Made by a program: the position numbers and the translations under genes
In this document: positions 1-64,000 of the stretch, one piece after another
How the letters are laid out: every line of letters begins with the position of its first letter
How positions within the stretch are numbered: position 1 is the stretch's first letter
Origin: a virus
Reading direction: 5' to 3' (one strand)
Virus record (IMG/VR): IMGVR_UViG_3300047388_000220
Coordinates: 4,975-68,974 of that record
Length of the DNA: 64,000 nucleotides
The notes under the pieces: generated by a model
What the model saw: only the letters and a program-made list of their open reading frames with translations
The model's database searches: none
Told to the model about the DNA's origin: nothing

Positions 1-2912
1 AACTGGAACGGTCGGAGCTTGACCTCCCATGGTGGATCACCTTGACCCTGCCAGTCGGTTACGCGATTGGCGCCAGCAAGGAATGAGACAAACAGGCTAC
101 CATTGCCGCGCGCATTCAGGTTGATCCCCGCCAGTTTGCAGAGGGTCATGGCCTGCTGCGCGGCGACCGTCTCGTATTGGCAATCGATCCCGGCGCCGTT
201 GTCGTTGTAAACACCTGGGGTGATGGCCTGCACCGTCCCATCCGGACCAGACGACGCAATCAGATATTGCGAGATGTACTGGCGCTCGACCTGCTCGGTT
301 ATATCGACGGGCCCCTCAACCGGGTCAGGCTGGCCCGGGATTGCGCGATAGTACCGGCCTCCGACAAAGCCTTGAATGTCGTCAACCGAGTATTTACGGC
401 AGGCCTCGATGGTGATTTCCTTCTGTGAGTAGCGCGAAAAGAGAAGTGGCTGAGCCCAGCCCTCCTCGTAATTGAGCGTAAGCACGACGTTTGGAACCAT
501 GCTCGCCCCAACCGGAAACCCCATCCGGACCTCATGCTGCTCGACATCGATCGCACACCAGATGTACTGTGCCGCCTTCCAGTTGATCGTGTTCCACCAG
601 CGGGGCAGTTCCTTCGAGACGAGCTCCGGATAGGCGTCGGCGTACTTGTAGATGCCGCTTGAGTGCACGAAAATGATGAAGTTTCCGCAGACGTCGACGG
701 CGCGCGGCCCGCATGGGCCGACCTTCTGCCAGCGCTTGGTTGGCACCCATGTCGCCGGATCCGCAGTTGATGGCGTAACCTCGAACCCCGACCGCTCGCG
801 CAGCGAATAGAGCGTCCCGCGGTACTCCCGCACGCACCAGGCGCGCTCCCCGTCATCGGCGCCCACTGTGAGAAGTGAAGTATCGCCGTAATAGCTCTCT
901 GGGTCGGCCGCGAGCGAAACCCAGTGGCTTGTGTAGAAGCCCGGCACACATGATTGGAAAATACGATTAGTCGATTCCGAATAGTAGAGATCGACGCATT
1001 GTTGAGGCTGGATCACTCGAAGCCGGTCGGTGATGTTTGTCGCCGCGCTGGCAAGGATCCCGGCCATGTACTCATCGGTGAAGTTGACGACAGCCGTCTT
1101 CGTTCCGTTCGGGAAGATGGTTGCCGTGATCGGAATGCCATCAGAGACCATCGTCCTCGGGATGTATCCGAAGGGGCCGGCGCTCAGTCCATCGGCAACC
1201 GTGAAGCCGACAATCACATTCTTGATGTAACTCGGACCAGTCGGCAGGTTGAAAATTCCAAGCTCCCATCCGTTTTCGTCGACATCGTAGCCGAAAGCGG
1301 CGGACTGCCTTATCCCGGAGATGGTGTCGAACATATCTTGATAAGCCACAATCGCCCAGCGCAAGCCCTGGGTGCCGTTAGGACCGCCAGTAGCCGTGTC
1401 TTGGGCGATGTTTCCACCCGGGCCTGTCGTATTCACCGTCGGCGGAGGATGCCCAGTTGCCGAGTTGAGAATGTTCACCGTCGCACCATTGGGGTAATTG
1501 CCAACCAGGGCGAAATTTGCGAAAGGCGGGAACATGGATCCGTCGAAGACGGTTCCGGTCGGGACATCGCATTCGTAGATATTGACACTCGTAACCGCGT
1601 AGCCTATAGGGAACTGGACCGTGACTGACATTGCATCGTTTAACTGCGTATCGATCACAGAATTTGCGGGCCCAGGCGTGGTTTCCCCGATCGCGTTGAG
1701 GTAGGTCATCAGGACATACACATCGCGAAAGGCCGGAAAGGCCCCGCCATTCGCATTCCGAACCGTAATCGGCTCAACGTCAGGCGTCGGTAGCTGACCG
1801 CCTGTAACCCTTGCTGAATTGGTCGTCGGCGGAGGAATCGCGGGGGGAGGGGTTGAGATGATGGTTGCTGTTCCCCCGAGAGGAAATGGCGATCCGGTCA
1901 GTTGCCCATATTTAGAAAGTTGCGGAGCCTGCGCGCCAGTCGCCACGGCGTAGTAATAGACATTGCATCCGGTCGGGATATATGAAGGCGACAGCCCCTG
2001 AATCCAGCCCGCCAGTGACCCCAGCGTCGGAATCGTCACCACAACCGCGGTGCTGCCTAGGACCGTGGTGATCATGCGCGCCACGCTTGAGAGGCTCTCC
2101 CCCTGGGCATTGACGAACGTCAGAATCACATATACATCCCATGCGGCGAAGATGCCCGACGCAGCGGAAGAGAGCGCAATCGAAGCCTGGAGAGGAGCCG
2201 GCAGTCGGTTGGCCAGGACGGGCGTCTGCTCCTTCCATGTCACTGTGCCATCGATGACGGTGCCGCCCTCGGTCAGAGGCCACGCGGGCTGGACCTGTCC
2301 TGTCTTTCCTGCCACGGTGCAGATGTAGAGATGACCATTGCCGACAGCCACGGTCACACCTTCCTCAAGGATCGACGGTGTGGTGCATTCCCCCACCAGC
2401 ACAAGGGCGCCCGCGTACCAGCCGAATCCAACCGGCTTCATTCCATAGGGGTAGAGTGCCTTGGTCTGGAGATCGTAAGCAGCGGGGAACGCGGTCGGCG
2501 TCAGGAGGTCGGAGAACGACATCCAGGCCCGGTTATAGGCCTGAGATCCGATCATGTGCGACTGCGCAGGAAGCGGGACCAGCGGACTGCTGATAGGCGT
2601 CGTAGCGCCGCTCCCGGTCGGAGTCTCGATCTGGAGGGCGCCGGTATAGTCGTAGAGCAATATGCTCTGGAAATACGACTGCAACGCCGATTCCGGCGTA
2701 AAGGCGCTTCCCAGGAGACCAGTAATCGGGCTTTGGTTGAGTCCCTGGATGGCTGTTTGCAGACCCCAGCGGGTCTCGATCTCTGTCAGCGTGAATCGGA
2801 TATTCTTCGCCACCGCCGCACAGCCGGTGGGGAGATTGGTCGGATCTGACTGATCGACAAGGCCTAGCCATCGAGAATACTCAACTTTTGTAGCCGAGCC
2901 GTAATTCGCCAA
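1..2912 (-). CDS. Tail tubular protein B / P22 gp10-like head-closure (nozzle) protein; 3' end runs off the window
   Basis: Absent from the ORF track because there is no stop in the window. Manual translation from TTG at 2912: MANYGSATKVEYSRWLGLVDQSDPTNLP...DLYYSESTNRIF...KVGPCGPRAVDVCGNFIIFVHSSGIYKY...PWEVKLRPFQ; frame spot-checked open. Size >970 aa, beta-propeller-like motifs and position after the adaptor gene fit this family. Confidence 0.65.
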   Translation of the reverse strand, partial: MANYGSATKVEYSRWLGLVDQSDPTNLPTGCAAVAKNIRFTLTEIETRWGLQTAIQGLNQSPITGLLGSAFTPESALQSYFQSILLYDYTGALQIETPTGSGATTPISSPLVPLPAQSHMIGSQAYNRAWMSFSDLLTPTAFPAAYDLQTKALYPYGMKPVGFGWYAGALVLVGECTTPSILEEGVTVAVGNGHLYICTVAGKTGQVQPAWPLTEGGTVIDGTVTWKEQTPVLANRLPAPLQASIALSSAASGIFAAWDVYVILTFVNAQGESLSSVARMITTVLGSTAVVVTIPTLGSLAGWIQGLSPSYIPTGCNVYYYAVATGAQAPQLSKYGQLTGSPFPLGGTATIISTPPPAIPPPTTNSARVTGGQLPTPDVEPITVRNANGGAFPAFRDVYVLMTYLNAIGETTPGPANSVIDTQLNDAMSVTVQFPIGYAVTSVNIYECDVPTGTVFDGSMFPPFANFALVGNYPNGATVNILNSATGHPPPTVNTTGPGGNIAQDTATGGPNGTQGLRWAIVAYQDMFDTISGIRQSAAFGYDVDENGWELGIFNLPTGPSYIKNVIVGFTVADGLSAGPFGYIPRTMVSDGIPITATIFPNGTKTAVVNFTDEYMAGILASAATNITDRLRVIQPQQCVDLYYSESTNRIFQSCVPGFYTSHWVSLAADPESYYGDTSLLTVGADDGERAWCVREYRGTLYSLRERSGFEVTPSTADPATWVPTKRWQKVGPCGPRAVDVCGNFIIFVHSSGIYKYADAYPELVSKELPRWWNTINWKAAQYIWCAIDVEQHEVRMGFPVGASMVPNVVLTLNYEEGWAQPLLFSRYSQKEITIEACRKYSVDDIQGFVGGRYYRAIPGQPDPVEGPVDITEQVERQYISQYLIASSGPDGTVQAITPGVYNDNGAGIDCQYETVAAQQAMTLCKLAGINLNARGNGSLFVSFLAGANRVTDWQGQGDPPWEVKLRPFQ

Positions 2913-2915
2913 GGG

Positions 2916-3284
2916 TTAGTACCCCTGCAAATTATGGTCAACTTCGACGAGAAACACGCCAGCCAGAACTGGAGCGGGATAGGCGATCGCCGTCAACTCC
3001 ACGTTGCCATTCCAGAGCGAGACGTTAAACTCTCCAGCGTTCGCCGTCGGCTTCAACTCCATTCGCCAGCCGCCGCCTTGAGTGCTGAAAGCGCGCGGCG
3101 GGACGGCAAGGTTTACATTGCCCCCCGAGAGAGTGCGCGCGGCGGGATTGAGCAGGTTTTTGGCGAGAAGGCTGAGTACCTCGCCAGGTGTGCCTGGGTA
3201 GTTGCCAGTGAATACGATTTGAATCAGGTTGGTTTTGAAGTTCTCGCCGCTTTTCTGGTACAAGAGCGTTGCTGTTACTCCCAT
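2916..3284 (-). CDS. Hypothetical virion structural protein (122 aa)
   Basis: AAGGAG RBS; beta-rich; lies between tail tubular A- and B-like genes. Confidence 0.6.
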   Translation of the reverse strand: MGVTATLLYQKSGENFKTNLIQIVFTGNYPGTPGEVLSLLAKNLLNPAARTLSGGNVNLAVPPRAFSTQGGGWRMELKPTANAGEFNVSLWNGNVELTAIAYPAPVLAGVFLVEVDHNLQGY

Positions 3285-3300
3285 GTGCGTTCTCCTTTTT

Positions 3301-4020
3301 TTAGATGAGCTTGACGTACAGGTTAGACTTCCGCCATTCGAACCCCATATTTCCTCTTAGATTGAACGTCCATCCCAGTCCCCGGCCGCGATTCGCTCTA
3401 TTGGGAGAGCCAAGCCGGAACGACTGGTGCTGTTGCTGGCGCGTGAGATCAGCCGCGATCTCTTCCCATGCAGCCTGCGCCTGCTTGCCGTAGTTATCTA
3501 CCCAGCCCTGGTTCGGCCGCTCCATCCCAATGAGAGTCACAATCGAGAACGCTAGAGCGCTGCTCGCATTGGGGTGAATCTCGATGATCGAGTCGTCCGA
3601 GATCAGTGGCTTCGGAAGAAATTCCCCTCGAACCCGAATGTCGAACAGTCCAGCCTGGACCTGCGAGGGGGTGTCTGGAAGAATAGTGCATTCCTGGACC
3701 GGCTTGTACTGATTGTTGGCTGTATTCACCGGCTTGAAGTCGACCGCCAGCGGAGTGATCAGATCATCGAGCGGATAAGTGTTCTCCTGCCCTTGCCCCA
3801 CAGCGAACGGCGTTAAATTCATCTCGTCCGTGCCAACCGACACGGACGGAATGAGCACCACGCGCTCGATGTATGGACTGCACGAGCCTTTCAGCCACTG
3901 GATAGCGACTTCGTAAGCCTGCTCACATAGGGGCCCGAAGTACTCCGGGACCAAATAGTCGAGGAACGGATCTCCAATGAGTGCAGCCACTTTTCGGTAA
4001 CAGTCACCCCGCGTCTTCAT
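3301..4020 (-). CDS. Head-tail adaptor / tail tubular protein A-like (start revised to MKTRGDC at 4020)
   Basis: 239 aa; helical N-terminus and C-terminal SALAFSIVTLI...YGKQAQAAWEEI pattern typical of adaptors; synteny. Confidence 0.5.
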   Translation of the reverse strand: MKTRGDCYRKVAALIGDPFLDYLVPEYFGPLCEQAYEVAIQWLKGSCSPYIERVVLIPSVSVGTDEMNLTPFAVGQGQENTYPLDDLITPLAVDFKPVNTANNQYKPVQECTILPDTPSQVQAGLFDIRVRGEFLPKPLISDDSIIEIHPNASSALAFSIVTLIGMERPNQGWVDNYGKQAQAAWEEIAADLTRQQQHQSFRLGSPNRANRGRGLGWTFNLRGNMGFEWRKSNLYVKLI

Positions 4021-4025
4021 GTGCG

Positions 4026-4943
4026 TTACGCCATCGCCTTCTGACGCCGCTCGATCTCCGCCTTGACCTTCTTCCACTGCTCAGCATTCAGTGTCTGCAG
4101 GCGAACGTGGTCCTGCGTGATCTCGCCACTCATGAAGGCAACAAATGGGTCGTAGACGTAGGAGCACTTGCACATGCCCGTTTTCGACACGTACGGCACG
4201 TTGCACCGCGGGCAGCAATCCTCCGCCCGTACCTGCGTATTGCGCCAGGCGACCGGAGTCTGAATCCAGTTCATCTTCAGCGCGAAGTCTGCCCAGGTGT
4301 GCTCCGCCCGCTGGATGTTGGCCCTCTGCTTTGGATCGTCGGCCCAGTGTCCGGCCTGCTCAAGCACCGCCATGCAGCGCATTCTCATCTGCTCGTCGGC
4401 CTCGTCCAGCATGTCTTTGAGTACGCGGGTCGAGAACGTCATGTAGCGCCGCCCCTTCTTGAAGGTGAACTGCGGCACCCTGACCTCAGATTTCGGCGTC
4501 AGGCCCTCCATGTCGCCCTCGAAAACCACCACGCCGCCCTGCTTGAATACCTTATCCTCGTCCGTCACGCCGATGTACCAGAACTTGAATTCCATCGCCT
4601 GGACGATCGGGAGCAGGATGTTTACATCGTAGTTCGCGCGCAGGCTCTTGTCCGACATCTCCATGTTGCCCTTGTAGATCGGGTAGCTCACCGTCCCGGT
4701 AATGGTGTGGTGCGAGAACGGCTTGCCATCGGGCCGCGGAGGGACCACATAACTCCAAAGTCCCGTCTCGACCTTCAATTCGAACGGCGAGCGGTTCAGG
4801 ATCGTGGCCGGCTTGATCTCCCCGCGTAGCTCAAGATCCGTCAACTTGGTTTCCCTGATCGCCACGCGCTGCTGCGCGGCATGGCCAAGACTCTGCTGAA
4901 TCTCGGCTGGTAGTACGGGGTGATCGATGATTGTGGTTCCCAT
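4026..4943 (-). CDS. Hypothetical protein with C-terminal zinc ribbon (CCPRC...CKC)
   Basis: 305-aa ORF with AGGAG RBS in the late operon. Confidence 0.7.
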   Translation of the reverse strand: MGTTIIDHPVLPAEIQQSLGHAAQQRVAIRETKLTDLELRGEIKPATILNRSPFELKVETGLWSYVVPPRPDGKPFSHHTITGTVSYPIYKGNMEMSDKSLRANYDVNILLPIVQAMEFKFWYIGVTDEDKVFKQGGVVVFEGDMEGLTPKSEVRVPQFTFKKGRRYMTFSTRVLKDMLDEADEQMRMRCMAVLEQAGHWADDPKQRANIQRAEHTWADFALKMNWIQTPVAWRNTQVRAEDCCPRCNVPYVSKTGMCKCSYVYDPFVAFMSGEITQDHVRLQTLNAEQWKKVKAEIERRQKAMA

Positions 4944-5006
4944 AAAGCAGTCTCCTTTGAGGAATTAGGGGAATGGCGCTGCCAGTTTTAGCCAGGGCCA
5001 TTCTTG

Positions 5007-5153
5007 TTAGTCGAGTGTTGCGATCAGACCGCGACCGTAAATTTCAGCGGCTGAATGGGTGTATTTCTTCTTGGCGAATATGGCCGCTTCTTTGCCATCC
5101 AACCAAACAATCCAGTTTGTTTTGTTCTCGGTAATTTCGATTCTACTGTACAT
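5007..5153 (-). CDS. Small hypothetical protein (48 aa, MYSRIEITENKTNWIVWLDG...)
   Basis: Manual translation; GGAGG RBS; fills the gap between genes. Confidence 0.55.
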   Translation of the reverse strand: MYSRIEITENKTNWIVWLDGKEAAIFAKKKYTHSAAEIYGRGLIATLD

Positions 5154-5167
5154 TCTTCCCTCCAGTT

Positions 5168-5863
5168 TCAAAGATGGCTCGTCAAGCCCTGCCGGGTGAC
5201 AAGCCGGTTGCGGAACCCGCTCAGTGCCGGATTCCCTCTGATGTACTCAAGATGCGTCAGCCGCTGGTACGTGACTTCCTCTAAGAAAGCATCGTACTTC
5301 GCCTGCTCGCGCTCGTCGGCCTCTTCCATATCGTGCCGCATGGCGCGCGCGATAGCTTCCTCGTCGATCGTTCCATGAAGATGCGCAGAGTTCTCCCATG
5401 CCGCGATTGCCGCCCTCACGTCCTCAAGCAGCGGTATCTGCTCCCAGGGCCCGCCGCCCGACAGCATGAAGTAGCCACCAGTCTCCGGGTACGGTCCCAT
5501 CATCGGCGTGACTCCATCTTGCGAGAGAGCCGACTCCCACTGATCACGCGAGCCGTAAGCCGATGGCGGGAACCAGCGCTCAAGCACCCAGCCCGTCACC
5601 TGGTAGAGCGGAACCTCGAAGACGCCAATCCGAATCGCGTCCGGAGCTATCTGGCGCGTCTGGTAGCGAACATCGTTGCCGACCGTCTCGAAGTGCACTT
5701 GCTCCGTATCTTCGGCAAACTCCGTCCACATCCCGGCACGCTGGACGAGATGATTCTCGGCCAGGATGATGCGCCAGTTCGGCAGTTTGTATTCGTTGAC
5801 GCCGCCCCAGCGCGTGAGTTTCTCTGTAACTTCGAGCGGAGTGTCGCGAAGAGGATCTAACAT
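5168..5863 (-). CDS. Hypothetical phage protein (231 aa)
   Basis: ORF with GGAGG RBS overlapping the stop of the HNH gene. Confidence 0.7.
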   Translation of the reverse strand: MLDPLRDTPLEVTEKLTRWGGVNEYKLPNWRIILAENHLVQRAGMWTEFAEDTEQVHFETVGNDVRYQTRQIAPDAIRIGVFEVPLYQVTGWVLERWFPPSAYGSRDQWESALSQDGVTPMMGPYPETGGYFMLSGGGPWEQIPLLEDVRAAIAAWENSAHLHGTIDEEAIARAMRHDMEEADEREQAKYDAFLEEVTYQRLTHLEYIRGNPALSGFRNRLVTRQGLTSHL

Positions 5864-6525
5864 TCAGCCTCCGGAAAGTTCAGTTTCGCGAAAGCACCAA
5901 AAACGATGCGCGCCTCGCGGTCGTAAACCTTCGCGCCTTCAACTGGGTCCGGGTACTGGCCAAGGTGTCTGCTCATTCCGTGGTCGTTGATCCTCACCTT
6001 GTACCAGCCTGGGCGCGTGGCTGGCGTCACTCCCTTGAATCCGGTTGAACTATCGCACCGTGTCCTTCTGTTGCCGCTGTTCTGTCGCGGATTGGCATCT
6101 CTCAAGTTTTTGCGCCGGTTATCGATACCGCAGCCATTTTCATGGTCCACGTGCTCGTCGTCATCGGTTCCCTTGATGATGCGATGCATCTTGATGTTGT
6201 AACCTCCGTCCCGAAGCCGGGCACGAGCGTAAAACCCCTTACCATCGTTCCTCGCTACGGCCTGCCACTTGAAAGTCATCAGCCAACGATAATCTGCGGC
6301 GTCGACGATGGCGTACAGGCCCTTGGTCAGCGGGATGAGACGGCAGTAAACGCCGTCAATCTTGAATGTCGGACCAACCTCGATTTCAAGATTAATCCGC
6401 TTGTCGTGGTTCATCAGGTACTTAAATGGCTCACCGCGAACCCACCCGAGATGAGGCACCGTAGCCCTTGCAATGTTCGTTTTGTTACCACACTTGCAGT
6501 GGCAAAATCCGTAGGGAATTTCCAT
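5857..6525 (-). CDS. HNH homing endonuclease with C-terminal AP2 domain
   Basis: IPLTKG...MHRII...VDHENGCGIDNRRKNLR HNH motif; TGFKGV...HLGQY...AKVYDREARIVFGAFAKLNF AP2 motif. Confidence 0.9.
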   Translation of the reverse strand: MEIPYGFCHCKCGNKTNIARATVPHLGWVRGEPFKYLMNHDKRINLEIEVGPTFKIDGVYCRLIPLTKGLYAIVDAADYRWLMTFKWQAVARNDGKGFYARARLRDGGYNIKMHRIIKGTDDDEHVDHENGCGIDNRRKNLRDANPRQNSGNRRTRCDSSTGFKGVTPATRPGWYKVRINDHGMSRHLGQYPDPVEGAKVYDREARIVFGAFAKLNFPEAEC

Positions 6526-6545
6526 GTGCTCTCCTTAGTGTCAGG

Positions 6546-6574
6546 ACAATAACACACAGAAACGGTTGAGTCAA
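6546..6574 (-). promoter_or_regulatory. Sigma70-like promoter of the HNH gene
   Basis: TTGACT-N17-TATTGT with TG extended -10, just upstream of AAGGAG RBS. Confidence 0.55.
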
Positions 6575-6623
6575 AGCCTTACGGCCAGCCGACGCCACGA
6601 CTAGCCGCAAGTCTCTGAGCTTA

Positions 6624-7928
6624 CTAGTTATTGAAGCTGGATTGAATGCTCAATCCATAGACGACTCCGCTGGTCCAGTTATTTCGGCTCGCATAATTGA
6701 CTGCATCATATAACCATGCGTCCTTATAGGAACTGGTATTATTCCCAGAGGGTCTTTGGAACCAGATTCCGTCAATTTGCCCAGGCACAAATTCGGGTGC
6801 CGAATTGAACCGGCACCGGATCATGCTGCTCCGGTCCATGAAGTAGAGCTTATCGACGGCGGCGACGGTATCGAGCAGCCATTCGATGCCGGAGATGGTC
6901 TCCATGGTGAATGTGTCGGGAACGCCATCAAACTTGGGCGCCTTGCCGGTTGGCATGGTGACTTGCTGGATGGCGAATCCAAGCTGATTCCATGAAGCGC
7001 GCTGCGCGTTGTGGCCGTACCAGAAGTTTTTGGGCCGGTCGCGGTTGTAGGTGGTATTGCCGAGAGCCTGCTGCATGCGGGTAAGGAAGGTCTCGACGAT
7101 GCCCAGGGTCAGGAGTGAGTTGGCGTTGTAGGCCGGCGACTGGACGTAACTCAGAGAGCGATCCATGCCGAGGTACTCGCCGGTGGTCAACGGGCTGATG
7201 ATGTACTGGATGCCGTTGAAGAACAGCGGCGACTGCGCAGCCACGTTGTTGACCATCACATAGTCGCCGGCGATGACGCCCGGGGGAACCGTATCGACCG
7301 TGACCTGGTTGCCGGCGCCGATGCCGTTCTTCGGAGCATCGATGACGACGGCGGAGCCGCGGAGGGTGTAGTTGCCGTCTCCAGACATGAACTGAATTGT
7401 GTCCTGGATGTCGATCAGGCGCGATCCGAATGGGGCTGTCGCGAGCGAGATGGGGTTTGCGCCGCCGCCGGCGTAGGTGGCTGCCACGGTCGCAATCTGG
7501 CCAGTATTGAAGCCCTGGAGCGACTGGTTGCGCTTCTTGGGCATCTTTGTGTGAGCATCGGCTACGAGCTTATCGACAGGGTTGACGGCGATGACCGTCT
7601 TGCCGCTTGAGCCGATGCGCTTCTGGAGGTCGGTCGCGGTGATGGCGAGCAGGATCTCAACGGGGGTCATAATCCCCTCGTTGTAGGCTCCGCCAGTGCC
7701 GGCTGGGTAGTTGCCGCCGTCGGTCGAACCGGCGCCGAAACTGCCACCGTACTCGTACTGCAGCATGACGCGGAATTCCTGGAGGGATGTGATGGTCTGC
7801 GGTCCCATGGTTGAGAAACGGCGGTCAAGTTCTGACTCCATGTTCTCAATGACTTCCTTGGGAGGCGTGTAGGTCTGCAGCATGATAACCGAATCGGCCG
7901 ATGCTGTCGTAAAGTTGGGTGCGGGCAT
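6624..7928 (-). CDS. Major capsid protein (HK97 fold, inferred)
   Basis: 434 aa; strong AAGGAG RBS; downstream of portal and scaffold; C-terminal TISGIEWLLDTVAAVDKLYFMD...YASRNNWTSGVVYGL resembles P22-like coat proteins. Confidence 0.75.
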   Translation of the reverse strand: MPAPNFTTASADSVIMLQTYTPPKEVIENMESELDRRFSTMGPQTITSLQEFRVMLQYEYGGSFGAGSTDGGNYPAGTGGAYNEGIMTPVEILLAITATDLQKRIGSSGKTVIAVNPVDKLVADAHTKMPKKRNQSLQGFNTGQIATVAATYAGGGANPISLATAPFGSRLIDIQDTIQFMSGDGNYTLRGSAVVIDAPKNGIGAGNQVTVDTVPPGVIAGDYVMVNNVAAQSPLFFNGIQYIISPLTTGEYLGMDRSLSYVQSPAYNANSLLTLGIVETFLTRMQQALGNTTYNRDRPKNFWYGHNAQRASWNQLGFAIQQVTMPTGKAPKFDGVPDTFTMETISGIEWLLDTVAAVDKLYFMDRSSMIRCRFNSAPEFVPGQIDGIWFQRPSGNNTSSYKDAWLYDAVNYASRNNWTSGVVYGLSIQSSFNN

Positions 7929-8141
7929 TTGTAGACACTCCTTCGCGTTACGCTCGGTAGGGGAGCGTGCAGCGTGTTACTCAGTTATGAGGAGTGAAGG
8001 ACGCGCCCGACGAGACCGTCAGGCGGCTTGGTGCTGTGAGCTAGTCACGGTTTCTCTGTGAGTCGTCGTCCCTAACCGGGGGAGTAGCCCGGTACTCCTT
8101 TGGGAGTCAACTCTCGATACTTTGGCTTTCGCTCGATCTTT
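7929..8141 (-). ncRNA. Candidate structured 5' leader of the capsid mRNA
   Basis: At least five hairpins (7950-7968, 8004-8025, 8045-8061, 8075-8093, 8094-8107) plus a 7-bp anti-SD at 7990-7996 complementary to the SD at 7936-7942. Confidence 0.5.
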
Positions 8142-8494
8142 CTAAACCTTTGGCAGAAACGTGCGTGCGATGTGTTGCGCCAGTGGGAAGGGAATCTTGG
8201 CGATCATGGCGGATGCCCGCTTCCGTGCGCTAGACTTGCTGCCTTGGCCCGCTTCCAGGGCATTGCCCGGTAGCTGTACGCCCGGCAGGGAGGCGAAGCG
8301 ACGATGACTGCGGCATATTTAAATTCGGAGCCGTGGAGGCTACGCACGTCCCGGAGGATCAGTGTGCCTGGGTAGCCGCCTGTGCCGTAGTCATGCGCCT
8401 CAATGTCGTAGCCGCAGCACTCGTACCCTTCGGCTAGAAACCCTTCGCTCCATCCGCCGAGTCCGCAGAAGAGGTCGATACAAATAGGTTTCAT
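8142..8494 (-). pseudogene. Internally deleted DNA cytosine-5 methyltransferase
   Basis: N-terminus MKPICIDLFCGLGG (motif I) and ASPPC (motif IV) stops at 8204; the family-type C-terminus GSKSSARKRASAMIAKIPFPLAQHIARTF follows at once in another frame, ending at 8142; the middle (ENV motif) is missing. Confidence 0.75.
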
Positions 8495-8673
8495 CCGCAC
8501 ACTGTAACCCAGTGGCCCATCGGGATGCAGCCAAGCCAGTAATCGAATTGCCAGATTGTACTGCACGGACTCGGCGCTGGCCAGATCGGGCTACTGCTGG
8601 CCTGGGCCAGAATGGCGCTGAGTAGTACGCAAACCACTACGCACAGAATGATGGTTATTTTATTCAGCTTCAT
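8491..8673 (-). CDS. Small exported/membrane protein (60 aa)
   Basis: Hydrophobic N-terminus MKLNKITIILCVVVCVLLSAILAQA; ATGA overlaps at both ends. Confidence 0.6.
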   Translation of the reverse strand: MKLNKITIILCVVVCVLLSAILAQASSSPIWPAPSPCSTIWQFDYWLGCIPMGHWVTVCG

Positions 8674-8957
8674 TTGCTCGCCTTTTCGCCGTCAGCACTT
8701 CTCGCTGCCGGACGCCCTGCAATCTTGGCAATCACGCGCCGCCGGGCTGCGCTCCGTTCAAATCTAAACTTACACCACCCTTGGTGGCCCCATGCATCTC
8801 CGCACGGGCATTTAGGCAGTTCTTTCGCCAATGGAGCATAGTTGCGGACCGTGTTCGTGCTGATGCTTAACTGCCGAGAGATCCGGCGAATGGTGTAGCC
8901 AGGCGTTCGCAGCATAGCCAAGAGCAACCTGCGCTTCGATATTGGAAGAATATTCAT
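8670..8957 (-). CDS. Small HTH protein with Cys/His motif
   Basis: TIRRISRQLSISTNTVRNY helix-turn-helix; CPCG...HQGWC. Confidence 0.65.
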   Translation of the reverse strand: MNILPISKRRLLLAMLRTPGYTIRRISRQLSISTNTVRNYAPLAKELPKCPCGDAWGHQGWCKFRFERSAARRRVIAKIAGRPAARSADGEKASK

Positions 8958-10663
8958 CTTTTAGCCGTCAAAAGCTCTCTCTGCCGGGCAAATACCATAC
9001 TCAGCCGCTCCGACTGGCCGAGCGAGTTCCATTCTTTGTTTTCCTTAGCCAACTGGCCCTCCGCCGCCTTCCAGGCCTCATCGCTGGTCATAGCGTGCGG
9101 GCGCACAGGGCCGCCCTGGGCGGGCTCACGGCTGGCCGCTGGGGGTTCGGCTACCCGTCCCGCCTCCGCCGCGCCCTTGACGTCTGCGCCGTACTTCCGG
9201 ACCAGTTTCGTCACCACGCGGTTGAGCAGGCTTTTCCCTGTCTCGTCCCGGGATTGCAGCATCTGGTCAAAGGCGGCCACGCGCGCCTGCAGATTCTCAG
9301 GCGTCGGGTTGGCGATGTACTGCAACTCGAGCTGGAACTGCTTGTTCGACTCGAACGGGTCGCCTTTCAGGTAGTTCTCGATCTCCGAGCCAACTGCATT
9401 CTTGAAAGCGCTGATCTGCGAACCCGGCAGCGGCGTATTCAACTGCCAGTCAGGGATGACGGCGCCAGCCTTGCGCAGTCCCTCGATGATCTTGTCTACC
9501 TGGTCAAAGGTGCGTTTGCCGGCGTCCGCAAAGAACTTCTGGTTGCCGTCGGTGCGAATCTGCTCCCGGCTCTGCTTCTTGGCTCCGGCAGCCTTGGTTG
9601 CGTTCTCAGACTCGATCCGCTTGGCTTCCTTGAGCCTATCCTCGACCTGGGCACGCACGTCGGGAGAGAGGCTGGAGAGGTCCGGATCCGCCGCCGTCTC
9701 GCTCCTGGGGTGCAGATCGTCCTTGATGATCGAGAGGGCCAGCTTCAGGTCGTTATCGCGCTCGCGCTCAGCCTCACTCGCGTATTTGTTCTCCTTGATG
9801 CGCGCCTCTACCTCGGCCAGCGTCCCATCGGCGTAGCGGTCAACGATGTGCTCGTTGAAGGCGTAGTAGTCGTCGGCAAAGACGGGCGCGCCGGTTGCGT
9901 CGACCGCCTGCTTGCCGGTTGCGGGGTCGATGACGGCAAACTCCTGCGAGAACGAATCAAAGGCCTTACTCATTGCCTCCGGAGTTTCGGCCATCTGCAC
10001 CTGAGTCCGGAGCGCTACCGTCCGGTTGGCCGTCTCGCGCGCGAACTTGGCGCCCTCGGCGTTCGGGAAGATGCCTTTGAACTGGCTCAATTCCGCATGC
10101 TCGCGCGCCATCTTGAATAGCGCGCCCTTGGCCGCCGGGTTGGCCTCGATCGCCGCCTTGAGCGCCGCATCGCCCTTGAGCAGATCATTCAGGGCCTGGG
10201 GTGTGAGCGCGGCTGCAGGTTCATCAAGAGAGTAATCTTCGCTACCAGCCACTTCCGCCTCGGCGGGCTTGGCTTCGACTTCGGCAGCTTCGCCTTCGGC
10301 GGGCTTGGCAGGTTCTTCTGCTGGCTTGGCTTCGGCTTCCGCGGGCTTTTCCATTGGCCAGGGCGATTCGTCGGTGATCTCGACATTGGGGTTCTCCGCC
10401 TTGAATGCTTCGAGCTCTTGCCGCCAGGTCACTTCCGCCTGGTAGGATTCGACCGCATCGCGAAACCTGCCTGGATCGAGCTTGGCTGGAGGTTGCGGGC
10501 CCTGCGGGGTAGAGGGCGGGGCGCCTGCCGCTGGTTGTGCCGCTGGGGACGGCGCAGCAGGCGCTGCTGGTGCTGGGGTTGGTATTGCGGCTGGTGCTTG
10601 CGGGGCTGGTGCCGCCGGCGCTGCTGCTGCCGGTGCGACGGGTACTACTGGCGTACTGCTCAT
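8954..10663 (-). CDS. Capsid scaffolding protein (inferred)
   Basis: 569 aa; Pro/Ala-rich disordered N-terminus, acidic and helical; lies between portal and capsid. Confidence 0.6.
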   Translation of the reverse strand: MSSTPVVPVAPAAAAPAAPAPQAPAAIPTPAPAAPAAPSPAAQPAAGAPPSTPQGPQPPAKLDPGRFRDAVESYQAEVTWRQELEAFKAENPNVEITDESPWPMEKPAEAEAKPAEEPAKPAEGEAAEVEAKPAEAEVAGSEDYSLDEPAAALTPQALNDLLKGDAALKAAIEANPAAKGALFKMAREHAELSQFKGIFPNAEGAKFARETANRTVALRTQVQMAETPEAMSKAFDSFSQEFAVIDPATGKQAVDATGAPVFADDYYAFNEHIVDRYADGTLAEVEARIKENKYASEAERERDNDLKLALSIIKDDLHPRSETAADPDLSSLSPDVRAQVEDRLKEAKRIESENATKAAGAKKQSREQIRTDGNQKFFADAGKRTFDQVDKIIEGLRKAGAVIPDWQLNTPLPGSQISAFKNAVGSEIENYLKGDPFESNKQFQLELQYIANPTPENLQARVAAFDQMLQSRDETGKSLLNRVVTKLVRKYGADVKGAAEAGRVAEPPAASREPAQGGPVRPHAMTSDEAWKAAEGQLAKENKEWNSLGQSERLSMVFARQRELLTAKR

Positions 10664-10680
10664 TTAGTTTCCTCTTTGAA

Positions 10681-10742
10681 TTGCGCGGGGCCGGGAGCGC
10701 TCAGCCTTGCGGCCCGGTTGCCCAGTAATGCACCCCGCGCAA
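10681..10742. promoter_or_regulatory. GC-rich stem-loop between the glycosyltransferase and scaffold genes
   Basis: TTGCGCGGGG (10681-10690) pairs with CCCCGCGCAA (10733-10742); inner CCGGG/CCCGG stem. Confidence 0.5.
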
Positions 10743-10749
10743 ACTTTTG

Positions 10750-11859
10750 TTATACCTCCGGCGGCAGCAATGGCCCAACGCTCTCCTGGGCTCTGATGCG
10801 CAGGAACTTGACCCATGACCTGAACCCTGCGTGGTCATGCTTCAAAAGATACTTCGCGCCCTCTTGAGCCGCGCAAGGGTCATGTAAGAGCGAAATGCCG
10901 CGGTTAGCCACATCAGACGCAGAGTCGCTAAGAGCAATCCATTGCGGCGGAGCCCAGGTGATCGCGTCGGATACAACCGTCGCAACTCCCATAGCTACCC
11001 CATCCGCCGTAACCATGTTGAATCCTTCCGAATAAGACACTTGCAGCAATAAGTCTTGCGCTCCCACTGTCCTCAAAAACTCTGGCCACGACTGCCAGTT
11101 ATTGACGACAAGGTGAGCTCGCGGTACGCCTGAGTACATCTCTCGAATTGCGGCCAGGATCGTTCCCGTGCCGCCCTCTTCGCGCCCCCCTGACACGGAG
11201 AATTCGAGATCATCTACGCGCAGACGTACCGCGATTTCAAGCGCGGCCGCGGCAGCCGTAAGCACGTTCTTGTATGGCCGGATAGCCCCGAAACACCCGA
11301 TACGCAGAACGCCAGCACTCCCGCTCCACATCTTGTGGGGAATCTTGCACGGATCGATAGGGTAGAGGTTTGGAAGCCAGTACATGATTGTCTGATACGT
11401 CCGTTCCCACCACTCAACGAACCGCGCGCTGATTCCAGCAACGTGGAAATTAGAAAACTGCTGCTCCAATTGAGAATCCTCGCGGAGCAGTCTGAGCGCA
11501 TTTGGATCGGCCTGAAGAAATCCAATGTTAGAGTGAGAATTCACCGCAAACTCGATGTCGAAGTTGACCGCGATGAGCTTCTGAATATCTAGAGTCGGGA
11601 TCCACGGCGCCGAGATCACCACATGACTGATCGGCACATGACGGTGGACCGCCTGAGTCTCCCGGTCGTTATCGAGCTTGGCTTGAAGGTCGCCCGCGCC
11701 GAGGATAGGCCAAACCTCGACAAGGTAACCGCGCTCCCTCAGATACCGGGCAGTCTGCATCGCGCTCACGCCGAGCCCGATATGAGACAGCCCCTTGTTC
11801 GCGCCGAAATTCTTGTATGCCAGGATCAGGCGCGCCCGCTGTTTCTCTACGATGATCAT
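10750..11859 (-). CDS. Glycosyltransferase, GT-B fold (GT4-like)
   Basis: RIGCFGAIRPYKN and DLLLQVSYSEGFNMVTADGVAMGVATVVSD (EX7E-like, here E-X7-D) motifs; AAGGAG RBS. Confidence 0.8.
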   Translation of the reverse strand: MIIVEKQRARLILAYKNFGANKGLSHIGLGVSAMQTARYLRERGYLVEVWPILGAGDLQAKLDNDRETQAVHRHVPISHVVISAPWIPTLDIQKLIAVNFDIEFAVNSHSNIGFLQADPNALRLLREDSQLEQQFSNFHVAGISARFVEWWERTYQTIMYWLPNLYPIDPCKIPHKMWSGSAGVLRIGCFGAIRPYKNVLTAAAAALEIAVRLRVDDLEFSVSGGREEGGTGTILAAIREMYSGVPRAHLVVNNWQSWPEFLRTVGAQDLLLQVSYSEGFNMVTADGVAMGVATVVSDAITWAPPQWIALSDSASDVANRGISLLHDPCAAQEGAKYLLKHDHAGFRSWVKFLRIRAQESVGPLLPPEV

Positions 11860-11938
11860 AGACCTACTCCTTTGCGCAACGAGCGCGTTGTTTCAGCTCC
11901 CGTGTGTGGGAGCGTGGATTTTACAGTAGGATGAATGA

Positions 11939-12007
11939 GGGGCGAGTCACCTGACCCACTTCAGGTTCATTGGGATGCGGCCCGACCCCGCATTTCAAGC
12001 TCGCCCT
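11939..12007. ncRNA. Candidate small RNA forming a three-way junction
   Basis: Closing stem GGGCGAG/CTCGCCC; inner stems ACCTGA/TCAGGT and ATGCGG/CCGCAT; TAGGAT -10-like box at 11927-11932. Confidence 0.4.
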
Positions 12008-12043
12008 TTATCTTATTCCAATTCTGCAACGTCAGAACAAACT

Positions 12044-12193
12044 TTATTTCTCTTTCTGTTTGGCAATTTCAGCCTTCAGGTAATCGTTCCCCTTCCGGAG
12101 TTCTGCGACTTTAGCTTCAAGTTTCGCGATTTCGGCTTTCTGCTCATCGATTTTAGCGAGGAGCGTAGGCCTCTCAATGAAGGCGCTGGGCAT
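12044..12193 (-). CDS. Small coiled-coil protein (49 aa, MPSAFIERPTLLAKIDEQKAEIAKLEAKVAEL...)
   Basis: Manual translation; AAGGAGG RBS; heptad pattern. Confidence 0.65.
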   Translation of the reverse strand: MPSAFIERPTLLAKIDEQKAEIAKLEAKVAELRKGNDYLKAEIAKQKEK

Positions 12194-12211
12194 GTGGGTT
12201 TCCTCCTTGGG

Positions 12212-12853
12212 TTATTGGGGTGCTAATCTTCTGAGGTTTACGGCGGGCATCCGGCCCTTGAGCGTAGCCGACCGTTTCGCGTTGCTCTCTGGGGAGTTTC
12301 TGCATCCCAGGCGCGCTTGGCGGAGGCGCTCAATCGCTTCAGGCGTGGCAGGAATGCCTTTGTTCCATGGGATGTTGCCTTTCTTCCAAGGCGTCTCGAC
12401 GTGGACCCCGCGCCGCCTGTCCGCCGAATTTCGAATCGCACTCTCTGGCAACCGTCTACCTTGGGCCTTCGCAATTTCAGATTGCCTCCGCCGCGTCTCC
12501 GCTGAGACCACATGGCCCATCATCGACTGCCTGCGTTTTTCGATGGTCTCTGGAGCTTGTTTGGAGTTGCAACCGCCAGGCTTGATGTTGTAGCCGACAG
12601 ATCTACATCTGCTGTTTGTGATTGCAATCCAGAGCGCCTCTAATCTGTTCAGATTGTCGATACTCTCATCCCGCGCAAGAATCTCCATCACGAAATTCTG
12701 TTTGCCGTACTTTTTGATCGCTCGCGAAAGCAGAGGGCATCCAGTAGACGTTTCACAAAAATGGCACCACATGCGCTCTCGTGGATCTTGAATCGTTTGC
12801 CCAACGTAGTACTTACCGTTGACCAAATTAGTCAGAAGATAGATCGTTCCCAT
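12212..12853 (-). CDS. GIY-YIG homing endonuclease with NUMOD3-like repeats
   Basis: GTIYLLTNLVNGKYYVGQT, conserved R, E and GYN residues; PWNKG and SAETRRRQS repeats. Confidence 0.9.
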   Translation of the reverse strand: MGTIYLLTNLVNGKYYVGQTIQDPRERMWCHFCETSTGCPLLSRAIKKYGKQNFVMEILARDESIDNLNRLEALWIAITNSRCRSVGYNIKPGGCNSKQAPETIEKRRQSMMGHVVSAETRRRQSEIAKAQGRRLPESAIRNSADRRRGVHVETPWKKGNIPWNKGIPATPEAIERLRQARLGCRNSPESNAKRSATLKGRMPAVNLRRLAPQ

Positions 12854-12856
12854 GAC

Positions 12857-15427
12857 TTATTGTCCCATCAACTTCATGGTTTTATCGACAATTTCTTTGT
12901 TAGCTTGTACCTGGGCCTGAATACTGGCGCTTGGGCCGAGCGGTGCCATGCTCCCTTGCTCCACAAGCCTCTTGATGGCTCCAATGCTATCCTGAAGCGC
13001 CATCGCTTCGATCTGTTGAACCTGCGGACTCGGCGGGTCGGGCTTAGGCACGCCCTGCTGTTGGCTTTCCATTTTCAACTTAGCCATCGTTCCAGAAACT
13101 TGCGACTGGTAGTCGAGCGCGAGTCTCTTGTACGCGATCACATTCGCCCAGCCGAGCGGATTGTCATCTTTCACGTCCGAATTCTCCCGGCAGAATTCGT
13201 CCACGGTCGGGAGGAGGATAGTGTAATCCTCGACCCACTTATCGGGCGCCAGTGACGGCGAGAACATCGGACTCCCGTCGTCCGGATCGGTCATTTGCTG
13301 GCCATTCGGCCCAATCTTCGGAGTTGGCGGGGCCTGAAGCAGCTTTCGAATGTCTTGAAGCGTCTTCGATCGCTGCGCGGCACCGGGGGCAACCGATCCC
13401 GGCAGGCCCCAATAGTCATTCAGCAACTGCTGGTTGGCGGTTTCGTCGAGCCAGGCGATCGCGGCCGGATTCTGCTTCTCGGCCATCTCCATGATGGTTT
13501 CGCACCACTGGCGCTTTTGCTCAGGCGACATCGGCAGGCCTTCATCCGTGTTCGCCTTGACCCGGACCCTGCCTTGCATCTCGTCCAGATGCACGTAGTT
13601 GTTTCGAAACTCGCTTCCGTTCTCCTCGATAACCTGCCAAAGAGAGCCGGTGTAAGAGATGTTCTGCTGGAGGCATTCGATAGCGTTCTGGCCGGCTGAA
13701 GCGTGCTCATCCTTGATGGCCTCGTAGATGTCTCCGAGCGGGCCCATGGCCTGGTCAAGCATCTGCTTCTGACCCTTGCCCGTCTCGACGCCCGGGGTTG
13801 TGCCGGTGCCAGAGACCTGCGGCGGGATACCGGAGATGATCTGGCAGTAGTTCCAGAGCCGGTCGAGGTAATTCATCAACCCGGGGTCCATCTGGAACGA
13901 GAAGTGAAAAACGGCGTTCGCCAGGGGCTGCGTCACGCCCTCGCCAATCGACGGCGTGGGGTTGAGTACGCCTCCGGTGAGCGGCTTGCCGTTGAGCTGG
14001 CGCGTATCGAGGCGCCGCGGGTCAACCATGGTGATGCCGGTCGAGCACCGCTCCATGTAGTCGTCGAGGATGTTGTTGATTGCGTTGAACCGCTCGTTGA
14101 ACGGGACCACGTTGTCGGCCACACTCGGCGGATAGAGACCATAGCCGCGATGCAGTTTGCAGCAGGACCATTCTTTGATCAGGACCGCCTTGTCGACCGA
14201 GAGCACCAGCGGCCCCCACATCGAGAGCTTCATCCCATAGGGGTAAAGCGTCTGCAACTGCTTCACAAAAGCGTCATCGTTCTGGATCCGGTAGTAAGAA
14301 TTGGGCTGAATCCAGTGAATCGAGAATGTTCCGCGAGCGGTGAAGATGTCGGCCGTTACCGAGAAGGACGACGAATAGAGCATCGTCCGGACCAGCCTGT
14401 CATAGCTCGCGTTGGTGTCGGTCGCGCTCTCGACGCCCTCGGCAATCTCTGGGGCCATGTCGGGGAACGTCGCGCGAATGTCTGAGGCGTCGGCCTCCCA
14501 CTCGAGCGTGAGCAGTGGAACGTCCTCGAGAAACTCTTTGGTCGGGTCCGTGTCGACGTTGAGCGGAGAATAGACGGACCACTTAGGCAGCCCGTTCGGC
14601 TTCTTTCGCGTTCCGGTCTGGCCGATAACCGAGGATGCCTCGCCCTCCTGGAAGTCCTGCAGACCGAGCGGGGCGCCGCAACTTGGGCAGGACATCTTGC
14701 CCGATTGCGCTACCTGGTCCTCGGTCGAATCGGTCCCGCAGTTGAGGCAATGGAAGTGATCGGGAAGCGGTACGCTGACATCTCCGAAGACCGGCTCCTC
14801 CTTGTAGCCGACCCATGCGCCATCGACGACGAAGCGTGTCCACTTGAAATAGACGCCGTAGAGGAAGAGGTATTGCGACTCAAGCCCGAGCAAGCCCTTT
14901 GTCTTGTTCGCCTCTTCGATGATCGAGATGGCCTGCTGCGCGGCCTTGGCTGTGGTCATGTCGGCCAGGTTCTCAGCGTTCTCGGGGCGAATCACGACGG
15001 GGGGAACAGCGCGCGCGACCGCCGCGGCGAAGTTCCGCCGGCAGGTCTGGGTGATGTTGTTGACGTACTTCTCGAGGTAACTGTAATCCGATTCCTGATT
15101 GTTTTGGCGATACCACGCAACGGCATCGAAGTAGGTTCTTGTGATCGGATCCCAGCCAAGAATCTGCTTGCCCTTGTCGTATTCGGTTGATTTGAGCCAG
15201 TTAGGCATCTTCATGATGCGATCGGTAGCCCACTGGGTACGGAATGGCTGGATGATCTCAAAAACGATGCGCTGCTCTTGCTCGGAGGTCAGGCCCGACT
15301 TTCTTTCCTGCTCCTGTTTGTCGCCGCGAAGGGGATTTTGCGCATTGTGCTCAGCGATTTTGGGCGGAGCATCCGGTTGCTGTGGCATCTGCCCGGGTTG
15401 GGGAACCGCAGCCGGATTAGTTGCCAT
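12857..15427 (-). CDS. Portal protein
   Basis: 856 aa; NNITQTCRRNFAAAV, QIISGIPPQVSG...ETGKG...LDQAM pattern of P22-like portals; position upstream of scaffold and capsid. Confidence 0.8.
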   Translation of the reverse strand: MATNPAAVPQPGQMPQQPDAPPKIAEHNAQNPLRGDKQEQERKSGLTSEQEQRIVFEIIQPFRTQWATDRIMKMPNWLKSTEYDKGKQILGWDPITRTYFDAVAWYRQNNQESDYSYLEKYVNNITQTCRRNFAAAVARAVPPVVIRPENAENLADMTTAKAAQQAISIIEEANKTKGLLGLESQYLFLYGVYFKWTRFVVDGAWVGYKEEPVFGDVSVPLPDHFHCLNCGTDSTEDQVAQSGKMSCPSCGAPLGLQDFQEGEASSVIGQTGTRKKPNGLPKWSVYSPLNVDTDPTKEFLEDVPLLTLEWEADASDIRATFPDMAPEIAEGVESATDTNASYDRLVRTMLYSSSFSVTADIFTARGTFSIHWIQPNSYYRIQNDDAFVKQLQTLYPYGMKLSMWGPLVLSVDKAVLIKEWSCCKLHRGYGLYPPSVADNVVPFNERFNAINNILDDYMERCSTGITMVDPRRLDTRQLNGKPLTGGVLNPTPSIGEGVTQPLANAVFHFSFQMDPGLMNYLDRLWNYCQIISGIPPQVSGTGTTPGVETGKGQKQMLDQAMGPLGDIYEAIKDEHASAGQNAIECLQQNISYTGSLWQVIEENGSEFRNNYVHLDEMQGRVRVKANTDEGLPMSPEQKRQWCETIMEMAEKQNPAAIAWLDETANQQLLNDYWGLPGSVAPGAAQRSKTLQDIRKLLQAPPTPKIGPNGQQMTDPDDGSPMFSPSLAPDKWVEDYTILLPTVDEFCRENSDVKDDNPLGWANVIAYKRLALDYQSQVSGTMAKLKMESQQQGVPKPDPPSPQVQQIEAMALQDSIGAIKRLVEQGSMAPLGPSASIQAQVQANKEIVDKTMKLMGQ

Positions 15428-15740
15428 TCACTTCCCGCTTGATCCTTGTCATTCTCTCCCTGGCTTCCGCAAGGTCCTCGGTAATGCTTCGCGCGCCCGG
15501 GGTTCTGGCGCGTTCAAAAGCTGCCTTGTTAGCTTCGCCCATGACGACCGCCAGCGTCGGCTTGCCTGGAATCGGCTGGACTTTCGAAAAGTCTGTATTC
15601 TCAGTCAGTGCCAGTGGAACCGGCGCCTCGCGCAACTGCGGAATCAGGATCTCGCGCAGTTCCTTGTTCTCGGCCTGGAGGCGCGCGATCGCCTCCTTGG
15701 CGTCCTCAAATCTCTCGCGGCTGACCCAGGGCCATTTCAT
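15417..15740 (-). CDS. Hypothetical protein (107 aa)
   Basis: Overlaps both neighbours; coiled-coil N-terminus. Confidence 0.65.
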   Translation of the reverse strand: MKWPWVSRERFEDAKEAIARLQAENKELREILIPQLREAPVPLALTENTDFSKVQPIPGKPTLAVVMGEANKAAFERARTPGARSITEDLAEARERMTRIKREVNGN

Positions 15741-15928
15741 GCGAGCCGTCCTGGATGCGCTACGCGAATGTGCTGATTAAAGAAGCCTCCGAGGCTGCTG
15801 GCTTTCTGCATCGCCTCAAACTTCTCTTTCGAGACGCCCGAGTGCACGTAATGCTTGCCCGTCTTCGTGTAGACATGAAGCGCCTTGCCGTCGTGCTCGA
15901 TTCTCGCGATCCAACTGGATTCAGACAT
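15737..15928 (-). CDS. KTSC domain protein
   Basis: SSWIARIEHD...LHVYTKTGKHYVHSGVS...ASSLGGFFNQHIR matches the KTSC pattern. Confidence 0.8.
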   Translation of the reverse strand: MSESSWIARIEHDGKALHVYTKTGKHYVHSGVSKEKFEAMQKASSLGGFFNQHIRVAHPGRLA

Positions 15929-16357
15929 TTAGTTGTACTCCGTGACCACGAGGCTGGTTGCTGTAGCCGACGCCGACCGCACCTGAATCATCGTCGTGGC
16001 CGGCAGGGTGCCGACGATTCCAAGCAACGGCTGCCCGAGCTGGCCGATGATTACGCCATCCTTTCCATCGGTGCCGAGCGGACTGCCGAGCACAATCGGC
16101 AGATGTGCGTCTCCAATGATCCCCTCAAAACTGGCCACCGCGCGGAAGACGGTCGTAAAGCCGTTTGGCGTGTCGTCGTTGGGGAGTCTATAGTCAATCG
16201 CCCCCTGGGGAACGTTGGCCACCCCGGCCGCTGTGACCTGGCTCTCGTCGATCACAAGGCGACGCACCGAGCTCTTGGCCAGGATGTTGACCCACGCGCC
16301 CGCGGTTGCATTTATGTCCAGGATGTAGCGATTACCCTGAAAGCCTGGCTGGCTCAT
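15929..16357 (-). CDS. Hypothetical beta-rich structural protein (142 aa)
   Basis: GGAGG RBS; ATGA overlap with the upstream gene. Confidence 0.6.
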   Translation of the reverse strand: MSQPGFQGNRYILDINATAGAWVNILAKSSVRRLVIDESQVTAAGVANVPQGAIDYRLPNDDTPNGFTTVFRAVASFEGIIGDAHLPIVLGSPLGTDGKDGVIIGQLGQPLLGIVGTLPATTMIQVRSASATATSLVVTEYN

Positions 16358-16599
16358 TGGCTTATCCCTCCCTTGACGATCCGCTTGCCCGCCTTGTGCT
16401 GTTTCTTGGCCTTATGGAAAAAGGTACAGCACCCGTCCGGCGAGACGATCACACGTCCGTTTTCCGTCTTTTTTCGCTTACTCTCGACCATCATAGTTGC
16501 CTGTCCGCAAGATCCAGCGCGAAGGTACTCACACGTCCGGCACGTAAAGGGCCCGTCCTCCGAGTATCCGGTTTTCGCTTCGCCCTGAATGTCTGGCAT
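16354..16599 (-). CDS. Small Cys-rich protein with HiPIP-like spacing
   Basis: CRTC-x7-C-...-VSPDGCCTFF. Confidence 0.55.
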   Translation of the reverse strand: MPDIQGEAKTGYSEDGPFTCRTCEYLRAGSCGQATMMVESKRKKTENGRVIVSPDGCCTFFHKAKKQHKAGKRIVKGGISQ

Positions 16600-17136
16600 T
16601 TAGTTCTCGTGCATCGTCTGCGGGAACCCGCCGATGGTGAGTTGATCATTCCACGTCTTTTTGTACTGGTAGGATGCGGAATGCCAAAAGCTGCGCTGGA
16701 ACGTGGGCACCAACGTCTTAACTTTGGCCGTCGTCTCTGCAATGACGTGCACTTGGTAGAGCGCCGTCCTTTCCTCTGGCGATGCAGCGTCTGACTTGGC
16801 CACTCCCACCGTCGGACCCGGGGCTGGAGAATTGGCCGTCAATACTCCGATGACCGTCTCGATGCCAGCCAGGATGATGTTGACGAGGGTCTCCACGTTG
16901 GCCGGAATAGGCAGGGTGGCAAATACGGTCTGGAAGTCTCCGATTAGGGTGAGCACGTTTTGGGCTGGAGTGCCGCTCTTCCAGCCCTGGACGGCCACCA
17001 GCGCGGCGTCATAGGCGGCGATTGCCGCCTGGCCCTCCGGAGTGTCCAGAAGCTTGGCATAGGTCAGCAGTGACTTCAGGGTGGGTTCGATGGCTGCCAT
17101 CAGGCTAGCGGCCGTCTTTGTCGCATTTACACACAT
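16600..17136 (-). CDS. Hypothetical helical/amphipathic protein (178 aa)
   Basis: AAGGAG RBS; abuts the next gene. Confidence 0.65.
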   Translation of the reverse strand: MCVNATKTAASLMAAIEPTLKSLLTYAKLLDTPEGQAAIAAYDAALVAVQGWKSGTPAQNVLTLIGDFQTVFATLPIPANVETLVNIILAGIETVIGVLTANSPAPGPTVGVAKSDAASPEERTALYQVHVIAETTAKVKTLVPTFQRSFWHSASYQYKKTWNDQLTIGGFPQTMHEN

Positions 17137-17164
17137 TGTGATTACTCCTTTTCTATTGAGGTGA

Positions 17165-17905
17165 CTAGAAAACGTTGGGGTCGAGCATTGGAATGGGTGC
17201 CTCGCTGATCTGAATCTGCACCCGGTAGTAGTAGACGGAGGCCGCGAATGGAGCGAGAGCGCCTTCCCATTGGAGTTGAGGATGAAGGCCGGCGGTCCAT
17301 GTGGTAGCGATCAGGGGCAGGTTCTGAAAGTTGGGCCCTGGTACGAAGGCTGTCTCGGCATTGCATTGCAACCCAGTGACGCTCCATTTGGTGTCTGCCC
17401 ACGCGCGAATCTGGAAGACGTTTATTTTTCCTTCCTGTGCGGTCTTTGGAACGTAACCGGAATTAACCCATCCCTTCCCGTCCGGATCCAGTTGCCATGC
17501 TCCAGTGTCGGGGCGTTGCTGAGTAGATACGTTGGCCTGATTGCCGATTGTCGGCTTACCATTGGCGTCGAGCGATCCTAGCGGCGGTGCGAAGAGAGTC
17601 TCCTTCAAGTCAAGCTCGTTGCGCTGTACAGGCTGCTTGGGCGCGGCGGGGATGAATTGCTTGACATTGAAGGCGCTGTAGGCGAACTTGCGCGTTGGGT
17701 TTGCATACTGGCTTGCGGGGATGTCCACCGAGAGCAGTCCGCCTGCCATCTCCTGAGAATAGCGGCCGGTGAAGACGAGGGCTCCGCTAGTCGGATCGTA
17801 AATGCCGGTCATGGAATCGAAGGGTCTCGGGTTAACACTCAAGTCAGAGCGCGGATGCCAGAGGTCTAATTCCAGATGATCGAAGGTGATGGTTTCGATA
17901 CTCAT
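17165..17905 (-). CDS. Hypothetical beta-sandwich protein (246 aa), possibly carbohydrate-binding
   Basis: GAGG RBS; aromatic-rich beta strands; loose motif similarity to the insert in the 1000-aa glycanase. Confidence 0.6.
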   Translation of the reverse strand: MSIETITFDHLELDLWHPRSDLSVNPRPFDSMTGIYDPTSGALVFTGRYSQEMAGGLLSVDIPASQYANPTRKFAYSAFNVKQFIPAAPKQPVQRNELDLKETLFAPPLGSLDANGKPTIGNQANVSTQQRPDTGAWQLDPDGKGWVNSGYVPKTAQEGKINVFQIRAWADTKWSVTGLQCNAETAFVPGPNFQNLPLIATTWTAGLHPQLQWEGALAPFAASVYYYRVQIQISEAPIPMLDPNVF

Positions 17906-17941
17906 GGCAGAACGCCTCTCGAATTCATTGATTATTTCCTT

Positions 17942-18193
17942 TCATGAAAGCTTATCCTTCTCTTCCTTCACTCCCGCGGCATGAGCGGCAGCTTTGGTGA
18001 GTTCAAGCAACTGATCCATGCGGCTGTTGATCTGGTGGTGAACATCATTCAGTTTGACGTTGGTATCGTCCGTCTTCTTGGTGTTTGTCCGAAGGTCTTC
18101 CTTGGCGGCCTTGAGGTCTAAATGATTTAGAATGCCGATCACCGCCGCGCTCAGTGCTGCGATAGTCGGCCCAATCCACGTTAGATCGGACAT
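17942..18193 (-). CDS. Holin-like single-TM membrane protein
   Basis: N-terminal TM helix (WIGPTIAALSAAVIGIL) followed by a charged coiled coil ...VHHQINSRMDQLL. Confidence 0.5.
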   Translation of the reverse strand: MSDLTWIGPTIAALSAAVIGILNHLDLKAAKEDLRTNTKKTDDTNVKLNDVHHQINSRMDQLLELTKAAAHAAGVKEEKDKLS

Positions 18194-18312
18194 CAGATTC
18201 GTCCTCCCTTTCGGATATATTCCTGCAGCATCTTTTCCTGTTCGGGCGTTAATGGTTTAGGCTCGACATTCTTCCGCGCCGGCTTCTTCGACTTAGGCTT
18301 CTTCTTCCCCAT
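18193..18312 (-). CDS. Small basic protein (39 aa, MGKKKPKSKKPARKNVEPKPLTPEQEKMLQEYIRKGGRI)
   Basis: Manual translation; fills the gap; stop overlaps the next ATG. Confidence 0.5.
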   Translation of the reverse strand: MGKKKPKSKKPARKNVEPKPLTPEQEKMLQEYIRKGGRI

Positions 18313-18333
18313 GATCAGCGCAAGTTCCTTTTT

Positions 18334-21300
18334 TCATTGAATCTTAACTCCTCCACCGGTGATTGTTACTGGCCCTGTGATGGTGACACCATCCCCAACC
18401 GGCGGCGGAGGAGTTATCGGGATAAAGGTCGCCGTCACGGTGCAGTCGTTCGCAGGCATCGTGCCGTTGTAGGTTGCGCCCACCAGCGTGCCGCCGCATC
18501 CGGTGGCGGTCGAAACGGCATACCCGATTCCAGGCGTCAACGTGCAGGCATAGGCGGTGCCACCGACGTGACTGCCGACGCACCCCGCAACGGATCCTGC
18601 TCCGGTGATGCTAGCCGAGATATTGAAACTGGGCGGCGGGGTTACTGCGAAAGTCGCTGCCACGGTGCAGTTCGAGGCCGGCATGATTCCGCTGTAGTTG
18701 CCACCTGAAAGCGCTCCACTGCAGCCCGTAACGCTTGTGGTGAAATATCCTGGGGCCGGAGTCACTGTGCAGCCATAAGCGGACCCAGAAGACAGCGTGC
18801 CTGCGCACCCGGTAACCGTTCCGCTGCCGGTAACGGAATTCGAGAGGGTAAAAGTCGCTCCCACGGACAGAAGAACAGGCTGATTCGACAGGGTAGCCGT
18901 GCCCGAGACGGTAGTAATCGTACCTGCCAGGCTCTGCTGCTGCGTGAACGTGGTCGCATACGGGGCATTGCCCAGCCAGCCGGTAAACCACGCAAGCCGC
19001 TGCGGAGATCCCGAGGCGACAAGGTCGACCGTATAGATATTTCCTCCAGTTACGGCAGTGCTTACCATGGGGCCTATAAAAGAAGCCGCGGACAGCCACG
19101 CCTTGGTTTGAATGAATGCAGCATTTACCGATGTTGGTCCGGATGGAATCGTCGAGGTTGGTGGAGTGCAGCCGCCGTTTATCCCGTCTCCAAACTGAGT
19201 CCCCCAGCACCGATCCTGCCACGAATACCAGAGCGAGTGCACCGGCTTAGAGCCACTGGCCGGTGTGGCCGCGAGAGCGATCATGTGCCGCGATGTGTAG
19301 GCTGCCCTGAGGAACTTAGTGTTGGCGGAAGTGTCAGAGACGCCGTCAGTCATCGCTGAGTTGATTCCGAACCCGCCCTCGGTCTGCCAGACGGGGAGCG
19401 CTGAAGCCCATGAAGCGATCGCGGGGTTCCCAAGAATGGCTGGCGAGTAGAGCGTTGCAACCTGGTCCTTGATGGCCGTACGGCAAGAGCTATTTGGAGC
19501 TCCGGTACATGTTCCGCTTCCGTGGGCTACGAGATCCTCGGGAAAGGGAGCGGTGGCCGGAAATGTGATGGTCGTTCTCGCGGGGTAAGCGTGCCACGAA
19601 ACCGCATCCGGCAGATGAGGCAGAGAGTAAAACACGGTCGTATCTGATTCGATGTGGGCCGTGCCGCTGGTCGGCGCTGTGGTCTCGTCAATCTGGACCT
19701 GTATGTCAGGGCCCGCAGCGTAAGTGTGGTTGTCAACAGGGATAAATCCTGCTGCTAGCCCAGTCACCGCATCCACGAGGCGATAAGTGATCGGCGTCGC
19801 CCCTGCGGTCACATCATTCAGGCTCAAAGCATCGTAAAATGCGCAGTTAGTTGGGCTGGTGAACGTGCAGCCGGGGTTGCGATGGCCATACTGCCGAATG
19901 TGGTACCAGTGCCCTGAGATTGCTGTAAAGGTGGTTAGATCGGGATGGGTGGCGGTCACGTCGATGCCGCGAAAATCCTGCCATGATAGGCAATTCTGGC
20001 CACAATACTGAAGTGTGTGCGAAGCGCCGTTGTACTGGAAACCCCAGCCCGTATAGGCGCACTCCCCAGCAGCATAAGCAGCAGCACTGCAGTTGTAGTT
20101 CACGTCCGCCTCAAGGTTGTGGATCGTGGCGACGTTGGGAATCATGAAGTAGAAGTCGCGGTAGTAGAATCTGGCGTTATCGAGGTCAGCGGAAACCGTC
20201 GGATAATCTCGTGGCCAGAGCACGTCCGCATTTGGGAACCCTGCCGCCGTCGACACGCCGAACACTGCACTACTCGAAGGTTTACATGGCGATGGCGCGA
20301 GTCCGGGCACAATGGTGGGCAGATTCCGGTTCGGGTCTCCGGTGCAGATGCCGTCATCAGCCGTGCCGCCGTAGGTATCGCTCAACGTGGCCGGTGAGTC
20401 TGTTCCCCCTGCTCCCAGCCCATTATTCACAGGCGCTATGCCGACTCCCGAGTTGGTTGCCACCACCACGCCCAGATTAGGGCCAGGGGGAGTACGGCTC
20501 ATTGCCAGCGTCTTGGCGGCGGTGGTGCAGTAAAGCTGCCCTACGGGCACCCCCGCGGGCTGGGGCACCCCTCCTGAGTAGTCAGTTATGCAGTTCGTGA
20601 GTTGCTTGCCGACCGGAGTAACAACTATGCCGGTGGAGTTGGCATTGCTCGAAAACGTGGTGCTGATAACCGGTACGATCGCGCCCCAATCAGCGAGACC
20701 GGTTTCGAGCGCCGTAATCCACGAGCCGCCCGAGCCGTCTCCGCCAGCCGAAACCGATCCTCCGATGATGGTGCAGTCTCCGCAATAGAGCCGAATGATT
20801 GCTGCCTTGTCCTCGAGCATCTTCGCCAACTGCACGTAGGTCCCGCCCCAGTAATTTCCTACATTCCATTCGTTCCAGCCCTCGAATACTTTCAGAGTAC
20901 AGGCACCTATAAGCGGACTCGATGGCGCAGCCGACACACCGCACACATGGCGCATGATAGCGGTCACGGCTTCCTTGTACTGGCAGTTGGTGGTATTCAC
21001 TCCAGAGAGAACGTTCTGGCAGTTTGCGTAGGTGTTAATATCCGTCGGCGGCGTGAATAGGTTGCCCGTTCCGTTGGCCCAGATGGGAACATAGCGATCG
21101 GTGTAGATCGGGAACGAGCCGGGGTGCGCCACGTCCGAGGCCACGAAGGCATCGATCACCGCGTAATTGAAGGTTCCGCGCACTGGCTCGATACTTCTCC
21201 AGTCTGCCGGGCAACAGATACGATCCGCAGTTGGAAAGGGATTCGTGGTTTGCGTAGACGCAGTACGAGAGATCGATTGAACAGTTTGACCCCATGCCGA

Positions 21301-21336
21301 CGAACCTAGTAAAACGATGATCATAAAGAAACGCAT
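18334..21336 (-). CDS. Secreted clan GH-A glycoside hydrolase (GH5/GH39-like) with a large inserted domain and C-terminal divergent InlB B-like repeats
   Basis: Signal peptide MRFFMIIVLLGSSAWG|Q; WRSIEPVRGTFNY, FEGWNEWN (acid/base), DAVSWHAYP, PVWQTEGG (nucleophile); two TGxGxVxGC...CTxTPxxGY...GCxGxL...MPAxxCTVxATF repeats. Confidence 0.75.
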   Translation of the reverse strand: MRFFMIIVLLGSSAWGQTVQSISRTASTQTTNPFPTADRICCPADWRSIEPVRGTFNYAVIDAFVASDVAHPGSFPIYTDRYVPIWANGTGNLFTPPTDINTYANCQNVLSGVNTTNCQYKEAVTAIMRHVCGVSAAPSSPLIGACTLKVFEGWNEWNVGNYWGGTYVQLAKMLEDKAAIIRLYCGDCTIIGGSVSAGGDGSGGSWITALETGLADWGAIVPVISTTFSSNANSTGIVVTPVGKQLTNCITDYSGGVPQPAGVPVGQLYCTTAAKTLAMSRTPPGPNLGVVVATNSGVGIAPVNNGLGAGGTDSPATLSDTYGGTADDGICTGDPNRNLPTIVPGLAPSPCKPSSSAVFGVSTAAGFPNADVLWPRDYPTVSADLDNARFYYRDFYFMIPNVATIHNLEADVNYNCSAAAYAAGECAYTGWGFQYNGASHTLQYCGQNCLSWQDFRGIDVTATHPDLTTFTAISGHWYHIRQYGHRNPGCTFTSPTNCAFYDALSLNDVTAGATPITYRLVDAVTGLAAGFIPVDNHTYAAGPDIQVQIDETTAPTSGTAHIESDTTVFYSLPHLPDAVSWHAYPARTTITFPATAPFPEDLVAHGSGTCTGAPNSSCRTAIKDQVATLYSPAILGNPAIASWASALPVWQTEGGFGINSAMTDGVSDTSANTKFLRAAYTSRHMIALAATPASGSKPVHSLWYSWQDRCWGTQFGDGINGGCTPPTSTIPSGPTSVNAAFIQTKAWLSAASFIGPMVSTAVTGGNIYTVDLVASGSPQRLAWFTGWLGNAPYATTFTQQQSLAGTITTVSGTATLSNQPVLLSVGATFTLSNSVTGSGTVTGCAGTLSSGSAYGCTVTPAPGYFTTSVTGCSGALSGGNYSGIMPASNCTVAATFAVTPPPSFNISASITGAGSVAGCVGSHVGGTAYACTLTPGIGYAVSTATGCGGTLVGATYNGTMPANDCTVTATFIPITPPPPVGDGVTITGPVTITGGGVKIQ

Positions 21337-21344
21337 TTAACCCT

Positions 21345-22670
21345 TTAGAACGCCGTGCAAGCAAAGTCAATCACGTCACTGGCTACCGCGGTTGCTGGCA
21401 CCGTCAGAGTGGCCGTAGTCGTGTTATTTGTCGAGAAGTAAAGGCCAGTATTGCCTGCGGCCGTCGTCTCATCATTGGCGCGACACGACCAGCCATTCGC
21501 TGCCGTGAACCCGCTGGCGCCGTTCATCGTGATTACCACCGTGCAAGCGCTCGCACCGATGGTGAACTTGCCGGCCGACGCGCCGCCCACGGTCGCGGTG
21601 ATGGATGTGCAGCCGGTTGCTGTGAACTTGGTGCCCAGGGACTCAAAAGCCACACCAGCCACTGTTCCAAGCGAATTGCATGTCTGACTGGTGGATGCTG
21701 CCCATACTCCGGCGGTGCTGCGGCACCAGGCCGTGTCGCTAGATGAGCCGATGGCATAGCTTCCAGCGTTTTGGGTGTTCCTATACGTGGACGTAGTGAT
21801 AATCGTCCCAGCAGAAACCACCGACCCGGCGTTTGACACTGCGAATACACTGTTGGCGGCTGAGCCGTTTAGCCGAAAATCGATGTAGTTGCCGGTGAAC
21901 CCGGATGGCGCATTAACGCCAAGGTAAGTGCCGTTCGCACTCCAGGTGGTAGCCGCCGCCGCACCGCTCGCGGGTTGAATGAACAAGTAGGGGAAAGTCG
22001 TAGTCCCGGTGCCGCCCGTGAATAGCGTGGCGTTAGAGAATATAGCCGAAGTCGAAGCCGCTGGCGTGTTGGTTACTGTCGAGCCTCCGCTCAGGTTGGC
22101 CGCCGTGGTTGCTGACGTCGCCGTGGTCGCCGTGGTCGCGGATGTGGCCGTAACAGCCGCATTCGCCGTGCAGGCGGTGCACGTTCCGGTGAGGTTGGTT
22201 ATCACGCCGGATGCGGGAGTACCGAGCGCCGGAGTGACGAAGATCGGAGAAGTGAATGTAAGCCCGCTGGCGAAATCGGCATTGACGAGCGCGCGGTAGG
22301 TGGGCGCCGCCGCCGCGCCGGTTGTAGGGCCAGCGAGGACAAGATTCGCCGCCGCTGTAGATAGCGCGAAGGTCAGCGCCGGGGTAGTGGTAGCGGTCGC
22401 CACGGAAGTCGTGAACAAGGGTGAGAGATTGCCTGCCGAGAACGATGTAACGGTCCCGACTCCGCCTCCTCCACTGAAAGTGCAGGGAACAACTGCATTC
22501 GAGACGATCGTATAACAGGTAAAGGCGGGAGGCCTGAACGCCAAGGCTGCACCGCTGCCAGTCGGAAACGGATTTCCGGACGAGTCGTAGAGTAGCATCG
22601 GAGGCGGCGTGAACTGCGCTCTTGCGGTCTCCGCCAGAGCCAGAACGACGAGCAGGATCCACTTGTTCAT
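21345..22670 (-). CDS. Signal-peptide-bearing tail-fibre-like protein (441 aa; start revised to MNKWILL)
   Basis: GAGGT RBS; MNKWILLVVLALAETARA|Q; GTVTSF...TTPALT, VLAGPTTGAAAAPTYRALV, PALGTPASGVITNLTG and ATSATTA motifs common in phage fibres. Confidence 0.7.
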   Translation of the reverse strand: MNKWILLVVLALAETARAQFTPPPMLLYDSSGNPFPTGSGAALAFRPPAFTCYTIVSNAVVPCTFSGGGGVGTVTSFSAGNLSPLFTTSVATATTTPALTFALSTAAANLVLAGPTTGAAAAPTYRALVNADFASGLTFTSPIFVTPALGTPASGVITNLTGTCTACTANAAVTATSATTATTATSATTAANLSGGSTVTNTPAASTSAIFSNATLFTGGTGTTTFPYLFIQPASGAAAATTWSANGTYLGVNAPSGFTGNYIDFRLNGSAANSVFAVSNAGSVVSAGTIITTSTYRNTQNAGSYAIGSSSDTAWCRSTAGVWAASTSQTCNSLGTVAGVAFESLGTKFTATGCTSITATVGGASAGKFTIGASACTVVITMNGASGFTAANGWSCRANDETTAAGNTGLYFSTNNTTTATLTVPATAVASDVIDFACTAF

Positions 22671-22680
22671 GTATTTACCT

Positions 22681-25600
22681 CTAGTTCGCGTTGTCGATGA
22701 CGCACTGATACGTTCCGGCGAGCGTTCCACTTGTGGGCACATTGACGGTAAAGCCTGTCGTCCCGAGAGCGGTTGCAAACGGCGTTCCGGTTGTCGCCGC
22801 GCTTGCCGATGGCGTCACGGAGCAGCTTGTCGGCGTGGATCCCATAGCAGACGAGAACGTCACAGCAACCGATGTGGCCGACGAGATTGACCATGTTCCG
22901 GAGCGGATCGGCGTAAGTTGCGACGTAAATGCGAAGGTCCCGGTGGCATCTTGTAACGTGAATACGCGGGCTGCCGTGAAGGTTCCCGTTATCCTCCCAG
23001 TGCCGCTGCCCTGCGTTCCGATGTAGATACCCGGGATGGGCTTGGCTGTTGTTCCCAGGGTTCCGGTGGTGTTGGCCGTATTGGGAAGGAAGTCGCCGGA
23101 GGAATCCCAGTTCCACTGCACCGTTCCGCCGACCTCGATCTGTACACCGTTTGTTCCATCGCCAGTACCGAGGGTCATGCTTTGCGCTGCCAAAGCCCCC
23201 GCCCCATGATTCAAGAGCGTGTCCCCGGTCCCCGTAGTGTTGATTTCAAAGTATTGTTTATTGGTGCCGTCATCGCTCTTGTAGACCCTGGTCGTGCAGG
23301 CGGCAGTGGGCAATCCATTCACCAGCACGCCGCAATAGGTAGCCAAGAGCCCGCTTACCCGCAGGAGATTAAGGTCTTTGTGAACTGTGTCAAGCGTAAG
23401 CTGATCAGCGAATGTGGGTCCGGAAGGCTGAGTGATGATGTCGCCCTGATCGCGGATGTAGTCTCCTCCCGGGGTGGTAGCCGGTATTTGAGGATTGGTC
23501 GCCACGGCCCAGACCTGCGTATTGGCATCACAGGAGCCAGCATTCGAGACCGTCAGGGTGGGAGCCAGCATGCCATCGACTTGCGCGGTTCCGGTCGCTG
23601 GCGTGACGCAACCTCCAACACAGTTGTACGTCATGGTAGGGCTGAAAGAGTAATTGCTGCCATGCTCATTGTCTCTAATCGTGCACCGCATCACTCCCCA
23701 CACCACATTTGGAACCGAGATCGAGCCGATGTTTGTCGGGGTCAAGACTGGAGTGCAAGCGGCCCCCGATCCGGTTGAATCGACAAAGGTCGCTGTGACT
23801 CCACCGGGAGGTGTGCTCCCAGGCGTCCATGCGCCATAGTTCCCTGCTGTAGTTATTCTGGTATTGCGGATGCCTAACGTTGCTGTGGCTGTGGCGACAG
23901 GGTGGGTGAGGCAAGTTGGTGCAACTCCGCCAATAACCTTCGTGCTGTATCCTGATCCGCCCGACGTGACTGTGCACGAGTCCGGCACGCCGGCTGTCAA
24001 GTGTACGGTAAACGCTCCGCCGCTGCCCGTCCCTCCCTGCGTATCCTGCACTGAGGTCAGAGGGGGATATGTATACGGTCCACCCGCCTGCGTTATGGTA
24101 CAACCTGAAGGAACATTCAGCACTCCATTGGTCTGCGTCAGGGTCACGAGCGTGGGCTTGAGCCATGCTGCATCGCCCCCAACAATGGTGATTCCCGGCG
24201 CGGCCAAATACCCATAGCCCTGATGACTCAATGGAAATGAGGCGATCGCTACCTGCCCGCCGCCGAGAGAAGAGAATGTGGGCGCACCAAAGATCGCACC
24301 GGCTCCCTGCGCATAGGCTGTGTAATTTCCGAATGAAGAAACATGCAGCGCTTCATTCTGCATAGCCTGAACTGCGGTGTGGTTGGGGTAGCTCAGGTCG
24401 ACAAATGAGTTCGTCGGGTCGAGGCTCGCATTGGGAAGATCGTCGCTTGAAGCGGTTGGATAAGCAGCGTCCGCAAAGAAGTCTCCGCGGAAATAATCGT
24501 TGGTGTGAGTGATGTTGATGCCCGCTGTAGTACCGTCCACATACTGCACATGGGGGGCGTAAGGGGTTGGCCCCGGCCATGAAGTATTGAAGGTATATCC
24601 ACCTGACGTGTGAACGAAATTGGTGTTGCTCCACGTGTTTACGTTGGTGACGTTGCTCATGATGATGCTGGCTGCCGCGTTAGAGTCAAAGGCGGTTTTG
24701 GCAATAATATAGTTGTAAGGCCCAGCCGCTCCGGGTCCGTCGCCGCGTCCAATCCAGACGCCCGGACCAAGAGGGTTCGAGCTGCATGTAGCTTGGCTGG
24801 CAAACGACGTTCCATTCAGTTCGGATACCGCGTTGGCGAGGGATACCGGCTGTCCGCATCCATTGAGAGCAATCGAATTGTTGTACATCGTGTTGGTTGG
24901 TGCTCCAGTCCATCGCACCCCGCCGAGCGAATTGTAGGTGACGATGTTCGATAGATCGCCGCCGAAAGTTGTCTGCGAACCGTGCAGGTTCGCTCCCCAT
25001 CCTTTGTTGAATTGAATGTAATCTCCGTCGATCCTGATACCGTCTCCGCCAGTCAAATCTCCATTGGAACTGAGGTCCAGCCGTGACGGCATGATGATTC
25101 CATCGCCCGACATGTACTTGATGGTGTTGGACAAGATTGCGACTTTCCAGCTTCCCTCGACCGAAATCGCTGAAATGCCGTTATAGATGTTCCATGTCCA
25201 TGCCGGAGCAGCGACGTAAGCGCAGCCAGGCTCGCTAGCTGTCGGATTGGTCTCACATCCATAAGGCGTCATCTCGAAGCCTTCAATCCTGCCATCCATC
25301 TGGAAATGCGGCGCATCCGCAGCGGTAATTACGCCTTGCACGTCGATCATGGACGGCGCCGGATAAGCCGTAGCGCCTTGGAATGTGACGCTGGTTGGAA
25401 CAGTGAAGCTCGACAGCATCAGAAGCTGGGTCTTGCCGTGACCCGCGCCTTGAAATATAGGCCCTCTGGAGTAGGTGCCATTTGTCGGCGGACGGGTGTA
25501 GTACATCAGCGGAGCGGAGATGCACCACTTGCCTGCTGGAAAGATGACCGGAGAGCCACCTGAAGCATCTATGGCTGCTTGAATCGCAGCGGTCGAATCG

Positions 25601-26475
25601 AAGGGAGTTGCCCCCGAGCAAGATTGCGCACCATACGCCTGAATGTTGTATACCTGCCCACCTTTGTCGTAAACGGCTGCGACGGCATAGGAAGCGCCAA
25701 CGCATCCGGTCAGCGAACCGCAATTGGTGTTACCAGCTCCCGCTGTGTAACTGTTCGCCGTAAGGTCGCCTGCCAGGTCTGTAGTTACGTCGGGATGGCC
25801 TTGGATCGTCGGCTGCGTGCCCCCTAAAGGATAAAAGCCAAGATCGTACTGAGTAGAAGGAATAACGTTTCCGTTCCCTCCTGGAGTCGTCAAGAGCACA
25901 TATTCAGATGTGGGTCCATCCCATTTGTAACTGTCGATCGGAACAGTTCGCTGATCGACAATCGTCACATTTGGGCTGCCATGTGCCGCCAGGATCATCG
26001 CCGTCGTTCCGCCAAGCCGGCCCCAGTCCGGTGTCAGGATGACTTGATAAGCCATGCCCTGGGCGAAGTTGATCGCCTCCTGGAGTCCCGCGGTCGCAGA
26101 CTGGATCGTGAAGTTTGAATGCGGGTTGACTGTGGTCACGGTGATCGAACAGCCCGATCCGCTCACTCGTACCGCCGTGGGTGTCACGATCTCGGTATTC
26201 GATGGCGTATTGTCCTTGATCGTGATCGGTGTGCCGACGGCGAAAACTGGCGACAGGACGAGGCCAGACGCAGATACCGTGCAGAATGACGGTACCGACC
26301 ATGAAAACTGCCCTGTATTGCCTTGGGGGACCTGCCACTGACCAAAATTCGAGGCGTACAGCAGGCCCGAGAAATTAGCCGGCCCGAGTTGAGGCTGCCC
26401 GGGTGGTCCTCCCTGGGCAAAGCTCGAGTGAGCCAAGCTCAGACCTAACCAGATGATGAGAAAGAGTCGTTTCAT
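22681..26475 (-). CDS. Signal-peptide-bearing tailspike-like protein with pectate-lyase-like beta-helix (1264 aa)
   Basis: MKRLFLIIWLGLSLAHSSFA|Q; VYNIQAYGA...DSTAAIQAAIDA...VIFPAGKW (Pectate_lyase_3-type N-cap); later GxGY repeats. Confidence 0.75.
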   Translation of the reverse strand: MKRLFLIIWLGLSLAHSSFAQGGPPGQPQLGPANFSGLLYASNFGQWQVPQGNTGQFSWSVPSFCTVSASGLVLSPVFAVGTPITIKDNTPSNTEIVTPTAVRVSGSGCSITVTTVNPHSNFTIQSATAGLQEAINFAQGMAYQVILTPDWGRLGGTTAMILAAHGSPNVTIVDQRTVPIDSYKWDGPTSEYVLLTTPGGNGNVIPSTQYDLGFYPLGGTQPTIQGHPDVTTDLAGDLTANSYTAGAGNTNCGSLTGCVGASYAVAAVYDKGGQVYNIQAYGAQSCSGATPFDSTAAIQAAIDASGGSPVIFPAGKWCISAPLMYYTRPPTNGTYSRGPIFQGAGHGKTQLLMLSSFTVPTSVTFQGATAYPAPSMIDVQGVITAADAPHFQMDGRIEGFEMTPYGCETNPTASEPGCAYVAAPAWTWNIYNGISAISVEGSWKVAILSNTIKYMSGDGIIMPSRLDLSSNGDLTGGDGIRIDGDYIQFNKGWGANLHGSQTTFGGDLSNIVTYNSLGGVRWTGAPTNTMYNNSIALNGCGQPVSLANAVSELNGTSFASQATCSSNPLGPGVWIGRGDGPGAAGPYNYIIAKTAFDSNAAASIIMSNVTNVNTWSNTNFVHTSGGYTFNTSWPGPTPYAPHVQYVDGTTAGINITHTNDYFRGDFFADAAYPTASSDDLPNASLDPTNSFVDLSYPNHTAVQAMQNEALHVSSFGNYTAYAQGAGAIFGAPTFSSLGGGQVAIASFPLSHQGYGYLAAPGITIVGGDAAWLKPTLVTLTQTNGVLNVPSGCTITQAGGPYTYPPLTSVQDTQGGTGSGGAFTVHLTAGVPDSCTVTSGGSGYSTKVIGGVAPTCLTHPVATATATLGIRNTRITTAGNYGAWTPGSTPPGGVTATFVDSTGSGAACTPVLTPTNIGSISVPNVVWGVMRCTIRDNEHGSNYSFSPTMTYNCVGGCVTPATGTAQVDGMLAPTLTVSNAGSCDANTQVWAVATNPQIPATTPGGDYIRDQGDIITQPSGPTFADQLTLDTVHKDLNLLRVSGLLATYCGVLVNGLPTAACTTRVYKSDDGTNKQYFEINTTGTGDTLLNHGAGALAAQSMTLGTGDGTNGVQIEVGGTVQWNWDSSGDFLPNTANTTGTLGTTAKPIPGIYIGTQGSGTGRITGTFTAARVFTLQDATGTFAFTSQLTPIRSGTWSISSATSVAVTFSSAMGSTPTSCSVTPSASAATTGTPFATALGTTGFTVNVPTSGTLAGTYQCVIDNAN

Positions 26476-26489
26476 GCTATGCTTAGCCC

Positions 26490-27047
26490 ATGCCTAAACA
26501 ACCAAAGTATAGTTTGGTTCCATCGTGCGACGGAGCGTGCTACATCATCGGGTCCGACGCGAGCATCCATAGGATCAGAGAAATCAAAACTTGCCCTTCT
26601 AGCAACAAAAGATACAACGTGTTCAATTTCTTTGGTCCGGACGGAAGGAAAACCCCGCGCTTTGTTCACCATCTTGTCGCTGAGTGCTTTCTTGGGCCTA
26701 AGCCTGAAGGACTCCAAATCAACCACAAGGACGGCAACCGTTTCAACAATGCCGCAGATAACTTGGAATACGTGACTCCAAAGGAAAACACGCAGCATGC
26801 GATCCGTCTTGGATTGCGTGAACCTAAAACCGCAGAGCACATGAAGAAGATGCATAAAGCATGGAAAGGCAAGCGGCATTTCGCTCCTATCCGCAAGTTT
26901 ACGGACGAACAGGCCTTGAACATCATCGCGGCGTTTCGATCTGGAAGAACAATGACGGCAATTGGTCAAGAGTTTGGGTGCTCCCATAGCTCTGTTAATC
27001 GCATCGTGAACGGAAAGATCGTCTACCAGTATCTTGATCGAAGCTAA
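26490..27047 (+). CDS. HNH homing endonuclease (NUMOD4/HNH_3-like, C-terminal HTH), antisense to the late operon
   Basis: VHHLVAECFLGPKPEGLQINHKDGNRFNNAADNLEYVTPKENTQHA; TGcTATGCT promoter 6 nt before the ATG. Confidence 0.9.
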   Translation: MPKQPKYSLVPSCDGACYIIGSDASIHRIREIKTCPSSNKRYNVFNFFGPDGRKTPRFVHHLVAECFLGPKPEGLQINHKDGNRFNNAADNLEYVTPKENTQHAIRLGLREPKTAEHMKKMHKAWKGKRHFAPIRKFTDEQALNIIAAFRSGRTMTAIGQEFGCSHSSVNRIVNGKIVYQYLDRS

Positions 27048-27787
27048 GGCACAGTCACTGCGCTCCAGACGTTGGTGCTTCCGCATACGTAGAGCACGGT
27101 GCTCGCGCTCACCGCCGACGTATTCACGTCGAGAGATCCGACCGTGCAGTTAGCCGATGGCACGCCCGCGGTTGCGGTGATGGTGACGCCGGCCCCGACA
27201 CTGCCAGATGCGAGCGCCGGCGTTGTCCCGGTATAAGTTGCAAGCGTGGCCGTGCGCGCATCGAGAATCGACGTATTCGCGCCCGCGATGGCCGCCGTGA
27301 CCATCGCTGTCGTGCCTCCCATCGTCTGCCAGTCGGGAGTCAGAACCACCACAGCCCTCGAAACGCCAGCCCAATTCAGCGCCTCCTGGAGTCCAAGAGT
27401 GCCGGATTGCAGGTAGTACGTCACGTGCGTGTGGGTTGCAGGCAGGCCCACCGAGCAGCCGGCGCCGACATAGCTTGCGATGCTGGGCGTCACCGTCTCC
27501 GTGTTGGCCGGCGTCCCGATGTCGACAATCGTGATCGGCGCGCGTGTCGAGAATAGCGGAAAGACAACCCCGCCCGAGGTTCCATAGCACTGCCCGGGAT
27601 TGTCCCACCTGGTTCCCGACGGCGTGGGCGCAATCGTCCAGTGCGCAAAGTTCGATGCATACAAAAGCCCGGCCACATCTGCATCACCGTTGGCCTGGCT
27701 GGTAACAGATGCGGTCGGGCTCGTGGTTTGGCCTGCAATTGCAAGTGGCAGAGCCAGAAATACAGCGAGTAACGCGAGTTTTTTCAT
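27044..27787 (-). CDS. Signal-peptide-bearing protein with the shared N-terminal domain (247 aa)
   Basis: AGGAG RBS; MKKLALLAVFLALPLAIAG|Q; GLLYASNF...GLQEALN domain; C-terminal GVPSANCTVGSL...LYVC...NVW fibre-tip motif. Confidence 0.75.
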   Translation of the reverse strand: MKKLALLAVFLALPLAIAGQTTSPTASVTSQANGDADVAGLLYASNFAHWTIAPTPSGTRWDNPGQCYGTSGGVVFPLFSTRAPITIVDIGTPANTETVTPSIASYVGAGCSVGLPATHTHVTYYLQSGTLGLQEALNWAGVSRAVVVLTPDWQTMGGTTAMVTAAIAGANTSILDARTATLATYTGTTPALASGSVGAGVTITATAGVPSANCTVGSLDVNTSAVSASTVLYVCGSTNVWSAVTVP

Positions 27788-27802
27788 GGCTGGCTCCTGT
27801 TT

Positions 27803-37019: not shown

Positions 37020-37216
37020 TGACAATCAAAGTCCCTGATCCCAATTGCCTACGCCACCGCAAACGGCTCACTGGAGTGGAGTGCAGTTGCCTCCGCATCT
37101 GCAATCTGTGTGGCGGCGAGTTCCGTGGCCGGGCGCATGATACGTGGGCCTGTGTTGACGTTCTTAGGCAAAAGTTTGGCCCGCCGCAAGGCTTGCGGGC
37201 ACGGAGGTTTAACTAA
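37019..37216 (+). CDS. Small Cys-rich protein (65 aa)
   Basis: Overlapping start; CSC...CNLC. Confidence 0.5.
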   Translation: MTIKVPDPNCLRHRKRLTGVECSCLRICNLCGGEFRGRAHDTWACVDVLRQKFGPPQGLRARRFN

Positions 37217-37509
37217 AATGAGCTACGACGAGGACCCTGCGTCCGATAGGTCGCCGAGCGGCACCGGCGTCGTTTACGCCATCATCCTCGAGTTAGCCAT
37301 CTATGTTGTTTTGTTTGCCCTGTACTTTGTTTTTCGAACGCACCACTAACCCGCAACCTTGAGAGGCTCTAATGTTTCTGTTCTTGTTCGTAGTTTTGTT
37401 CTCGACACCATCAACCCAAGCCACCGTCAAACCCGCTCCGGCGCCAGGGATCACCATCAAAATCTGCCCGCCATCGGATCCGAAGTGCACTGTCAGCTAA
37501 AAAACTAAA

Positions 37510-37537
37510 TTGACATCGTGAGTTCCCGTATTATAGT
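37510..37537 (+). promoter_or_regulatory. Sigma70 promoter for the replication operon
   Basis: TTGACA-N16-TATAGT followed by a ~125-nt hairpin-containing leader. Confidence 0.7.
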
Positions 37538-37666
37538 GTGGTTCGAATCTCTGAAGCCATCGGCGGCGAGGGGATTTAGCAAGGGCAAACGCTGGGTCGC
37601 TCCTGGCGCAGTGGAAGGGTTGGTCCCGAAGCCAACCCTCCCGCCTTTACTTCGGGAAGGGTGTGT

Positions 37667-38545
37667 ATGGCCCTGCGAGCAGTTCCGGACCATCCAAAAT
37701 TCGCCAATTTCAAAGCCACACTAGGCCTGCCGAAATGGTCTGCACTCGGGTGCCTTGAGGCGTTATGGCATTTTACCGGCCGATTCACCCCGCAAGGCAA
37801 CATCGGGAAGTACCCTGATCGGGCAATCGAGGCCTGGGTTGAGTGGGACGGAGTAGCAGGCAAACTCATCGCTGCTCTGATCGAAACCGGCTGGCTAGAT
37901 CGAGATGACACCCACCGACTACTAGTTCATGACTGGGCAGAGCATGCCGACAAAGCAACTAAAAATGCGTTAAGTCGTGCAAAATTAGATTTCTGTACAC
38001 CCTCTGTACGTACAGCGTACGTAGACAGTACAGATGAAAAGCTAGAATCGGGTAACATGTACCGCCTACCGGTACCAGAGCCAGTACCAGAGCCAGAGCC
38101 GGTACCAGAGCCAGAGCCGGTACCAGAGCCAGAGCCAGAGGCGCGGTCGCGCAAAAGCGCTCCCAAGATTACTCTCCCCGACTGGGTTCCTAAAGTTCCC
38201 TGGGAGGCCTTCGTCGAAATGCGAAAAGACAGCAAGCATCCCATGACGGCGAAAGCTATGAACCTGGCAATAGCCGACCTCGATTCTCTTCGTGGGCATG
38301 GGCAGGATCCAGGCGCAGTTCTAAACCAATCGACCATGCGTGGTTGGCGTGGTCTCTTCGAAGTGAAAGGAACCAGCAATGGACGAGCAAGTGCAAAATC
38401 CGTTCTCGATGGTGTTTACGAGCAGCATGCCAAAGACCGAGCAAATTCAAACCGCGGTAGCTCTTCTGCTGGAAATATTGGAGAAACCGGAGAGCCCGCG
38501 CCTGATGAAAACATGGCCAAGCCTGATGAGTCCTTTCAGTGGTGA
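37667..38545 (+). CDS. Phage replication initiator / replisome organiser
   Basis: N-terminal DHPKF...ALGCLEALW...ALIETGWLD...VHDWAEH; PE linker; C-terminal LPDWV...WEAFVEMRK...VLNQSTMRGWRGLF. Confidence 0.75.
   Translation: MALRAVPDHPKFANFKATLGLPKWSALGCLEALWHFTGRFTPQGNIGKYPDRAIEAWVEWDGVAGKLIAALIETGWLDRDDTHRLLVHDWAEHADKATKNALSRAKLDFCTPSVRTAYVDSTDEKLESGNMYRLPVPEPVPEPEPVPEPEPVPEPEPEARSRKSAPKITLPDWVPKVPWEAFVEMRKDSKHPMTAKAMNLAIADLDSLRGHGQDPGAVLNQSTMRGWRGLFEVKGTSNGRASAKSVLDGVYEQHAKDRANSNRGSSSAGNIGETGEPAPDENMAKPDESFQW
38069..38140 (+). repeat. Tandem hexamer repeats (CCAGAG / CCGGTA) encoding PVPEPE; possible origin iterons
   Basis: CCGGTACCAGAGCCAGAG-type units repeated; palindromic TACGTA cluster just upstream (~38004-38033). 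Confidence 0.7.
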
Positions 38546-39035
38546 GCAGCTCGCTATCGGCTTTCAGGCCGCGGCATTGTCGAGTGATGGATTCCCAAAG
38601 CCACGCGACATCGTGGGCGCAATCGCGGACCGCCAGTTCCCCGAGGATTACGCCTATGTGCTCTTGTGCTGCAAGCGGCATTACAAGCCGCCGAGCGAGT
38701 ACGACCGGAACGATACGGCCTGGTGGAAAGACGTGGGGCCCACGTACGGCGAGGAGAAGCGGCGCCCAGGGGCCACGCCGCAGGATCCGCGGGAGACCTG
38801 GTTCCTGCCGGCTGAGATTATCAAGCCCGGGATACCGGCGCCGGTGTTTGAGGGCCACCTGAAACGGGCGTTAGAGATTTTCGGGAATGGGACACTGCGC
38901 CAGGGGTGGGCAAAGTTGAAACTGCATCCCTGCGCGGGGAATTGGAATTACGAGCCGGCGGAGGAGATGCGGATCCGCGGGGGGATCGATCGAGAGTTTC
39001 GGGCGGCGTGGGATGCGGCGTGGGGGGTGCGGTGA
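38379..39035 (+). CDS. Hypothetical protein, possible helicase loader
   Basis: AAGGA RBS; directly follows the initiator; FPKPRDI motif as in loader-like proteins. Confidence 0.5.
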   Translation: MDEQVQNPFSMVFTSSMPKTEQIQTAVALLLEILEKPESPRLMKTWPSLMSPFSGEQLAIGFQAAALSSDGFPKPRDIVGAIADRQFPEDYAYVLLCCKRHYKPPSEYDRNDTAWWKDVGPTYGEEKRRPGATPQDPRETWFLPAEIIKPGIPAPVFEGHLKRALEIFGNGTLRQGWAKLKLHPCAGNWNYEPAEEMRIRGGIDREFRAAWDAAWGVR

Positions 39036-39946
39036 TGGGAAAGACGACTGAAATCGCCTGGACCGATCACACATTCAATCCCTGGATTGGCTGCACCAAG
39101 GTCAGCGAGGGCTGCAAGAATTGCTATGCCAAGACGCGAGATGACCGTCACATGCTTGAGCCAGTAAGTCACTGGGGGCCAGGGGCGCCGCGGCATGTAA
39201 CTAGCGCGAGTAACTGGAAAGAACCCGCGAAGTGGGCGAAGGCTGCACGGCACGCCGGCATCCGTGAGCGCGTCTTCTGCGCGAGTTTGGCCGACGTGTT
39301 CGACAAGGAAGCACCCGTCAGTGCGCGGCAGGATCTGTGGAAACTTATTGGCGATACCTACGATGCGCTTGACTGGCAGTTACTCACTAAGCGGCCGGAG
39401 AATATTCTGCCGGTGATGTGTGATGACCTATTGAATCTTGGATTCTTTGAACTGGCGCACTGCTGGTTGGGAACGTCGACGGAGAACCAGGCCGCGGCCG
39501 ACGAGCGCATTCCGCTGTTGTTGCAGACGCCGGCGGCGGTGCATTTCATCTCGGCGGAGCCATTGCTCGGGTCTGTGACGCTGCCCTATGGTTCGTTGAA
39601 TAGCGGACCTGGTTCATCGCTTCACCGCGACCAGCAAGGGTGGTGTGATGGTGGCCTTGAATGGGTGATCTGCGGCGGTGAGAGCGGACCAGGCGCGCGG
39701 CCCATGTATCCGGATTGGGCGCGATCGCTGCGGGATCAGTGCCAGGCCGCCGGCGTGCCGTTCTTCTTCAAGCAGTGGGGTGAGTATTGGCCCAACGAAC
39801 AAGGCAACTATGCGGGAGATGAGTCGCTACGCCAACTGGCCTACGACGAGCCCGGAGAAGACTTCTCCCGTGTAGGCAAGAAAGCCGCCGGCGCGTTGCT
39901 CGACGGCCGCGAGTGGAAGCAGTTTCCGGAGGTCCGCCATGGGTGA
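39035..39946 (+). CDS. Phage Gp37/Gp68 family protein (DUF5131, radical-SAM-like)
   Basis: TEIAWTDHTFNPWIGCTKVSEGCKNCYA; LLTKRPEN; WVICGGESGPGARP; FFFKQWG. Confidence 0.92.
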   Translation: MGKTTEIAWTDHTFNPWIGCTKVSEGCKNCYAKTRDDRHMLEPVSHWGPGAPRHVTSASNWKEPAKWAKAARHAGIRERVFCASLADVFDKEAPVSARQDLWKLIGDTYDALDWQLLTKRPENILPVMCDDLLNLGFFELAHCWLGTSTENQAAADERIPLLLQTPAAVHFISAEPLLGSVTLPYGSLNSGPGSSLHRDQQGWCDGGLEWVICGGESGPGARPMYPDWARSLRDQCQAAGVPFFFKQWGEYWPNEQGNYAGDESLRQLAYDEPGEDFSRVGKKAAGALLDGREWKQFPEVRHG

Positions 39947-40151
39947 CCTCGAATCGATTCGCGACCTCGCCAAGCGGTTAGTGGCAGAGTATCGAGCCAA
40001 GCAACCAAGAATTACCGAGGTTGATCCAGTTGCGGCGCGCCGGGCTGAGGTTCTCGATGAGTTATTCCGCGATTATGTGGCGCTGTCGTTCGATGCGCAA
40101 CTGACAGAGAAAGACCGCAAATGGCTGCGCTGTGGGAGGATTAAGCCATGA
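39939..40151 (+). CDS. Hypothetical protein (70 aa)
   Basis: GGAGGT RBS; overlaps neighbours. Confidence 0.6.
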   Translation: MGDLESIRDLAKRLVAEYRAKQPRITEVDPVAARRAEVLDELFRDYVALSFDAQLTEKDRKWLRCGRIKP

Positions 40152-40351
40152 CCGAGACACGTCGTTTACTGTGGGTCATTGAAGTCCAGTACAAGCGCCG
40201 CAAAGGGAAGCCGACCGAAGCAGTTGCGATCACGACAGGCGGAATGGTGCAGGCGCTTCTTCTCGCCAAGGAATGCGCCACGAGGCTGAAGGTGCCGCAA
40301 TCGTGGGTTAATGCTGTTTTCTACCGCCGTTGCGAAAAGGCCCAGCTATGA
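40148..40351 (+). CDS. Hypothetical protein (67 aa)
   Basis: GGAGG RBS; ATGA overlaps. Confidence 0.6.
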   Translation: MTETRRLLWVIEVQYKRRKGKPTEAVAITTGGMVQALLLAKECATRLKVPQSWVNAVFYRRCEKAQL

Positions 40352-40863
40352 TCGAGACACGCGCCACGATGCACTGCGAGCGTTGCGGGCTAGTGCAGTT
40401 CCTGCATCACGACGAGCTCTGCGCGCGCTGCCACGAAAGCTTTTGGAGCGTGTACGCTAAGCCTGTGCCAGTACCGCCGGTCATCGCGGCGGTCATCGCG
40501 GCGCCGTTGACCAACCTGACCAAGCGCGAGCGGCATCGGGTAATCGCCAGATGGCTGGCGCCGCGCCTACTCGGGTTCCGCAAGGGCCTGCACTTATCGC
40601 AGACCCGTCTTGCTGTGCGCATGGGCACAGTACGTACCTACCTCACGAAATGTGAGAGCGGCAAATGCGTCCCAGACATTGGCAGCCTGGAGCGATTCGC
40701 CAAGGCCTTCGGCGTAACCACCGCGCAATTGCTTGACCTGGACTTCGATCCTGACCCATTGATCCGCGAACTGGCGCCGCTGGCCGGCAGGCTGACGGCG
40801 AGGCAAAGGGAGCATGTCGTCGCCGCGGCTAGGGAGATTCACGAGCGGAGGTTGGCATCATGA
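40348..40863 (+). CDS. XRE-family HTH regulator with N-terminal zinc ribbon
   Basis: CERC...CARC; RKGLHLSQTRLAVRMGTVRTYLTKCESGKCVPDIGSLERFAKAFGV. Confidence 0.85.
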   Translation: MIETRATMHCERCGLVQFLHHDELCARCHESFWSVYAKPVPVPPVIAAVIAAPLTNLTKRERHRVIARWLAPRLLGFRKGLHLSQTRLAVRMGTVRTYLTKCESGKCVPDIGSLERFAKAFGVTTAQLLDLDFDPDPLIRELAPLAGRLTARQREHVVAAAREIHERRLAS

Positions 40864-40933
40864 AATTCGGCCAGAGGCGCGGATACTTTTAGGGTTGACA
40901 CGCAATACACGACTAGAATAAGATCGGAGCGCA

Positions 40934-41065
40934 ATGAAAAACATCTGTAAACAATGCAAAAGAAAAATCGAGCGTCGGACCACCTGGCAGAAGTACTGCT
41001 CCCCCAGGTGTCGGACCAGAGCGGCCCGGGGCAACATTGGCCCAGGTAAGGCGAGGGCGAAATGA
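40934..41065 (+). CDS. Small zinc-finger protein (43 aa, MKNICKQCKRKIERRTTWQKYCSPRCR...)
   Basis: Manual translation; GGAG RBS; ATGA-coupled to the HNH gene; TAGAAT -10 box at 40914-40919. Confidence 0.6.
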   Translation: MKNICKQCKRKIERRTTWQKYCSPRCRTRAARGNIGPGKARAK

Positions 41066-41553
41066 AACAGATTCCACTGACTAAAAACCAGTTCACTCGG
41101 GTCGATGATGGTGATTTCAACGATTTATCTGCTCGCCAGTGGTGCGCTACATGGACGTCTGGCGGATTCTACGCCATGAGAATGACGGAGGGGAGTCACG
41201 CAACGAGGCAGCGAATATTCATGCACCGTCATATTTTAGGGTTGCCAATAGTTTTCGATGGTCGCGTTGCTGACCACATCAACGGGGATACTCTCGACAA
41301 TCAAAGAGGAAATCTCAGAATCGCGACAGCACGAGAGAATCTACTCAATCAGCGCGCGAGAATGGGAACTATCACAGGCATTAAAGGCGTCGGCTATGAC
41401 CGGCAACGTGATCGGCTGGAAGTAAAAATCACGCTACCGAACGGAAAACATCTGCGCATCGCTAGATTCCTGCCTTCCCAACTAGAAGAGGCGAAACAGT
41501 GCTACCGAGATGCCGCGATGCGGTATTACGGCGAATTTGCGAGGTTCGAATAA
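41062..41553 (+). CDS. HNH endonuclease with AP2-like C-terminus
   Basis: IPLTKN...MHRHIL...DHINGDTLDNQRGNLR; TGIKGV...YYGEFA. Confidence 0.9.
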   Translation: MKQIPLTKNQFTRVDDGDFNDLSARQWCATWTSGGFYAMRMTEGSHATRQRIFMHRHILGLPIVFDGRVADHINGDTLDNQRGNLRIATARENLLNQRARMGTITGIKGVGYDRQRDRLEVKITLPNGKHLRIARFLPSQLEEAKQCYRDAAMRYYGEFARFE

Positions 41554-42563
41554 TGGCTATCTCGGAGGAACAGGAATCGTGGGCTGTGAGCAGGGTGGGT
41601 GGCCTGGGTGGCACGGACGTTTGCGCGATCCTCGGTCTCTCAAAATGGCGCACACCAATCGAGGTTTGGCAGGCGAAAGTTGATCCTCAGTCAGTGCCCG
41701 CCATTGACAGCGAGATACTCTGGTTCGGTCGCGCACTAGAGCCTGTGATTCGCGCCCGCTATGCGATGCGCTTTAACTGCCAGGTCGTTGACCCATGTGA
41801 CATCGGCACATTCTTCCCCAATTCAACACGGTGGGAAGATCAGACGCTCGTGAAGGGGCGCGAACCCTGGATGCTGGGCGCGGCGGACGGGTGGATACCT
41901 TCGGTGAGGAATGGCCTTGAGGTCAAGAATGTCGGATTCAAAAATGAAGAGTGGGGAGATGAAGGAACTGACGCCATTCCCGCGCAATACATCTGCCAGG
42001 TTAGCTGGTACAACCAGGTCTATGACTCGCGGGGCTGGAATATTGCGCCACTGTTCTCTGGCCACAAGCTCTCGCAGTACCATGTCCAGCGCGACGGGCA
42101 GTTGGAGCAGGATATGTACCAAGCGGCGCGGGCGTTCTGGTTTGATTACGTTCTCCCAAGGGTTGAGCCACCAATCGACCAAACAGAGTCTTATGGGCGT
42201 TATCTCGCCAAAAAATTCAGCCTCAACACCGGCCAGGTGATCACAAACCCATCGCCTGAATTGCTGGAGTGGGCGGCGAAGATGAAACTGGCGAGCGATG
42301 CAGAGAAAGAGGCGGCCGAGCGCAAGCAGGAGGCTAACAATCACCTAAGAGCGCTGGTCGGCAATGCGCAGAAGGCGCAGACGCCGCTCGGGACAATTGG
42401 GTGGGTGAGGCCCGAGAAGAAATCTGTCACAGACTGGGAGAAAGCCTTCCGACTATTGTCTGAACGATCTCACGCTCCGGAAGTTTTGCGCGGCATGACC
42501 ATAGACGATGCTTCAGAGCCGCACCAGAACGAGGCCTATTTGCGCGCGTGGTGGAAGAAATGA
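41553..42563 (+). CDS. YqaJ-like (lambda-exonuclease family) recombination nuclease
   Basis: RVGGLGGTDVCAILGLSKWRTPIEVWQAK; GRALEPVI; ADG...LEVKN; YICQVSWY. Confidence 0.9.
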   Translation: MAISEEQESWAVSRVGGLGGTDVCAILGLSKWRTPIEVWQAKVDPQSVPAIDSEILWFGRALEPVIRARYAMRFNCQVVDPCDIGTFFPNSTRWEDQTLVKGREPWMLGAADGWIPSVRNGLEVKNVGFKNEEWGDEGTDAIPAQYICQVSWYNQVYDSRGWNIAPLFSGHKLSQYHVQRDGQLEQDMYQAARAFWFDYVLPRVEPPIDQTESYGRYLAKKFSLNTGQVITNPSPELLEWAAKMKLASDAEKEAAERKQEANNHLRALVGNAQKAQTPLGTIGWVRPEKKSVTDWEKAFRLLSERSHAPEVLRGMTIDDASEPHQNEAYLRAWWKK

Positions 42564-42898
42564 AAGCTCCCTGCAAGTACTGCCTGAAGCGCATCGACAC
42601 GCGGGGGATGCTGGCACACATTCATTTTCGCCATCGCTGCTATGTCGCGCGCGAATTCAGCCTCCAGCCAATCGTGCTTTGGTTTCAGTTGGCGGAGGAT
42701 GGCCTTGAACCACGATTCACGCAGTTACAATTGCCAGCGCCGTCCCCGCTAACCGTCTACTCGCGGCGCCCGCTCGGCTTCATGGCTGCGCCAATACCGG
42801 AGCATCGTAGGCCGAAGGGTTATCAACTGCCTTACGGTTACGCGCGTCCGGCTGATCTACTGCGCACTCAGGTGCGCTACGGCTACATTTTCACGTAA
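42560..42898 (+). CDS. Hypothetical protein with C2H2 zinc finger
   Basis: CKYC...HIHFRH; ATGA overlap. Confidence 0.55.
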   Translation: MKAPCKYCLKRIDTRGMLAHIHFRHRCYVAREFSLQPIVLWFQLAEDGLEPRFTQLQLPAPSPLTVYSRRPLGFMAAPIPEHRRPKGYQLPYGYARPADLLRTQVRYGYIFT

Positions 42899-42918
42899 TC
42901 CAGGAAAGGGAAAGCATC

Positions 42919-43833
42919 ATGGCAGACCAGCAACTAGCAGTTAGCCCGCAGCGCCAGGGCATCATCGCCAAGTTTGGCGAGCAGTACGACATGGAACCAG
43001 GCAAGGTGATGAACATCGTCGCCAACACTGTATTCAAGGGCAGCGACAAGGAGCCCCCGCTCGTGCCCGAGGAAATTGCAGCGGCGCTGATTGTCTGCAA
43101 TGCCTATAACCTCAACCCATTCACGAAAGAGATTTACGCCTTCCGGTCGAAAGGTAAACTGCTGATCGTCGTTGGCATCGACGGCTGGGCGACCATCGTC
43201 AACCGGCAGCCGCAGTTCAATGGCATCGAGTTCGAAGAGCACTTCGACGATCGAGGGAACATCAGGGCTGTGACCTGCAGGATGCACCGCAAGGACCGCG
43301 CGCTGCCCACGGTCGTCACCGAGTACACGCATGAGTGCCGGCGCGACACGATTCCCTGGAACACGATGCCGATCCGCATGACACGCAACCGGGCATTCGT
43401 GCAGTGCGCCCGTATAGCGTTCTCGGTAAGCGGCATCATCGACAACGATGAGGCGCAAACGATTGAGGGCAGTCCGGAGTTTGTTACCGGCGAGACGAAG
43501 GCCATCATCGACCAGTCATCGAGCAAGATGGATGCGGTCAAGGCGGTGATCAAGAAGCGGGCGCAGGCTGGGAATGGGAAAGAGCAGGCGCAGCAGTCGG
43601 CGGAGCTGGCAGACCTCATGCAGACCGAAACCGTTGACCCCAAGAAAAGCGAATGTCCTGAGTGTAAGGCATCCTTCGGCATTCATCTTGTTACATGCTC
43701 ACAGTTCTCCTGCAAAGAGTGCGGGGCCCGTGGGCCGGCGGAAGATCATCGCGGCGGGTGTCCTACCTTGAAAAAAGAAGCCGCCGCGCAGCCGCAGGGT
43801 GAGGCGCAACCGCAGACAGCGGAGCTTTGGTAA
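42919..43833 (+). CDS. bet: Bet/RecT-family single-strand annealing protein
   Basis: YNLNPFTKEIYAF; VVGIDGW; PWNTMPIRMTRNRAFVQCARIAF. Confidence 0.9.
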   Translation: MADQQLAVSPQRQGIIAKFGEQYDMEPGKVMNIVANTVFKGSDKEPPLVPEEIAAALIVCNAYNLNPFTKEIYAFRSKGKLLIVVGIDGWATIVNRQPQFNGIEFEEHFDDRGNIRAVTCRMHRKDRALPTVVTEYTHECRRDTIPWNTMPIRMTRNRAFVQCARIAFSVSGIIDNDEAQTIEGSPEFVTGETKAIIDQSSSKMDAVKAVIKKRAQAGNGKEQAQQSAELADLMQTETVDPKKSECPECKASFGIHLVTCSQFSCKECGARGPAEDHRGGCPTLKKEAAAQPQGEAQPQTAELW

Positions 43834-43844
43834 AGGAATTCTCG

Positions 43845-44072
43845 ATGCAGTTCAGCGACTACGATCTCTGGAAGACTACAGAGCCAGAATATTACGACAC
43901 CAGCGAAGAGTGCCCAGACTGCGGCAAACCTCCCGACCGCTGCCGGTGCGAGGAGAACGCGGATATTGCTGAGAGCGTCTCGCGGTCGAATGAGCGGCGC
44001 CCTGATCTAGCAGACCGGCAATTCGACCCAGAGCCATTCCAACCGGCAGAGGATGAGAAATATCCATTCTGA
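43845..44072 (+). CDS. Hypothetical protein (75 aa)
   Basis: AAGGA RBS; YDLWKTT motif, CPDC. Confidence 0.6.
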   Translation: MQFSDYDLWKTTEPEYYDTSEECPDCGKPPDRCRCEENADIAESVSRSNERRPDLADRQFDPEPFQPAEDEKYPF

Positions 44073-44082
44073 AAGGTAAGTC

Positions 44083-45978
44083 ATGTTCATCAAGTCTTTA
44101 CATCTCCACAACTGGCTGTCCCATCAAGACACGACGCTTGAGTTAGATAAGTTAGTTAGCGTCCGCGGCGCCAACGGCGGAGGCAAGTCTAGCGTCGAGC
44201 AGGCCATCCAGTATCTGCTCACCGGCCGCTGCGAAGGCACCAACGACAAGGGCGCAGGCTCCCGCGATCTGATCCGCCGCGGCGCGGACAAGTCGGCCAT
44301 CACCGCCGAGATCCTCAACGGCTCGGCCGATGCGATCAAGATGCGGGCGAGCCTGACGGAGAAATCCGGCCGCACGGTCCAGGTCAAGAAAGAGGCGGAC
44401 CCAAGCTGGACCGGCTCGGACTGGCTAGGGATGCTGGCCCTGCAGCGCGAGACGCTCGACTGTCTTTCGAATTCCCGCTACTTCGTCGGCATGGACGATG
44501 CCCGGCAAAAGGCATTGCTGGCCGCCATTATCCTGCCAGCGCAGGTCAAGTTCGATCCCTGGGTCGAGTCTGCCGTCAACCAATGTGGGCTGGCTGTCGA
44601 CTGGAGCATGAAAGCGTGGGATCTGATCGCGCTCGCCTACGACAAAGCCTACAAAGAGCGCACTCTGATCAACCGGATCATCAAGGAATGGAAAGAGCCT
44701 GAGCCGGTTACAGCGCAAACCATGGACCTCAAAGAGATTCAGGCGCGCATAGGCCAGCGCCAGAACGAGCGGACGCAGCTCGCCGTGGACCGTCAGAGAA
44801 TCCTGGACAAGTGGGAGCGGGCCAATACTGGCGCCGCCAAGCTGGGCGAGAAGATCAAGGCGCTCGAGGATAAGCTCGTCACGGAGCAGACCCGGCGCGC
44901 CGCGGTCGCCAAGGATCAACTATCGAAGACAGCGCTCAAGGAGGCGGAGCGCTTGGCAGCCGGCGCCGAGAAGGCAAAGAAGATCGACGCGGACATTGCC
45001 AGAATCCAAGCCGACGTAGCGGCCTATCGGAAACAAATGTCTAGAGTGAACGCGCTCTGCGATGCCGGTTTATGCCCAACCTGCACCCAACCTATCTCCG
45101 ACGATTTCATACAGACGATTACCACCCCCATCATTGAGCAGATTTCTGTCCTAGATAACCAAGAGCGCGACCTGCAGGCCGCCCGCAAGGACCTGGGCGA
45201 CTACGCCGGCGCGCAGCGGTGCCTGGAGGCCCACGCGCAGGCCGAGAAGAACCTCGTCCTGGTCGACAGCCACATCGCAGACGTCGAGAAGGAGATCAAG
45301 GAACTGACCAACGAGAGGGCGCAGGCGGTCGAGAACAGCCAGGCGAAGCCTGCCACGTCCGATCTCGACGCCAAGATCGCCGACCTCGACGCGCGCCTAC
45401 AGAAAGGCAATGCCGCTTTGACCGCAGCCATTCAGGCGGAGACGAACAGGCGGCACTACGATGAGGCTATCGAGGCCAAAAAGAAACTCGACGCCAAGCA
45501 GGGGCTTCTGGAGCGGCTGCTGGACCACTTTGGGCCGAAGGGGATTCAGGCGAAGTTGCTCGACGAGCACGTTGGCGGATTCCAAGCGTCCATGAATGCC
45601 ATACTCTCGGTCTGGGGATACGAGGCGCATCTCCAGTTCGAGCCGTATGAGTTTGGTATTTCGTTCGCCGGCAAACCGGAAGTGTACACGTTGCGCACCA
45701 TTTCGAAGTCGCAGAAACATTCCTTCGCGATCGCGTTCCAGGTAGCCCTGGCGAGGGTGACGGGTATCAACTTCGTGGTTGTCGACGAGGCCGATATGTT
45801 GCTCGACGCCAACCGCGGGATGCTCTACAAGGCGCTGATCGGGGCCGGGCTGGATCAGTGCATCGTGCTCCAGTCTGATCTCCGGCGCGAAGTGCCCAAG
45901 GTGCCCAACGCGGCGTTCTACATGCTGTCGCTCGATAAGTCCGGCGACGTGCCAACGACGATGGCGGAGAGGCTATAA
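44083..45978 (+). CDS. SbcC/Rad50-like SMC ATPase
   Basis: Walker A GANGGGKS; long coiled coil with CPTC zinc hook; degenerate signature ISKSQK; Walker B VVVDEAD. Confidence 0.88.
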   Translation: MFIKSLHLHNWLSHQDTTLELDKLVSVRGANGGGKSSVEQAIQYLLTGRCEGTNDKGAGSRDLIRRGADKSAITAEILNGSADAIKMRASLTEKSGRTVQVKKEADPSWTGSDWLGMLALQRETLDCLSNSRYFVGMDDARQKALLAAIILPAQVKFDPWVESAVNQCGLAVDWSMKAWDLIALAYDKAYKERTLINRIIKEWKEPEPVTAQTMDLKEIQARIGQRQNERTQLAVDRQRILDKWERANTGAAKLGEKIKALEDKLVTEQTRRAAVAKDQLSKTALKEAERLAAGAEKAKKIDADIARIQADVAAYRKQMSRVNALCDAGLCPTCTQPISDDFIQTITTPIIEQISVLDNQERDLQAARKDLGDYAGAQRCLEAHAQAEKNLVLVDSHIADVEKEIKELTNERAQAVENSQAKPATSDLDAKIADLDARLQKGNAALTAAIQAETNRRHYDEAIEAKKKLDAKQGLLERLLDHFGPKGIQAKLLDEHVGGFQASMNAILSVWGYEAHLQFEPYEFGISFAGKPEVYTLRTISKSQKHSFAIAFQVALARVTGINFVVVDEADMLLDANRGMLYKALIGAGLDQCIVLQSDLRREVPKVPNAAFYMLSLDKSGDVPTTMAERL

Positions 45979-46113
45979 ATGGCGAAGCCTATTCTTTGCT
46001 TGGATTTTGATGGCGTGTGCCACCAGTACGACCGCTGCCTATTGTTCACCGGCGTGTGGCCATCGATTGAATTGCTGAAGAGTTTCAAGCCATGGAACAA
46101 GAAAGAGGTTTGA
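45979..46113 (+). pseudogene. Internally deleted HAD-family phosphatase remnant (44 aa)
   Basis: MAKPILCLDFDGVCHQY fused in frame to DRCLLFTGVWPSIELLKSFKPWNK, i.e. only the two ends of a phage HAD protein. Confidence 0.65.
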
Positions 46114-46116
46114 GCG

Positions 46117-46746
46117 ATGGCAGACCGCAAATTCAACCTTAGCAATTATCCCCTCTGCTGGCCGGACGGATGGGCGCGCACGTCAAGTTACCAGCGGAAG
46201 CGTGCCCATTTCAAGCGCTATGGGGAGCGCATCACAGTGTCGGCCGCCATGAACCGTGTCCTTGAACAACTGTCGATGATGTTCGTGAAGCGGGATGATA
46301 TTCTTATCTCAACCAATATCCCAACACGGCTCGACGGTCTGCCGCGTTCTGACCAGCGCGAACCTGGAGATCCCGGCGTAGCAGTCTACTGGCGCACCAC
46401 GCAGACCGCCCCGATGAAGTGCATTGCCATCGACATCTATACCAAGGTCGCTGACAACCTGGCCGCACTTGCAGCCACACTCGAAGCGATGCGGGCGATC
46501 GAGCGCCACGGCGGCGCCCAGGTGCAAGAGCGTAGCTTCCGGGGGTTCACTGCGCTGACTGATGGAACACAGAAATCCTGGCGCGAGGTTCTCGGCATTA
46601 TTGAGACGACGGTAACGCGAGCCCTCGTCGAGCAGGTATTTCGCAACCGCGCCCGGTCTGCGCACCCGGATATGGGTGGGAGCGATGCAGCCATGGCTGA
46701 ATTGAATCGCGCCCGCGAACAGGCGCTGGCTGAGGTTGCTCAATGA
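46117..46746 (+). CDS. Phage J-domain (DnaJ-like) protein
   Basis: YPLCWPDGWART N-terminus; C-terminal J domain WREVLGI...AHPDMGGSDAAMAELNRARE. Confidence 0.88.
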   Translation: MADRKFNLSNYPLCWPDGWARTSSYQRKRAHFKRYGERITVSAAMNRVLEQLSMMFVKRDDILISTNIPTRLDGLPRSDQREPGDPGVAVYWRTTQTAPMKCIAIDIYTKVADNLAALAATLEAMRAIERHGGAQVQERSFRGFTALTDGTQKSWREVLGIIETTVTRALVEQVFRNRARSAHPDMGGSDAAMAELNRAREQALAEVAQ

Positions 46747-47267
46747 AGAAGGTCCCCGGCGCTGGCGCGTTATTCGGTAAAGACGTCAAGTCGGAATTCC
46801 TGCGCCTGACCGGAACCCGCTACGATTCGATGGTCGCGCGCATGGTCAAGAAGAAGCTGCCGGCGCTCAATTTCACCAAAGATGAATTCCGCGCGTATGT
46901 GCTAGAGGCACTCGGCGGCAATTACGACGGCGCCATCAGGTGCAGATATTGCCGCAAGGTCTGCACCCTGGCCGAAGTTACTCCGGATCACGAACAGCCC
47001 TTGAGTCGGGGCGGGTCGAGTAACTTATTGAATCTTGGCTTTCCGTGCCAGGACTGTAATAGCCGCAAGGGCTCGCTGACTCCCGATGAGTACCTGAAAC
47101 TGCTGGCGTTTCTGGAGACGATTCCCCTGGGCCGGATAGACGTGCTCAAGAGGTTGCAGCAAAGCGTGAAGCTCGCAGCGAGCGCCAGGCGTATGATTAT
47201 GCAAGTCAAGGGGATTCCGAAGAAGCCTGCAGTTATCAAGCAGGAAGACAACTTACCACCGTTCTAA
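46743..47267 (+). CDS. HNH endonuclease (zinc-binding type)
   Basis: CRYC...DHEQPLSRGG...NLGFPCQDCNSRKG. Confidence 0.85.
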   Translation: MKKVPGAGALFGKDVKSEFLRLTGTRYDSMVARMVKKKLPALNFTKDEFRAYVLEALGGNYDGAIRCRYCRKVCTLAEVTPDHEQPLSRGGSSNLLNLGFPCQDCNSRKGSLTPDEYLKLLAFLETIPLGRIDVLKRLQQSVKLAASARRMIMQVKGIPKKPAVIKQEDNLPPF

Positions 47268-47279
47268 AGGAGGACCACA

Positions 47280-47702
47280 GTGGATCAAGAGCAAGCTAAA
47301 TTTTCCGGCTGGGCGATGATTGAATTATTCGGCCACGGCCACGAGGCGGGATTCGTCACCACGCAATACTTTGGCGACAAAGCTATGTTCCAAGTGGACA
47401 TCCCCGAGATTCCAGCGGGGCAGGAGACGTTCATCGTCCCTAGATGGCTCGGTAAAAAGCTAGCGCCGGTCGGGACCGTTATCGAGAAAGAGGCCATCCC
47501 TGGGCGCACGCGGCTTATCAATCCAGGCGCCGTCTACGCGATGAACCCCGCGACCGAGGAAGCGGTACGCGCCGTTATCGCGCGCAATGAGGCTCGCGAG
47601 ATTAAGGTGATCTCCATGCCTGAAGTGGCAATGCAGAGGTTGAGTGCACCTGACAACGATGACGGCGACGACCACGAAGAAGAACTCGAAGACGCGTACT
47701 AA
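47280..47702 (+). CDS. Hypothetical phage protein
   Basis: AGGAGG RBS; WAMIELFGH...AG...MFQVDIP motif. Confidence 0.75.
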   Translation: MDQEQAKFSGWAMIELFGHGHEAGFVTTQYFGDKAMFQVDIPEIPAGQETFIVPRWLGKKLAPVGTVIEKEAIPGRTRLINPGAVYAMNPATEEAVRAVIARNEAREIKVISMPEVAMQRLSAPDNDDGDDHEEELEDAY

Positions 47703-47799
47703 CATTTCCATACAACGACGAAGAGAAAGCCGGAGCGGTGCTCGCAAGGCCTTACTAGTGGGATGAGCACCGCAAAGGCGAATAACCGAAAGGAATGAC

Positions 47800-48579
47800 A
47801 TGGCAACGACCCGCTTGACGAAGGAAACGCTTTACATCCGTCACGACTTTACGGATGCCGAGCGCTTGGAGATGGGCAGCGCGCTCGCTCAGGCGCACAA
47901 CCGCATGGCTGACATCGAAGACGAAGAACAGGTGATGAAGTCGCAGATCAAGGAGCGCAAGAGCGGGGTTGAGTTGACAATCAATTCTCTGTCGCGCAAC
48001 CTGGCCAACGGGTTCACGATGGAGAACATCGTTTGCGACATCAAGTACGACCAGCCTAATGTGGGCGAAGTGACGTACTTAGACCCAGAGGGTCGCGTCG
48101 TTAAAACGAGACCGATGACCTTGGCCGAGCGCCAGATGGACCTGCCGCTGGACGAGCAGCCGATCCCGGCGGACAAGTCGGCGGAGAATATCGACGAGTT
48201 CTTCAAGCCTGGCAGGCCGACTGAGCAGCCGACCACTGAAACAGCGGCACCCGTACCCCTGCCATCGGCGGAGGACCTGGACGCGGTAGTCGAAGCGCCG
48301 GCGGGAATCGTCGCCGTAATCGGGCCAGAGCCATTCGAGGCGACCAATGACGACCTGCCCGCGGTGCTGGCCTATCCGCAGGACGCAAAGGCTGCTGAGG
48401 AGCGCGAGTTGAGAGAATTCGACGAGCAACTACAGCAGCAAGGGCAAAAAGAGAATAGGCCCGCCAAGTCTGGCCCGAGGGAACTGAAGGCCTACCACGA
48501 GGAGCAGTTAGCTAAAGAAGAGAAACCCAAGCGCACGCCGAAGGGATTCTCGAAGCCCCTTCCGGATGCGGCGTGGTGA
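47800..48579 (+). CDS. Hypothetical phage protein (259 aa)
   Basis: AAGGA RBS; coiled coil plus RPMTLAERQMDL. Confidence 0.75.
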   Translation: MATTRLTKETLYIRHDFTDAERLEMGSALAQAHNRMADIEDEEQVMKSQIKERKSGVELTINSLSRNLANGFTMENIVCDIKYDQPNVGEVTYLDPEGRVVKTRPMTLAERQMDLPLDEQPIPADKSAENIDEFFKPGRPTEQPTTETAAPVPLPSAEDLDAVVEAPAGIVAVIGPEPFEATNDDLPAVLAYPQDAKAAEERELREFDEQLQQQGQKENRPAKSGPRELKAYHEEQLAKEEKPKRTPKGFSKPLPDAAW

Positions 48580-48761
48580 GAGACGAGCCCGCCCCAAATC
48601 TGAAGGAAAGGAGATTCTGAAATGATCGGACCAATTCTCATCGTCATCGCAATCGTTATCCTCTGGGTTATCATCGCCCACGCCGTTAACCACGTTTACA
48701 GCTAGGCGCAACCAGCGCACGAAAGGGGAGAGTACATTGACAAACGTGGTATGATATTGAC

Positions 48762-49220
48762 ATGGCAACTTATCGTCGCAGGGTGCGAGGTTTGGCTGAT
48801 GTCTTCCTTCCAGAGTATCGGATAGAGACGAAACGAGGGTGTTGGGAATGGACTGGAAAGAGAGACAGATGCGGCTATGGAGTGTTCATAAAGAACCAAA
48901 AACAGGTGCGCGTTTGCCGTACAGTTTTAGAGTCTGTCTATGGCCCTCTAGGAAAGTTGGAAGCTTGTCACACCTGCGATAATCCCCCATGTTTTAGGCC
49001 AGACCATCTTTTCGCTGGCACGCACAAAGACAACATGAACGATGCTAGAGAGAAGAACCGCTTAATTCCAAAGAAGGGAATATCGGGCGTTCGTGGGGTT
49101 TGTTGGGTAAGAGCCAGAAATAGGTGGAGGGTACTTCGCTATCACGCAGGAAGACAAGTCACCTATGGGGAATTTGAAAAGCTTTCAGATGCCCTGAAGA
49201 GAAATGCGGAACTTCCGTAA
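48762..49220 (+). CDS. HNH homing endonuclease (His-Cys / HNH_3 type)
   Basis: CWEWTG...GYG...ACHTCDNPPCFRPDHLFAGTHKDNMND; TGgTATGAT promoter 6 nt before the ATG. Confidence 0.9.
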   Translation: MATYRRRVRGLADVFLPEYRIETKRGCWEWTGKRDRCGYGVFIKNQKQVRVCRTVLESVYGPLGKLEACHTCDNPPCFRPDHLFAGTHKDNMNDAREKNRLIPKKGISGVRGVCWVRARNRWRVLRYHAGRQVTYGEFEKLSDALKRNAELP

Positions 49221-49421
49221 AGAGTGTGGTGAGCGCCATTGACCAGCATATTCCGGGCATCACAATTGGTGATCCGCCGATTACGTCCATTAGGAGCATT
49301 TGCTATCCTGACGGGTCTAACGGCTACTACACTCTTGTTTGCCCAGATCGACGCCGCTCCGTAAACCGCGTATCGGAGGGCGCAATCAACACGCGGTTAA
49401 ATCTCTTGAAAGGGAGGAAAC

Positions 49422-49601
49422 ATGAAGACAGCAACAGCAGTGCACAATCTGCCCGGCGGCGGCACCATCAAGGTGAAGGTTACTGCCGAAAACCCAACGC
49501 CCGAACAGTTCCCAATCCTGCGCGAACGGAACGCAATCGCAAGCGCGGGCGCACTGATGGGACTCGCAGATAATCTGAAAGCCAGTCGGCCAGTCAATTA
49601 A
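49422..49601 (+). CDS. Small hypothetical protein (59 aa, MKTATAVHNLPGGGTIKVKV...)
   Basis: Manual translation; GGAGG RBS. Confidence 0.55.
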   Translation: MKTATAVHNLPGGGTIKVKVTAENPTPEQFPILRERNAIASAGALMGLADNLKASRPVN

Positions 49602-49613
49602 CGGGGCGGGGCT

Positions 49614-49918
49614 TAGGCTCCGTCCTCACCCAACAAGAAAGGAATAAAATGAACAAGTATGTAAAGCCGAAAGGAACCGTTCAGTTCTTTCTTGATGAGT
49701 CCGCCCCTGGAGAGAAGTTTCGCGGTGAGCCGCCATTAACTTCGTCTGACGAAACAAGAGAGTTCTGCCCGAAATGTTTTAAGGAAATCACCAACGAAGA
49801 GAGCGGTTACGGTCTGGCGTTTGGCGGCATGGGGATGTACTGGACCTGCGGAAACGAAAATTGTGACTGGTTTTACAAAATAATGGACCAATTGGAGTAG
49901 CTAGGCTCCGTCCTCACC
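49614..49918 (+). repeat. 17-bp direct repeat TAGGCTCCGTCCTCACC flanking one gene
   Basis: Exact copies at 49614-49630 and 49902-49918. Confidence 0.85.
49649..49900 (+). CDS. Zinc-ribbon protein (83 aa)
   Basis: AAGGA RBS; CPKC...GYGLAFGGMGMYWTC...C; lower GC than its flanks. Confidence 0.7.
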   Translation: MNKYVKPKGTVQFFLDESAPGEKFRGEPPLTSSDETREFCPKCFKEITNEESGYGLAFGGMGMYWTCGNENCDWFYKIMDQLE

Positions 49919-49949
49919 GTCTGCCCCCATGAGTTTGAGAGGTAACAAA

Positions 49950-51230
49950 ATGAGCAGCCCCGCGAACATCGATGCGGAGAAGACGATACTCGGCGCCGTG
50001 CTTCTCGACAACCAGGCCCTGGCCGAAGCCGAGGAGAAGATCAACGCTGACGATTTTTCCCTCGACAGCCATCGCCGCATCTTCCTGCGCATGTCTGAAC
50101 TCGCGCGGGCACGCCACCAGGTCGACATCGTTACGCTCGCCAATGACCTAACGCAGCACAAGGAAATCGAATCGGTTGGCGGAGTGGCCTACCTGGCGTC
50201 GCTAACTGAGGGCTTGCCACGGCGGCCGGTCATTGGCGAGTACCTGTCTATCTTGAAAGACAAGTGCTTACTCCGCCGCACCATGATGATCTGCTCCGGC
50301 GGCGTGGCTGAAGCTGCCGACCAGGGCCGCACCGGCATGGAAGTGATCTCCCGCGTCATTGCCGACCTCGAGGATGTCATCTTCCACAACGACCGAGGCA
50401 GCGACCTCGAATCGGTCGGCCAGTGGCTCAGCCAGAACGACGTATTTGCGGAGCGCGTGCCAGGGATCTTCACCGGGATCGATGACTACGACCAGATGAC
50501 TTTCGGACTACACCCGGGGGAGTTGACTGTAATTGCCGCTCGAACTAGCGTCGGCAAAACGTCCATGGCTGGCACATTGGCCCTGAATATTGGCAAGCGT
50601 GGCAAGCAGGTTGCCGTCTTTGCCAATGAGCAGCGAAAGGCGTCATTCATCGGCCGCATGCTCTGCGGCAGCGCCAGCGTGTCCTACGACACCTATCGCC
50701 GCGGCAGGCTCGATTGGGTGGAGAAGCAGTACATCGAGGAAGCCATCACTGCGTTCAGGGTGCTTCCAATCTATATTGACCAGCGCTCCAGCATGAGTTG
50801 CCCAAGCATTCGCGCGAAAGCGTCGAGGATGAAGCGCTCCGGTGAACTTGATCTCGTGATCGTAGACCAGTTATCCCGGCTAACTGGCGAGGGTATCTAT
50901 CAGAAGGGGATGCGTGGGGACGAGGTTATCGGCGCCAAAGTGTCGTATCTCAAGGGACTCGCTGAGGATCTGACCGTGCCGGTTGTTCTATTCCACCAGT
51001 TGAATCGCGGAACGCTGAAGAACGAGGGCCAGCGGCCCAGTCTTGAGAATCTGAAAAACTCAGGCGAGTGCGAAGAGCATGCTGACAATGTTATTTTGCT
51101 CCACCGGCCCGACCAGAGCGCCACCAAGCTAGAGGCGGAGGTTATCATCGCCAAGCAGCGCGACGGCGCTACGGGAACAATTCACTGCGAGTTTGTGCCG
51201 CAGACGTGTTTATGGAGGAATAAACGATGA
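49950..51230 (+). CDS. dnaB: Replicative DNA helicase DnaB
   Basis: AEKTILGAVLLD; GELTVIAARTSVGKTS; VIVDQL; QLNRG; LKNSGECEEHAD; IIAKQRDG. Confidence 0.95.
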   Translation: MSSPANIDAEKTILGAVLLDNQALAEAEEKINADDFSLDSHRRIFLRMSELARARHQVDIVTLANDLTQHKEIESVGGVAYLASLTEGLPRRPVIGEYLSILKDKCLLRRTMMICSGGVAEAADQGRTGMEVISRVIADLEDVIFHNDRGSDLESVGQWLSQNDVFAERVPGIFTGIDDYDQMTFGLHPGELTVIAARTSVGKTSMAGTLALNIGKRGKQVAVFANEQRKASFIGRMLCGSASVSYDTYRRGRLDWVEKQYIEEAITAFRVLPIYIDQRSSMSCPSIRAKASRMKRSGELDLVIVDQLSRLTGEGIYQKGMRGDEVIGAKVSYLKGLAEDLTVPVVLFHQLNRGTLKNEGQRPSLENLKNSGECEEHADNVILLHRPDQSATKLEAEVIIAKQRDGATGTIHCEFVPQTCLWRNKR

Positions 51231-51550
51231 GTAAGTTCCATCCCCTCTCCGATCGCATTCTCGTCCTCCCCGACGCCGCTCCGGTCAAGCAGGGCGGCCT
51301 GGCGCAGCCCGCCAGCCAGCAGGATGTGCCGACGCAGGGCGTCGTGGTGGCGGCCGGGCCGGAGGCGCTGAAGGTGAGGATTCCAACGACCGGGGGGCCG
51401 GTTATCTTCAAGCATGGCTCCAACCCGCAGGGCGTCGAAGTGGGACAGCGTATTCAGTGGGCGAGGTTTTCCGGACGCGACTTGCTTGTCGATGGGGTGC
51501 CGCACAAACTGTTGCGTCTTGAGGAAATCGACGGCATCATCGAGGCCTAA
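51227..51550 (+). CDS. groES: Co-chaperonin GroES (divergent)
   Basis: FHPLSDRILV; QGVVVAAGP; VEVGQRI; LLRLEEIDGII. Confidence 0.9.
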   Translation: MSKFHPLSDRILVLPDAAPVKQGGLAQPASQQDVPTQGVVVAAGPEALKVRIPTTGGPVIFKHGSNPQGVEVGQRIQWARFSGRDLLVDGVPHKLLRLEEIDGIIEA

Positions 51551-51600
51551 GTGGTATGCTAAAGGGCATCAATCGAACGAGTCTTAGGAGGACTCGCCCA

Positions 51601-52329
51601 ATGGTCACTCTGAGTGGACAGAGCGTGATGCCCTCTCCTGAAAACATACCATACGGATTTTGTCACTGCGACTGTGGGCAGAAAACAACGGTGCCCACAG
51701 AAACCAATCGGTATAAAGGATGGACTAAAGGTGTTCCCCTTCTATTCCTGAACGGGCATTGTAATCGAATTACTCCTGTATTTGAGGCTGTTCAGCCGTT
51801 CAAGATTGACGGGGAACTGTGCAATTTCATCCCACTATCTAAGGGTCTCATCACCATCGTGGACGCCACTTTGTACCCATTCCTTATGCGATGGAAATGG
51901 TGCGCCAAGCAGTCAGCCACAGGCAAACCTTTTTACGCAATTCGCAATCCTGACCGAAGAATCGGAGAAACAAAAGTAGTCCGCATGCACCGCGTTGTTG
52001 CCGGGATTGAGGACGATTCTATCTTTGTAGATCATCGCTTTCATAACACCCTTGACAATCGAGCTTCGCAATTGCGCACGTGCACCGTGCGCGAAAACAG
52101 CACGAATATGCTCAAGCACAACGACAATTCAACAGGCTACAAGGGTGTGACTTTTGATAAAAGGCGCGGCAAATACGCGGCTCAGATTAGCTCGGCAGGC
52201 GTGTATTACTTCCTTGGCTATTTCGATTCACCCCTAAAAGCCGCTCTCGCTTATGACGCAGCGGCCATTCGGCTGCATGGAGAGTTCGCGCATCTCAATT
52301 TCCCGAACAGAACGGAGCATGTGGCATGA
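51601..52329 (+). CDS. HNH-AP2 homing endonuclease between groES and groEL
   Basis: IPYGFCHCDCG; MHRVV...VDHRFHNTLDNRASQLR; TGYKGV...AALAYDAAAIRLHGEFAHLNF; start uncertain (51601 has an AGGAGG RBS). Confidence 0.9.
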   Translation: MVTLSGQSVMPSPENIPYGFCHCDCGQKTTVPTETNRYKGWTKGVPLLFLNGHCNRITPVFEAVQPFKIDGELCNFIPLSKGLITIVDATLYPFLMRWKWCAKQSATGKPFYAIRNPDRRIGETKVVRMHRVVAGIEDDSIFVDHRFHNTLDNRASQLRTCTVRENSTNMLKHNDNSTGYKGVTFDKRRGKYAAQISSAGVYYFLGYFDSPLKAALAYDAAAIRLHGEFAHLNFPNRTEHVA

Positions 52330-53927
52330 GCAGGCAAACGCTAAGCGGCAAAGAGTTACGATCCAAACTCCTCGAAGGTGTGAACATCCTTGCAAGCGCG
52401 GTAATTGCGACTTTGGGGCCGAAGGGGCGGACGGTGATCCTCGAACGTGACGCAAGGTGGCCGCCTGCGGTGACGAAGGATGGCGTGACGGTCAGTAAAG
52501 AGGTCCGCGACTTGGCCTGCCCCTACGCCAACGCAGGCGCGCATCTGATCCGCGAAGCCGCATCGAAGACGTCAGATGATTCGGGGGATGGGACCACAAC
52601 GTCTACCCTGTTGGCTCAAGTGATCTTCCAAAAGGGCATCGAGGCACTCGACGCCGGGGCCAACCCGGTCGCCTTGAATCGCGGCATCGCAGCGGCGGTC
52701 GCTGTCGTCGTGGAGCACATCAAGGCGATTGCGCAACCAGTTCAGGACGACGAGACTATCGCCCGCGTGGGAACTATCGCCTCAAACGGCGACCGCTCCA
52801 TCGGTGAACTGATCGCCCTGGCCATGAAGCGGGTAGGCCGCGACGGAGTGATCACTATCGCTGAATCCTCCGACGCCGAGACCACGCTCCAGATCGTCGA
52901 GGGGATGCAGATCGACCGCGGCTGGCTGGCCTACCCATTCATCACGGATCCGGAGCGGCTCGAAGCGACCCTCCACGAGCCCTACATCCTACTCACCGAG
53001 CGCAAACTGTTTACCATGACTCCGGAGATTGACACCGTACTCGCCCAGGTGGGGCAGGCAGGCAAGCCGGTGCTGATCGTGGCCGGCGACTACGACCAGC
53101 CATTCGTTGTGAGCCTGATCCACAACAAGCAGCTTGGCGTGCTGCACTCCCTGCCCGTCAAAGCGCCGGCATTCGGAGACCTGCGACGGGCCACGCTTGA
53201 GGATATGGCGACCGTTACCGGAGCCTACGCCTTCACCGAGGACTGCGGGCGACCGCTGTCGAGCGTCACCATGGCCGACCTGGGGCGGGCGGTGCGCGTG
53301 ACCTGCGGGCAGAATCATACCACCATCGCCGGCGGATATGGCGACGAGCATGCCAAGGAATCGCGCATGACGCTGCTGCGGTCGCTGATTGAGGCGACAG
53401 AGAATGACCTCGATAAAGAGCGTCTACGGCAGCGCCTGGCGCGGCTGGCGTCCGGTGTAGCTGTGATCCGGGTGGGAGCTGTGACCGAGGGAGAGATGCG
53501 GGAACGGCGGGACCGCGTTGAGGATGCGGTCTGCGCGACCAGGGCGGCTGTTGAGGAGGGAATAGTGCCGGGCGGGGGAAAGGCGCTGCTGTGCCAGCAA
53601 AGCGACCTCGATATATTCAAGGACAAGTTTAGCGGCGACGAGTTGGCCGGAGTTAGGATCATTCAACAGGCTCTTGAATACCCCGCACGGCAGATTGCGC
53701 TCAATGCTGGACTTGACGCGAACATGATAATCACTAAATATGCGCGCGGAACAGGGCCTATCAACTGGGGATTCAACGCAGCCACGGAAACCTGGGAAGA
53801 CTTGATTCAAACCGGCGTGATCGACCCCGCCAAGGTCGTCCGCTGCGCGCTGCAGAACGCCGCCAGCGTGGCAGCGCTGCTCCTGACGACAGAGTGCATG
53901 GTCGCGGAAATTCGGGAGAAGAAGTGA
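52326..53927 (+). CDS. groEL: Chaperonin GroEL (divergent, no GGM tail)
   Basis: TLGPKGRTV; TKDGVTV; GDGTTT; KAPAFGD; EDAVCATRAAVEEGIVPGGG; IDPAKVVRCALQNAASVA. Confidence 0.97.
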   Translation: MSRQTLSGKELRSKLLEGVNILASAVIATLGPKGRTVILERDARWPPAVTKDGVTVSKEVRDLACPYANAGAHLIREAASKTSDDSGDGTTTSTLLAQVIFQKGIEALDAGANPVALNRGIAAAVAVVVEHIKAIAQPVQDDETIARVGTIASNGDRSIGELIALAMKRVGRDGVITIAESSDAETTLQIVEGMQIDRGWLAYPFITDPERLEATLHEPYILLTERKLFTMTPEIDTVLAQVGQAGKPVLIVAGDYDQPFVVSLIHNKQLGVLHSLPVKAPAFGDLRRATLEDMATVTGAYAFTEDCGRPLSSVTMADLGRAVRVTCGQNHTTIAGGYGDEHAKESRMTLLRSLIEATENDLDKERLRQRLARLASGVAVIRVGAVTEGEMRERRDRVEDAVCATRAAVEEGIVPGGGKALLCQQSDLDIFKDKFSGDELAGVRIIQQALEYPARQIALNAGLDANMIITKYARGTGPINWGFNAATETWEDLIQTGVIDPAKVVRCALQNAASVAALLLTTECMVAEIREKK

Positions 53928-54403
53928 AACGATCAGAGATTACAACTCTAGGCAAACTACGCGCCAAAAGAGATGTGCTTGAAAAGAACATCAAGCGCAT
54001 TGTAACTGCTGACCGACAGGCTAAAAGCCGCGCGTTCAGAACTCAGCAGAAAAAACAGATACTTACTACAATAAAGACCCTTGGAGGCGAAGAATCTTTC
54101 AAAGAGACGTACGGTCAAGGCGCGCGCATTGTTCGAAAACAGTATGTTGACGATGGATGCTCTCACACGCACGAGTGGCGGACCTATGAGAATGAATGTA
54201 AGTATTTAGGCGTTCATCCGAACATCGTCACGATCTTTTGCCAGCAACGTGGAAGATACCTATATAACGGTAAGAGGTACTGTGGTATCCATCTCAAGAT
54301 GCTGTTTCGCATGCATCAATGTGGTACATGCTCCAGTGAATCTCAACTAAGAGATCAGATAAAGCAATACGACACAAACGTTGAAGTGCGGGAGACGAGT
54401 TGA
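53924..54403 (+). CDS. Hypothetical protein
   Basis: GTGA overlap with the groEL stop; lower GC. Confidence 0.55.
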   Translation: MKRSEITTLGKLRAKRDVLEKNIKRIVTADRQAKSRAFRTQQKKQILTTIKTLGGEESFKETYGQGARIVRKQYVDDGCSHTHEWRTYENECKYLGVHPNIVTIFCQQRGRYLYNGKRYCGIHLKMLFRMHQCGTCSSESQLRDQIKQYDTNVEVRETS

Positions 54404-54542
54404 ATATCTGCCGCCACTGCCGCCGCAAGATCATCTGGCGCGAACTAGCGCAAAGGTGGTTCCATGTTAAGAATATAAGTACCTTCTGCGATGGAACAGC
54501 CAAATCAACCGTAGCTGAACCGAAGGCCCTCGGAGGCCGATC

Positions 54543-55292
54543 ATGACTAACTGCCCCACCTGCGGATCTCCCCAGCGCAACATACGTGACACGCTGCATA
54601 CGGGATGGCAAACCCGTCTCTGTGGGGATAGATGGCATGAGGAGGAGAGGATGAGCGAGCTTTGTGACAATAGGGTCTACGTTGGGACTACGGGAGAGTC
54701 CTCTTGTGAATTACAGCGAGGGCACAAGGGAGACCATCGCCAAGGATCATTCGTATGGCCGCGCGACGTGATCGCGTCGGCGCACCAAAAGAAGCTTGCC
54801 GAGTTTGAAGCGGCAGGAATCAAGTTTCCCGAAGCACAGGGCGATAGTATCGAACGAGCAATGCGCGCATTCAACCGGGAGATGGACTTTGGCCCGATCT
54901 ATCAAGACTGGCGTGCGGGCATGACCGCCGCCGCTAAAGAGATACGCGATGATGCGCCGTGCGGGAACGGATGGCATGAGGAGGAGAGGATGCAATTCGT
55001 AAGAAATCCAAGTGATTCGTTTGAGTGCGCCAAGTGTGGCGTTACCCAGTCTGCGCACTCATTAGCGTCGCCCGGCTGTGTCTGGGAGCCAAGATTGATA
55101 GGCAAGCCAGAACAGCAGGGCGACGTGATCGTGCGCGCCTGCAAAGTCTTCGGCGAAGTGTCTGATCACCAGAAGGGACTCGGAGCAGACCGCGACACTT
55201 GTGAACGCTTTGGCATGATCGCCGCCGCCAAGGTGCTGCTCGATGAGGTCCGGCGAAAGATGCTCAAGGTTATGGAGGACATCAATGTCTAG
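54543..55292 (+). CDS. Mosaic hypothetical protein with repeated modules
   Basis: GGAGG RBS; WHEEERM twice; QGDxIxRA...GMxAAAK twice. Confidence 0.65.
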   Translation: MTNCPTCGSPQRNIRDTLHTGWQTRLCGDRWHEEERMSELCDNRVYVGTTGESSCELQRGHKGDHRQGSFVWPRDVIASAHQKKLAEFEAAGIKFPEAQGDSIERAMRAFNREMDFGPIYQDWRAGMTAAAKEIRDDAPCGNGWHEEERMQFVRNPSDSFECAKCGVTQSAHSLASPGCVWEPRLIGKPEQQGDVIVRACKVFGEVSDHQKGLGADRDTCERFGMIAAAKVLLDEVRRKMLKVMEDINV

Positions 55293-55473
55293 AGAGATAG
55301 AGAGCAAGCCGGATTTCTATTGTGTTGATGCCGAAGCGGGGGCGAGATGTGAATGCACAATTCAATGCAGAGGATGCGCCAGAATCGTCGCCAGACGTGC
55401 TGTGGATCGGGAGCAGCCTCCAGACCTCAACGCCGAATGTTCGCCCGGTTCAGACTCGGACGCCCCAAAGTAA
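55285..55473 (+). CDS. Small Cys-rich protein; last gene of the plus arm, converging on terL
   Basis: GGAGG RBS; DFYC...CECTIQCRGC. Confidence 0.5.
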   Translation: MSREIESKPDFYCVDAEAGARCECTIQCRGCARIVARRAVDREQPPDLNAECSPGSDSDAPK

Positions 55474-56968
55474 TCGGGCCTGAGTTGGCCGCGATCTCTT
55501 TCTCCATCCTCCAGCGCATCACCGCGATCGAGCGCTGATCTACCCCGGCCTCGATTAGCTTCTGTATCTTCTCCTCGTTCACGATCTCCTCCGGCTTCTT
55601 GTCGCCGGTAAAGAACGTGTTTGTGTATAGGTCGCAATCGAGGCAATCGTCTAACTCATCGCCCTTGACCTTGAGGATGGCGCCCGGCTTGTCTGGATCA
55701 TGCTTTCGGCTGGTCAGCGATTCGAAGCTCCGCGGAACCATGTCGGTCAGAATGAATTCCCTCCGCGATAGTCTTCCGCTCAACGACTGCGCGTTGCCGA
55801 TACTGTCCTTGGCTGCGCTCACGAGGGCCAGGTCGTATTGATCGAATACCGCCTGGATCAATTCGCGGTTACTCTTGCCGGTCCCGACGTGAGCATCCAT
55901 CGCGGGGTCGCAATATCCGGTCACGATCCTGGTCCGCCGGCCGTTGATCTCGCGAGAGAGGAACTTCCGGCCGATGTGGTGTGCGTACTCCTCTGAGGGC
56001 ATCTTCCGTTCGATGTCCTCAGCTATCTTAAACATGCGATTGCTTTCGTTCATGAAGTAGAGGCCGGTTGCGGCGGCCGAGTTTGAGAATCCGTAGTCCA
56101 TGACGATCATGTGCTGATGCCACCATTGCTCGCCGCACTCGGAGTACGGGAAGATGTAGCTCTCATTGAGGAACGGGAAGAAGGCGCCCTCGGTGTGGCA
56201 CCAGCAGCCCTCGAGCAGTTTCTTCCGCACATCTGCGGTCTGCGAGAGTAGCATGCCCCGCTTGCGCTCGTCGTACATTGGATTCTCAGAGAGCTTCGCA
56301 GGAATGAAACAAGTGGTCAGCATGACGGGGCCGTCGTCGCTGCTCCACCTTGCGCCGGCATAAACCGCGCACGGCTTGACCGATTTCTCAGGATGGCACA
56401 CAGGACAATTCCCATTCAGGAAGAGGCGCATGAGCCAGGGCGTCGATGGGTTCGCGGTCAGGCGAATGCGGTCCCTGAGACCGTACTCCGGCGGCGTCGA
56501 GACCCATGGAAACAACTCGCGAACGCGCTTCTCTGTTTGGAATTGCGCTTCATCGATGCCGAGCCAGGAGATAGGCTTGCCGGTGTAGAGTTCAAGATCC
56601 TTGTCGGCCGCCATGTATCCCAGGCGCATGAGTGCGCCAGACGGGAAACGCCACAACTTGCCGCCGTCAGACTTGCGACCACCCAAAGGGAGATAGATTT
56701 TCTCCATCTCGTCCATGATGTTGGTCATTTCGGTGTACGACTTCCGGAGCAGGATGCCGCGGAAATTGGGATTGTCGTACTCCTGGGCGGAGTCTGCGAC
56801 AAGCACGTTGCTTTTGCCGCCGCCAGACTGGCCGCCGAATAAGACTAACTGCGCGCGGCACTCGAGGAACGTCGCTTGCGCCTGGTTTACCGGCCTCCAG
56901 CCAGCGACCTCAGACAGATTCGCCGGGAGATCGACGAATCCGCGATCTTCTAAAAGGATTAGAGCCAC
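55427..56968 (-). CDS. terL: Terminase large subunit
   Basis: Walker A GGQSGGGKS; Walker B WLGIDEA; LTANP coupling motif; nuclease MDYGFS, YCDPA, DDCLDC. Confidence 0.93.
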   Translation of the reverse strand: MALILLEDRGFVDLPANLSEVAGWRPVNQAQATFLECRAQLVLFGGQSGGGKSNVLVADSAQEYDNPNFRGILLRKSYTEMTNIMDEMEKIYLPLGGRKSDGGKLWRFPSGALMRLGYMAADKDLELYTGKPISWLGIDEAQFQTEKRVRELFPWVSTPPEYGLRDRIRLTANPSTPWLMRLFLNGNCPVCHPEKSVKPCAVYAGARWSSDDGPVMLTTCFIPAKLSENPMYDERKRGMLLSQTADVRKKLLEGCWCHTEGAFFPFLNESYIFPYSECGEQWWHQHMIVMDYGFSNSAAATGLYFMNESNRMFKIAEDIERKMPSEEYAHHIGRKFLSREINGRRTRIVTGYCDPAMDAHVGTGKSNRELIQAVFDQYDLALVSAAKDSIGNAQSLSGRLSRREFILTDMVPRSFESLTSRKHDPDKPGAILKVKGDELDDCLDCDLYTNTFFTGDKKPEEIVNEEKIQKLIEAGVDQRSIAVMRWRMEKEIAANSGPITLGRPSLNRANIRR

Positions 56969-57523
56969 TTAGAAACTCTTCCAAGGGTCGTCCGGCTCTG
57001 CCTCGATTGTTGGCGAAGTATGCTGAACGGGCCTTTGCGTGATAACTTGCCGAGTCTCGGTGATTTGGTGGGTCAGGATGATCTGCTCCGCCGGCCGGTA
57101 GATTCTCGGCGCCTCCTGCGGTGCAGGTCCGCTTGATGCGTCGGGGACGAAGTTGCCGTCCAGCAGCAGCCCAACCCGTTTGTACCCCATCTCGATTGCA
57201 TTGACCTTCGGGGTGGCCAGGCTGGGGGTCGCCTCAAGTATCTTCCGCGGAATGGTGATGACCTGCTTCAAGTTGGAATCGAGCATTTCAACGTGGATAG
57301 TCCGCTTTTTGACGATCTGCTTGGCAAGCTCCGCCTCAATGGGCTGGCTGCGCCTGGTGATCTCATCGTGGACCGCCTTGCGTCGATAGAGCCAAGCACC
57401 ATCTTTCGACGGATACCCAGCCTCGATCGCTGCTTTGCCGATGTCGCGGCAGGAGATATAGGCGTCGACGAAGCGTAACTCCTGGGCTGAGAGGGGTAGA
57501 GCTATCTGCGGTTGTGTGTCCAT
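56969..57523 (-). CDS. terS: Terminase small subunit (start revised to MDTQPQ)
   Basis: LSAQELRFVDAYISCRDIGKAAIEAGY HTH typical of TerS; abuts terL. Confidence 0.8.
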   Translation of the reverse strand: MDTQPQIALPLSAQELRFVDAYISCRDIGKAAIEAGYPSKDGAWLYRRKAVHDEITRRSQPIEAELAKQIVKKRTIHVEMLDSNLKQVITIPRKILEATPSLATPKVNAIEMGYKRVGLLLDGNFVPDASSGPAPQEAPRIYRPAEQIILTHQITETRQVITQRPVQHTSPTIEAEPDDPWKSF

Positions 57524-57524
57524 T

Positions 57525-60500
57525 TTACGCTCCGCCTCCGCCGGTTGCCGGTGCGGGCGCCTGGTCGGCCTGCCCCATGGCCTTGTCAAAGGCTGCCTGC
57601 ATCTCGTCGCGCCTCCGGTCATCCATGATTTTATCGATGTCTCGCTCGTGGCGGGCGAGAATTGGCTCAATCGCTTCCCGCTCGTCGGCGCTCGCCTTCT
57701 GCCATACGTTGAGCATCTGCTCGATATGGCCATCCGCCGCCAAGCGGTTGAACGCGCGCGCGATCGGAACCTCGTCCGATTCCCGCTCCGCCCGGTTCAC
57801 ATCGCGGTCCGTGACCTTGCCCTCGTCGAGAAACCTGTCGATCAGTTTCTGGTCGATGTCATTGGTGCGGTACATGCGGACGATGGCGTCCATGGCTTTG
57901 TAGTGAGCATCCTGCTCCGCCGTCTTCGTCCCGGGCGGGCGGTTCTCCATGGAATACTCCCGCGCCGCATTCATGGCCGGCGAGTTCTGAATGTAGCTCG
58001 GGGCCCGCTGGAACCCCAGTTGGCCGAGAGCCATGTCGCCGGGGTGCTTCATCGCCTCCTGGAGCATCGAGCCGAGGCTATCCTCGGCACCGCGCTGCTC
58101 GAGTAGTTTGGCCGCACTTGAGAACGAGAACGGAATAAGTTGCTTGCCAGCCCACTCCGCCACTTCGCCAATCTGCTGGAACGCGGTATCGTCCTTGTGC
58201 CGGATCTCGGTCCCGTAGAAGTCCTTGTTCTGGAGCATCTCGGAGGTAGCCTCCCAGAGCGGGCCGAGCTTGTTGGCGACCGTGGTCAGTGGGCTGTGGC
58301 TGAAGGCGAACACATCTTTCATGTACCCCGGGATGTTGAGATAGGTTCCGTCTGTATTCTTGAGATAGAAATAGTCTTTATACGTCTTGGGGCCCTCTCC
58401 GGTGCGCAGGTAGTTATAGCCTGCCCCGATGTATCCAACAGCCATCGGAAGCGCCAGAGCGAACGCCAGAGCCGGCGTAAGGCGTGGTTTCTTGCCCTGG
58501 AGGACACTGCCGGCGCCGCGGGCCAGTCCCTTCGATGCTTCGAACGCTTCCCGGTAACTGCCATAATTCCAGCCGACCGAGCGGGTTGCGACCTGGGCCA
58601 GATCGCGGACCGCCTTATTCCAGAACAGATTCTCGTAAACCATCTGGCCGGCGCGGTTGTCTACCGAGTCCCATGCTTCATCGAGCCTTCCACGCAACTG
58701 CTCGTGCGTGATCCGGCCCTTGTCGGCCTCGTCGATGATGTCGTGCGCCATCCCGTAGAAGATGCCGAACTTCATCCGTGGCACATAGTATTCCATCACC
58801 GGTGAGATCAGCCCATGGAGCACGGCGCCGGGGGCCTGCGACAGCCCCTTGAGGATAGCGCCATTGCGGAACGAGTTTACAGCCTTACGGAATGGATGGA
58901 TGGCGACCGTGTTCATCTTGGCCCGGCCGCCGGCGATGGCTACCGCTTCCGCCTCGCGCGCGAGTTTAGCGTACTTGCCTGGGTCAAGGTATTCCTGCAT
59001 CAGTCGGTGGCCGTTGCGGACCGTGTTGAAGATCGAGAGCGGAAGCAGGGCCACCCGGCTCAGCGACATGCCAGCCTTTACTGGCTTGCCCTCGCTCAGT
59101 TGCTGGAGACCGAGGGCGACGTCTGACGCCACGCCAACGACCGAGATAGTCGTCGCGTGGAATGCGCTGATCCCCAACTGGAGCGCGTTCATGTTGTCAT
59201 TCAGCCAGCGCAAGGTGTCGTAGACGCTCGACTTGCCGGCCATGCCGCGGGAAACGTAGTTGTTGAATACCTTGGCCGCCTCCGCCTGCGCGAAGTAATA
59301 GCCTCGAATTGTCATTGCCTCGTGTGTGGCGTCCTCTATGTCCTCAGAGAACGCACCCGGATACTTACGCTTGCCGCCTGGGTAGGTCAGCGGCTGGGTC
59401 ACATCCGCGAGCTTATCTTCGTCGAGAACAGTTTCGCGCCCGTAGACGGTGGAAATTCGGTCGTCGAGCTGAGTCCAGCCCTCCGGCTTTTTGGCTCCGA
59501 TTCTGACAAACCGCGCCGTGCCGGCCTGCTTCATGACATCCAGCGTCTGGTGCGCCATTAGGAATTGGGCCATCTCGGCGTACTTCATCAGGAAGGAATC
59601 AACCGGATTCCAGCTTTTCGGCACGAATCCGAGGTCTAGCCCATCTTGCATGGTCGGGATGGTGCGCTTCTTGAGGAATGAGGCTTGGCCGGCCAGGGGC
59701 CGCTTACCGGTGAGCAAGCCCTTGATGTGCGCCGAGACGGTTGAGGGCCGCTCCCAGATGTGGGGGAAGTAGTTCTCGATGTAGTTTTGAAGAACCTCGG
59801 GCTTGAGCTTCTGTAGCTCGTCACGGATTGAATCGAATGCCGCCCTGAAGACATTGGCTAGGGTGACATCTGACGGGCTCAGGCGAGACAGGTCGCCACT
59901 CTCGACGGCATTCCAGAAGCGCTTTGATTCATCGTGGCTCCTGGTCGTCCAGCGCTTCGAGGCATCGCTCAGCTTGTGCACCGCGATCGCTACGCGCCGG
60001 TCCATCTCGCCGCGGGTCTGGCGCATCATGGCTTTCTGCTCGCTCTTGTCGGTCGGCTCGTCCGCTACCCAGTCAACCATGCGCTTCGAAACGTCAGGGA
60101 ACAGGCGCGCGAATACCGCGGGGTTGGCGAATCCGAAGGCGCTGAGAGTGGCGTCTAGGTCTGCGCCGGTACGGGTTCCGGAAGTGGCTCGCTTGCTGGG
60201 GAGGTCTTCTTTTTCTCCTCCGCCAGTACCTGATAAGCCTTTTCGATCCGGCCGTGTCCCGGCCTCGGGGTTATTATCATGTCTTTCTGGTCCCACTTGA
60301 TTTTCGGTATCTCCATGACCGCTCCTCGTTTCTCTGATTACATCTGCTGCCAACTTGGCGAGGTTATCGGCGGCCTGCCCATGTTCCGTGACGAGCCGGG
60401 CGAACTCGCCGGGAACGTGCGCCGCGCGGCGCTGCTCGATGGCGGTCTGAGCGGCTGGTATCTCTTCGGTTTTCGGCGTGGCCTTCGCTCGCGCGGTCGC

Positions 60501-63500
60501 GGAGAATGATGGCTTCGCGGGCGCTGGCTTCTTTTCGGGTAGCGACAAAAGGGTGTACTCGCCAAAAGCAGCCATACGCAAGTTCTCTTGCGTTCCCGCG
60601 CCATTGGCCTTTCGGAAGTCCACTGTGGGGAGCTTGCCCCTTGAAACGGTGAGCGTGTACGTTTCGCCGTCGGTCAGATAACTACCAGGCGGCGCTTTGT
60701 CTACGCGCACCCGCATCCCTGTTTGGAAGTCGGCGGGCCTGATTGGCTTCTCTGCTTGCGGCGCAGGCGCCTTTTCCGGTTGAGTCTCTACGCGCCCGGC
60801 GCTGCTGATACGCATACCCGGATACTTCTCGGCCAGCAACTGCTCAGCGTGGCGACGATTCTCGGCCTCGATTTGGACAGTCTTCGGATGCGGATCGCCC
60901 GCGTACTTCGAGACTTCTGCCTCGTAAGTCTGCAGGGTCGGCTTGGCAGTCAAAGCCTTCCCCTTGAGCTGAACCTCCTCCTTCGTCCCATCCTTCTTCG
61001 AGATGGTCACGGAGTTGACGGTGAACGTCTTGCCGTCGGCCTCAGTCATGCCGGTGTAACGCTTAGCCTCGTCCGGCTTGACGTAGGCGACCGTGGCGTG
61101 AGGCTTGTATTCAGGGAAGTTGCGATCGACAAACAACCCGTGCTTGTCGAGTTCCTTCTCCATGCGGCGCAGGTCGGCCGACTCTACAGGGACGATGATC
61201 GGCGCAGCTCCGTCTGAATGCTCGCTTGGTGGGAATGATGCCGTCTTGCCGAGCGTCGCCTCAAACGGGGCCTGCTTTTCGAGGTACGCGCGGATTCCGG
61301 CTGTGTCGTTGCCGTCGATTCCATACCGCACAGTGATGTGGGCATCGTCGATCAGGCCCTCTCCCATGAGGTCGGCTGGGTCAATCGCCTTTCGGAGCGC
61401 GGCCAGGGCCTTGCCTGCGTCGCTACCAGGAGGAATATCAGCCTGCGTTGAACCATGAGCATGTTTGCCTGGTACTTTGGCATTTACACGTTCCTTACTC
61501 TCGGGTAGATTTGGTTTGTGGACTCCTACCCCTGCACTAACTGCGGTACCCCCGTTCTCCGGAAGCCCTCTCACCGGCAAAGGTCGCCCAACGTCTTTTG
61601 CAGTCACTTGTGCTATAGCCGCCACAATGCGGTCGGCTATATCCATCCCCACGGGTACAGATACTTTAAGATCAACGGCAGGAATTTTGCCGAGCACCGA
61701 CTCGTCATGGAGAAGCACTTGGGCAGACGACTTGAGCCGGGCGAGGTTGTCCACCATATCGACGGGGACAAGCTTAACAACAGCATCGCGAATCTTGAGA
61801 TCATGGAGTTGAGAGATCACATAGTCCATCACAAGCCGTTGAGTTGGGACATCGAACTCGCGAAGACTCTTCTCCGAAGAGGCGACAGCATGGAAAGCGT
61901 CGCGCGCCTCCTCGGGATTCACTACTCCTCCATCAGCACCGCGCTCAAGAGTAGAGGCATTACGCTGGACATGCTCCGCCCCAGAAGGACCTGGAAGAGC
62001 CTTTGATTCTGGCTTCTTTACTTCTTCTTTTTGTTGAGCATCATGCGCTTGCCCGGGCGGTCCGGCTTCGCTGGCGCCTGCTCTGGCAGGTCCATTCCCT
62101 TGCTGCTCTGGTTCCACTCGTCCACTTTCCCCTGGCCGCCCAGCGCTTCCTTCCCTGCCGGGCTGTTGCCCCATCTCATCTGGCGTTTTGATTGGAACGG
62201 CATTTTCTTTTTCTCCTTGTCCTGGTCGATTGTCTGCAACTGTACCGGCAGGCTGCTCTGCGCTGATCCGCTGTTCATCGGGCTTTTGCTCCTTTGCGAG
62301 AGTGCCGTCGAGATCCACATACAAGGCCTTCCCCGCCGGTACGGCCGGCATTTCAAACGGCTTGTCGCTGTTTGTCGGGACGTTGACTTCATTGTCGAGC
62401 AGGCCGCCGAAGTCGTGACCCTTGACGTTCGTCACCGGCAGGTCGCCAAGCCCGTTCGCCTTGAGCCATTCAGCCACCTGAGGATCGGCGGCGCGCGCGG
62501 TGAATATCTTGACCGGCGTTCCCTTGGCGACCGCCTCTTTGATCTGAGCAACACGCTGCGGGAGAGGGGCTCCGAGTGGGGGAGCGGCCTCGGCCGGCTT
62601 CAGGTCACTCCCCTTGACAGTCACCGTCCCATTGGGCGTCTGCACGCTCCAGCGCCCGCCCTGCGAGAAGTTAGGATTCCCGCCCTGGACGGTGCCTGCG
62701 GTGCCGTCGGGCAGGGTTACGGCGGTGCCCTTGGTGAGCTTGGGCACCATCTGTGCACCAATTGGCGTCATGCCGGGCATCGCTGGAACCTGGGGCGCGG
62801 CTGGCTTCTTGGTAGGTCGCTCCTGGACCTTATCGGTCCATAGCCGGTCGCCGAATATCAGCGAAGCGTCGATGTCCACGCTCTTGCCAACTATCGATGG
62901 ATCGACGTCGCCGGGAACGATGATCCGCTCAGTTTTTCCGTTGGGAGTGCGGATCTCCATGATTCTGCTAATCGAAGGCTTCGCAGTTCCAGCCTTGATC
63001 TCGTCAGGTCGCGTGCTATCGGCATACGCGGTCTGCTTTTCTGAGACACTGAGAACCTCGCCATTCAGTGGAAAGTGGCCTTCCCGCTTCTTGGCTGGTG
63101 CCGCCTGCGCGGCTTTCAGTTTCGCCTCGATCTGCGCGCCGAGCTTGTCTACCGTTTTCTGATCCCCCGCCGCCTCCGCCTCTTTCTGCTTCGCGTAGAG
63201 GTCGTCCGTCTCCTTCATCGCGTCGGCCACCGCCGGGGAGGGAACGACCTGCATCTCCGAGACCTGGTTCGGGTCTCCCGGCTTGCCCGTCTGGACGCCG
63301 TACTGCGGGATATTCAGCCCGTTACTGTCGATCTTGTCTTTCGAGACGACGGGGAGCTGGCTCTCTACCGCCTGCTGCAGCGCCGGTACAGCGTCCGGGG
63401 AGGGAGCAACCACCCGCGCGGCGTTGATGTCGGTGATCGTCTCAGGCGCCTTGCCGCGGTCGTCCTTGTTCTCGATCGAGTCCTCAGACTTTACCCTGGG

Positions 63501-64000
63501 GCCGACGACGCTCGCGCCCGGGACTCCGGCGATGACCGCTTTCGCCATCTGCTCAAATTTGGCTTTCTGTGCCTCCGCCGATTTTCGTAACTCCTCGGGG
63601 TCGGTGCTCGCCTGTACGGTAGGGCGCTGGCCCTCTGGCGGCTGCCCTGAGGCGCCTGGCGCTCCGGGTGATGGTTTCCCCTGCCCCGCTGCCGCGACGT
63701 CTGCCATGGGCTTCCCCGTGAGCGCGGCGGTGGCTGCAGCGAGCGGGCCGGTCGCGGGGGTAGCCGGAGTGGCGGGCTTGGGAGCGTTCGTATTGTCTAT
63801 AGCTTCCTGGAGAAGCTCAGACAGAGCCACATGGCGGCCAGACAATTCCTCTGCCGCTGGGATATTGCCAGCCTTCTCCGTGCGGTCCGCTTCCTCGGCA
63901 ATCGTATCGAGCAGGCTACGCAGTTGCTCGGGCGAGGCCCCCTCAACCCGGGGTCGCATATTCTCGACGATGTGGTCGAGCAGACTCTTCGGTTGCGCTT
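57525..64000 (-). CDS. Giant polyvalent (putative internal virion / DNA ejection) protein; 5' end beyond the window
   Basis: Frame open to the window edge (AQPKSLLDHIVENM...); RelA/SpoT-like, permuted HAD-like and 2H phosphoesterase modules; helical C-terminal region with NKDFYGTEI motif as in phage ejection proteins. Confidence 0.8.
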   Translation of the reverse strand, partial: AQPKSLLDHIVENMRPRVEGASPEQLRSLLDTIAEEADRTEKAGNIPAAEELSGRHVALSELLQEAIDNTNAPKPATPATPATGPLAAATAALTGKPMADVAAAGQGKPSPGAPGASGQPPEGQRPTVQASTDPEELRKSAEAQKAKFEQMAKAVIAGVPGASVVGPRVKSEDSIENKDDRGKAPETITDINAARVVAPSPDAVPALQQAVESQLPVVSKDKIDSNGLNIPQYGVQTGKPGDPNQVSEMQVVPSPAVADAMKETDDLYAKQKEAEAAGDQKTVDKLGAQIEAKLKAAQAAPAKKREGHFPLNGEVLSVSEKQTAYADSTRPDEIKAGTAKPSISRIMEIRTPNGKTERIIVPGDVDPSIVGKSVDIDASLIFGDRLWTDKVQERPTKKPAAPQVPAMPGMTPIGAQMVPKLTKGTAVTLPDGTAGTVQGGNPNFSQGGRWSVQTPNGTVTVKGSDLKPAEAAPPLGAPLPQRVAQIKEAVAKGTPVKIFTARAADPQVAEWLKANGLGDLPVTNVKGHDFGGLLDNEVNVPTNSDKPFEMPAVPAGKALYVDLDGTLAKEQKPDEQRISAEQPAGTVADNRPGQGEKENAVPIKTPDEMGQQPGREGSAGRPGESGRVEPEQQGNGPARAGASEAGPPGQAHDAQQKEEVKKPESKALPGPSGAEHVQRNASTLERGADGGVVNPEEARDAFHAVASSEKSLREFDVPTQRLVMDYVISQLHDLKIRDAVVKLVPVDMVDNLARLKSSAQVLLHDESVLGKIPAVDLKVSVPVGMDIADRIVAAIAQVTAKDVGRPLPVRGLPENGGTAVSAGVGVHKPNLPESKERVNAKVPGKHAHGSTQADIPPGSDAGKALAALRKAIDPADLMGEGLIDDAHITVRYGIDGNDTAGIRAYLEKQAPFEATLGKTASFPPSEHSDGAAPIIVPVESADLRRMEKELDKHGLFVDRNFPEYKPHATVAYVKPDEAKRYTGMTEADGKTFTVNSVTISKKDGTKEEVQLKGKALTAKPTLQTYEAEVSKYAGDPHPKTVQIEAENRRHAEQLLAEKYPGMRISSAGRVETQPEKAPAPQAEKPIRPADFQTGMRVRVDKAPPGSYLTDGETYTLTVSRGKLPTVDFRKANGAGTQENLRMAAFGEYTLLSLPEKKPAPAKPSFSATARAKATPKTEEIPAAQTAIEQRRAAHVPGEFARLVTEHGQAADNLAKLAADVIRETRSGHGDTENQVGPERHDNNPEAGTRPDRKGLSGTGGGEKEDLPSKRATSGTRTGADLDATLSAFGFANPAVFARLFPDVSKRMVDWVADEPTDKSEQKAMMRQTRGEMDRRVAIAVHKLSDASKRWTTRSHDESKRFWNAVESGDLSRLSPSDVTLANVFRAAFDSIRDELQKLKPEVLQNYIENYFPHIWERPSTVSAHIKGLLTGKRPLAGQASFLKKRTIPTMQDGLDLGFVPKSWNPVDSFLMKYAEMAQFLMAHQTLDVMKQAGTARFVRIGAKKPEGWTQLDDRISTVYGRETVLDEDKLADVTQPLTYPGGKRKYPGAFSEDIEDATHEAMTIRGYYFAQAEAAKVFNNYVSRGMAGKSSVYDTLRWLNDNMNALQLGISAFHATTISVVGVASDVALGLQQLSEGKPVKAGMSLSRVALLPLSIFNTVRNGHRLMQEYLDPGKYAKLAREAEAVAIAGGRAKMNTVAIHPFRKAVNSFRNGAILKGLSQAPGAVLHGLISPVMEYYVPRMKFGIFYGMAHDIIDEADKGRITHEQLRGRLDEAWDSVDNRAGQMVYENLFWNKAVRDLAQVATRSVGWNYGSYREAFEASKGLARGAGSVLQGKKPRLTPALAFALALPMAVGYIGAGYNYLRTGEGPKTYKDYFYLKNTDGTYLNIPGYMKDVFAFSHSPLTTVANKLGPLWEATSEMLQNKDFYGTEIRHKDDTAFQQIGEVAEWAGKQLIPFSFSSAAKLLEQRGAEDSLGSMLQEAMKHPGDMALGQLGFQRAPSYIQNSPAMNAAREYSMENRPPGTKTAEQDAHYKAMDAIVRMYRTNDIDQKLIDRFLDEGKVTDRDVNRAERESDEVPIARAFNRLAADGHIEQMLNVWQKASADEREAIEPILARHERDIDKIMDDRRRDEMQAAFDKAMGQADQAPAPATGGGGA
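60155..60316 (-). CDS. Nested 53-aa ORF in the +1 frame of the giant gene
   Basis: GAGGAG-N5-ATG; MEIPKIKWDQKDMIITPRPGHGRIEKAYQVLAEEKKKTSPASEPLPEPVPAQT. Confidence 0.5.
   Translation of the reverse strand: MEIPKIKWDQKDMIITPRPGHGRIEKAYQVLAEEKKKTSPASEPLPEPVPAQT
61483..61511 (+). promoter_or_regulatory. Antisense sigma70 promoter inside the giant gene
   Basis: TTTACA-N17-TAGATT, 6 nt before the GTG of the nested HNH. Confidence 0.65.
61518..62006 (+). CDS. HNH endonuclease nested antisense within the giant gene
   Basis: CTNC...FCSHLC zinc finger; EHRLVMEKHLGRRLEPGEVVHHIDGDKLNNSIANLEIM; C-terminal HTH. Confidence 0.88.
   Translation: MDSYPCTNCGTPVLRKPSHRQRSPNVFCSHLCYSRHNAVGYIHPHGYRYFKINGRNFAEHRLVMEKHLGRRLEPGEVVHHIDGDKLNNSIANLEIMELRDHIVHHKPLSWDIELAKTLLRRGDSMESVARLLGIHYSSISTALKSRGITLDMLRPRRTWKSL
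62018..62203 (-). CDS. Nested 61-aa basic protein in the +1 frame of the giant gene
   Basis: AAGGAG RBS; MPFQSKRQMRWGNSPAGKEALGGQGKVDEWNQSSKGMDLPE, resembling small phage MPFKSKAQ-type proteins. Confidence 0.65.
   Translation of the reverse strand: MPFQSKRQMRWGNSPAGKEALGGQGKVDEWNQSSKGMDLPEQAPAKPDRPGKRMMLNKKKK

Follow-up and report, generated by a model that had tools for sequence, protein, structure and literature searches.

The analyzed window comprises 64,000 nucleotides of the IMG/VR virus record IMGVR_UViG_3300047388_000220 (positions 4,975 to 68,974), and the features described below lie on its minus strand. A giant ORF (57525..63959) encodes 2144 aa when counted from the ATG at 63959; its true start is uncertain because no stop interrupts the frame before the record ends. 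In the giant protein (P0001), a single Pfam domain exceeded the cut-off, a member of the 2'-5' RNA ligase/2H superfamily (aa 885–1004; 60987..61346; PF13563, E 2.4e-09), and in this 2H phosphoesterase region the Pfam model for Acb1 scored under its cut-off. The C-terminal part of the protein forms a conserved module of ~860 aa (57528..60146) that is 48–75% identical to its relatives. Nothing matched this module in Pfam, NCBIfam, PDB sequences, or deposited phages, and it corresponds to no named family. Downstream of the giant gene and on the same strand are a 254-aa ORF and the gene of the large terminase subunit (TerL; 55427..56968; phrog_979, E 6.5e-27). The giant gene is located upstream of TerL in the window, in loci L001 and L003, and also in the unrelated L044.

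The initial annotation had reported two small same-strand ORFs in the +1 frame of the giant gene, each preceded by a ribosome-binding site, and both were confirmed. The ORF of 61 aa (62018..62203), hereafter pep1, follows an AAGGAG motif (62213..62218) located 9 nt upstream of its ATG; the ORF of 53 aa (60155..60316), hereafter pep2, follows a GAGGAG motif (60322..60327) located 5 nt upstream. The linker-like character that had been attributed to the host protein over both ORFs was also borne out. The host-frame linker covering pep1 and its possible upstream extension (62018..62278, approximately aa 574–660) is rich in G/R/E/P/Q and poor in hydrophobic residues: over pep1, the G/R/E/P/Q fraction is 0.61 compared with a mean of 0.32 for the giant protein (rank 23 of 2097 windows of 60 aa), and the hydrophobic content is 0.08 vs. 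0.25. The corresponding values over pep2 are 0.46 (rank 207 of 2097) and 0.07. The giant ORF contains 10 same-strand out-of-frame ATG ORFs of at least 40 aa, every one of them in the +1 frame. Nine ORFs reach at least 50 aa, vs. 6.0 ± 1.8 expected from 300 codon shuffles, and four ATGs led by a Shine-Dalgarno (SD) motif give at least 50 aa, vs. 1.3 ± 1.2 expected; two of these four are the starts of pep1. Since these statistics are at chance level for pep2, it is not special as an SD-led ORF, whereas pep1 is singled out by homology and frame-specific conservation.

The second SD-led start of pep1 is an in-frame ATG at 62278, located 75 nt upstream of that at 62203 and preceded at a distance of 10 nt by another AAGGAG motif (62289..62294), from which a longer product of 86 aa (62018..62278) is possible. 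The start used could be either 62278 or 62203. The N-terminus MPF.S..Q of the 61-aa core form is the one canonical for the family, and an SD-led ATG 23–26 codons upstream of the core start is present in all six loci of the window's giant family that carry pep1. Within the extension from 62278, the alternative frame reaches an amino acid identity of 0.43 and the host frame 0.32. All six loci keep the core start, which is GTG in L003 and L056, together with an SD; in L001, L002, and L003, an SD-like motif precedes the corresponding start codon by 6–7 nt. The translation contains no cysteine, lipobox, or signal sequence. The AlphaFold2 model of pep1 (pLDDT 84.5; 89–93 for residues 1–40) comprises three short helices followed by a basic tail.

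The resemblance of pep1 to small phage proteins beginning with MPFKSKAQ..W, noted in the initial annotation, proved to be real: a profile of four sequences (the window peptide and three relatives) detected 1185 proteins of 29–112 aa at E ≤ 0.01. At E ≤ 0.001, the pep1 profile matched 1204 clusters (50% identity), 130 of them at 1e-10, as well as 277 longer proteins of 131–2000 aa. The family architecture consists of a conserved N-terminal domain of ~43 residues and a lysine/arginine-rich tail, and the members mostly stand alone or form the head of longer proteins. Among the matches listed, the domain begins within the first five residues in 106 of 120 long proteins, and the multi-domain phage proteins that it heads carry DUF6321, NUDIX, SET, ferritin, or Zn-peptidase domains. 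The family has no Pfam or PHROG model, and no functional lead was obtained from Foldseek or any family library. Among clusters with a Pfam family, the one closest to pep1 in the ESM Atlas feature search carried DUF3008 (PF11450; score 0.88, in 37% of members), whose N-terminus, MP.KS.AQ, is similar to that of pep1. However, hmmscan against Pfam did not detect DUF3008 in the window peptide, and with the threshold relaxed to E ≤ 10 it did not detect it in any of 41 family members; its relationship to pep1 is a lead only.

Homologs of pep1 occupy the +1 frame of the giant genes in L001, L002, and L003, whose products are 48–72% identical to that of the window, and further copies were identified in the metagenome loci L056 and L061. 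At least 12 other contigs, with giant genes that are mostly unrelated, likewise have the gene in the +1 frame with its start preserved. A scan of viral contigs by sequence pattern, which provides a biased census, confirmed 39 of 599 stretches among the matches listed; in 14 of these 39 loci, again among the matches listed, the pep1 relative lies within an open frame exceeding 1400 codons on its own strand (L042, one of these 14, is truncated at a contig edge). In all 13 giants that were re-examined, pep1 was in the +1 frame. The giants with embedded pep1 range in GC content from 0.31 to 0.67, and most host-frame BLASTP matches across their groups consisted of the overlapped segment alone, with a few groups also sharing other segments. 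Within the window's own giant family, the pep1 cassette is dispensable: among relatives with at least 600 aa upstream of the conserved module, it is present in 4 of 27 and absent from 23.

Comparison of the two reading frames revealed that pep1 is the better conserved product. In tblastn against L001, the 61-aa peptide was 60% identical (E 1.5e-15), whereas the host frame across the same stretch was 38% identical (E 5e-6); every remaining out-of-frame ORF in the giant gene showed the reverse pattern, e.g., 79% in the host frame vs. 55% in the alternative frame. Among the embedded copies, amino acid identity in the small-protein and host frames was 0.73 and 0.46, respectively, in the AT-rich group and 0.48 and 0.33 in the GC-rich group, to which the window belongs. 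Nucleotide differences at positions 1, 2, and 3 of the small-gene codons were 0.256, 0.114, and 0.381 in AT-rich copies and nearly flat (0.412, 0.414, and 0.470) in GC-rich copies. Across the 45-codon domain, stops in the host frame occurred in none of 14 embedded copies but in the equivalent frame of all 22 stand-alone copies, among the matches listed. When the small gene was recoded synonymously according to host codon usage, the host frame remained open in 4–6% of trials for four GC-rich copies and in at most 0.06% for six AT-rich copies. In the AT-rich giants, the pep1 ORF was also among the four longest of 237–869 out-of-frame open stretches (median 4–7 codons). Purifying selection acts on the small-protein frame, and codon choice has cleared stops from the host frame across pep1. 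Both frames are kept by selection, as follows from the better conservation of the small protein, the stop-free host frame, and the closure of that frame by recoding in 94–100% of trials. The selection signal is weak in the GC-rich group, in which chance alone would leave the host frame open in ~5% of recodings of any single copy, and the strongest evidence comes from AT-rich phages with other giant genes.

Taken together, the sequence comparisons suggest, with a probability of about 0.8, that pep1 is a genuine small gene, translated separately, that is fully enclosed in the giant gene and one base out of frame with it. One DNA stretch of this giant virion-module gene would then very probably specify two proteins. 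Initiation at the internal SD-led AUG at 62203, and probably also at 62278, would produce the small protein, whereas for ribosomes translating the giant gene, frame 0 of this DNA would specify a disordered linker between domains, rich in G/R/E/P/Q. The small gene is presumably the older partner, given how widespread its family is and that most members stand alone. The linker frame would have been laid over it, which would represent overprinting in reverse, and the dual-coding segment may act as a cassette shuffled among giant multi-domain genes. The proposal that whole small genes are absorbed as linkers is supported for pep1, with its family, its kept SD motif and start, and selection on both frames, and is at best tentative for pep2 with its chance-level statistics.

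An improbable alternative is that pep1 is a decaying, untranslated relic, either swallowed in a fusion or recently inserted, which resembles its family owing to recency rather than selection. The stretch was found in no RNA run, and both the absence of the cassette from most giant relatives and the flat codon-position signal of the GC-rich group would be expected of a relic. However, the embedded copies are only 36–60% identical to the window peptide and nevertheless retain the start, stop, and domain in all 16 copies aligned as well as in L056 and L061. SD motifs are likewise retained in the window's giant family, conservation of the small-protein frame exceeds that of the host frame among AT-rich and GC-rich copies alike, and in the AT-rich group codon position 3 is the most variable and position 2 the least. 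The AT-rich embedded copies have no SD motif before the start, only A-rich leaders, which we take to be typical of their hosts.

The +1 frame might also be reached by programmed ribosomal frameshifting, with no start of its own: a +1 shift out of the giant frame would yield a truncated giant protein ending in the small domain, or a -1 shift in the lysine-rich tail would continue the small domain into the giant protein's downstream half. The +1 frame is indeed open for 34–95 codons upstream of the start in GC-rich copies, and a product of the domain plus the downstream half would resemble known architectures, since the domain usually heads long proteins in frame. We consider this mechanism highly unlikely: the small-gene frame of AT-rich copies has a stop 1–10 codons before the ATG, leaving no room for an upstream shift, and the embedded start codon is exactly at the start position of the stand-alone genes. 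The tail and stop of embedded copies are similar to those of stand-alone ones, and canonical X_XXY_YYZ heptamers past codon 40 were present in 2 of 16 embedded copies vs. 7 of 22 stand-alone copies. It is still harder to credit that the selected reading is a host-frame linker motif, [ND]A[VI]QE.S...GG.R.GVE, for instance a protease site, and that the +1 ORF is its incidental shadow. The host-frame segment is recognizably alike across mostly unrelated giants; however, direct reading demonstrates that this motif is the conserved N-terminus of the small gene read one base earlier. Moreover, the small protein is encoded by a normal, tightly packed stand-alone gene with stops in the host-equivalent frame in every stand-alone copy, it also forms the in-frame N-terminal part of long proteins, and its frame is the better conserved of the two.

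Regarding pep2, the most likely explanation is a chance ORF in a variable linker. It had no homolog among the small proteins of a 5.8-billion-protein database, no tblastn match at E ≤ 1 in 48 related loci, and none in a pattern scan of viral contigs. Its AlphaFold model is poor (pLDDT 60.8), and a pep2-like ORF was absent at the readable junctions of L048, L049, L051–54, L057, L058, L002, L060, and L061. A second real embedded gene, restricted to one lineage and located in the linker just ahead of the conserved C-terminal module, is a tentative and rather unlikely possibility, which agrees with the scarcity of hydrophobic residues in the host frame there. The contigs L055 and L056, identical to each other over the pep2 region and ~63% identical to the window in the module, contain a 47-aa +1 ORF with AAGGAG 7 nt before its ATG and a homologous TAG at its end. 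Over the last 15 codons, 10 of 15 positions are identical in the alternative frame vs. 4 of 15 in the host frame, and the differences at alternative-frame codon positions 1, 2, and 3 number 4, 2, and 9 (binomial P = 0.031 for position 3), in a comparison chosen after inspection of many lineages. The 35 N-terminal residues of pep2, however, do not align with the L056 ORF.

As for function, the initial annotation had suggested that the two small proteins are cognate inhibitors, or antidotes, of neighboring toxic enzyme domains of the giant protein. In the window, pep1 is located between a HAD-like stretch and the 2H phosphoesterase, and production of both proteins from a single mRNA would be fitting for an antidote. 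Nevertheless, this idea finds no support in the recognizable neighbors, which differ between giants and include no domain common to those carrying pep1: His_Phos_1 is upstream in L011, LRR_5 is upstream in L044, DUF3293 is downstream in L045, and ddrB-ParB is downstream in L025. The nearest recognizable enzyme domain in the window, the 2H phosphoesterase, is ~225 residues downstream of pep1; most family members stand alone or are N-terminal domains with unrelated partners, and 23 of the 27 giant relatives do without the cassette. Inhibition is therefore very unlikely. We favor a basic protein that would act with packaged or injected cargo, e.g., through binding to nucleic acid or to the inside of the capsid, because the domain almost always occupies the extreme N-terminal position, also in proteins with varied partner domains and the giants carrying it are encoded beside a terminase gene. 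This is the weakest step of our interpretation, and its basis is confined to domain co-occurrence and gene position.

Several known systems share features with the locus. The giant that carries both the pep1 cassette and a ddrB-ParB domain is polyvalent-like in this trait, as the latter domain was reportedly defined in the work on polyvalent proteins. Polyvalent proteins, known from phages and conjugative elements (PMC5512222), resemble the giant of the window in being very large, multi-domain proteins whose modules are shuffled, and a keyword look-up in that paper returned no "frameshift," "overlapping," "linker," or nested genes. Unlike them, the giant of the window has one recognized enzyme domain only.

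In the two-component spanin genes of phage lambda, Rz1 is located in the +1 frame of Rz. As with pep1, a small gene with its own start lies wholly inside a larger same-strand gene, and members of one family are found embedded as well as separate (PMC6139136; PMC5295617). Unlike Rz1, pep1 lacks a cysteine, lipobox, and signal sequence; its host is a multi-domain giant gene overlapped on a disordered linker, no physical interaction is known between pep1 and the giant protein, and the embedded partner is the older and more widespread one. Overprinting is also familiar from phiX174, in which B lies in A and E in D. Accounts of overprinted viral genes describe, for overlapping regions, a situation similar to that of pep1, in which both frames code and one product is disordered (PMC8227390; bioRxiv 10.1101/229690). 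In classical overprinting, however, the new frame is born in an old gene, whereas the phylogenetic spread of pep1 suggests that here it is the nested gene that is old and the linker frame enclosing it that is derived.

Both small ORFs that the initial annotation had placed inside the giant ORF were present on its strand, and both were in its +1 frame. ORF1 (62203–62018, − strand, 61 aa) was preceded by AAGGAG 9 nt 5′ of the ATG at 62203, and ORF2 (60316–60155, − strand, 53 aa) by GAGGAG 5 nt 5′ of the ATG at 60316, as claimed. Over ORF1, the host protein, described as linker-like over both ORFs, was the richest part of the giant in G, R, E, P, and Q and among the least hydrophobic. The host sequence over ORF2 was also poor in hydrophobic residues. 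Altogether, the giant ORF contained 10 same-strand out-of-frame ATG ORFs of at least 40 aa, every one in the +1 frame. There were nine ORFs of at least 50 aa in the giant gene vs. 6.0 ± 1.8 after codon shuffling, and four SD-led ATGs giving at least 50 aa (two of them in the frame of ORF1) vs. 1.3 ± 1.2. ORF length and SD by themselves are unremarkable in this GC-rich giant gene.

Homologs of the 61-aa peptide were found in the +1 frame at the matching site of three viral contigs (L001–L003), which code for relatives of the giant protein. The profile built from these four sequences retrieved 1185 proteins of 29–112 aa (E ≤ 0.01), 1204 clusters at 50% identity (E ≤ 0.001), and 277 proteins of 131–2000 aa (E ≤ 0.001). 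Among the 120 of the 277 longer proteins that were listed, the domain began within residues 1–5 in 106; in seven it lay further in by pattern, with a methionine still directly at the motif, and another seven did not match the pattern. The signature of the family is MP[FY]KS.AQ ... E[WF] ... LPE followed by a basic tail, and the window peptide matched the profile significantly across the family's N-terminal domain, from residue 1 onward. An alignment of 41 sequences showed P2, S5, L39, and P40 to be invariant and M1, Q8, and E29 to be conserved at ≥90%. By hand count, the ORF1 translation contains 14 K+R, 6 D+E, and no cysteine. The Pfam families co-occurring in longer members were DUF6321, NUDIX, SET, ferritin, and Zn peptidase. 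In P0257, a 709-aa multi-domain protein retrieved in the representative search, the domain occupies aa 334–391, internal and in frame between VTC and NUDIX-SLT, as one ordinary module among others.

No model in Pfam, PHROG, or NCBIfam covered the small-protein family or the peptides of ORF1 and ORF2. The ESM Atlas grouped the family with viral hypothetical proteins and provided DUF3008 as a sub-threshold lead; membership in DUF3008 (PF11450) was rejected, as it gave no Pfam match to the window peptide at E ≤ 1 or to the 41 members at E ≤ 10. DUF6496 and phrog_2423 were likewise absent from the Pfam and PHROG scans of these sequences. A tblastn search of deposited phage genomes with the 61-aa peptide returned best values of only E = 4 and E = 8, and one with an AT-rich family member returned nothing. 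The AlphaFold2 model of the ORF1 product, based on the 41-sequence alignment, had a pLDDT of 84.5, with helices at residues 6–12, 15–21, and 24–34 and an unstructured basic tail. Foldseek identified no PDB match at E ≤ 0.001 and no significant structural neighbor for this model, and in BFVD just weak matches to small uncharacterized phage proteins. Gene callers leave same-strand nested genes unreported, and neither the 61-, 86-, and 124-aa readings of ORF1 nor the readings of ORF2 were present among ~15 billion predicted proteins. Thus, this family of ~1,200 clusters is partly invisible in phage annotation.

The core start of the nested gene was at the position where the stand-alone proteins begin. 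An SD was located 6–9 nt 5′ of the core start in the window and L001–L003, and the start codon was GTG in L003 and L056. The AT-rich copies had an A-rich leader, with a stop in the small-gene frame 1–10 codons upstream of the start. In the family of the window's giant, a second ATG lay 23–26 codons upstream, with an SD 7–10 nt before it, in all six loci: the window (62204–62278, − strand), L001, L002, L003, L056, and L061. In the window, this ATG at 62278 gives a product of 86 aa. The extension begins with M(x)N[SL]G[ST]A, its conservation was 0.43 in the alternative frame vs. 0.32 in the host frame, and an 85-aa protein of the extended form (P0004) was predicted elsewhere by gene callers. Given the core start and the upstream SD-led ATG, both the 61-aa and the 86-aa forms were kept as candidates. 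The longest possible reading, from the ATG at 62392, was discarded, as it only mirrors a conserved domain of the host protein. The start signals suggest that the small protein is initiated independently. The alternative, a programmed-frameshift product of the dnaX or lambda G-T type, would need no start of its own and would be marked by a slippery heptamer. No enrichment of heptamers at which a −1 shift would rejoin the host frame was detected, and frameshifting is an unlikely route to the small protein.

A pattern scan of viral contigs, yielding a biased sample, confirmed at least 39 loci with the small gene. In 14 of them, it was embedded in an open frame exceeding 1400 codons on its own strand, L042 being cut at the contig edge. 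In the remaining 25 loci, it was an ordinary small gene closely packed among its neighbors, except in L035, where it heads a 377-aa protein. Thirteen giants were re-examined, three of which could be extended to full lengths of 3561, 3505, and 3379 codons. The small gene was in the +1 frame relative to the host in 13/13, its position in the host protein ranging from residue 44 to residue 2572, and the GC content of the phages ranged from 31% to 67%. According to BLAST and HMMER, these giants were dissimilar to that of the window, except L006, which matched in the overlapped linker only. In five other cassette-carrying records, no C-terminal module like that of the window's giant was detectable. 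Host-frame matches between groups of giants mostly comprised the overlapped linker alone, some groups sharing further segments, and the recognizable domains beside the nested gene varied between giants. The AT-rich giant gene of L044 (1847–14872, − strand; 3550 aa from ATG), which carries the nested gene and is unrelated to that of the window, was followed immediately by the large terminase gene, the same gene order as in the window. The idea of direct repeats flanking the cassette was rejected, as only imperfect ones of 11–14 nt were found and none of them bracketed the ORF.

The alignment of the conserved C-terminal module recovered 48 loci in a metagenome scan, 27 of which had a host ORF of at least 600 aa upstream of the module. 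The nested gene was present in four of these, always in the +1 frame, namely in the contigs already known as L001 and L003 and in the new loci L056 and L061. Thus, the cassette counts among the accessory, shuffled components of the giant's variable N-terminal part. In addition, by inspection of the translations, L039 (~3390–3860) and L042 (~3330–3850) seem to have a ferritin-like ORF just 5′ of the giant gene, and the nested gene lies 44–49 codons into both of these giant genes. Some database proteins likewise carry ferritin (PF00210) as an in-frame fusion C-terminal to the small domain.

A comparison was made between 14 embedded copies (without the near-duplicates L020, L021, and L028) and 22 stand-alone copies (without L010, L035, and the duplicate L031). 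Over the 45-codon domain, host-frame stops occurred in none of the 14 embedded copies, whereas each of the 22 stand-alone copies had at least one; third-frame stops were found in 12/14 and 18/22, respectively. Conservation was higher in the small-protein frame than in the host frame, both in AT-rich copies (0.73 vs. 0.46) and in GC-rich ones (0.48 vs. 0.33). Nucleotide differences by codon position of the small gene were 0.256/0.114/0.381 in the AT-rich embedded copies and almost flat in the GC-rich set (0.412/0.414/0.470). When each small protein was synonymously recoded with the codon usage of its own host (20,000 trials), the host frame stayed open in 4–6% of trials for four GC-rich copies and in ≤0.06% for six AT-rich copies. 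In the AT-rich giants, the nested ORF ranked among the four longest of 237–869 out-of-frame open stretches; the other long stretches were not gene-like in appearance. The other out-of-frame ORFs of the window served as a control, and in their regions conserved in relatives it was the host frame that was better conserved. The ORF1 DNA is dual-coding, and its small gene is intact and conserved; the patterns of stops and conservation indicate that both frames are maintained by selection.

A local increase in GC content was observed in the AT-rich embedded copies of L011, L012, L022, L025, L027, L039, L042, and L043, where a nested gene of GC 0.45–0.53 was located within a giant gene of GC 0.32–0.38. 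Such an island would be expected if codons are chosen so that neither of two frames is closed, and it could be used as a search signature for nested genes.

ORF2 is at most a candidate second gene. With its peptide as query, tblastn at E ≤ 1 gave no match to any of the 48 related loci. No homologs were detected among the small proteins searched or in a pattern scan of viral contigs, a metagenome scan with the region of ORF2 found no relative, and the structural model was poor (pLDDT 60.8). Among relatives with a readable junction, a comparable ORF was absent except in one lineage. There (L055, ~400–545; L056, 4121–4264), a 47-aa +1 ORF with AAGGAG 7 nt before the ATG ends at the homologous TAG, just before the conserved C-terminal module, and its C-terminus resembles that of ORF2. 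The last 15 codons were identical at 10/15 positions in the alternative frame and 4/15 in the host frame, and the nucleotide differences were distributed 4/2/9 by alternative-frame codon position (P = 0.031 in a post hoc comparison). On balance, it is rather improbable that ORF2 is a real gene.

The source record, of which the window comprises bases 4975–68974, is 68,974 bases long and belongs to an uncultured virus; the GC content of the window is ~58%. The giant ORF (63959–57525, − strand, 2144 codons) is open up to the end of the record and may be cut by it; neither end of the record had a counterpart of the N-terminal 420 aa of the L002 giant. In the window's giant, a candidate polyvalent protein, the only Pfam domain above the cut-off was a 2H/2′-5′ RNA ligase-like phosphoesterase (aa 885–1004), the other matches being weak. 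The domains of other cassette-carrying giants were, depending on the giant, LRR_5, DUF7178 and DUF3293, His_Phos_1, or ddrB-ParB. The window's giant protein had no match in NCBIfam or among PDB sequences, and deposited phage genomes returned nothing to blastn of the gene or tblastn of the C-terminal 878 aa. Downstream on the same strand, it is followed by a 254-codon ORF without a family match (56969–57733, − strand) and then by the gene of the large terminase subunit. If translated from its first ATG, the 254-codon ORF shares 209 nt with the end of the giant ORF; with a later start, it may be the small terminase subunit. The window also encodes a phage GroEL-like chaperonin (52326–53927, + strand; phrog_5725, E = 3.8e-138), with an adjoining HNH endonuclease (51556–52329) and a DnaB-like helicase nearby (49929–51230), as well as a recombination module of a RecE-like exonuclease, a Bet/RecT-like annealing protein, and an SbcC-like protein (41499–45978, + strand).

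The initial annotation suggested that the nested products might be cognate inhibitors of neighboring toxic enzyme domains. No constant partner was found; the neighbors vary, and only 4/27 relatives of the giant carry the cassette. An inhibitor or antidote would call for constant pairing with one partner domain, and the idea is not supported. Our preferred guess, prompted by the fusions in which the domain comes first, by the basic tail, and by the place of the giant genes next to the terminase gene, is that the small protein is a basic protein acting with packaged or injected cargo. A further-reaching reading, less likely than not (probability of roughly 0.3), is that a dual-coding cassette moves among the giant cargo genes of unrelated phages and that giant genes are enlarged by fusions spanning small genes that were already there, which become linkers (reverse overprinting). 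In that case, the nested protein would be kept for its joint action with the giant protein; it could be, for instance, a basic adaptor that helps to load cargo into the capsid or to escort it out.

If the moving-cassette reading is true, a hidden layer of unannotated small genes would be systematic in giant phage genes, and 60316–60155 may be a second example in the giant gene of the window. In the arrangement seen here, the nested gene is probably the older partner and the enclosing frame a derived disordered linker. A single family with stand-alone, in-frame fused, and nested copies provides a natural series for the origin of overlaps and for two-frame codon choice. In addition, a small basic protein tied to giant genes beside the terminase gene, in phages of 31% to 67% GC, presents a concrete experimental target.

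The small-protein family and its nested arrangement were not described in the literature searched, and a keyword search of the paper on polyvalent proteins (PMC5512222) yielded nothing on overlapping genes or linkers. Phages are known to carry genes nested out of frame within others, Rz1 inside Rz being one case (PMC6139136, PMC5295617). The o-spanin Rz1 has a lipoprotein signal and a lipobox cysteine, whereas the ORF1 product has neither a cysteine nor a hydrophobic leader. The architecture of the Rz1-in-Rz type is nevertheless shared by ORF1, a small same-strand ORF lying wholly inside a larger one in a shifted frame and apparently equipped with translation start signals of its own.

Follow-up and report, generated by a model that had tools for sequence, protein, structure and literature searches.

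How can a complete gene for an HNH endonuclease lie inside another gene, on the opposite strand, and leave that gene unbroken? The window analysed here, a 64,000-nt stretch of the virus record IMGVR_UViG_3300047388_000220, raises this question near one of its ends, where an HNH gene on the + strand lies opposite a giant minus-strand open reading frame (ORF). To our knowledge, homing endonuclease genes have been thought to survive within genes only where an intron or intein removes them, and otherwise to occupy the spaces between genes. Here, the HNH gene avoids every codon that would stop the giant gene, so the most likely reading is that it is translated as part of the giant gene, as a junk linker, and not spliced out.

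The HNH gene (61518..62006, + strand) begins with GTG and encodes 162 aa comprising a zinc ribbon, an HNH_3 core and a C-terminal helix-turn-helix (HTH), and it is as intact as the preliminary description had claimed. Pfam HNH_3 matches residues 60-97 of the product at E 2.3e-12 (46.8 bits, where the cut-off is 24.8), and 17 of the 19 PHROG families matched are labelled HNH or endonuclease, with PHROG 59 the best (E 4.3e-19). The CxxC...CxxxC pattern at the N-terminus was read from the sequence and is kept in the L005 homologue, while the C-terminal HTH gave weak Pfam matches, all below the cut-off. An alignment of 22 sequences showed H80, N88 and N92 to be invariant and H60 and H79 to be conserved in at least 90%; these His and Asn residues are presumably catalytic and metal-binding. 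The AlphaFold model of the product reached a pLDDT of 88.9, and its best structural match in the PDB was I-HmuI, an enzyme with a beta-beta-alpha-metal fold and a DNA-binding extension (1u3e; probability 1.00, E 5.7e-3, with a low TM of 0.35); a sequence search of the PDB gave no match at E<=0.01. GC3 is 0.74 in the + frame of the gene versus 0.52 at position 1, a pattern that identifies + as the coding strand under selection. Judged by its sequence, this is a real gene for an HNH_3, I-HmuI-like endonuclease with predicted nuclease activity, and we infer that it is expressed, active and spread by homing.

The gene also appears to carry its own putative promoter. The sequence TTTACA-N17-TAGATT (61483..61511, + strand) lies exactly where it had been reported. 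Only 6 nt separate the end of its -10 box from the GTG, a placement that would yield a leaderless mRNA. It is the only promoter-like site on either strand of 60800-62700, where shuffled sequences contain 0.4 on average. Related HNH genes in an antisense context have a promoter-like site upstream in 8 of 18 loci versus 0.9 expected, and a spacing of 6-7 nt to the HNH start is common to L012, L053 and L074. The site in the window matches the promoter pattern at only 9 of 12 positions, and GTG is a poor start for leaderless translation.

The host of this gene, P0002, is a giant ORF on the minus strand (57525..63998). Its 2157 codons in the window contain no stop, and the frame is open across the HNH gene, as first noted. 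Its 5′ end is cut by the contig end; the N-terminus, about 259 further codons, was found at the contig start, and if the two ends of the contig are simply abutted, the reading frames of the two gene parts are offset by 1 nt. Downstream on the same strand come a 254-codon ORF and then the terminase large subunit. P0002 belongs to a family with 67 giant relatives of 1449-3744 aa, among which 2H, GGDEF, ART-PolyVal, ddrB-ParB, RelA/SpoT, SNF2 and methylase modules are swapped and a common C-terminal region is retained (66% identical in L004). With many unrelated conflict-type domains in one giant polypeptide, it would be classed from its sequence as a polyvalent protein.

Recognisable domains had been proposed on both sides of the HNH gene, and the claim stood for one of them. 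Downstream, a 2H phosphoesterase domain (60987..61346, minus strand; PF13563, E 2.4e-9, P0002 residues 885-1004) has both HxT motifs, HITVRYG and HATVAY, intact, and the conserved start of its module, KHAHGSTQADIPPGSD (61419..61466, minus strand), directly abuts the inserted segment and is conserved in 6 proteins and 14 loci. Upstream, the HAD-like assignment was not confirmed: the region gave no Pfam match at E<=0.1, and its sole PHROG match was weak (phrog_1238, E 8e-5, residues 469-519). A module is nevertheless conserved there (62283..62579, minus strand; residues 474-572, with 44% identity to L004), followed by a low-complexity linker that ends in KEEVKKPE.

Comparison with relatives that lack the HNH gene delimits the insert. 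The cassette (61467..62006) measures about 540 nt, or 180 host-frame codons, and consists of the HNH ORF with flanks of about 51 nt on its 5′ side and about 3 nt on the other; its boundaries, taken from protein and DNA junction alignments, are uncertain by about 10 nt either way, the flanks being low-complexity linker. Where relatives read ...KEEVEPKFKHGNTQADIPP, the window reads KEEVKKPE, then S and about 180 aa, then KHAHGSTQADIPP. The linker runs in frame into the 2H module in 6 proteins without the cassette and in 14 of 14 viral loci examined, and L004 has a single continuous ORF across the same linker. These clean in-frame junctions, together with the recurrent stop avoidance described below, support the earlier suggestion of an in-frame antisense insertion kept as a linker. 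Of 68 family proteins, P0011 alone was found to have an antisense segment of this type, and none of the 14 examined 2H-module loci had it, a sparse presence such as a mobile element would show.

In P0011, a related HNH lies directly after the KHAHGSTQADIPPGSD motif, whereas in the window it lies before it. The HNH being just before the motif in the one and just after it in the other prompted the idea that the coding motif KFKHGNTQADIPP might be a general homing target, but it is absent from all 150 giants listed with antisense segments, so it could be a target in at most this sub-lineage. A target-site duplication was likewise rejected, as the PESK and K-E-x-V stretches at the cassette ends differ in codons and share only AAGTA in DNA. 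Several further searches returned little: blastn of 60500-63000 against the phage collection gave no match; tblastn of the junction region matched the 2H domain alone, in 2 records; the related-locus search with the P0002 C-terminal domain, as single protein and as alignment, found L004 only; a homologue search with P0002 residues 662-845 found P0071 only (E 7e-3); and a metagenome scan with the HNH alignment and two strict patterns yielded 11 loci, none nested in a giant ORF.

The openness of the giant frame across the cassette depends on how the two genes are aligned. The preliminary description placed them in codon register, and they are in fact exactly so, with P0002 residues 665-827 being the antisense of the HNH codons (61518..62006 read on the minus strand). 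The HNH gene uses none of TTA, CTA or TCA, the codons whose complements are stops in the host frame. These three make up 1.58% of the 13136 codons of the genome. From genome codon usage, the probability of an open frame over 163 codons is 7.4%, and given the 18 Leu and 14 Ser of the HNH product and genome synonymous usage it is 2.1%; the chance of register adds a further factor of 1/3. At 2-7%, openness is rarer than the earlier caveat, which called it not rare at high GC, had implied. Of course, for the window alone, with its GC of 58%, a chance of 2-7% is not negligible.

Such segments also recur well beyond this phage. With the antisense peptide as query, a phmmer search of 1.84 billion cluster representatives produced 164 matches at E<=1e-3, and among the 150 matches listed, 120 are at least 1000 aa long. 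The aligned segment has at least 200 aa on both sides, and thus lies inside a giant protein, in 118 of 154 cases, a figure without a denominator since these giants are drawn from protein databases, where frame-breaking cassettes are uncountable. In 20 of the 154 the segment is close to an end of its protein, and these are possibly broken or truncated cases. Polyvalent-specific Pfam domains occur in 10 of the 19 top giants. Of 20 near-invariant HNH positions, 17 are ones where at least 92% of the aligned giant segments are limited to residues that synonymous substitutions in the HNH codon can produce: opposite H79/H80, V or M is found in 100% of segments; opposite N87/N88/N92, V or I in 100%; opposite L93, K, E or Q in 154 of 154; and opposite R70, S, T, A or P in 99%. 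Variation confined to what synonymous HNH changes predict points to selection on the HNH strand combined with stop avoidance. The segment flanks are also less hydrophobic than the remainder of the same protein in 90 of 113 internal cases (0.087 versus 0.253 in the window). With more than 100 protein clusters containing such a segment, the antisense HNH route appears to be common in giant phage proteins.

Could the arrangement in the window nonetheless have arisen by luck, with a cassette that happens to be in register and free of TTA, CTA and TCA, no selection, and a read-through product that may be irrelevant? The probability just given for an HNH gene at 58% GC leaves some room for this, as do the 3 of 28 co-oriented HNH homologues with no more than 1 antisense stop, all on contigs of 62-65% GC. 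However, the same layout occurs in L005, a phage of 39% GC, where the HNH gene most closely related to this one (45% identity) is nested in an ORF of 3088 codons or more with an LPD23 domain. That gene has 0 antisense stops versus about 10 expected (P about 5e-5), with TTA or CTA in 0 of 11 Leu codons versus 39% in the host gene, and TCA in 0 of 10 Ser codons versus 36%. Within the genome of the window itself, the two HNH genes antisense to their neighbours contain 0/163 and 0/186 in-register antisense stops, whereas the two co-oriented HNH genes contain 5/164 and 7/258. Across 58 loci, the ratio of observed to expected stops is 0.54 for the 15 with opposite-strand neighbours on either side versus 1.15 for the 28 with co-oriented ones on either side, and the 118 internal segments are open despite divergence to 30-45% identity. 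The data support a stop avoidance that recurs and is selected, so the open frame would be no lucky accident, and chance becomes a very unlikely explanation. A different objection is that the antisense reading is itself a functional polyvalent-protein domain co-evolving with the HNH, in a case of true dual coding. Its occurrence in more than 100 giant proteins would fit, and AlphaFold (15-sequence alignment) predicted several helices in blocks at pLDDT 70-79. The overall model is poor, however (pLDDT 58.2, pTM 0.33), Pfam gave no match to the segment at E<=0.01, and minus-frame GC3 is an atypical 0.52 versus 0.70-0.75 in the flanking giant ORF. Moreover, the columns follow the HNH synonymous sets (V/M, S/T/A/P and K/E/Q, in near-equal mixes), unlike the conservation of a folded domain, which makes dual coding highly improbable. 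Even so, the segment is more hydrophobic than the protein average (0.32 versus 0.25) and has some predicted helices, and calling it an inert floppy linker is therefore an assumption. That it is translated and tolerated by the giant protein is what we infer.

Other readings accept the insert but dispose of it differently. The segment might be translated and then removed or separated, by proteolysis at the linkers or an unrecognised splicing chemistry, leaving mature modules without it. The cassette does lie within a low-complexity linker, and related antisense HNHs nested in terminase genes sit inside inteins that would remove them. Yet Pfam found no Hint or Intein_splicing match in P0002 at E<=0.1, no intein in P0072, P0011 or P0071 at E<=0.001 and none in the 19 top giants at E<=1e-5, and Rfam gave 0 matches at E<=1 on either strand of 60500-63000, with no group I or II ribozyme core around the HNH, all in agreement with the initial impression that no intron or intein signature was visible. 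As a positive control, 12 ORFs with a nested antisense HNH were put through the same intein search, and 10 matched PF14890 at E<=0.001; 5 of these ORFs also have terminase-domain matches, and 3 of the 10 PF14890 matches exceed the Pfam cut-off of 35.8 bits. Furthermore, the 180-residue gap is filled wholly by the antisense HNH and its 5′ flank, with no room for a splicing domain, and no protease domain was detected in P0002 by Pfam, so that removal after translation is unlikely. A split into two proteins is quite improbable: expression would effectively stop within the cassette, for instance where it meets convergent transcription driven by the HNH promoter, and an internal start would supply the part from 2H to the C-terminus. 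Shorter relatives do begin near 2H (P0023, with 2H at residues 141-317, and ORFs of 673-933 codons in L096, L101, L105 and L106), and an ATG at DLMGEG lies just before the 2H core, but no Shine-Dalgarno-like sequence is visible before it. The giant frame has no in-frame stop anywhere, so its upstream part cannot terminate normally; terminator-like sites number 2 versus 1.9 in shuffles; and under such a split, stop avoidance would have no reason to be selected. No RNA runs were listed among the sequencing runs with the sequence. Lastly, two genes joined via an unrelated HNH fragment would be conceivable in a metagenome-derived contig whose giant gene is cut by the contig ends. A Logan contig from run X1, made by a separate pipeline, covers 61414-62600 with 0 differences and bridges both junctions, although X1 is perhaps the same sample as the window assembly and is thus not independent support. 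A second soil study (run X2) contains an identical 154-nt piece of the HNH, and the same architecture is found in L005 and many database proteins; the worry about assembly raised at the outset is not supported, and a chimera is extremely improbable.

The explanation we favour, and hold to be probable, is that an antisense, in-register HNH cassette is read through as a linker, without intron, intein or restart, under selection against changes that create stops. A cassette of ~540 bp, made up of an I-HmuI-like HNH homing-endonuclease gene and its own promoter-like site for a leaderless transcript, would have inserted on the opposite strand, in codon register, into a flexible linker between two modules of a polyvalent protein. 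With no TTA, CTA or TCA in the HNH gene, ribosomes translating the giant gene would pass through, and the linker and the 2H module would be separated by about 180 residues that are not native to the protein. Selection would act on the HNH protein and also against synonymous changes that create stops, since a stop in the cassette would cut the giant protein short and would probably reduce expression of the same-strand terminase gene downstream.

A broader proposal, which we put forward tentatively and rate at somewhat less than an even chance, is that HNH cassettes are "translation-transparent" by design, with a stop-free complementary frame and a compact leaderless promoter that would allow them to settle backwards anywhere in late transcription units. 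Within ORFs such as those of polyvalent proteins, a cassette would serve as a linker; within inteins, as in terminase, it would be the middle filler; and between ORFs it would form a bridging ORF from the stop of the upstream gene to the start of the downstream one. An ATGA overlap at 26472-26475 of the window would be an example of the bridging layout. Translation would remain unbroken, with protection from polarity as a result, and cuts at module boundaries may drive the shuffling of polyvalent-protein modules. There are practical consequences as well. Annotation pipelines will miss such HNH genes, calling about 165-180 residues of a giant protein an unknown domain, and the column signature of V/M, V/I and K/E/Q offers a simple way to recognise "domains" that shadow a gene on the other strand. 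The system also offers a natural way to gauge how much junk a protein of many modules can bear, and whether unbroken translation is important to phage late operons.

Among known systems, the free-standing I-HmuI-like phage HNH endonucleases share with the present gene their enzyme family and probably their architecture, expression signals of their own (here predicted) and a sporadic distribution. Unlike them, however, the HNH in the window lies inside a one-piece host ORF rather than between genes. In a case reportedly described by Gibb and Edgell in 2007, mobE in nrdA of Aeromonas phage Aeh1, the host gene is said to be split into two polypeptides, whereas the host ORF in the window stays in one piece.

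Antisense homing-endonuclease genes are also found in group I introns of nuclear rDNA (PMC9548176), likewise on the strand opposite the host gene. There, however, the host is an rRNA intron that splicing removes, which leaves no host frame to preserve. Endonuclease genes lying antisense within inteins come closer, including LAGLIDADG (Gorbalenya 1998; Gogarten 2002) and VSR-like enzymes (Gosselin, Arsenault, Gogarten, bioRxiv 10.1101/2025.01.02.630785), in that they are encoded opposite an uninterrupted host ORF whose frame must stay open. In those cases the intein removes the junk peptide, while no splicing domain was found in P0002, nor could one fit in the gap; moreover, the endonuclease here is an HNH, a type that the bioRxiv article, in the portion of its text available, lists only as in-frame. 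The flanking Hint blocks that mark an intein and the ribozyme core that marks an intron were both searched for around the HNH gene and not found.

With regard to the host, the giant multi-module protein with its 2H domain, and relatives with ART-PolyVal, ddrB-ParB, GGDEF, RelA/SpoT, SNF2 and methylase domains, resemble the polyvalent proteins that Iyer et al. (2017, PMC5512222) described from phages and conjugative elements. The antisense HNH segment, which has no Pfam model, is not among the domains described in the text of that article available, where the terms homing, antisense, opposite strand and intein have 0 occurrences. A literature search, with most subscription journals outside its coverage, found no account of an HNH gene that lies antisense and in register within a polyvalent-protein gene and is read through.

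The closest parallels are the ShiLan domain and Pacc40 "hidden HNH" insertions in actinophage DNA methylase genes (Arsenault, Gosselin, Gogarten 2025, Genes 16:178, PMC11855218). Those, as far as the available text goes, share with the present case an HNH gene nested in a stop-free host ORF with no detectable intein or intron, a non-native host-frame reading (proposed there to loop out) and a sporadic, homing-like distribution; the words antisense, anti-sense, opposite and reverse have 0 occurrences in that text. They differ in lying on the same strand in another frame and in having a methylase as host. The HNH gene in the window is instead antisense to its host, in codon register and with its own promoter-like site, and the host is a polyvalent protein, in a layout found in more than 100 protein clusters. 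It would represent a third route for homing endonuclease genes, standing beside the 2025 report in mirrored form: a selfish gene carried on the other strand that never uses three codons.

The HNH gene (61518-62006, plus strand; 162 codons, GTG start) lies antisense within a giant open reading frame (57525-63998, minus strand) that is stop-free for 2157 codons, as the preliminary description had held. The codons of the two are in exact register, with residues 665-827 of the giant product being the antisense of the HNH codons. The window covers bases 4975-68974 of its source record, which is linear, 68,974 bp in length and 58% GC. The reading of the small gene as an intact zinc finger-HNH-HTH gene was borne out by a Pfam HNH_3 match (E 2.3e-12; 46.8 bits against a cut-off of 24.8), by an N-terminal CxxC...CxxxC whose cysteines align with those of the closest relative, and by weak Pfam matches to a C-terminal helix-turn-helix. 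In PHROGs, 17 of the 19 families matched are annotated as HNH or endonuclease (best E 4.3e-19). A structure model based on 22 homologues (pLDDT 88.9) has the homing endonuclease I-HmuI (1u3e) as its top PDB match (probability 1.00, E 5.7e-3), though the TM-score is low (0.35), in keeping with an elongated protein of several domains.

The promoter-like site reported 6 nt before the GTG, TTTACA-N17-TAGATT, is present at 61483-61511 (plus strand) and is the only such site on either strand in 1.9 kb, where shuffles give 0.4. Similar sites occur at -90 to +12 of the HNH start at 8 of 18 antisense-context loci, against 0.9 expected from random windows, and at 8 of 30 co-oriented loci, against 1.5 expected. 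This comparison of locus sequences supports the claim of a promoter for the HNH gene. In the window and at four other viral loci (L012, L053, L074 and L014), the HNH start codon lies 6-7 nt past the end of the -10 box, a spacing that, at usual start-site distances, would yield leaderless transcripts.

Sixty-seven database proteins (1449-3744 aa) make up the family of the giant ORF; they have in common a C-terminal region of ~900 residues and vary in their N-terminal modules, which include 2H, GGDEF, ART-PolyVal, ddrB-ParB, RelA/SpoT, SNF2 and a methylase. The family is of the "polyvalent protein" class of Iyer et al. 2017 (PMC5512222). Downstream of the insert, the expected 2H phosphoesterase domain (minus strand) was found with both HxT motifs (PF13563, E 2.4e-9); the HAD-like domain proposed upstream was not confirmed as HAD, that module being conserved in relatives with no Pfam match and one weak PHROG match. 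The contig end cuts the giant gene, whose residues 2-260 align with residues 253-519 of protein P0008. At the contig start, a 259-codon minus-strand ORF (start MATAVEEPP; positions 1-779 of the full contig) runs off the end and matches the N-termini of four relatives, so the whole gene would have ~2,400 codons. When the contig ends (including window 63960-64000) are joined directly, the two parts are 1 nt out of frame, and the record is thus a circle, permuted or slightly incomplete, that was opened within the giant gene. Downstream of the giant gene, on the same strand, are a 254-codon ORF and then the terminase large subunit.

Relatives without the HNH gene reveal what was inserted. In locus L004, which shares 66% identity with the window in the C-terminal region, one uninterrupted ORF of at least 1623 codons stays colinear with that of the window as far as the linker "...KEEVK" and lacks an HNH. 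Six family proteins read "...(K)EEVEPKFKHGNTQADIPP..." where the window reads KEEVKKPE, then S and about 180 residues, then KHAHGSTQADIPP, and this 180-residue gap is taken up wholly by a cassette of ~540 nt (61467-62006), comprising the HNH ORF and 51 nt of 5' flank, with boundaries good to ~10 nt owing to low-complexity flanks. Of 17 viral loci found with the 2H module, 14 were examined (L108, matched only from query residue 35 onward and close to the locus end, was omitted, as were L111 and L112, matched over residues 172-216 alone); each of the 14 passes in frame from a linker into the module, with the cassette absent. Judged by these clean junctions, the cassette is an insertion in a continuous gene. 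The antisense segment occurs in just one of 68 family proteins, P0011. There (residues 1071-1252), no more than the opening 17 residues of the 2H module (KYKFGNTQTAIPPSSDAG) are kept; an antisense HNH segment with 39% identity to that of the window comes next, and then unrelated modules. This arrangement may have been left behind by recombination at a break that an HNH induced.

In agreement with the first reading, no intron or intein signature was detected: Rfam returned nothing at E<=1 over 60500-63000, and at E<=0.1 Pfam shows no Hint or intein domain in the giant protein. A Logan contig of sequencing run X1, possibly the source sample, spans 61414-62600 with 0 differences and bridges both junctions, and an identical 154-nt piece occurs in a second soil study; misassembly is not supported.

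Another question is which strand selection acts on. In a per-column test, 154 segments were aligned to the antisense peptide and scored for residues reachable by HNH-synonymous codon changes. Of 20 near-invariant HNH positions, 17 have at least 92% of the segments within the synonymous-reachable set. For example, host-frame residues (with their counts) are V103/M51 opposite H79, V119/M35 opposite H80, V80/M71 opposite H60, V100/I53 opposite N88, V81/I73 opposite N92 and K70/E48/Q36 opposite L93; R70 faces S, T, A or P in 99%, G83 faces P in 144/154, and C28 faces A or T in 92%, as does C32, outside the 20 positions, in 90%. The exceptions, L62, M64 and K66, fit conservative HNH replacements, for example M/I, read as H/N/D in the host-frame segments. 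Near-equal V/M or S/T/A/P mixes speak against the segment as a folded conserved domain; as patterns of substitution, they rather mirror the preservation of an intact HNH gene on the opposite strand. No Pfam family matches the host-frame peptide, its model is poorly folded (pLDDT 58.2, pTM 0.33; 15-sequence alignment), and GC3 in its frame is 0.52, where the host gene on either side has 0.70-0.75 and the HNH frame 0.74; all of this agrees with selection on the HNH strand.

Openness of the host frame could conceivably be fortuitous. With the codons in register, the frame stays open exactly when the HNH gene is free of TTA, CTA and TCA. In 26 hand-picked ORFs of the window's genome, these three account for 1.58% of 13,136 codons; at that rate a stretch of 163 codons would be open by chance in 7.4% of cases, or in 2.1% once this HNH's 18 Leu and 14 Ser are taken into account. 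The original caveat, that openness is not rare at high GC, overstates chance. The closest HNH relative (45% identity, E 1e-39) is in L005, a contig of 39% GC. Its host, in register with it, is an ORF that extends over at least 3088 codons and carries an LPD23 polyvalent-protein domain, and this HNH gene has 0 antisense stops against ~10 expected (P ~5e-5): TTA/CTA serve 0 of 11 Leu and TCA 0 of 10 Ser, against 39% and 36% in the host gene. Four HNH genes occur in the window's 69-kb phage genome. The two antisense to their neighbours have no TTA/CTA/TCA codons (0/163 in 61518-62006; 0/186 in 26490-27047), and the two co-oriented ones have 5/164 (41062-41553) and 7/258 (51556-52329) in-register antisense stops. 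Across 58 loci with HNH relatives (80 viral loci minus 13 duplicates and 9 without a called neighbour on one side; neighbours called by a simple longest-ORF rule), observed over expected antisense stops were 51/94 = 0.54 with both neighbours on the opposite strand (n=15; <=1 stop in 7) and 195/170 = 1.15 with both co-oriented (n=28). The 3 of 28 co-oriented loci with <=1 stop all have 62-65% GC.

Both co-oriented HNH genes of the window (plus strand) sit in a plus-strand replication and recombination block, and a full-length GroEL-like chaperonin is encoded at 52326-53927 (plus; PHROG 5725, E 3.8e-138). The HNH_3 gene at 26490-27047 (plus; Pfam E 1.7e-14) occupies the gap between two minus-strand genes, its TAA overlapping the upstream gene's stop codon. 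Over it runs a bridging minus-strand ORF (26472-27086, 204 codons) whose stop overlaps the next gene's ATG (26475) as ATGA. In 8 of 15 loci selected because antisense stops were few or open antisense runs long (the 8 being L045, L055, L069, L007, L060, L026, L057 and the window), such an ORF ends -7 to +6 nt from the next minus ORF's first start codon. At 12 viral loci, an HNH gene lies antisense within an ORF of 730-964 codons, and the phase, out of register, is identical at all of them: L044 (ORF 356-2632, minus; HNH 1732-2262, plus), L011, L019, L025, L042, L052, L062, L063, L070, L073, L079 and L083. Pfam Intein_splicing matches flank the HNH region in 10 of these 12 ORFs at E<=0.001 (3 of the 10 above the 35.8-bit cut-off), so the middle parts of these inteins would be the reverse of an HNH gene; terminase large-subunit domains occur in 5 of 12.

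The antisense segment recurs widely. A phmmer search of 1.84 billion cluster representatives with the antisense peptide gave 164 matches at E<=1e-3, of which 38 reach E<=1e-10; among the 150 listed of the 164, 120 are at least 1000 aa and 82 at least 2000 aa, a count that, being drawn from protein databases, excludes host genes broken by a cassette. The 154 aligned segments from these listed proteins have at least 200 residues on each side in 118 cases, lie near the C-end in 13 or the N-end in 7, fall in proteins <300 aa in 14, and are otherwise placed in 2. Within the best 19 giants, 10 have polyvalent-specific Pfam domains (ART-PolyVal, LPD1/3/23/38, ddrB-ParB), 7 have no match at all, and none has a Pfam intein at E<=1e-5. 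For 90 of 113 internal cases, hydrophobicity is lower in the segment flanks than in random windows drawn from the same proteins. Four database giants (P0074, P0098, P0103 and P0143) contain two separate antisense-HNH segments apiece.

We consider it likely that the giant protein is translated straight through ~180 non-native residues in a linker. These residues would form part of a linker region, the HNH would be made from its own promoter on the opposite strand, and HNH-synonymous changes that create host-frame stops would be purged by selection.

Our literature search turned up no description of an HNH gene that is antisense to a polyvalent-protein gene, in register with it and read through. 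Endonuclease genes of the LAGLIDADG and VSR-like types are known in antisense orientation inside inteins (bioRxiv 10.1101/2025.01.02.630785), and the available part of that preprint gives HNH as in frame only. The closest published case is the "hidden HNH" of ShiLan (PMC11855218), where a methylase reads through an HNH without intein or intron; antisense arrangements are unmentioned in the accessible text. The ShiLan HNH lies on the same strand and out of frame, whereas that of the window is antisense and in register.
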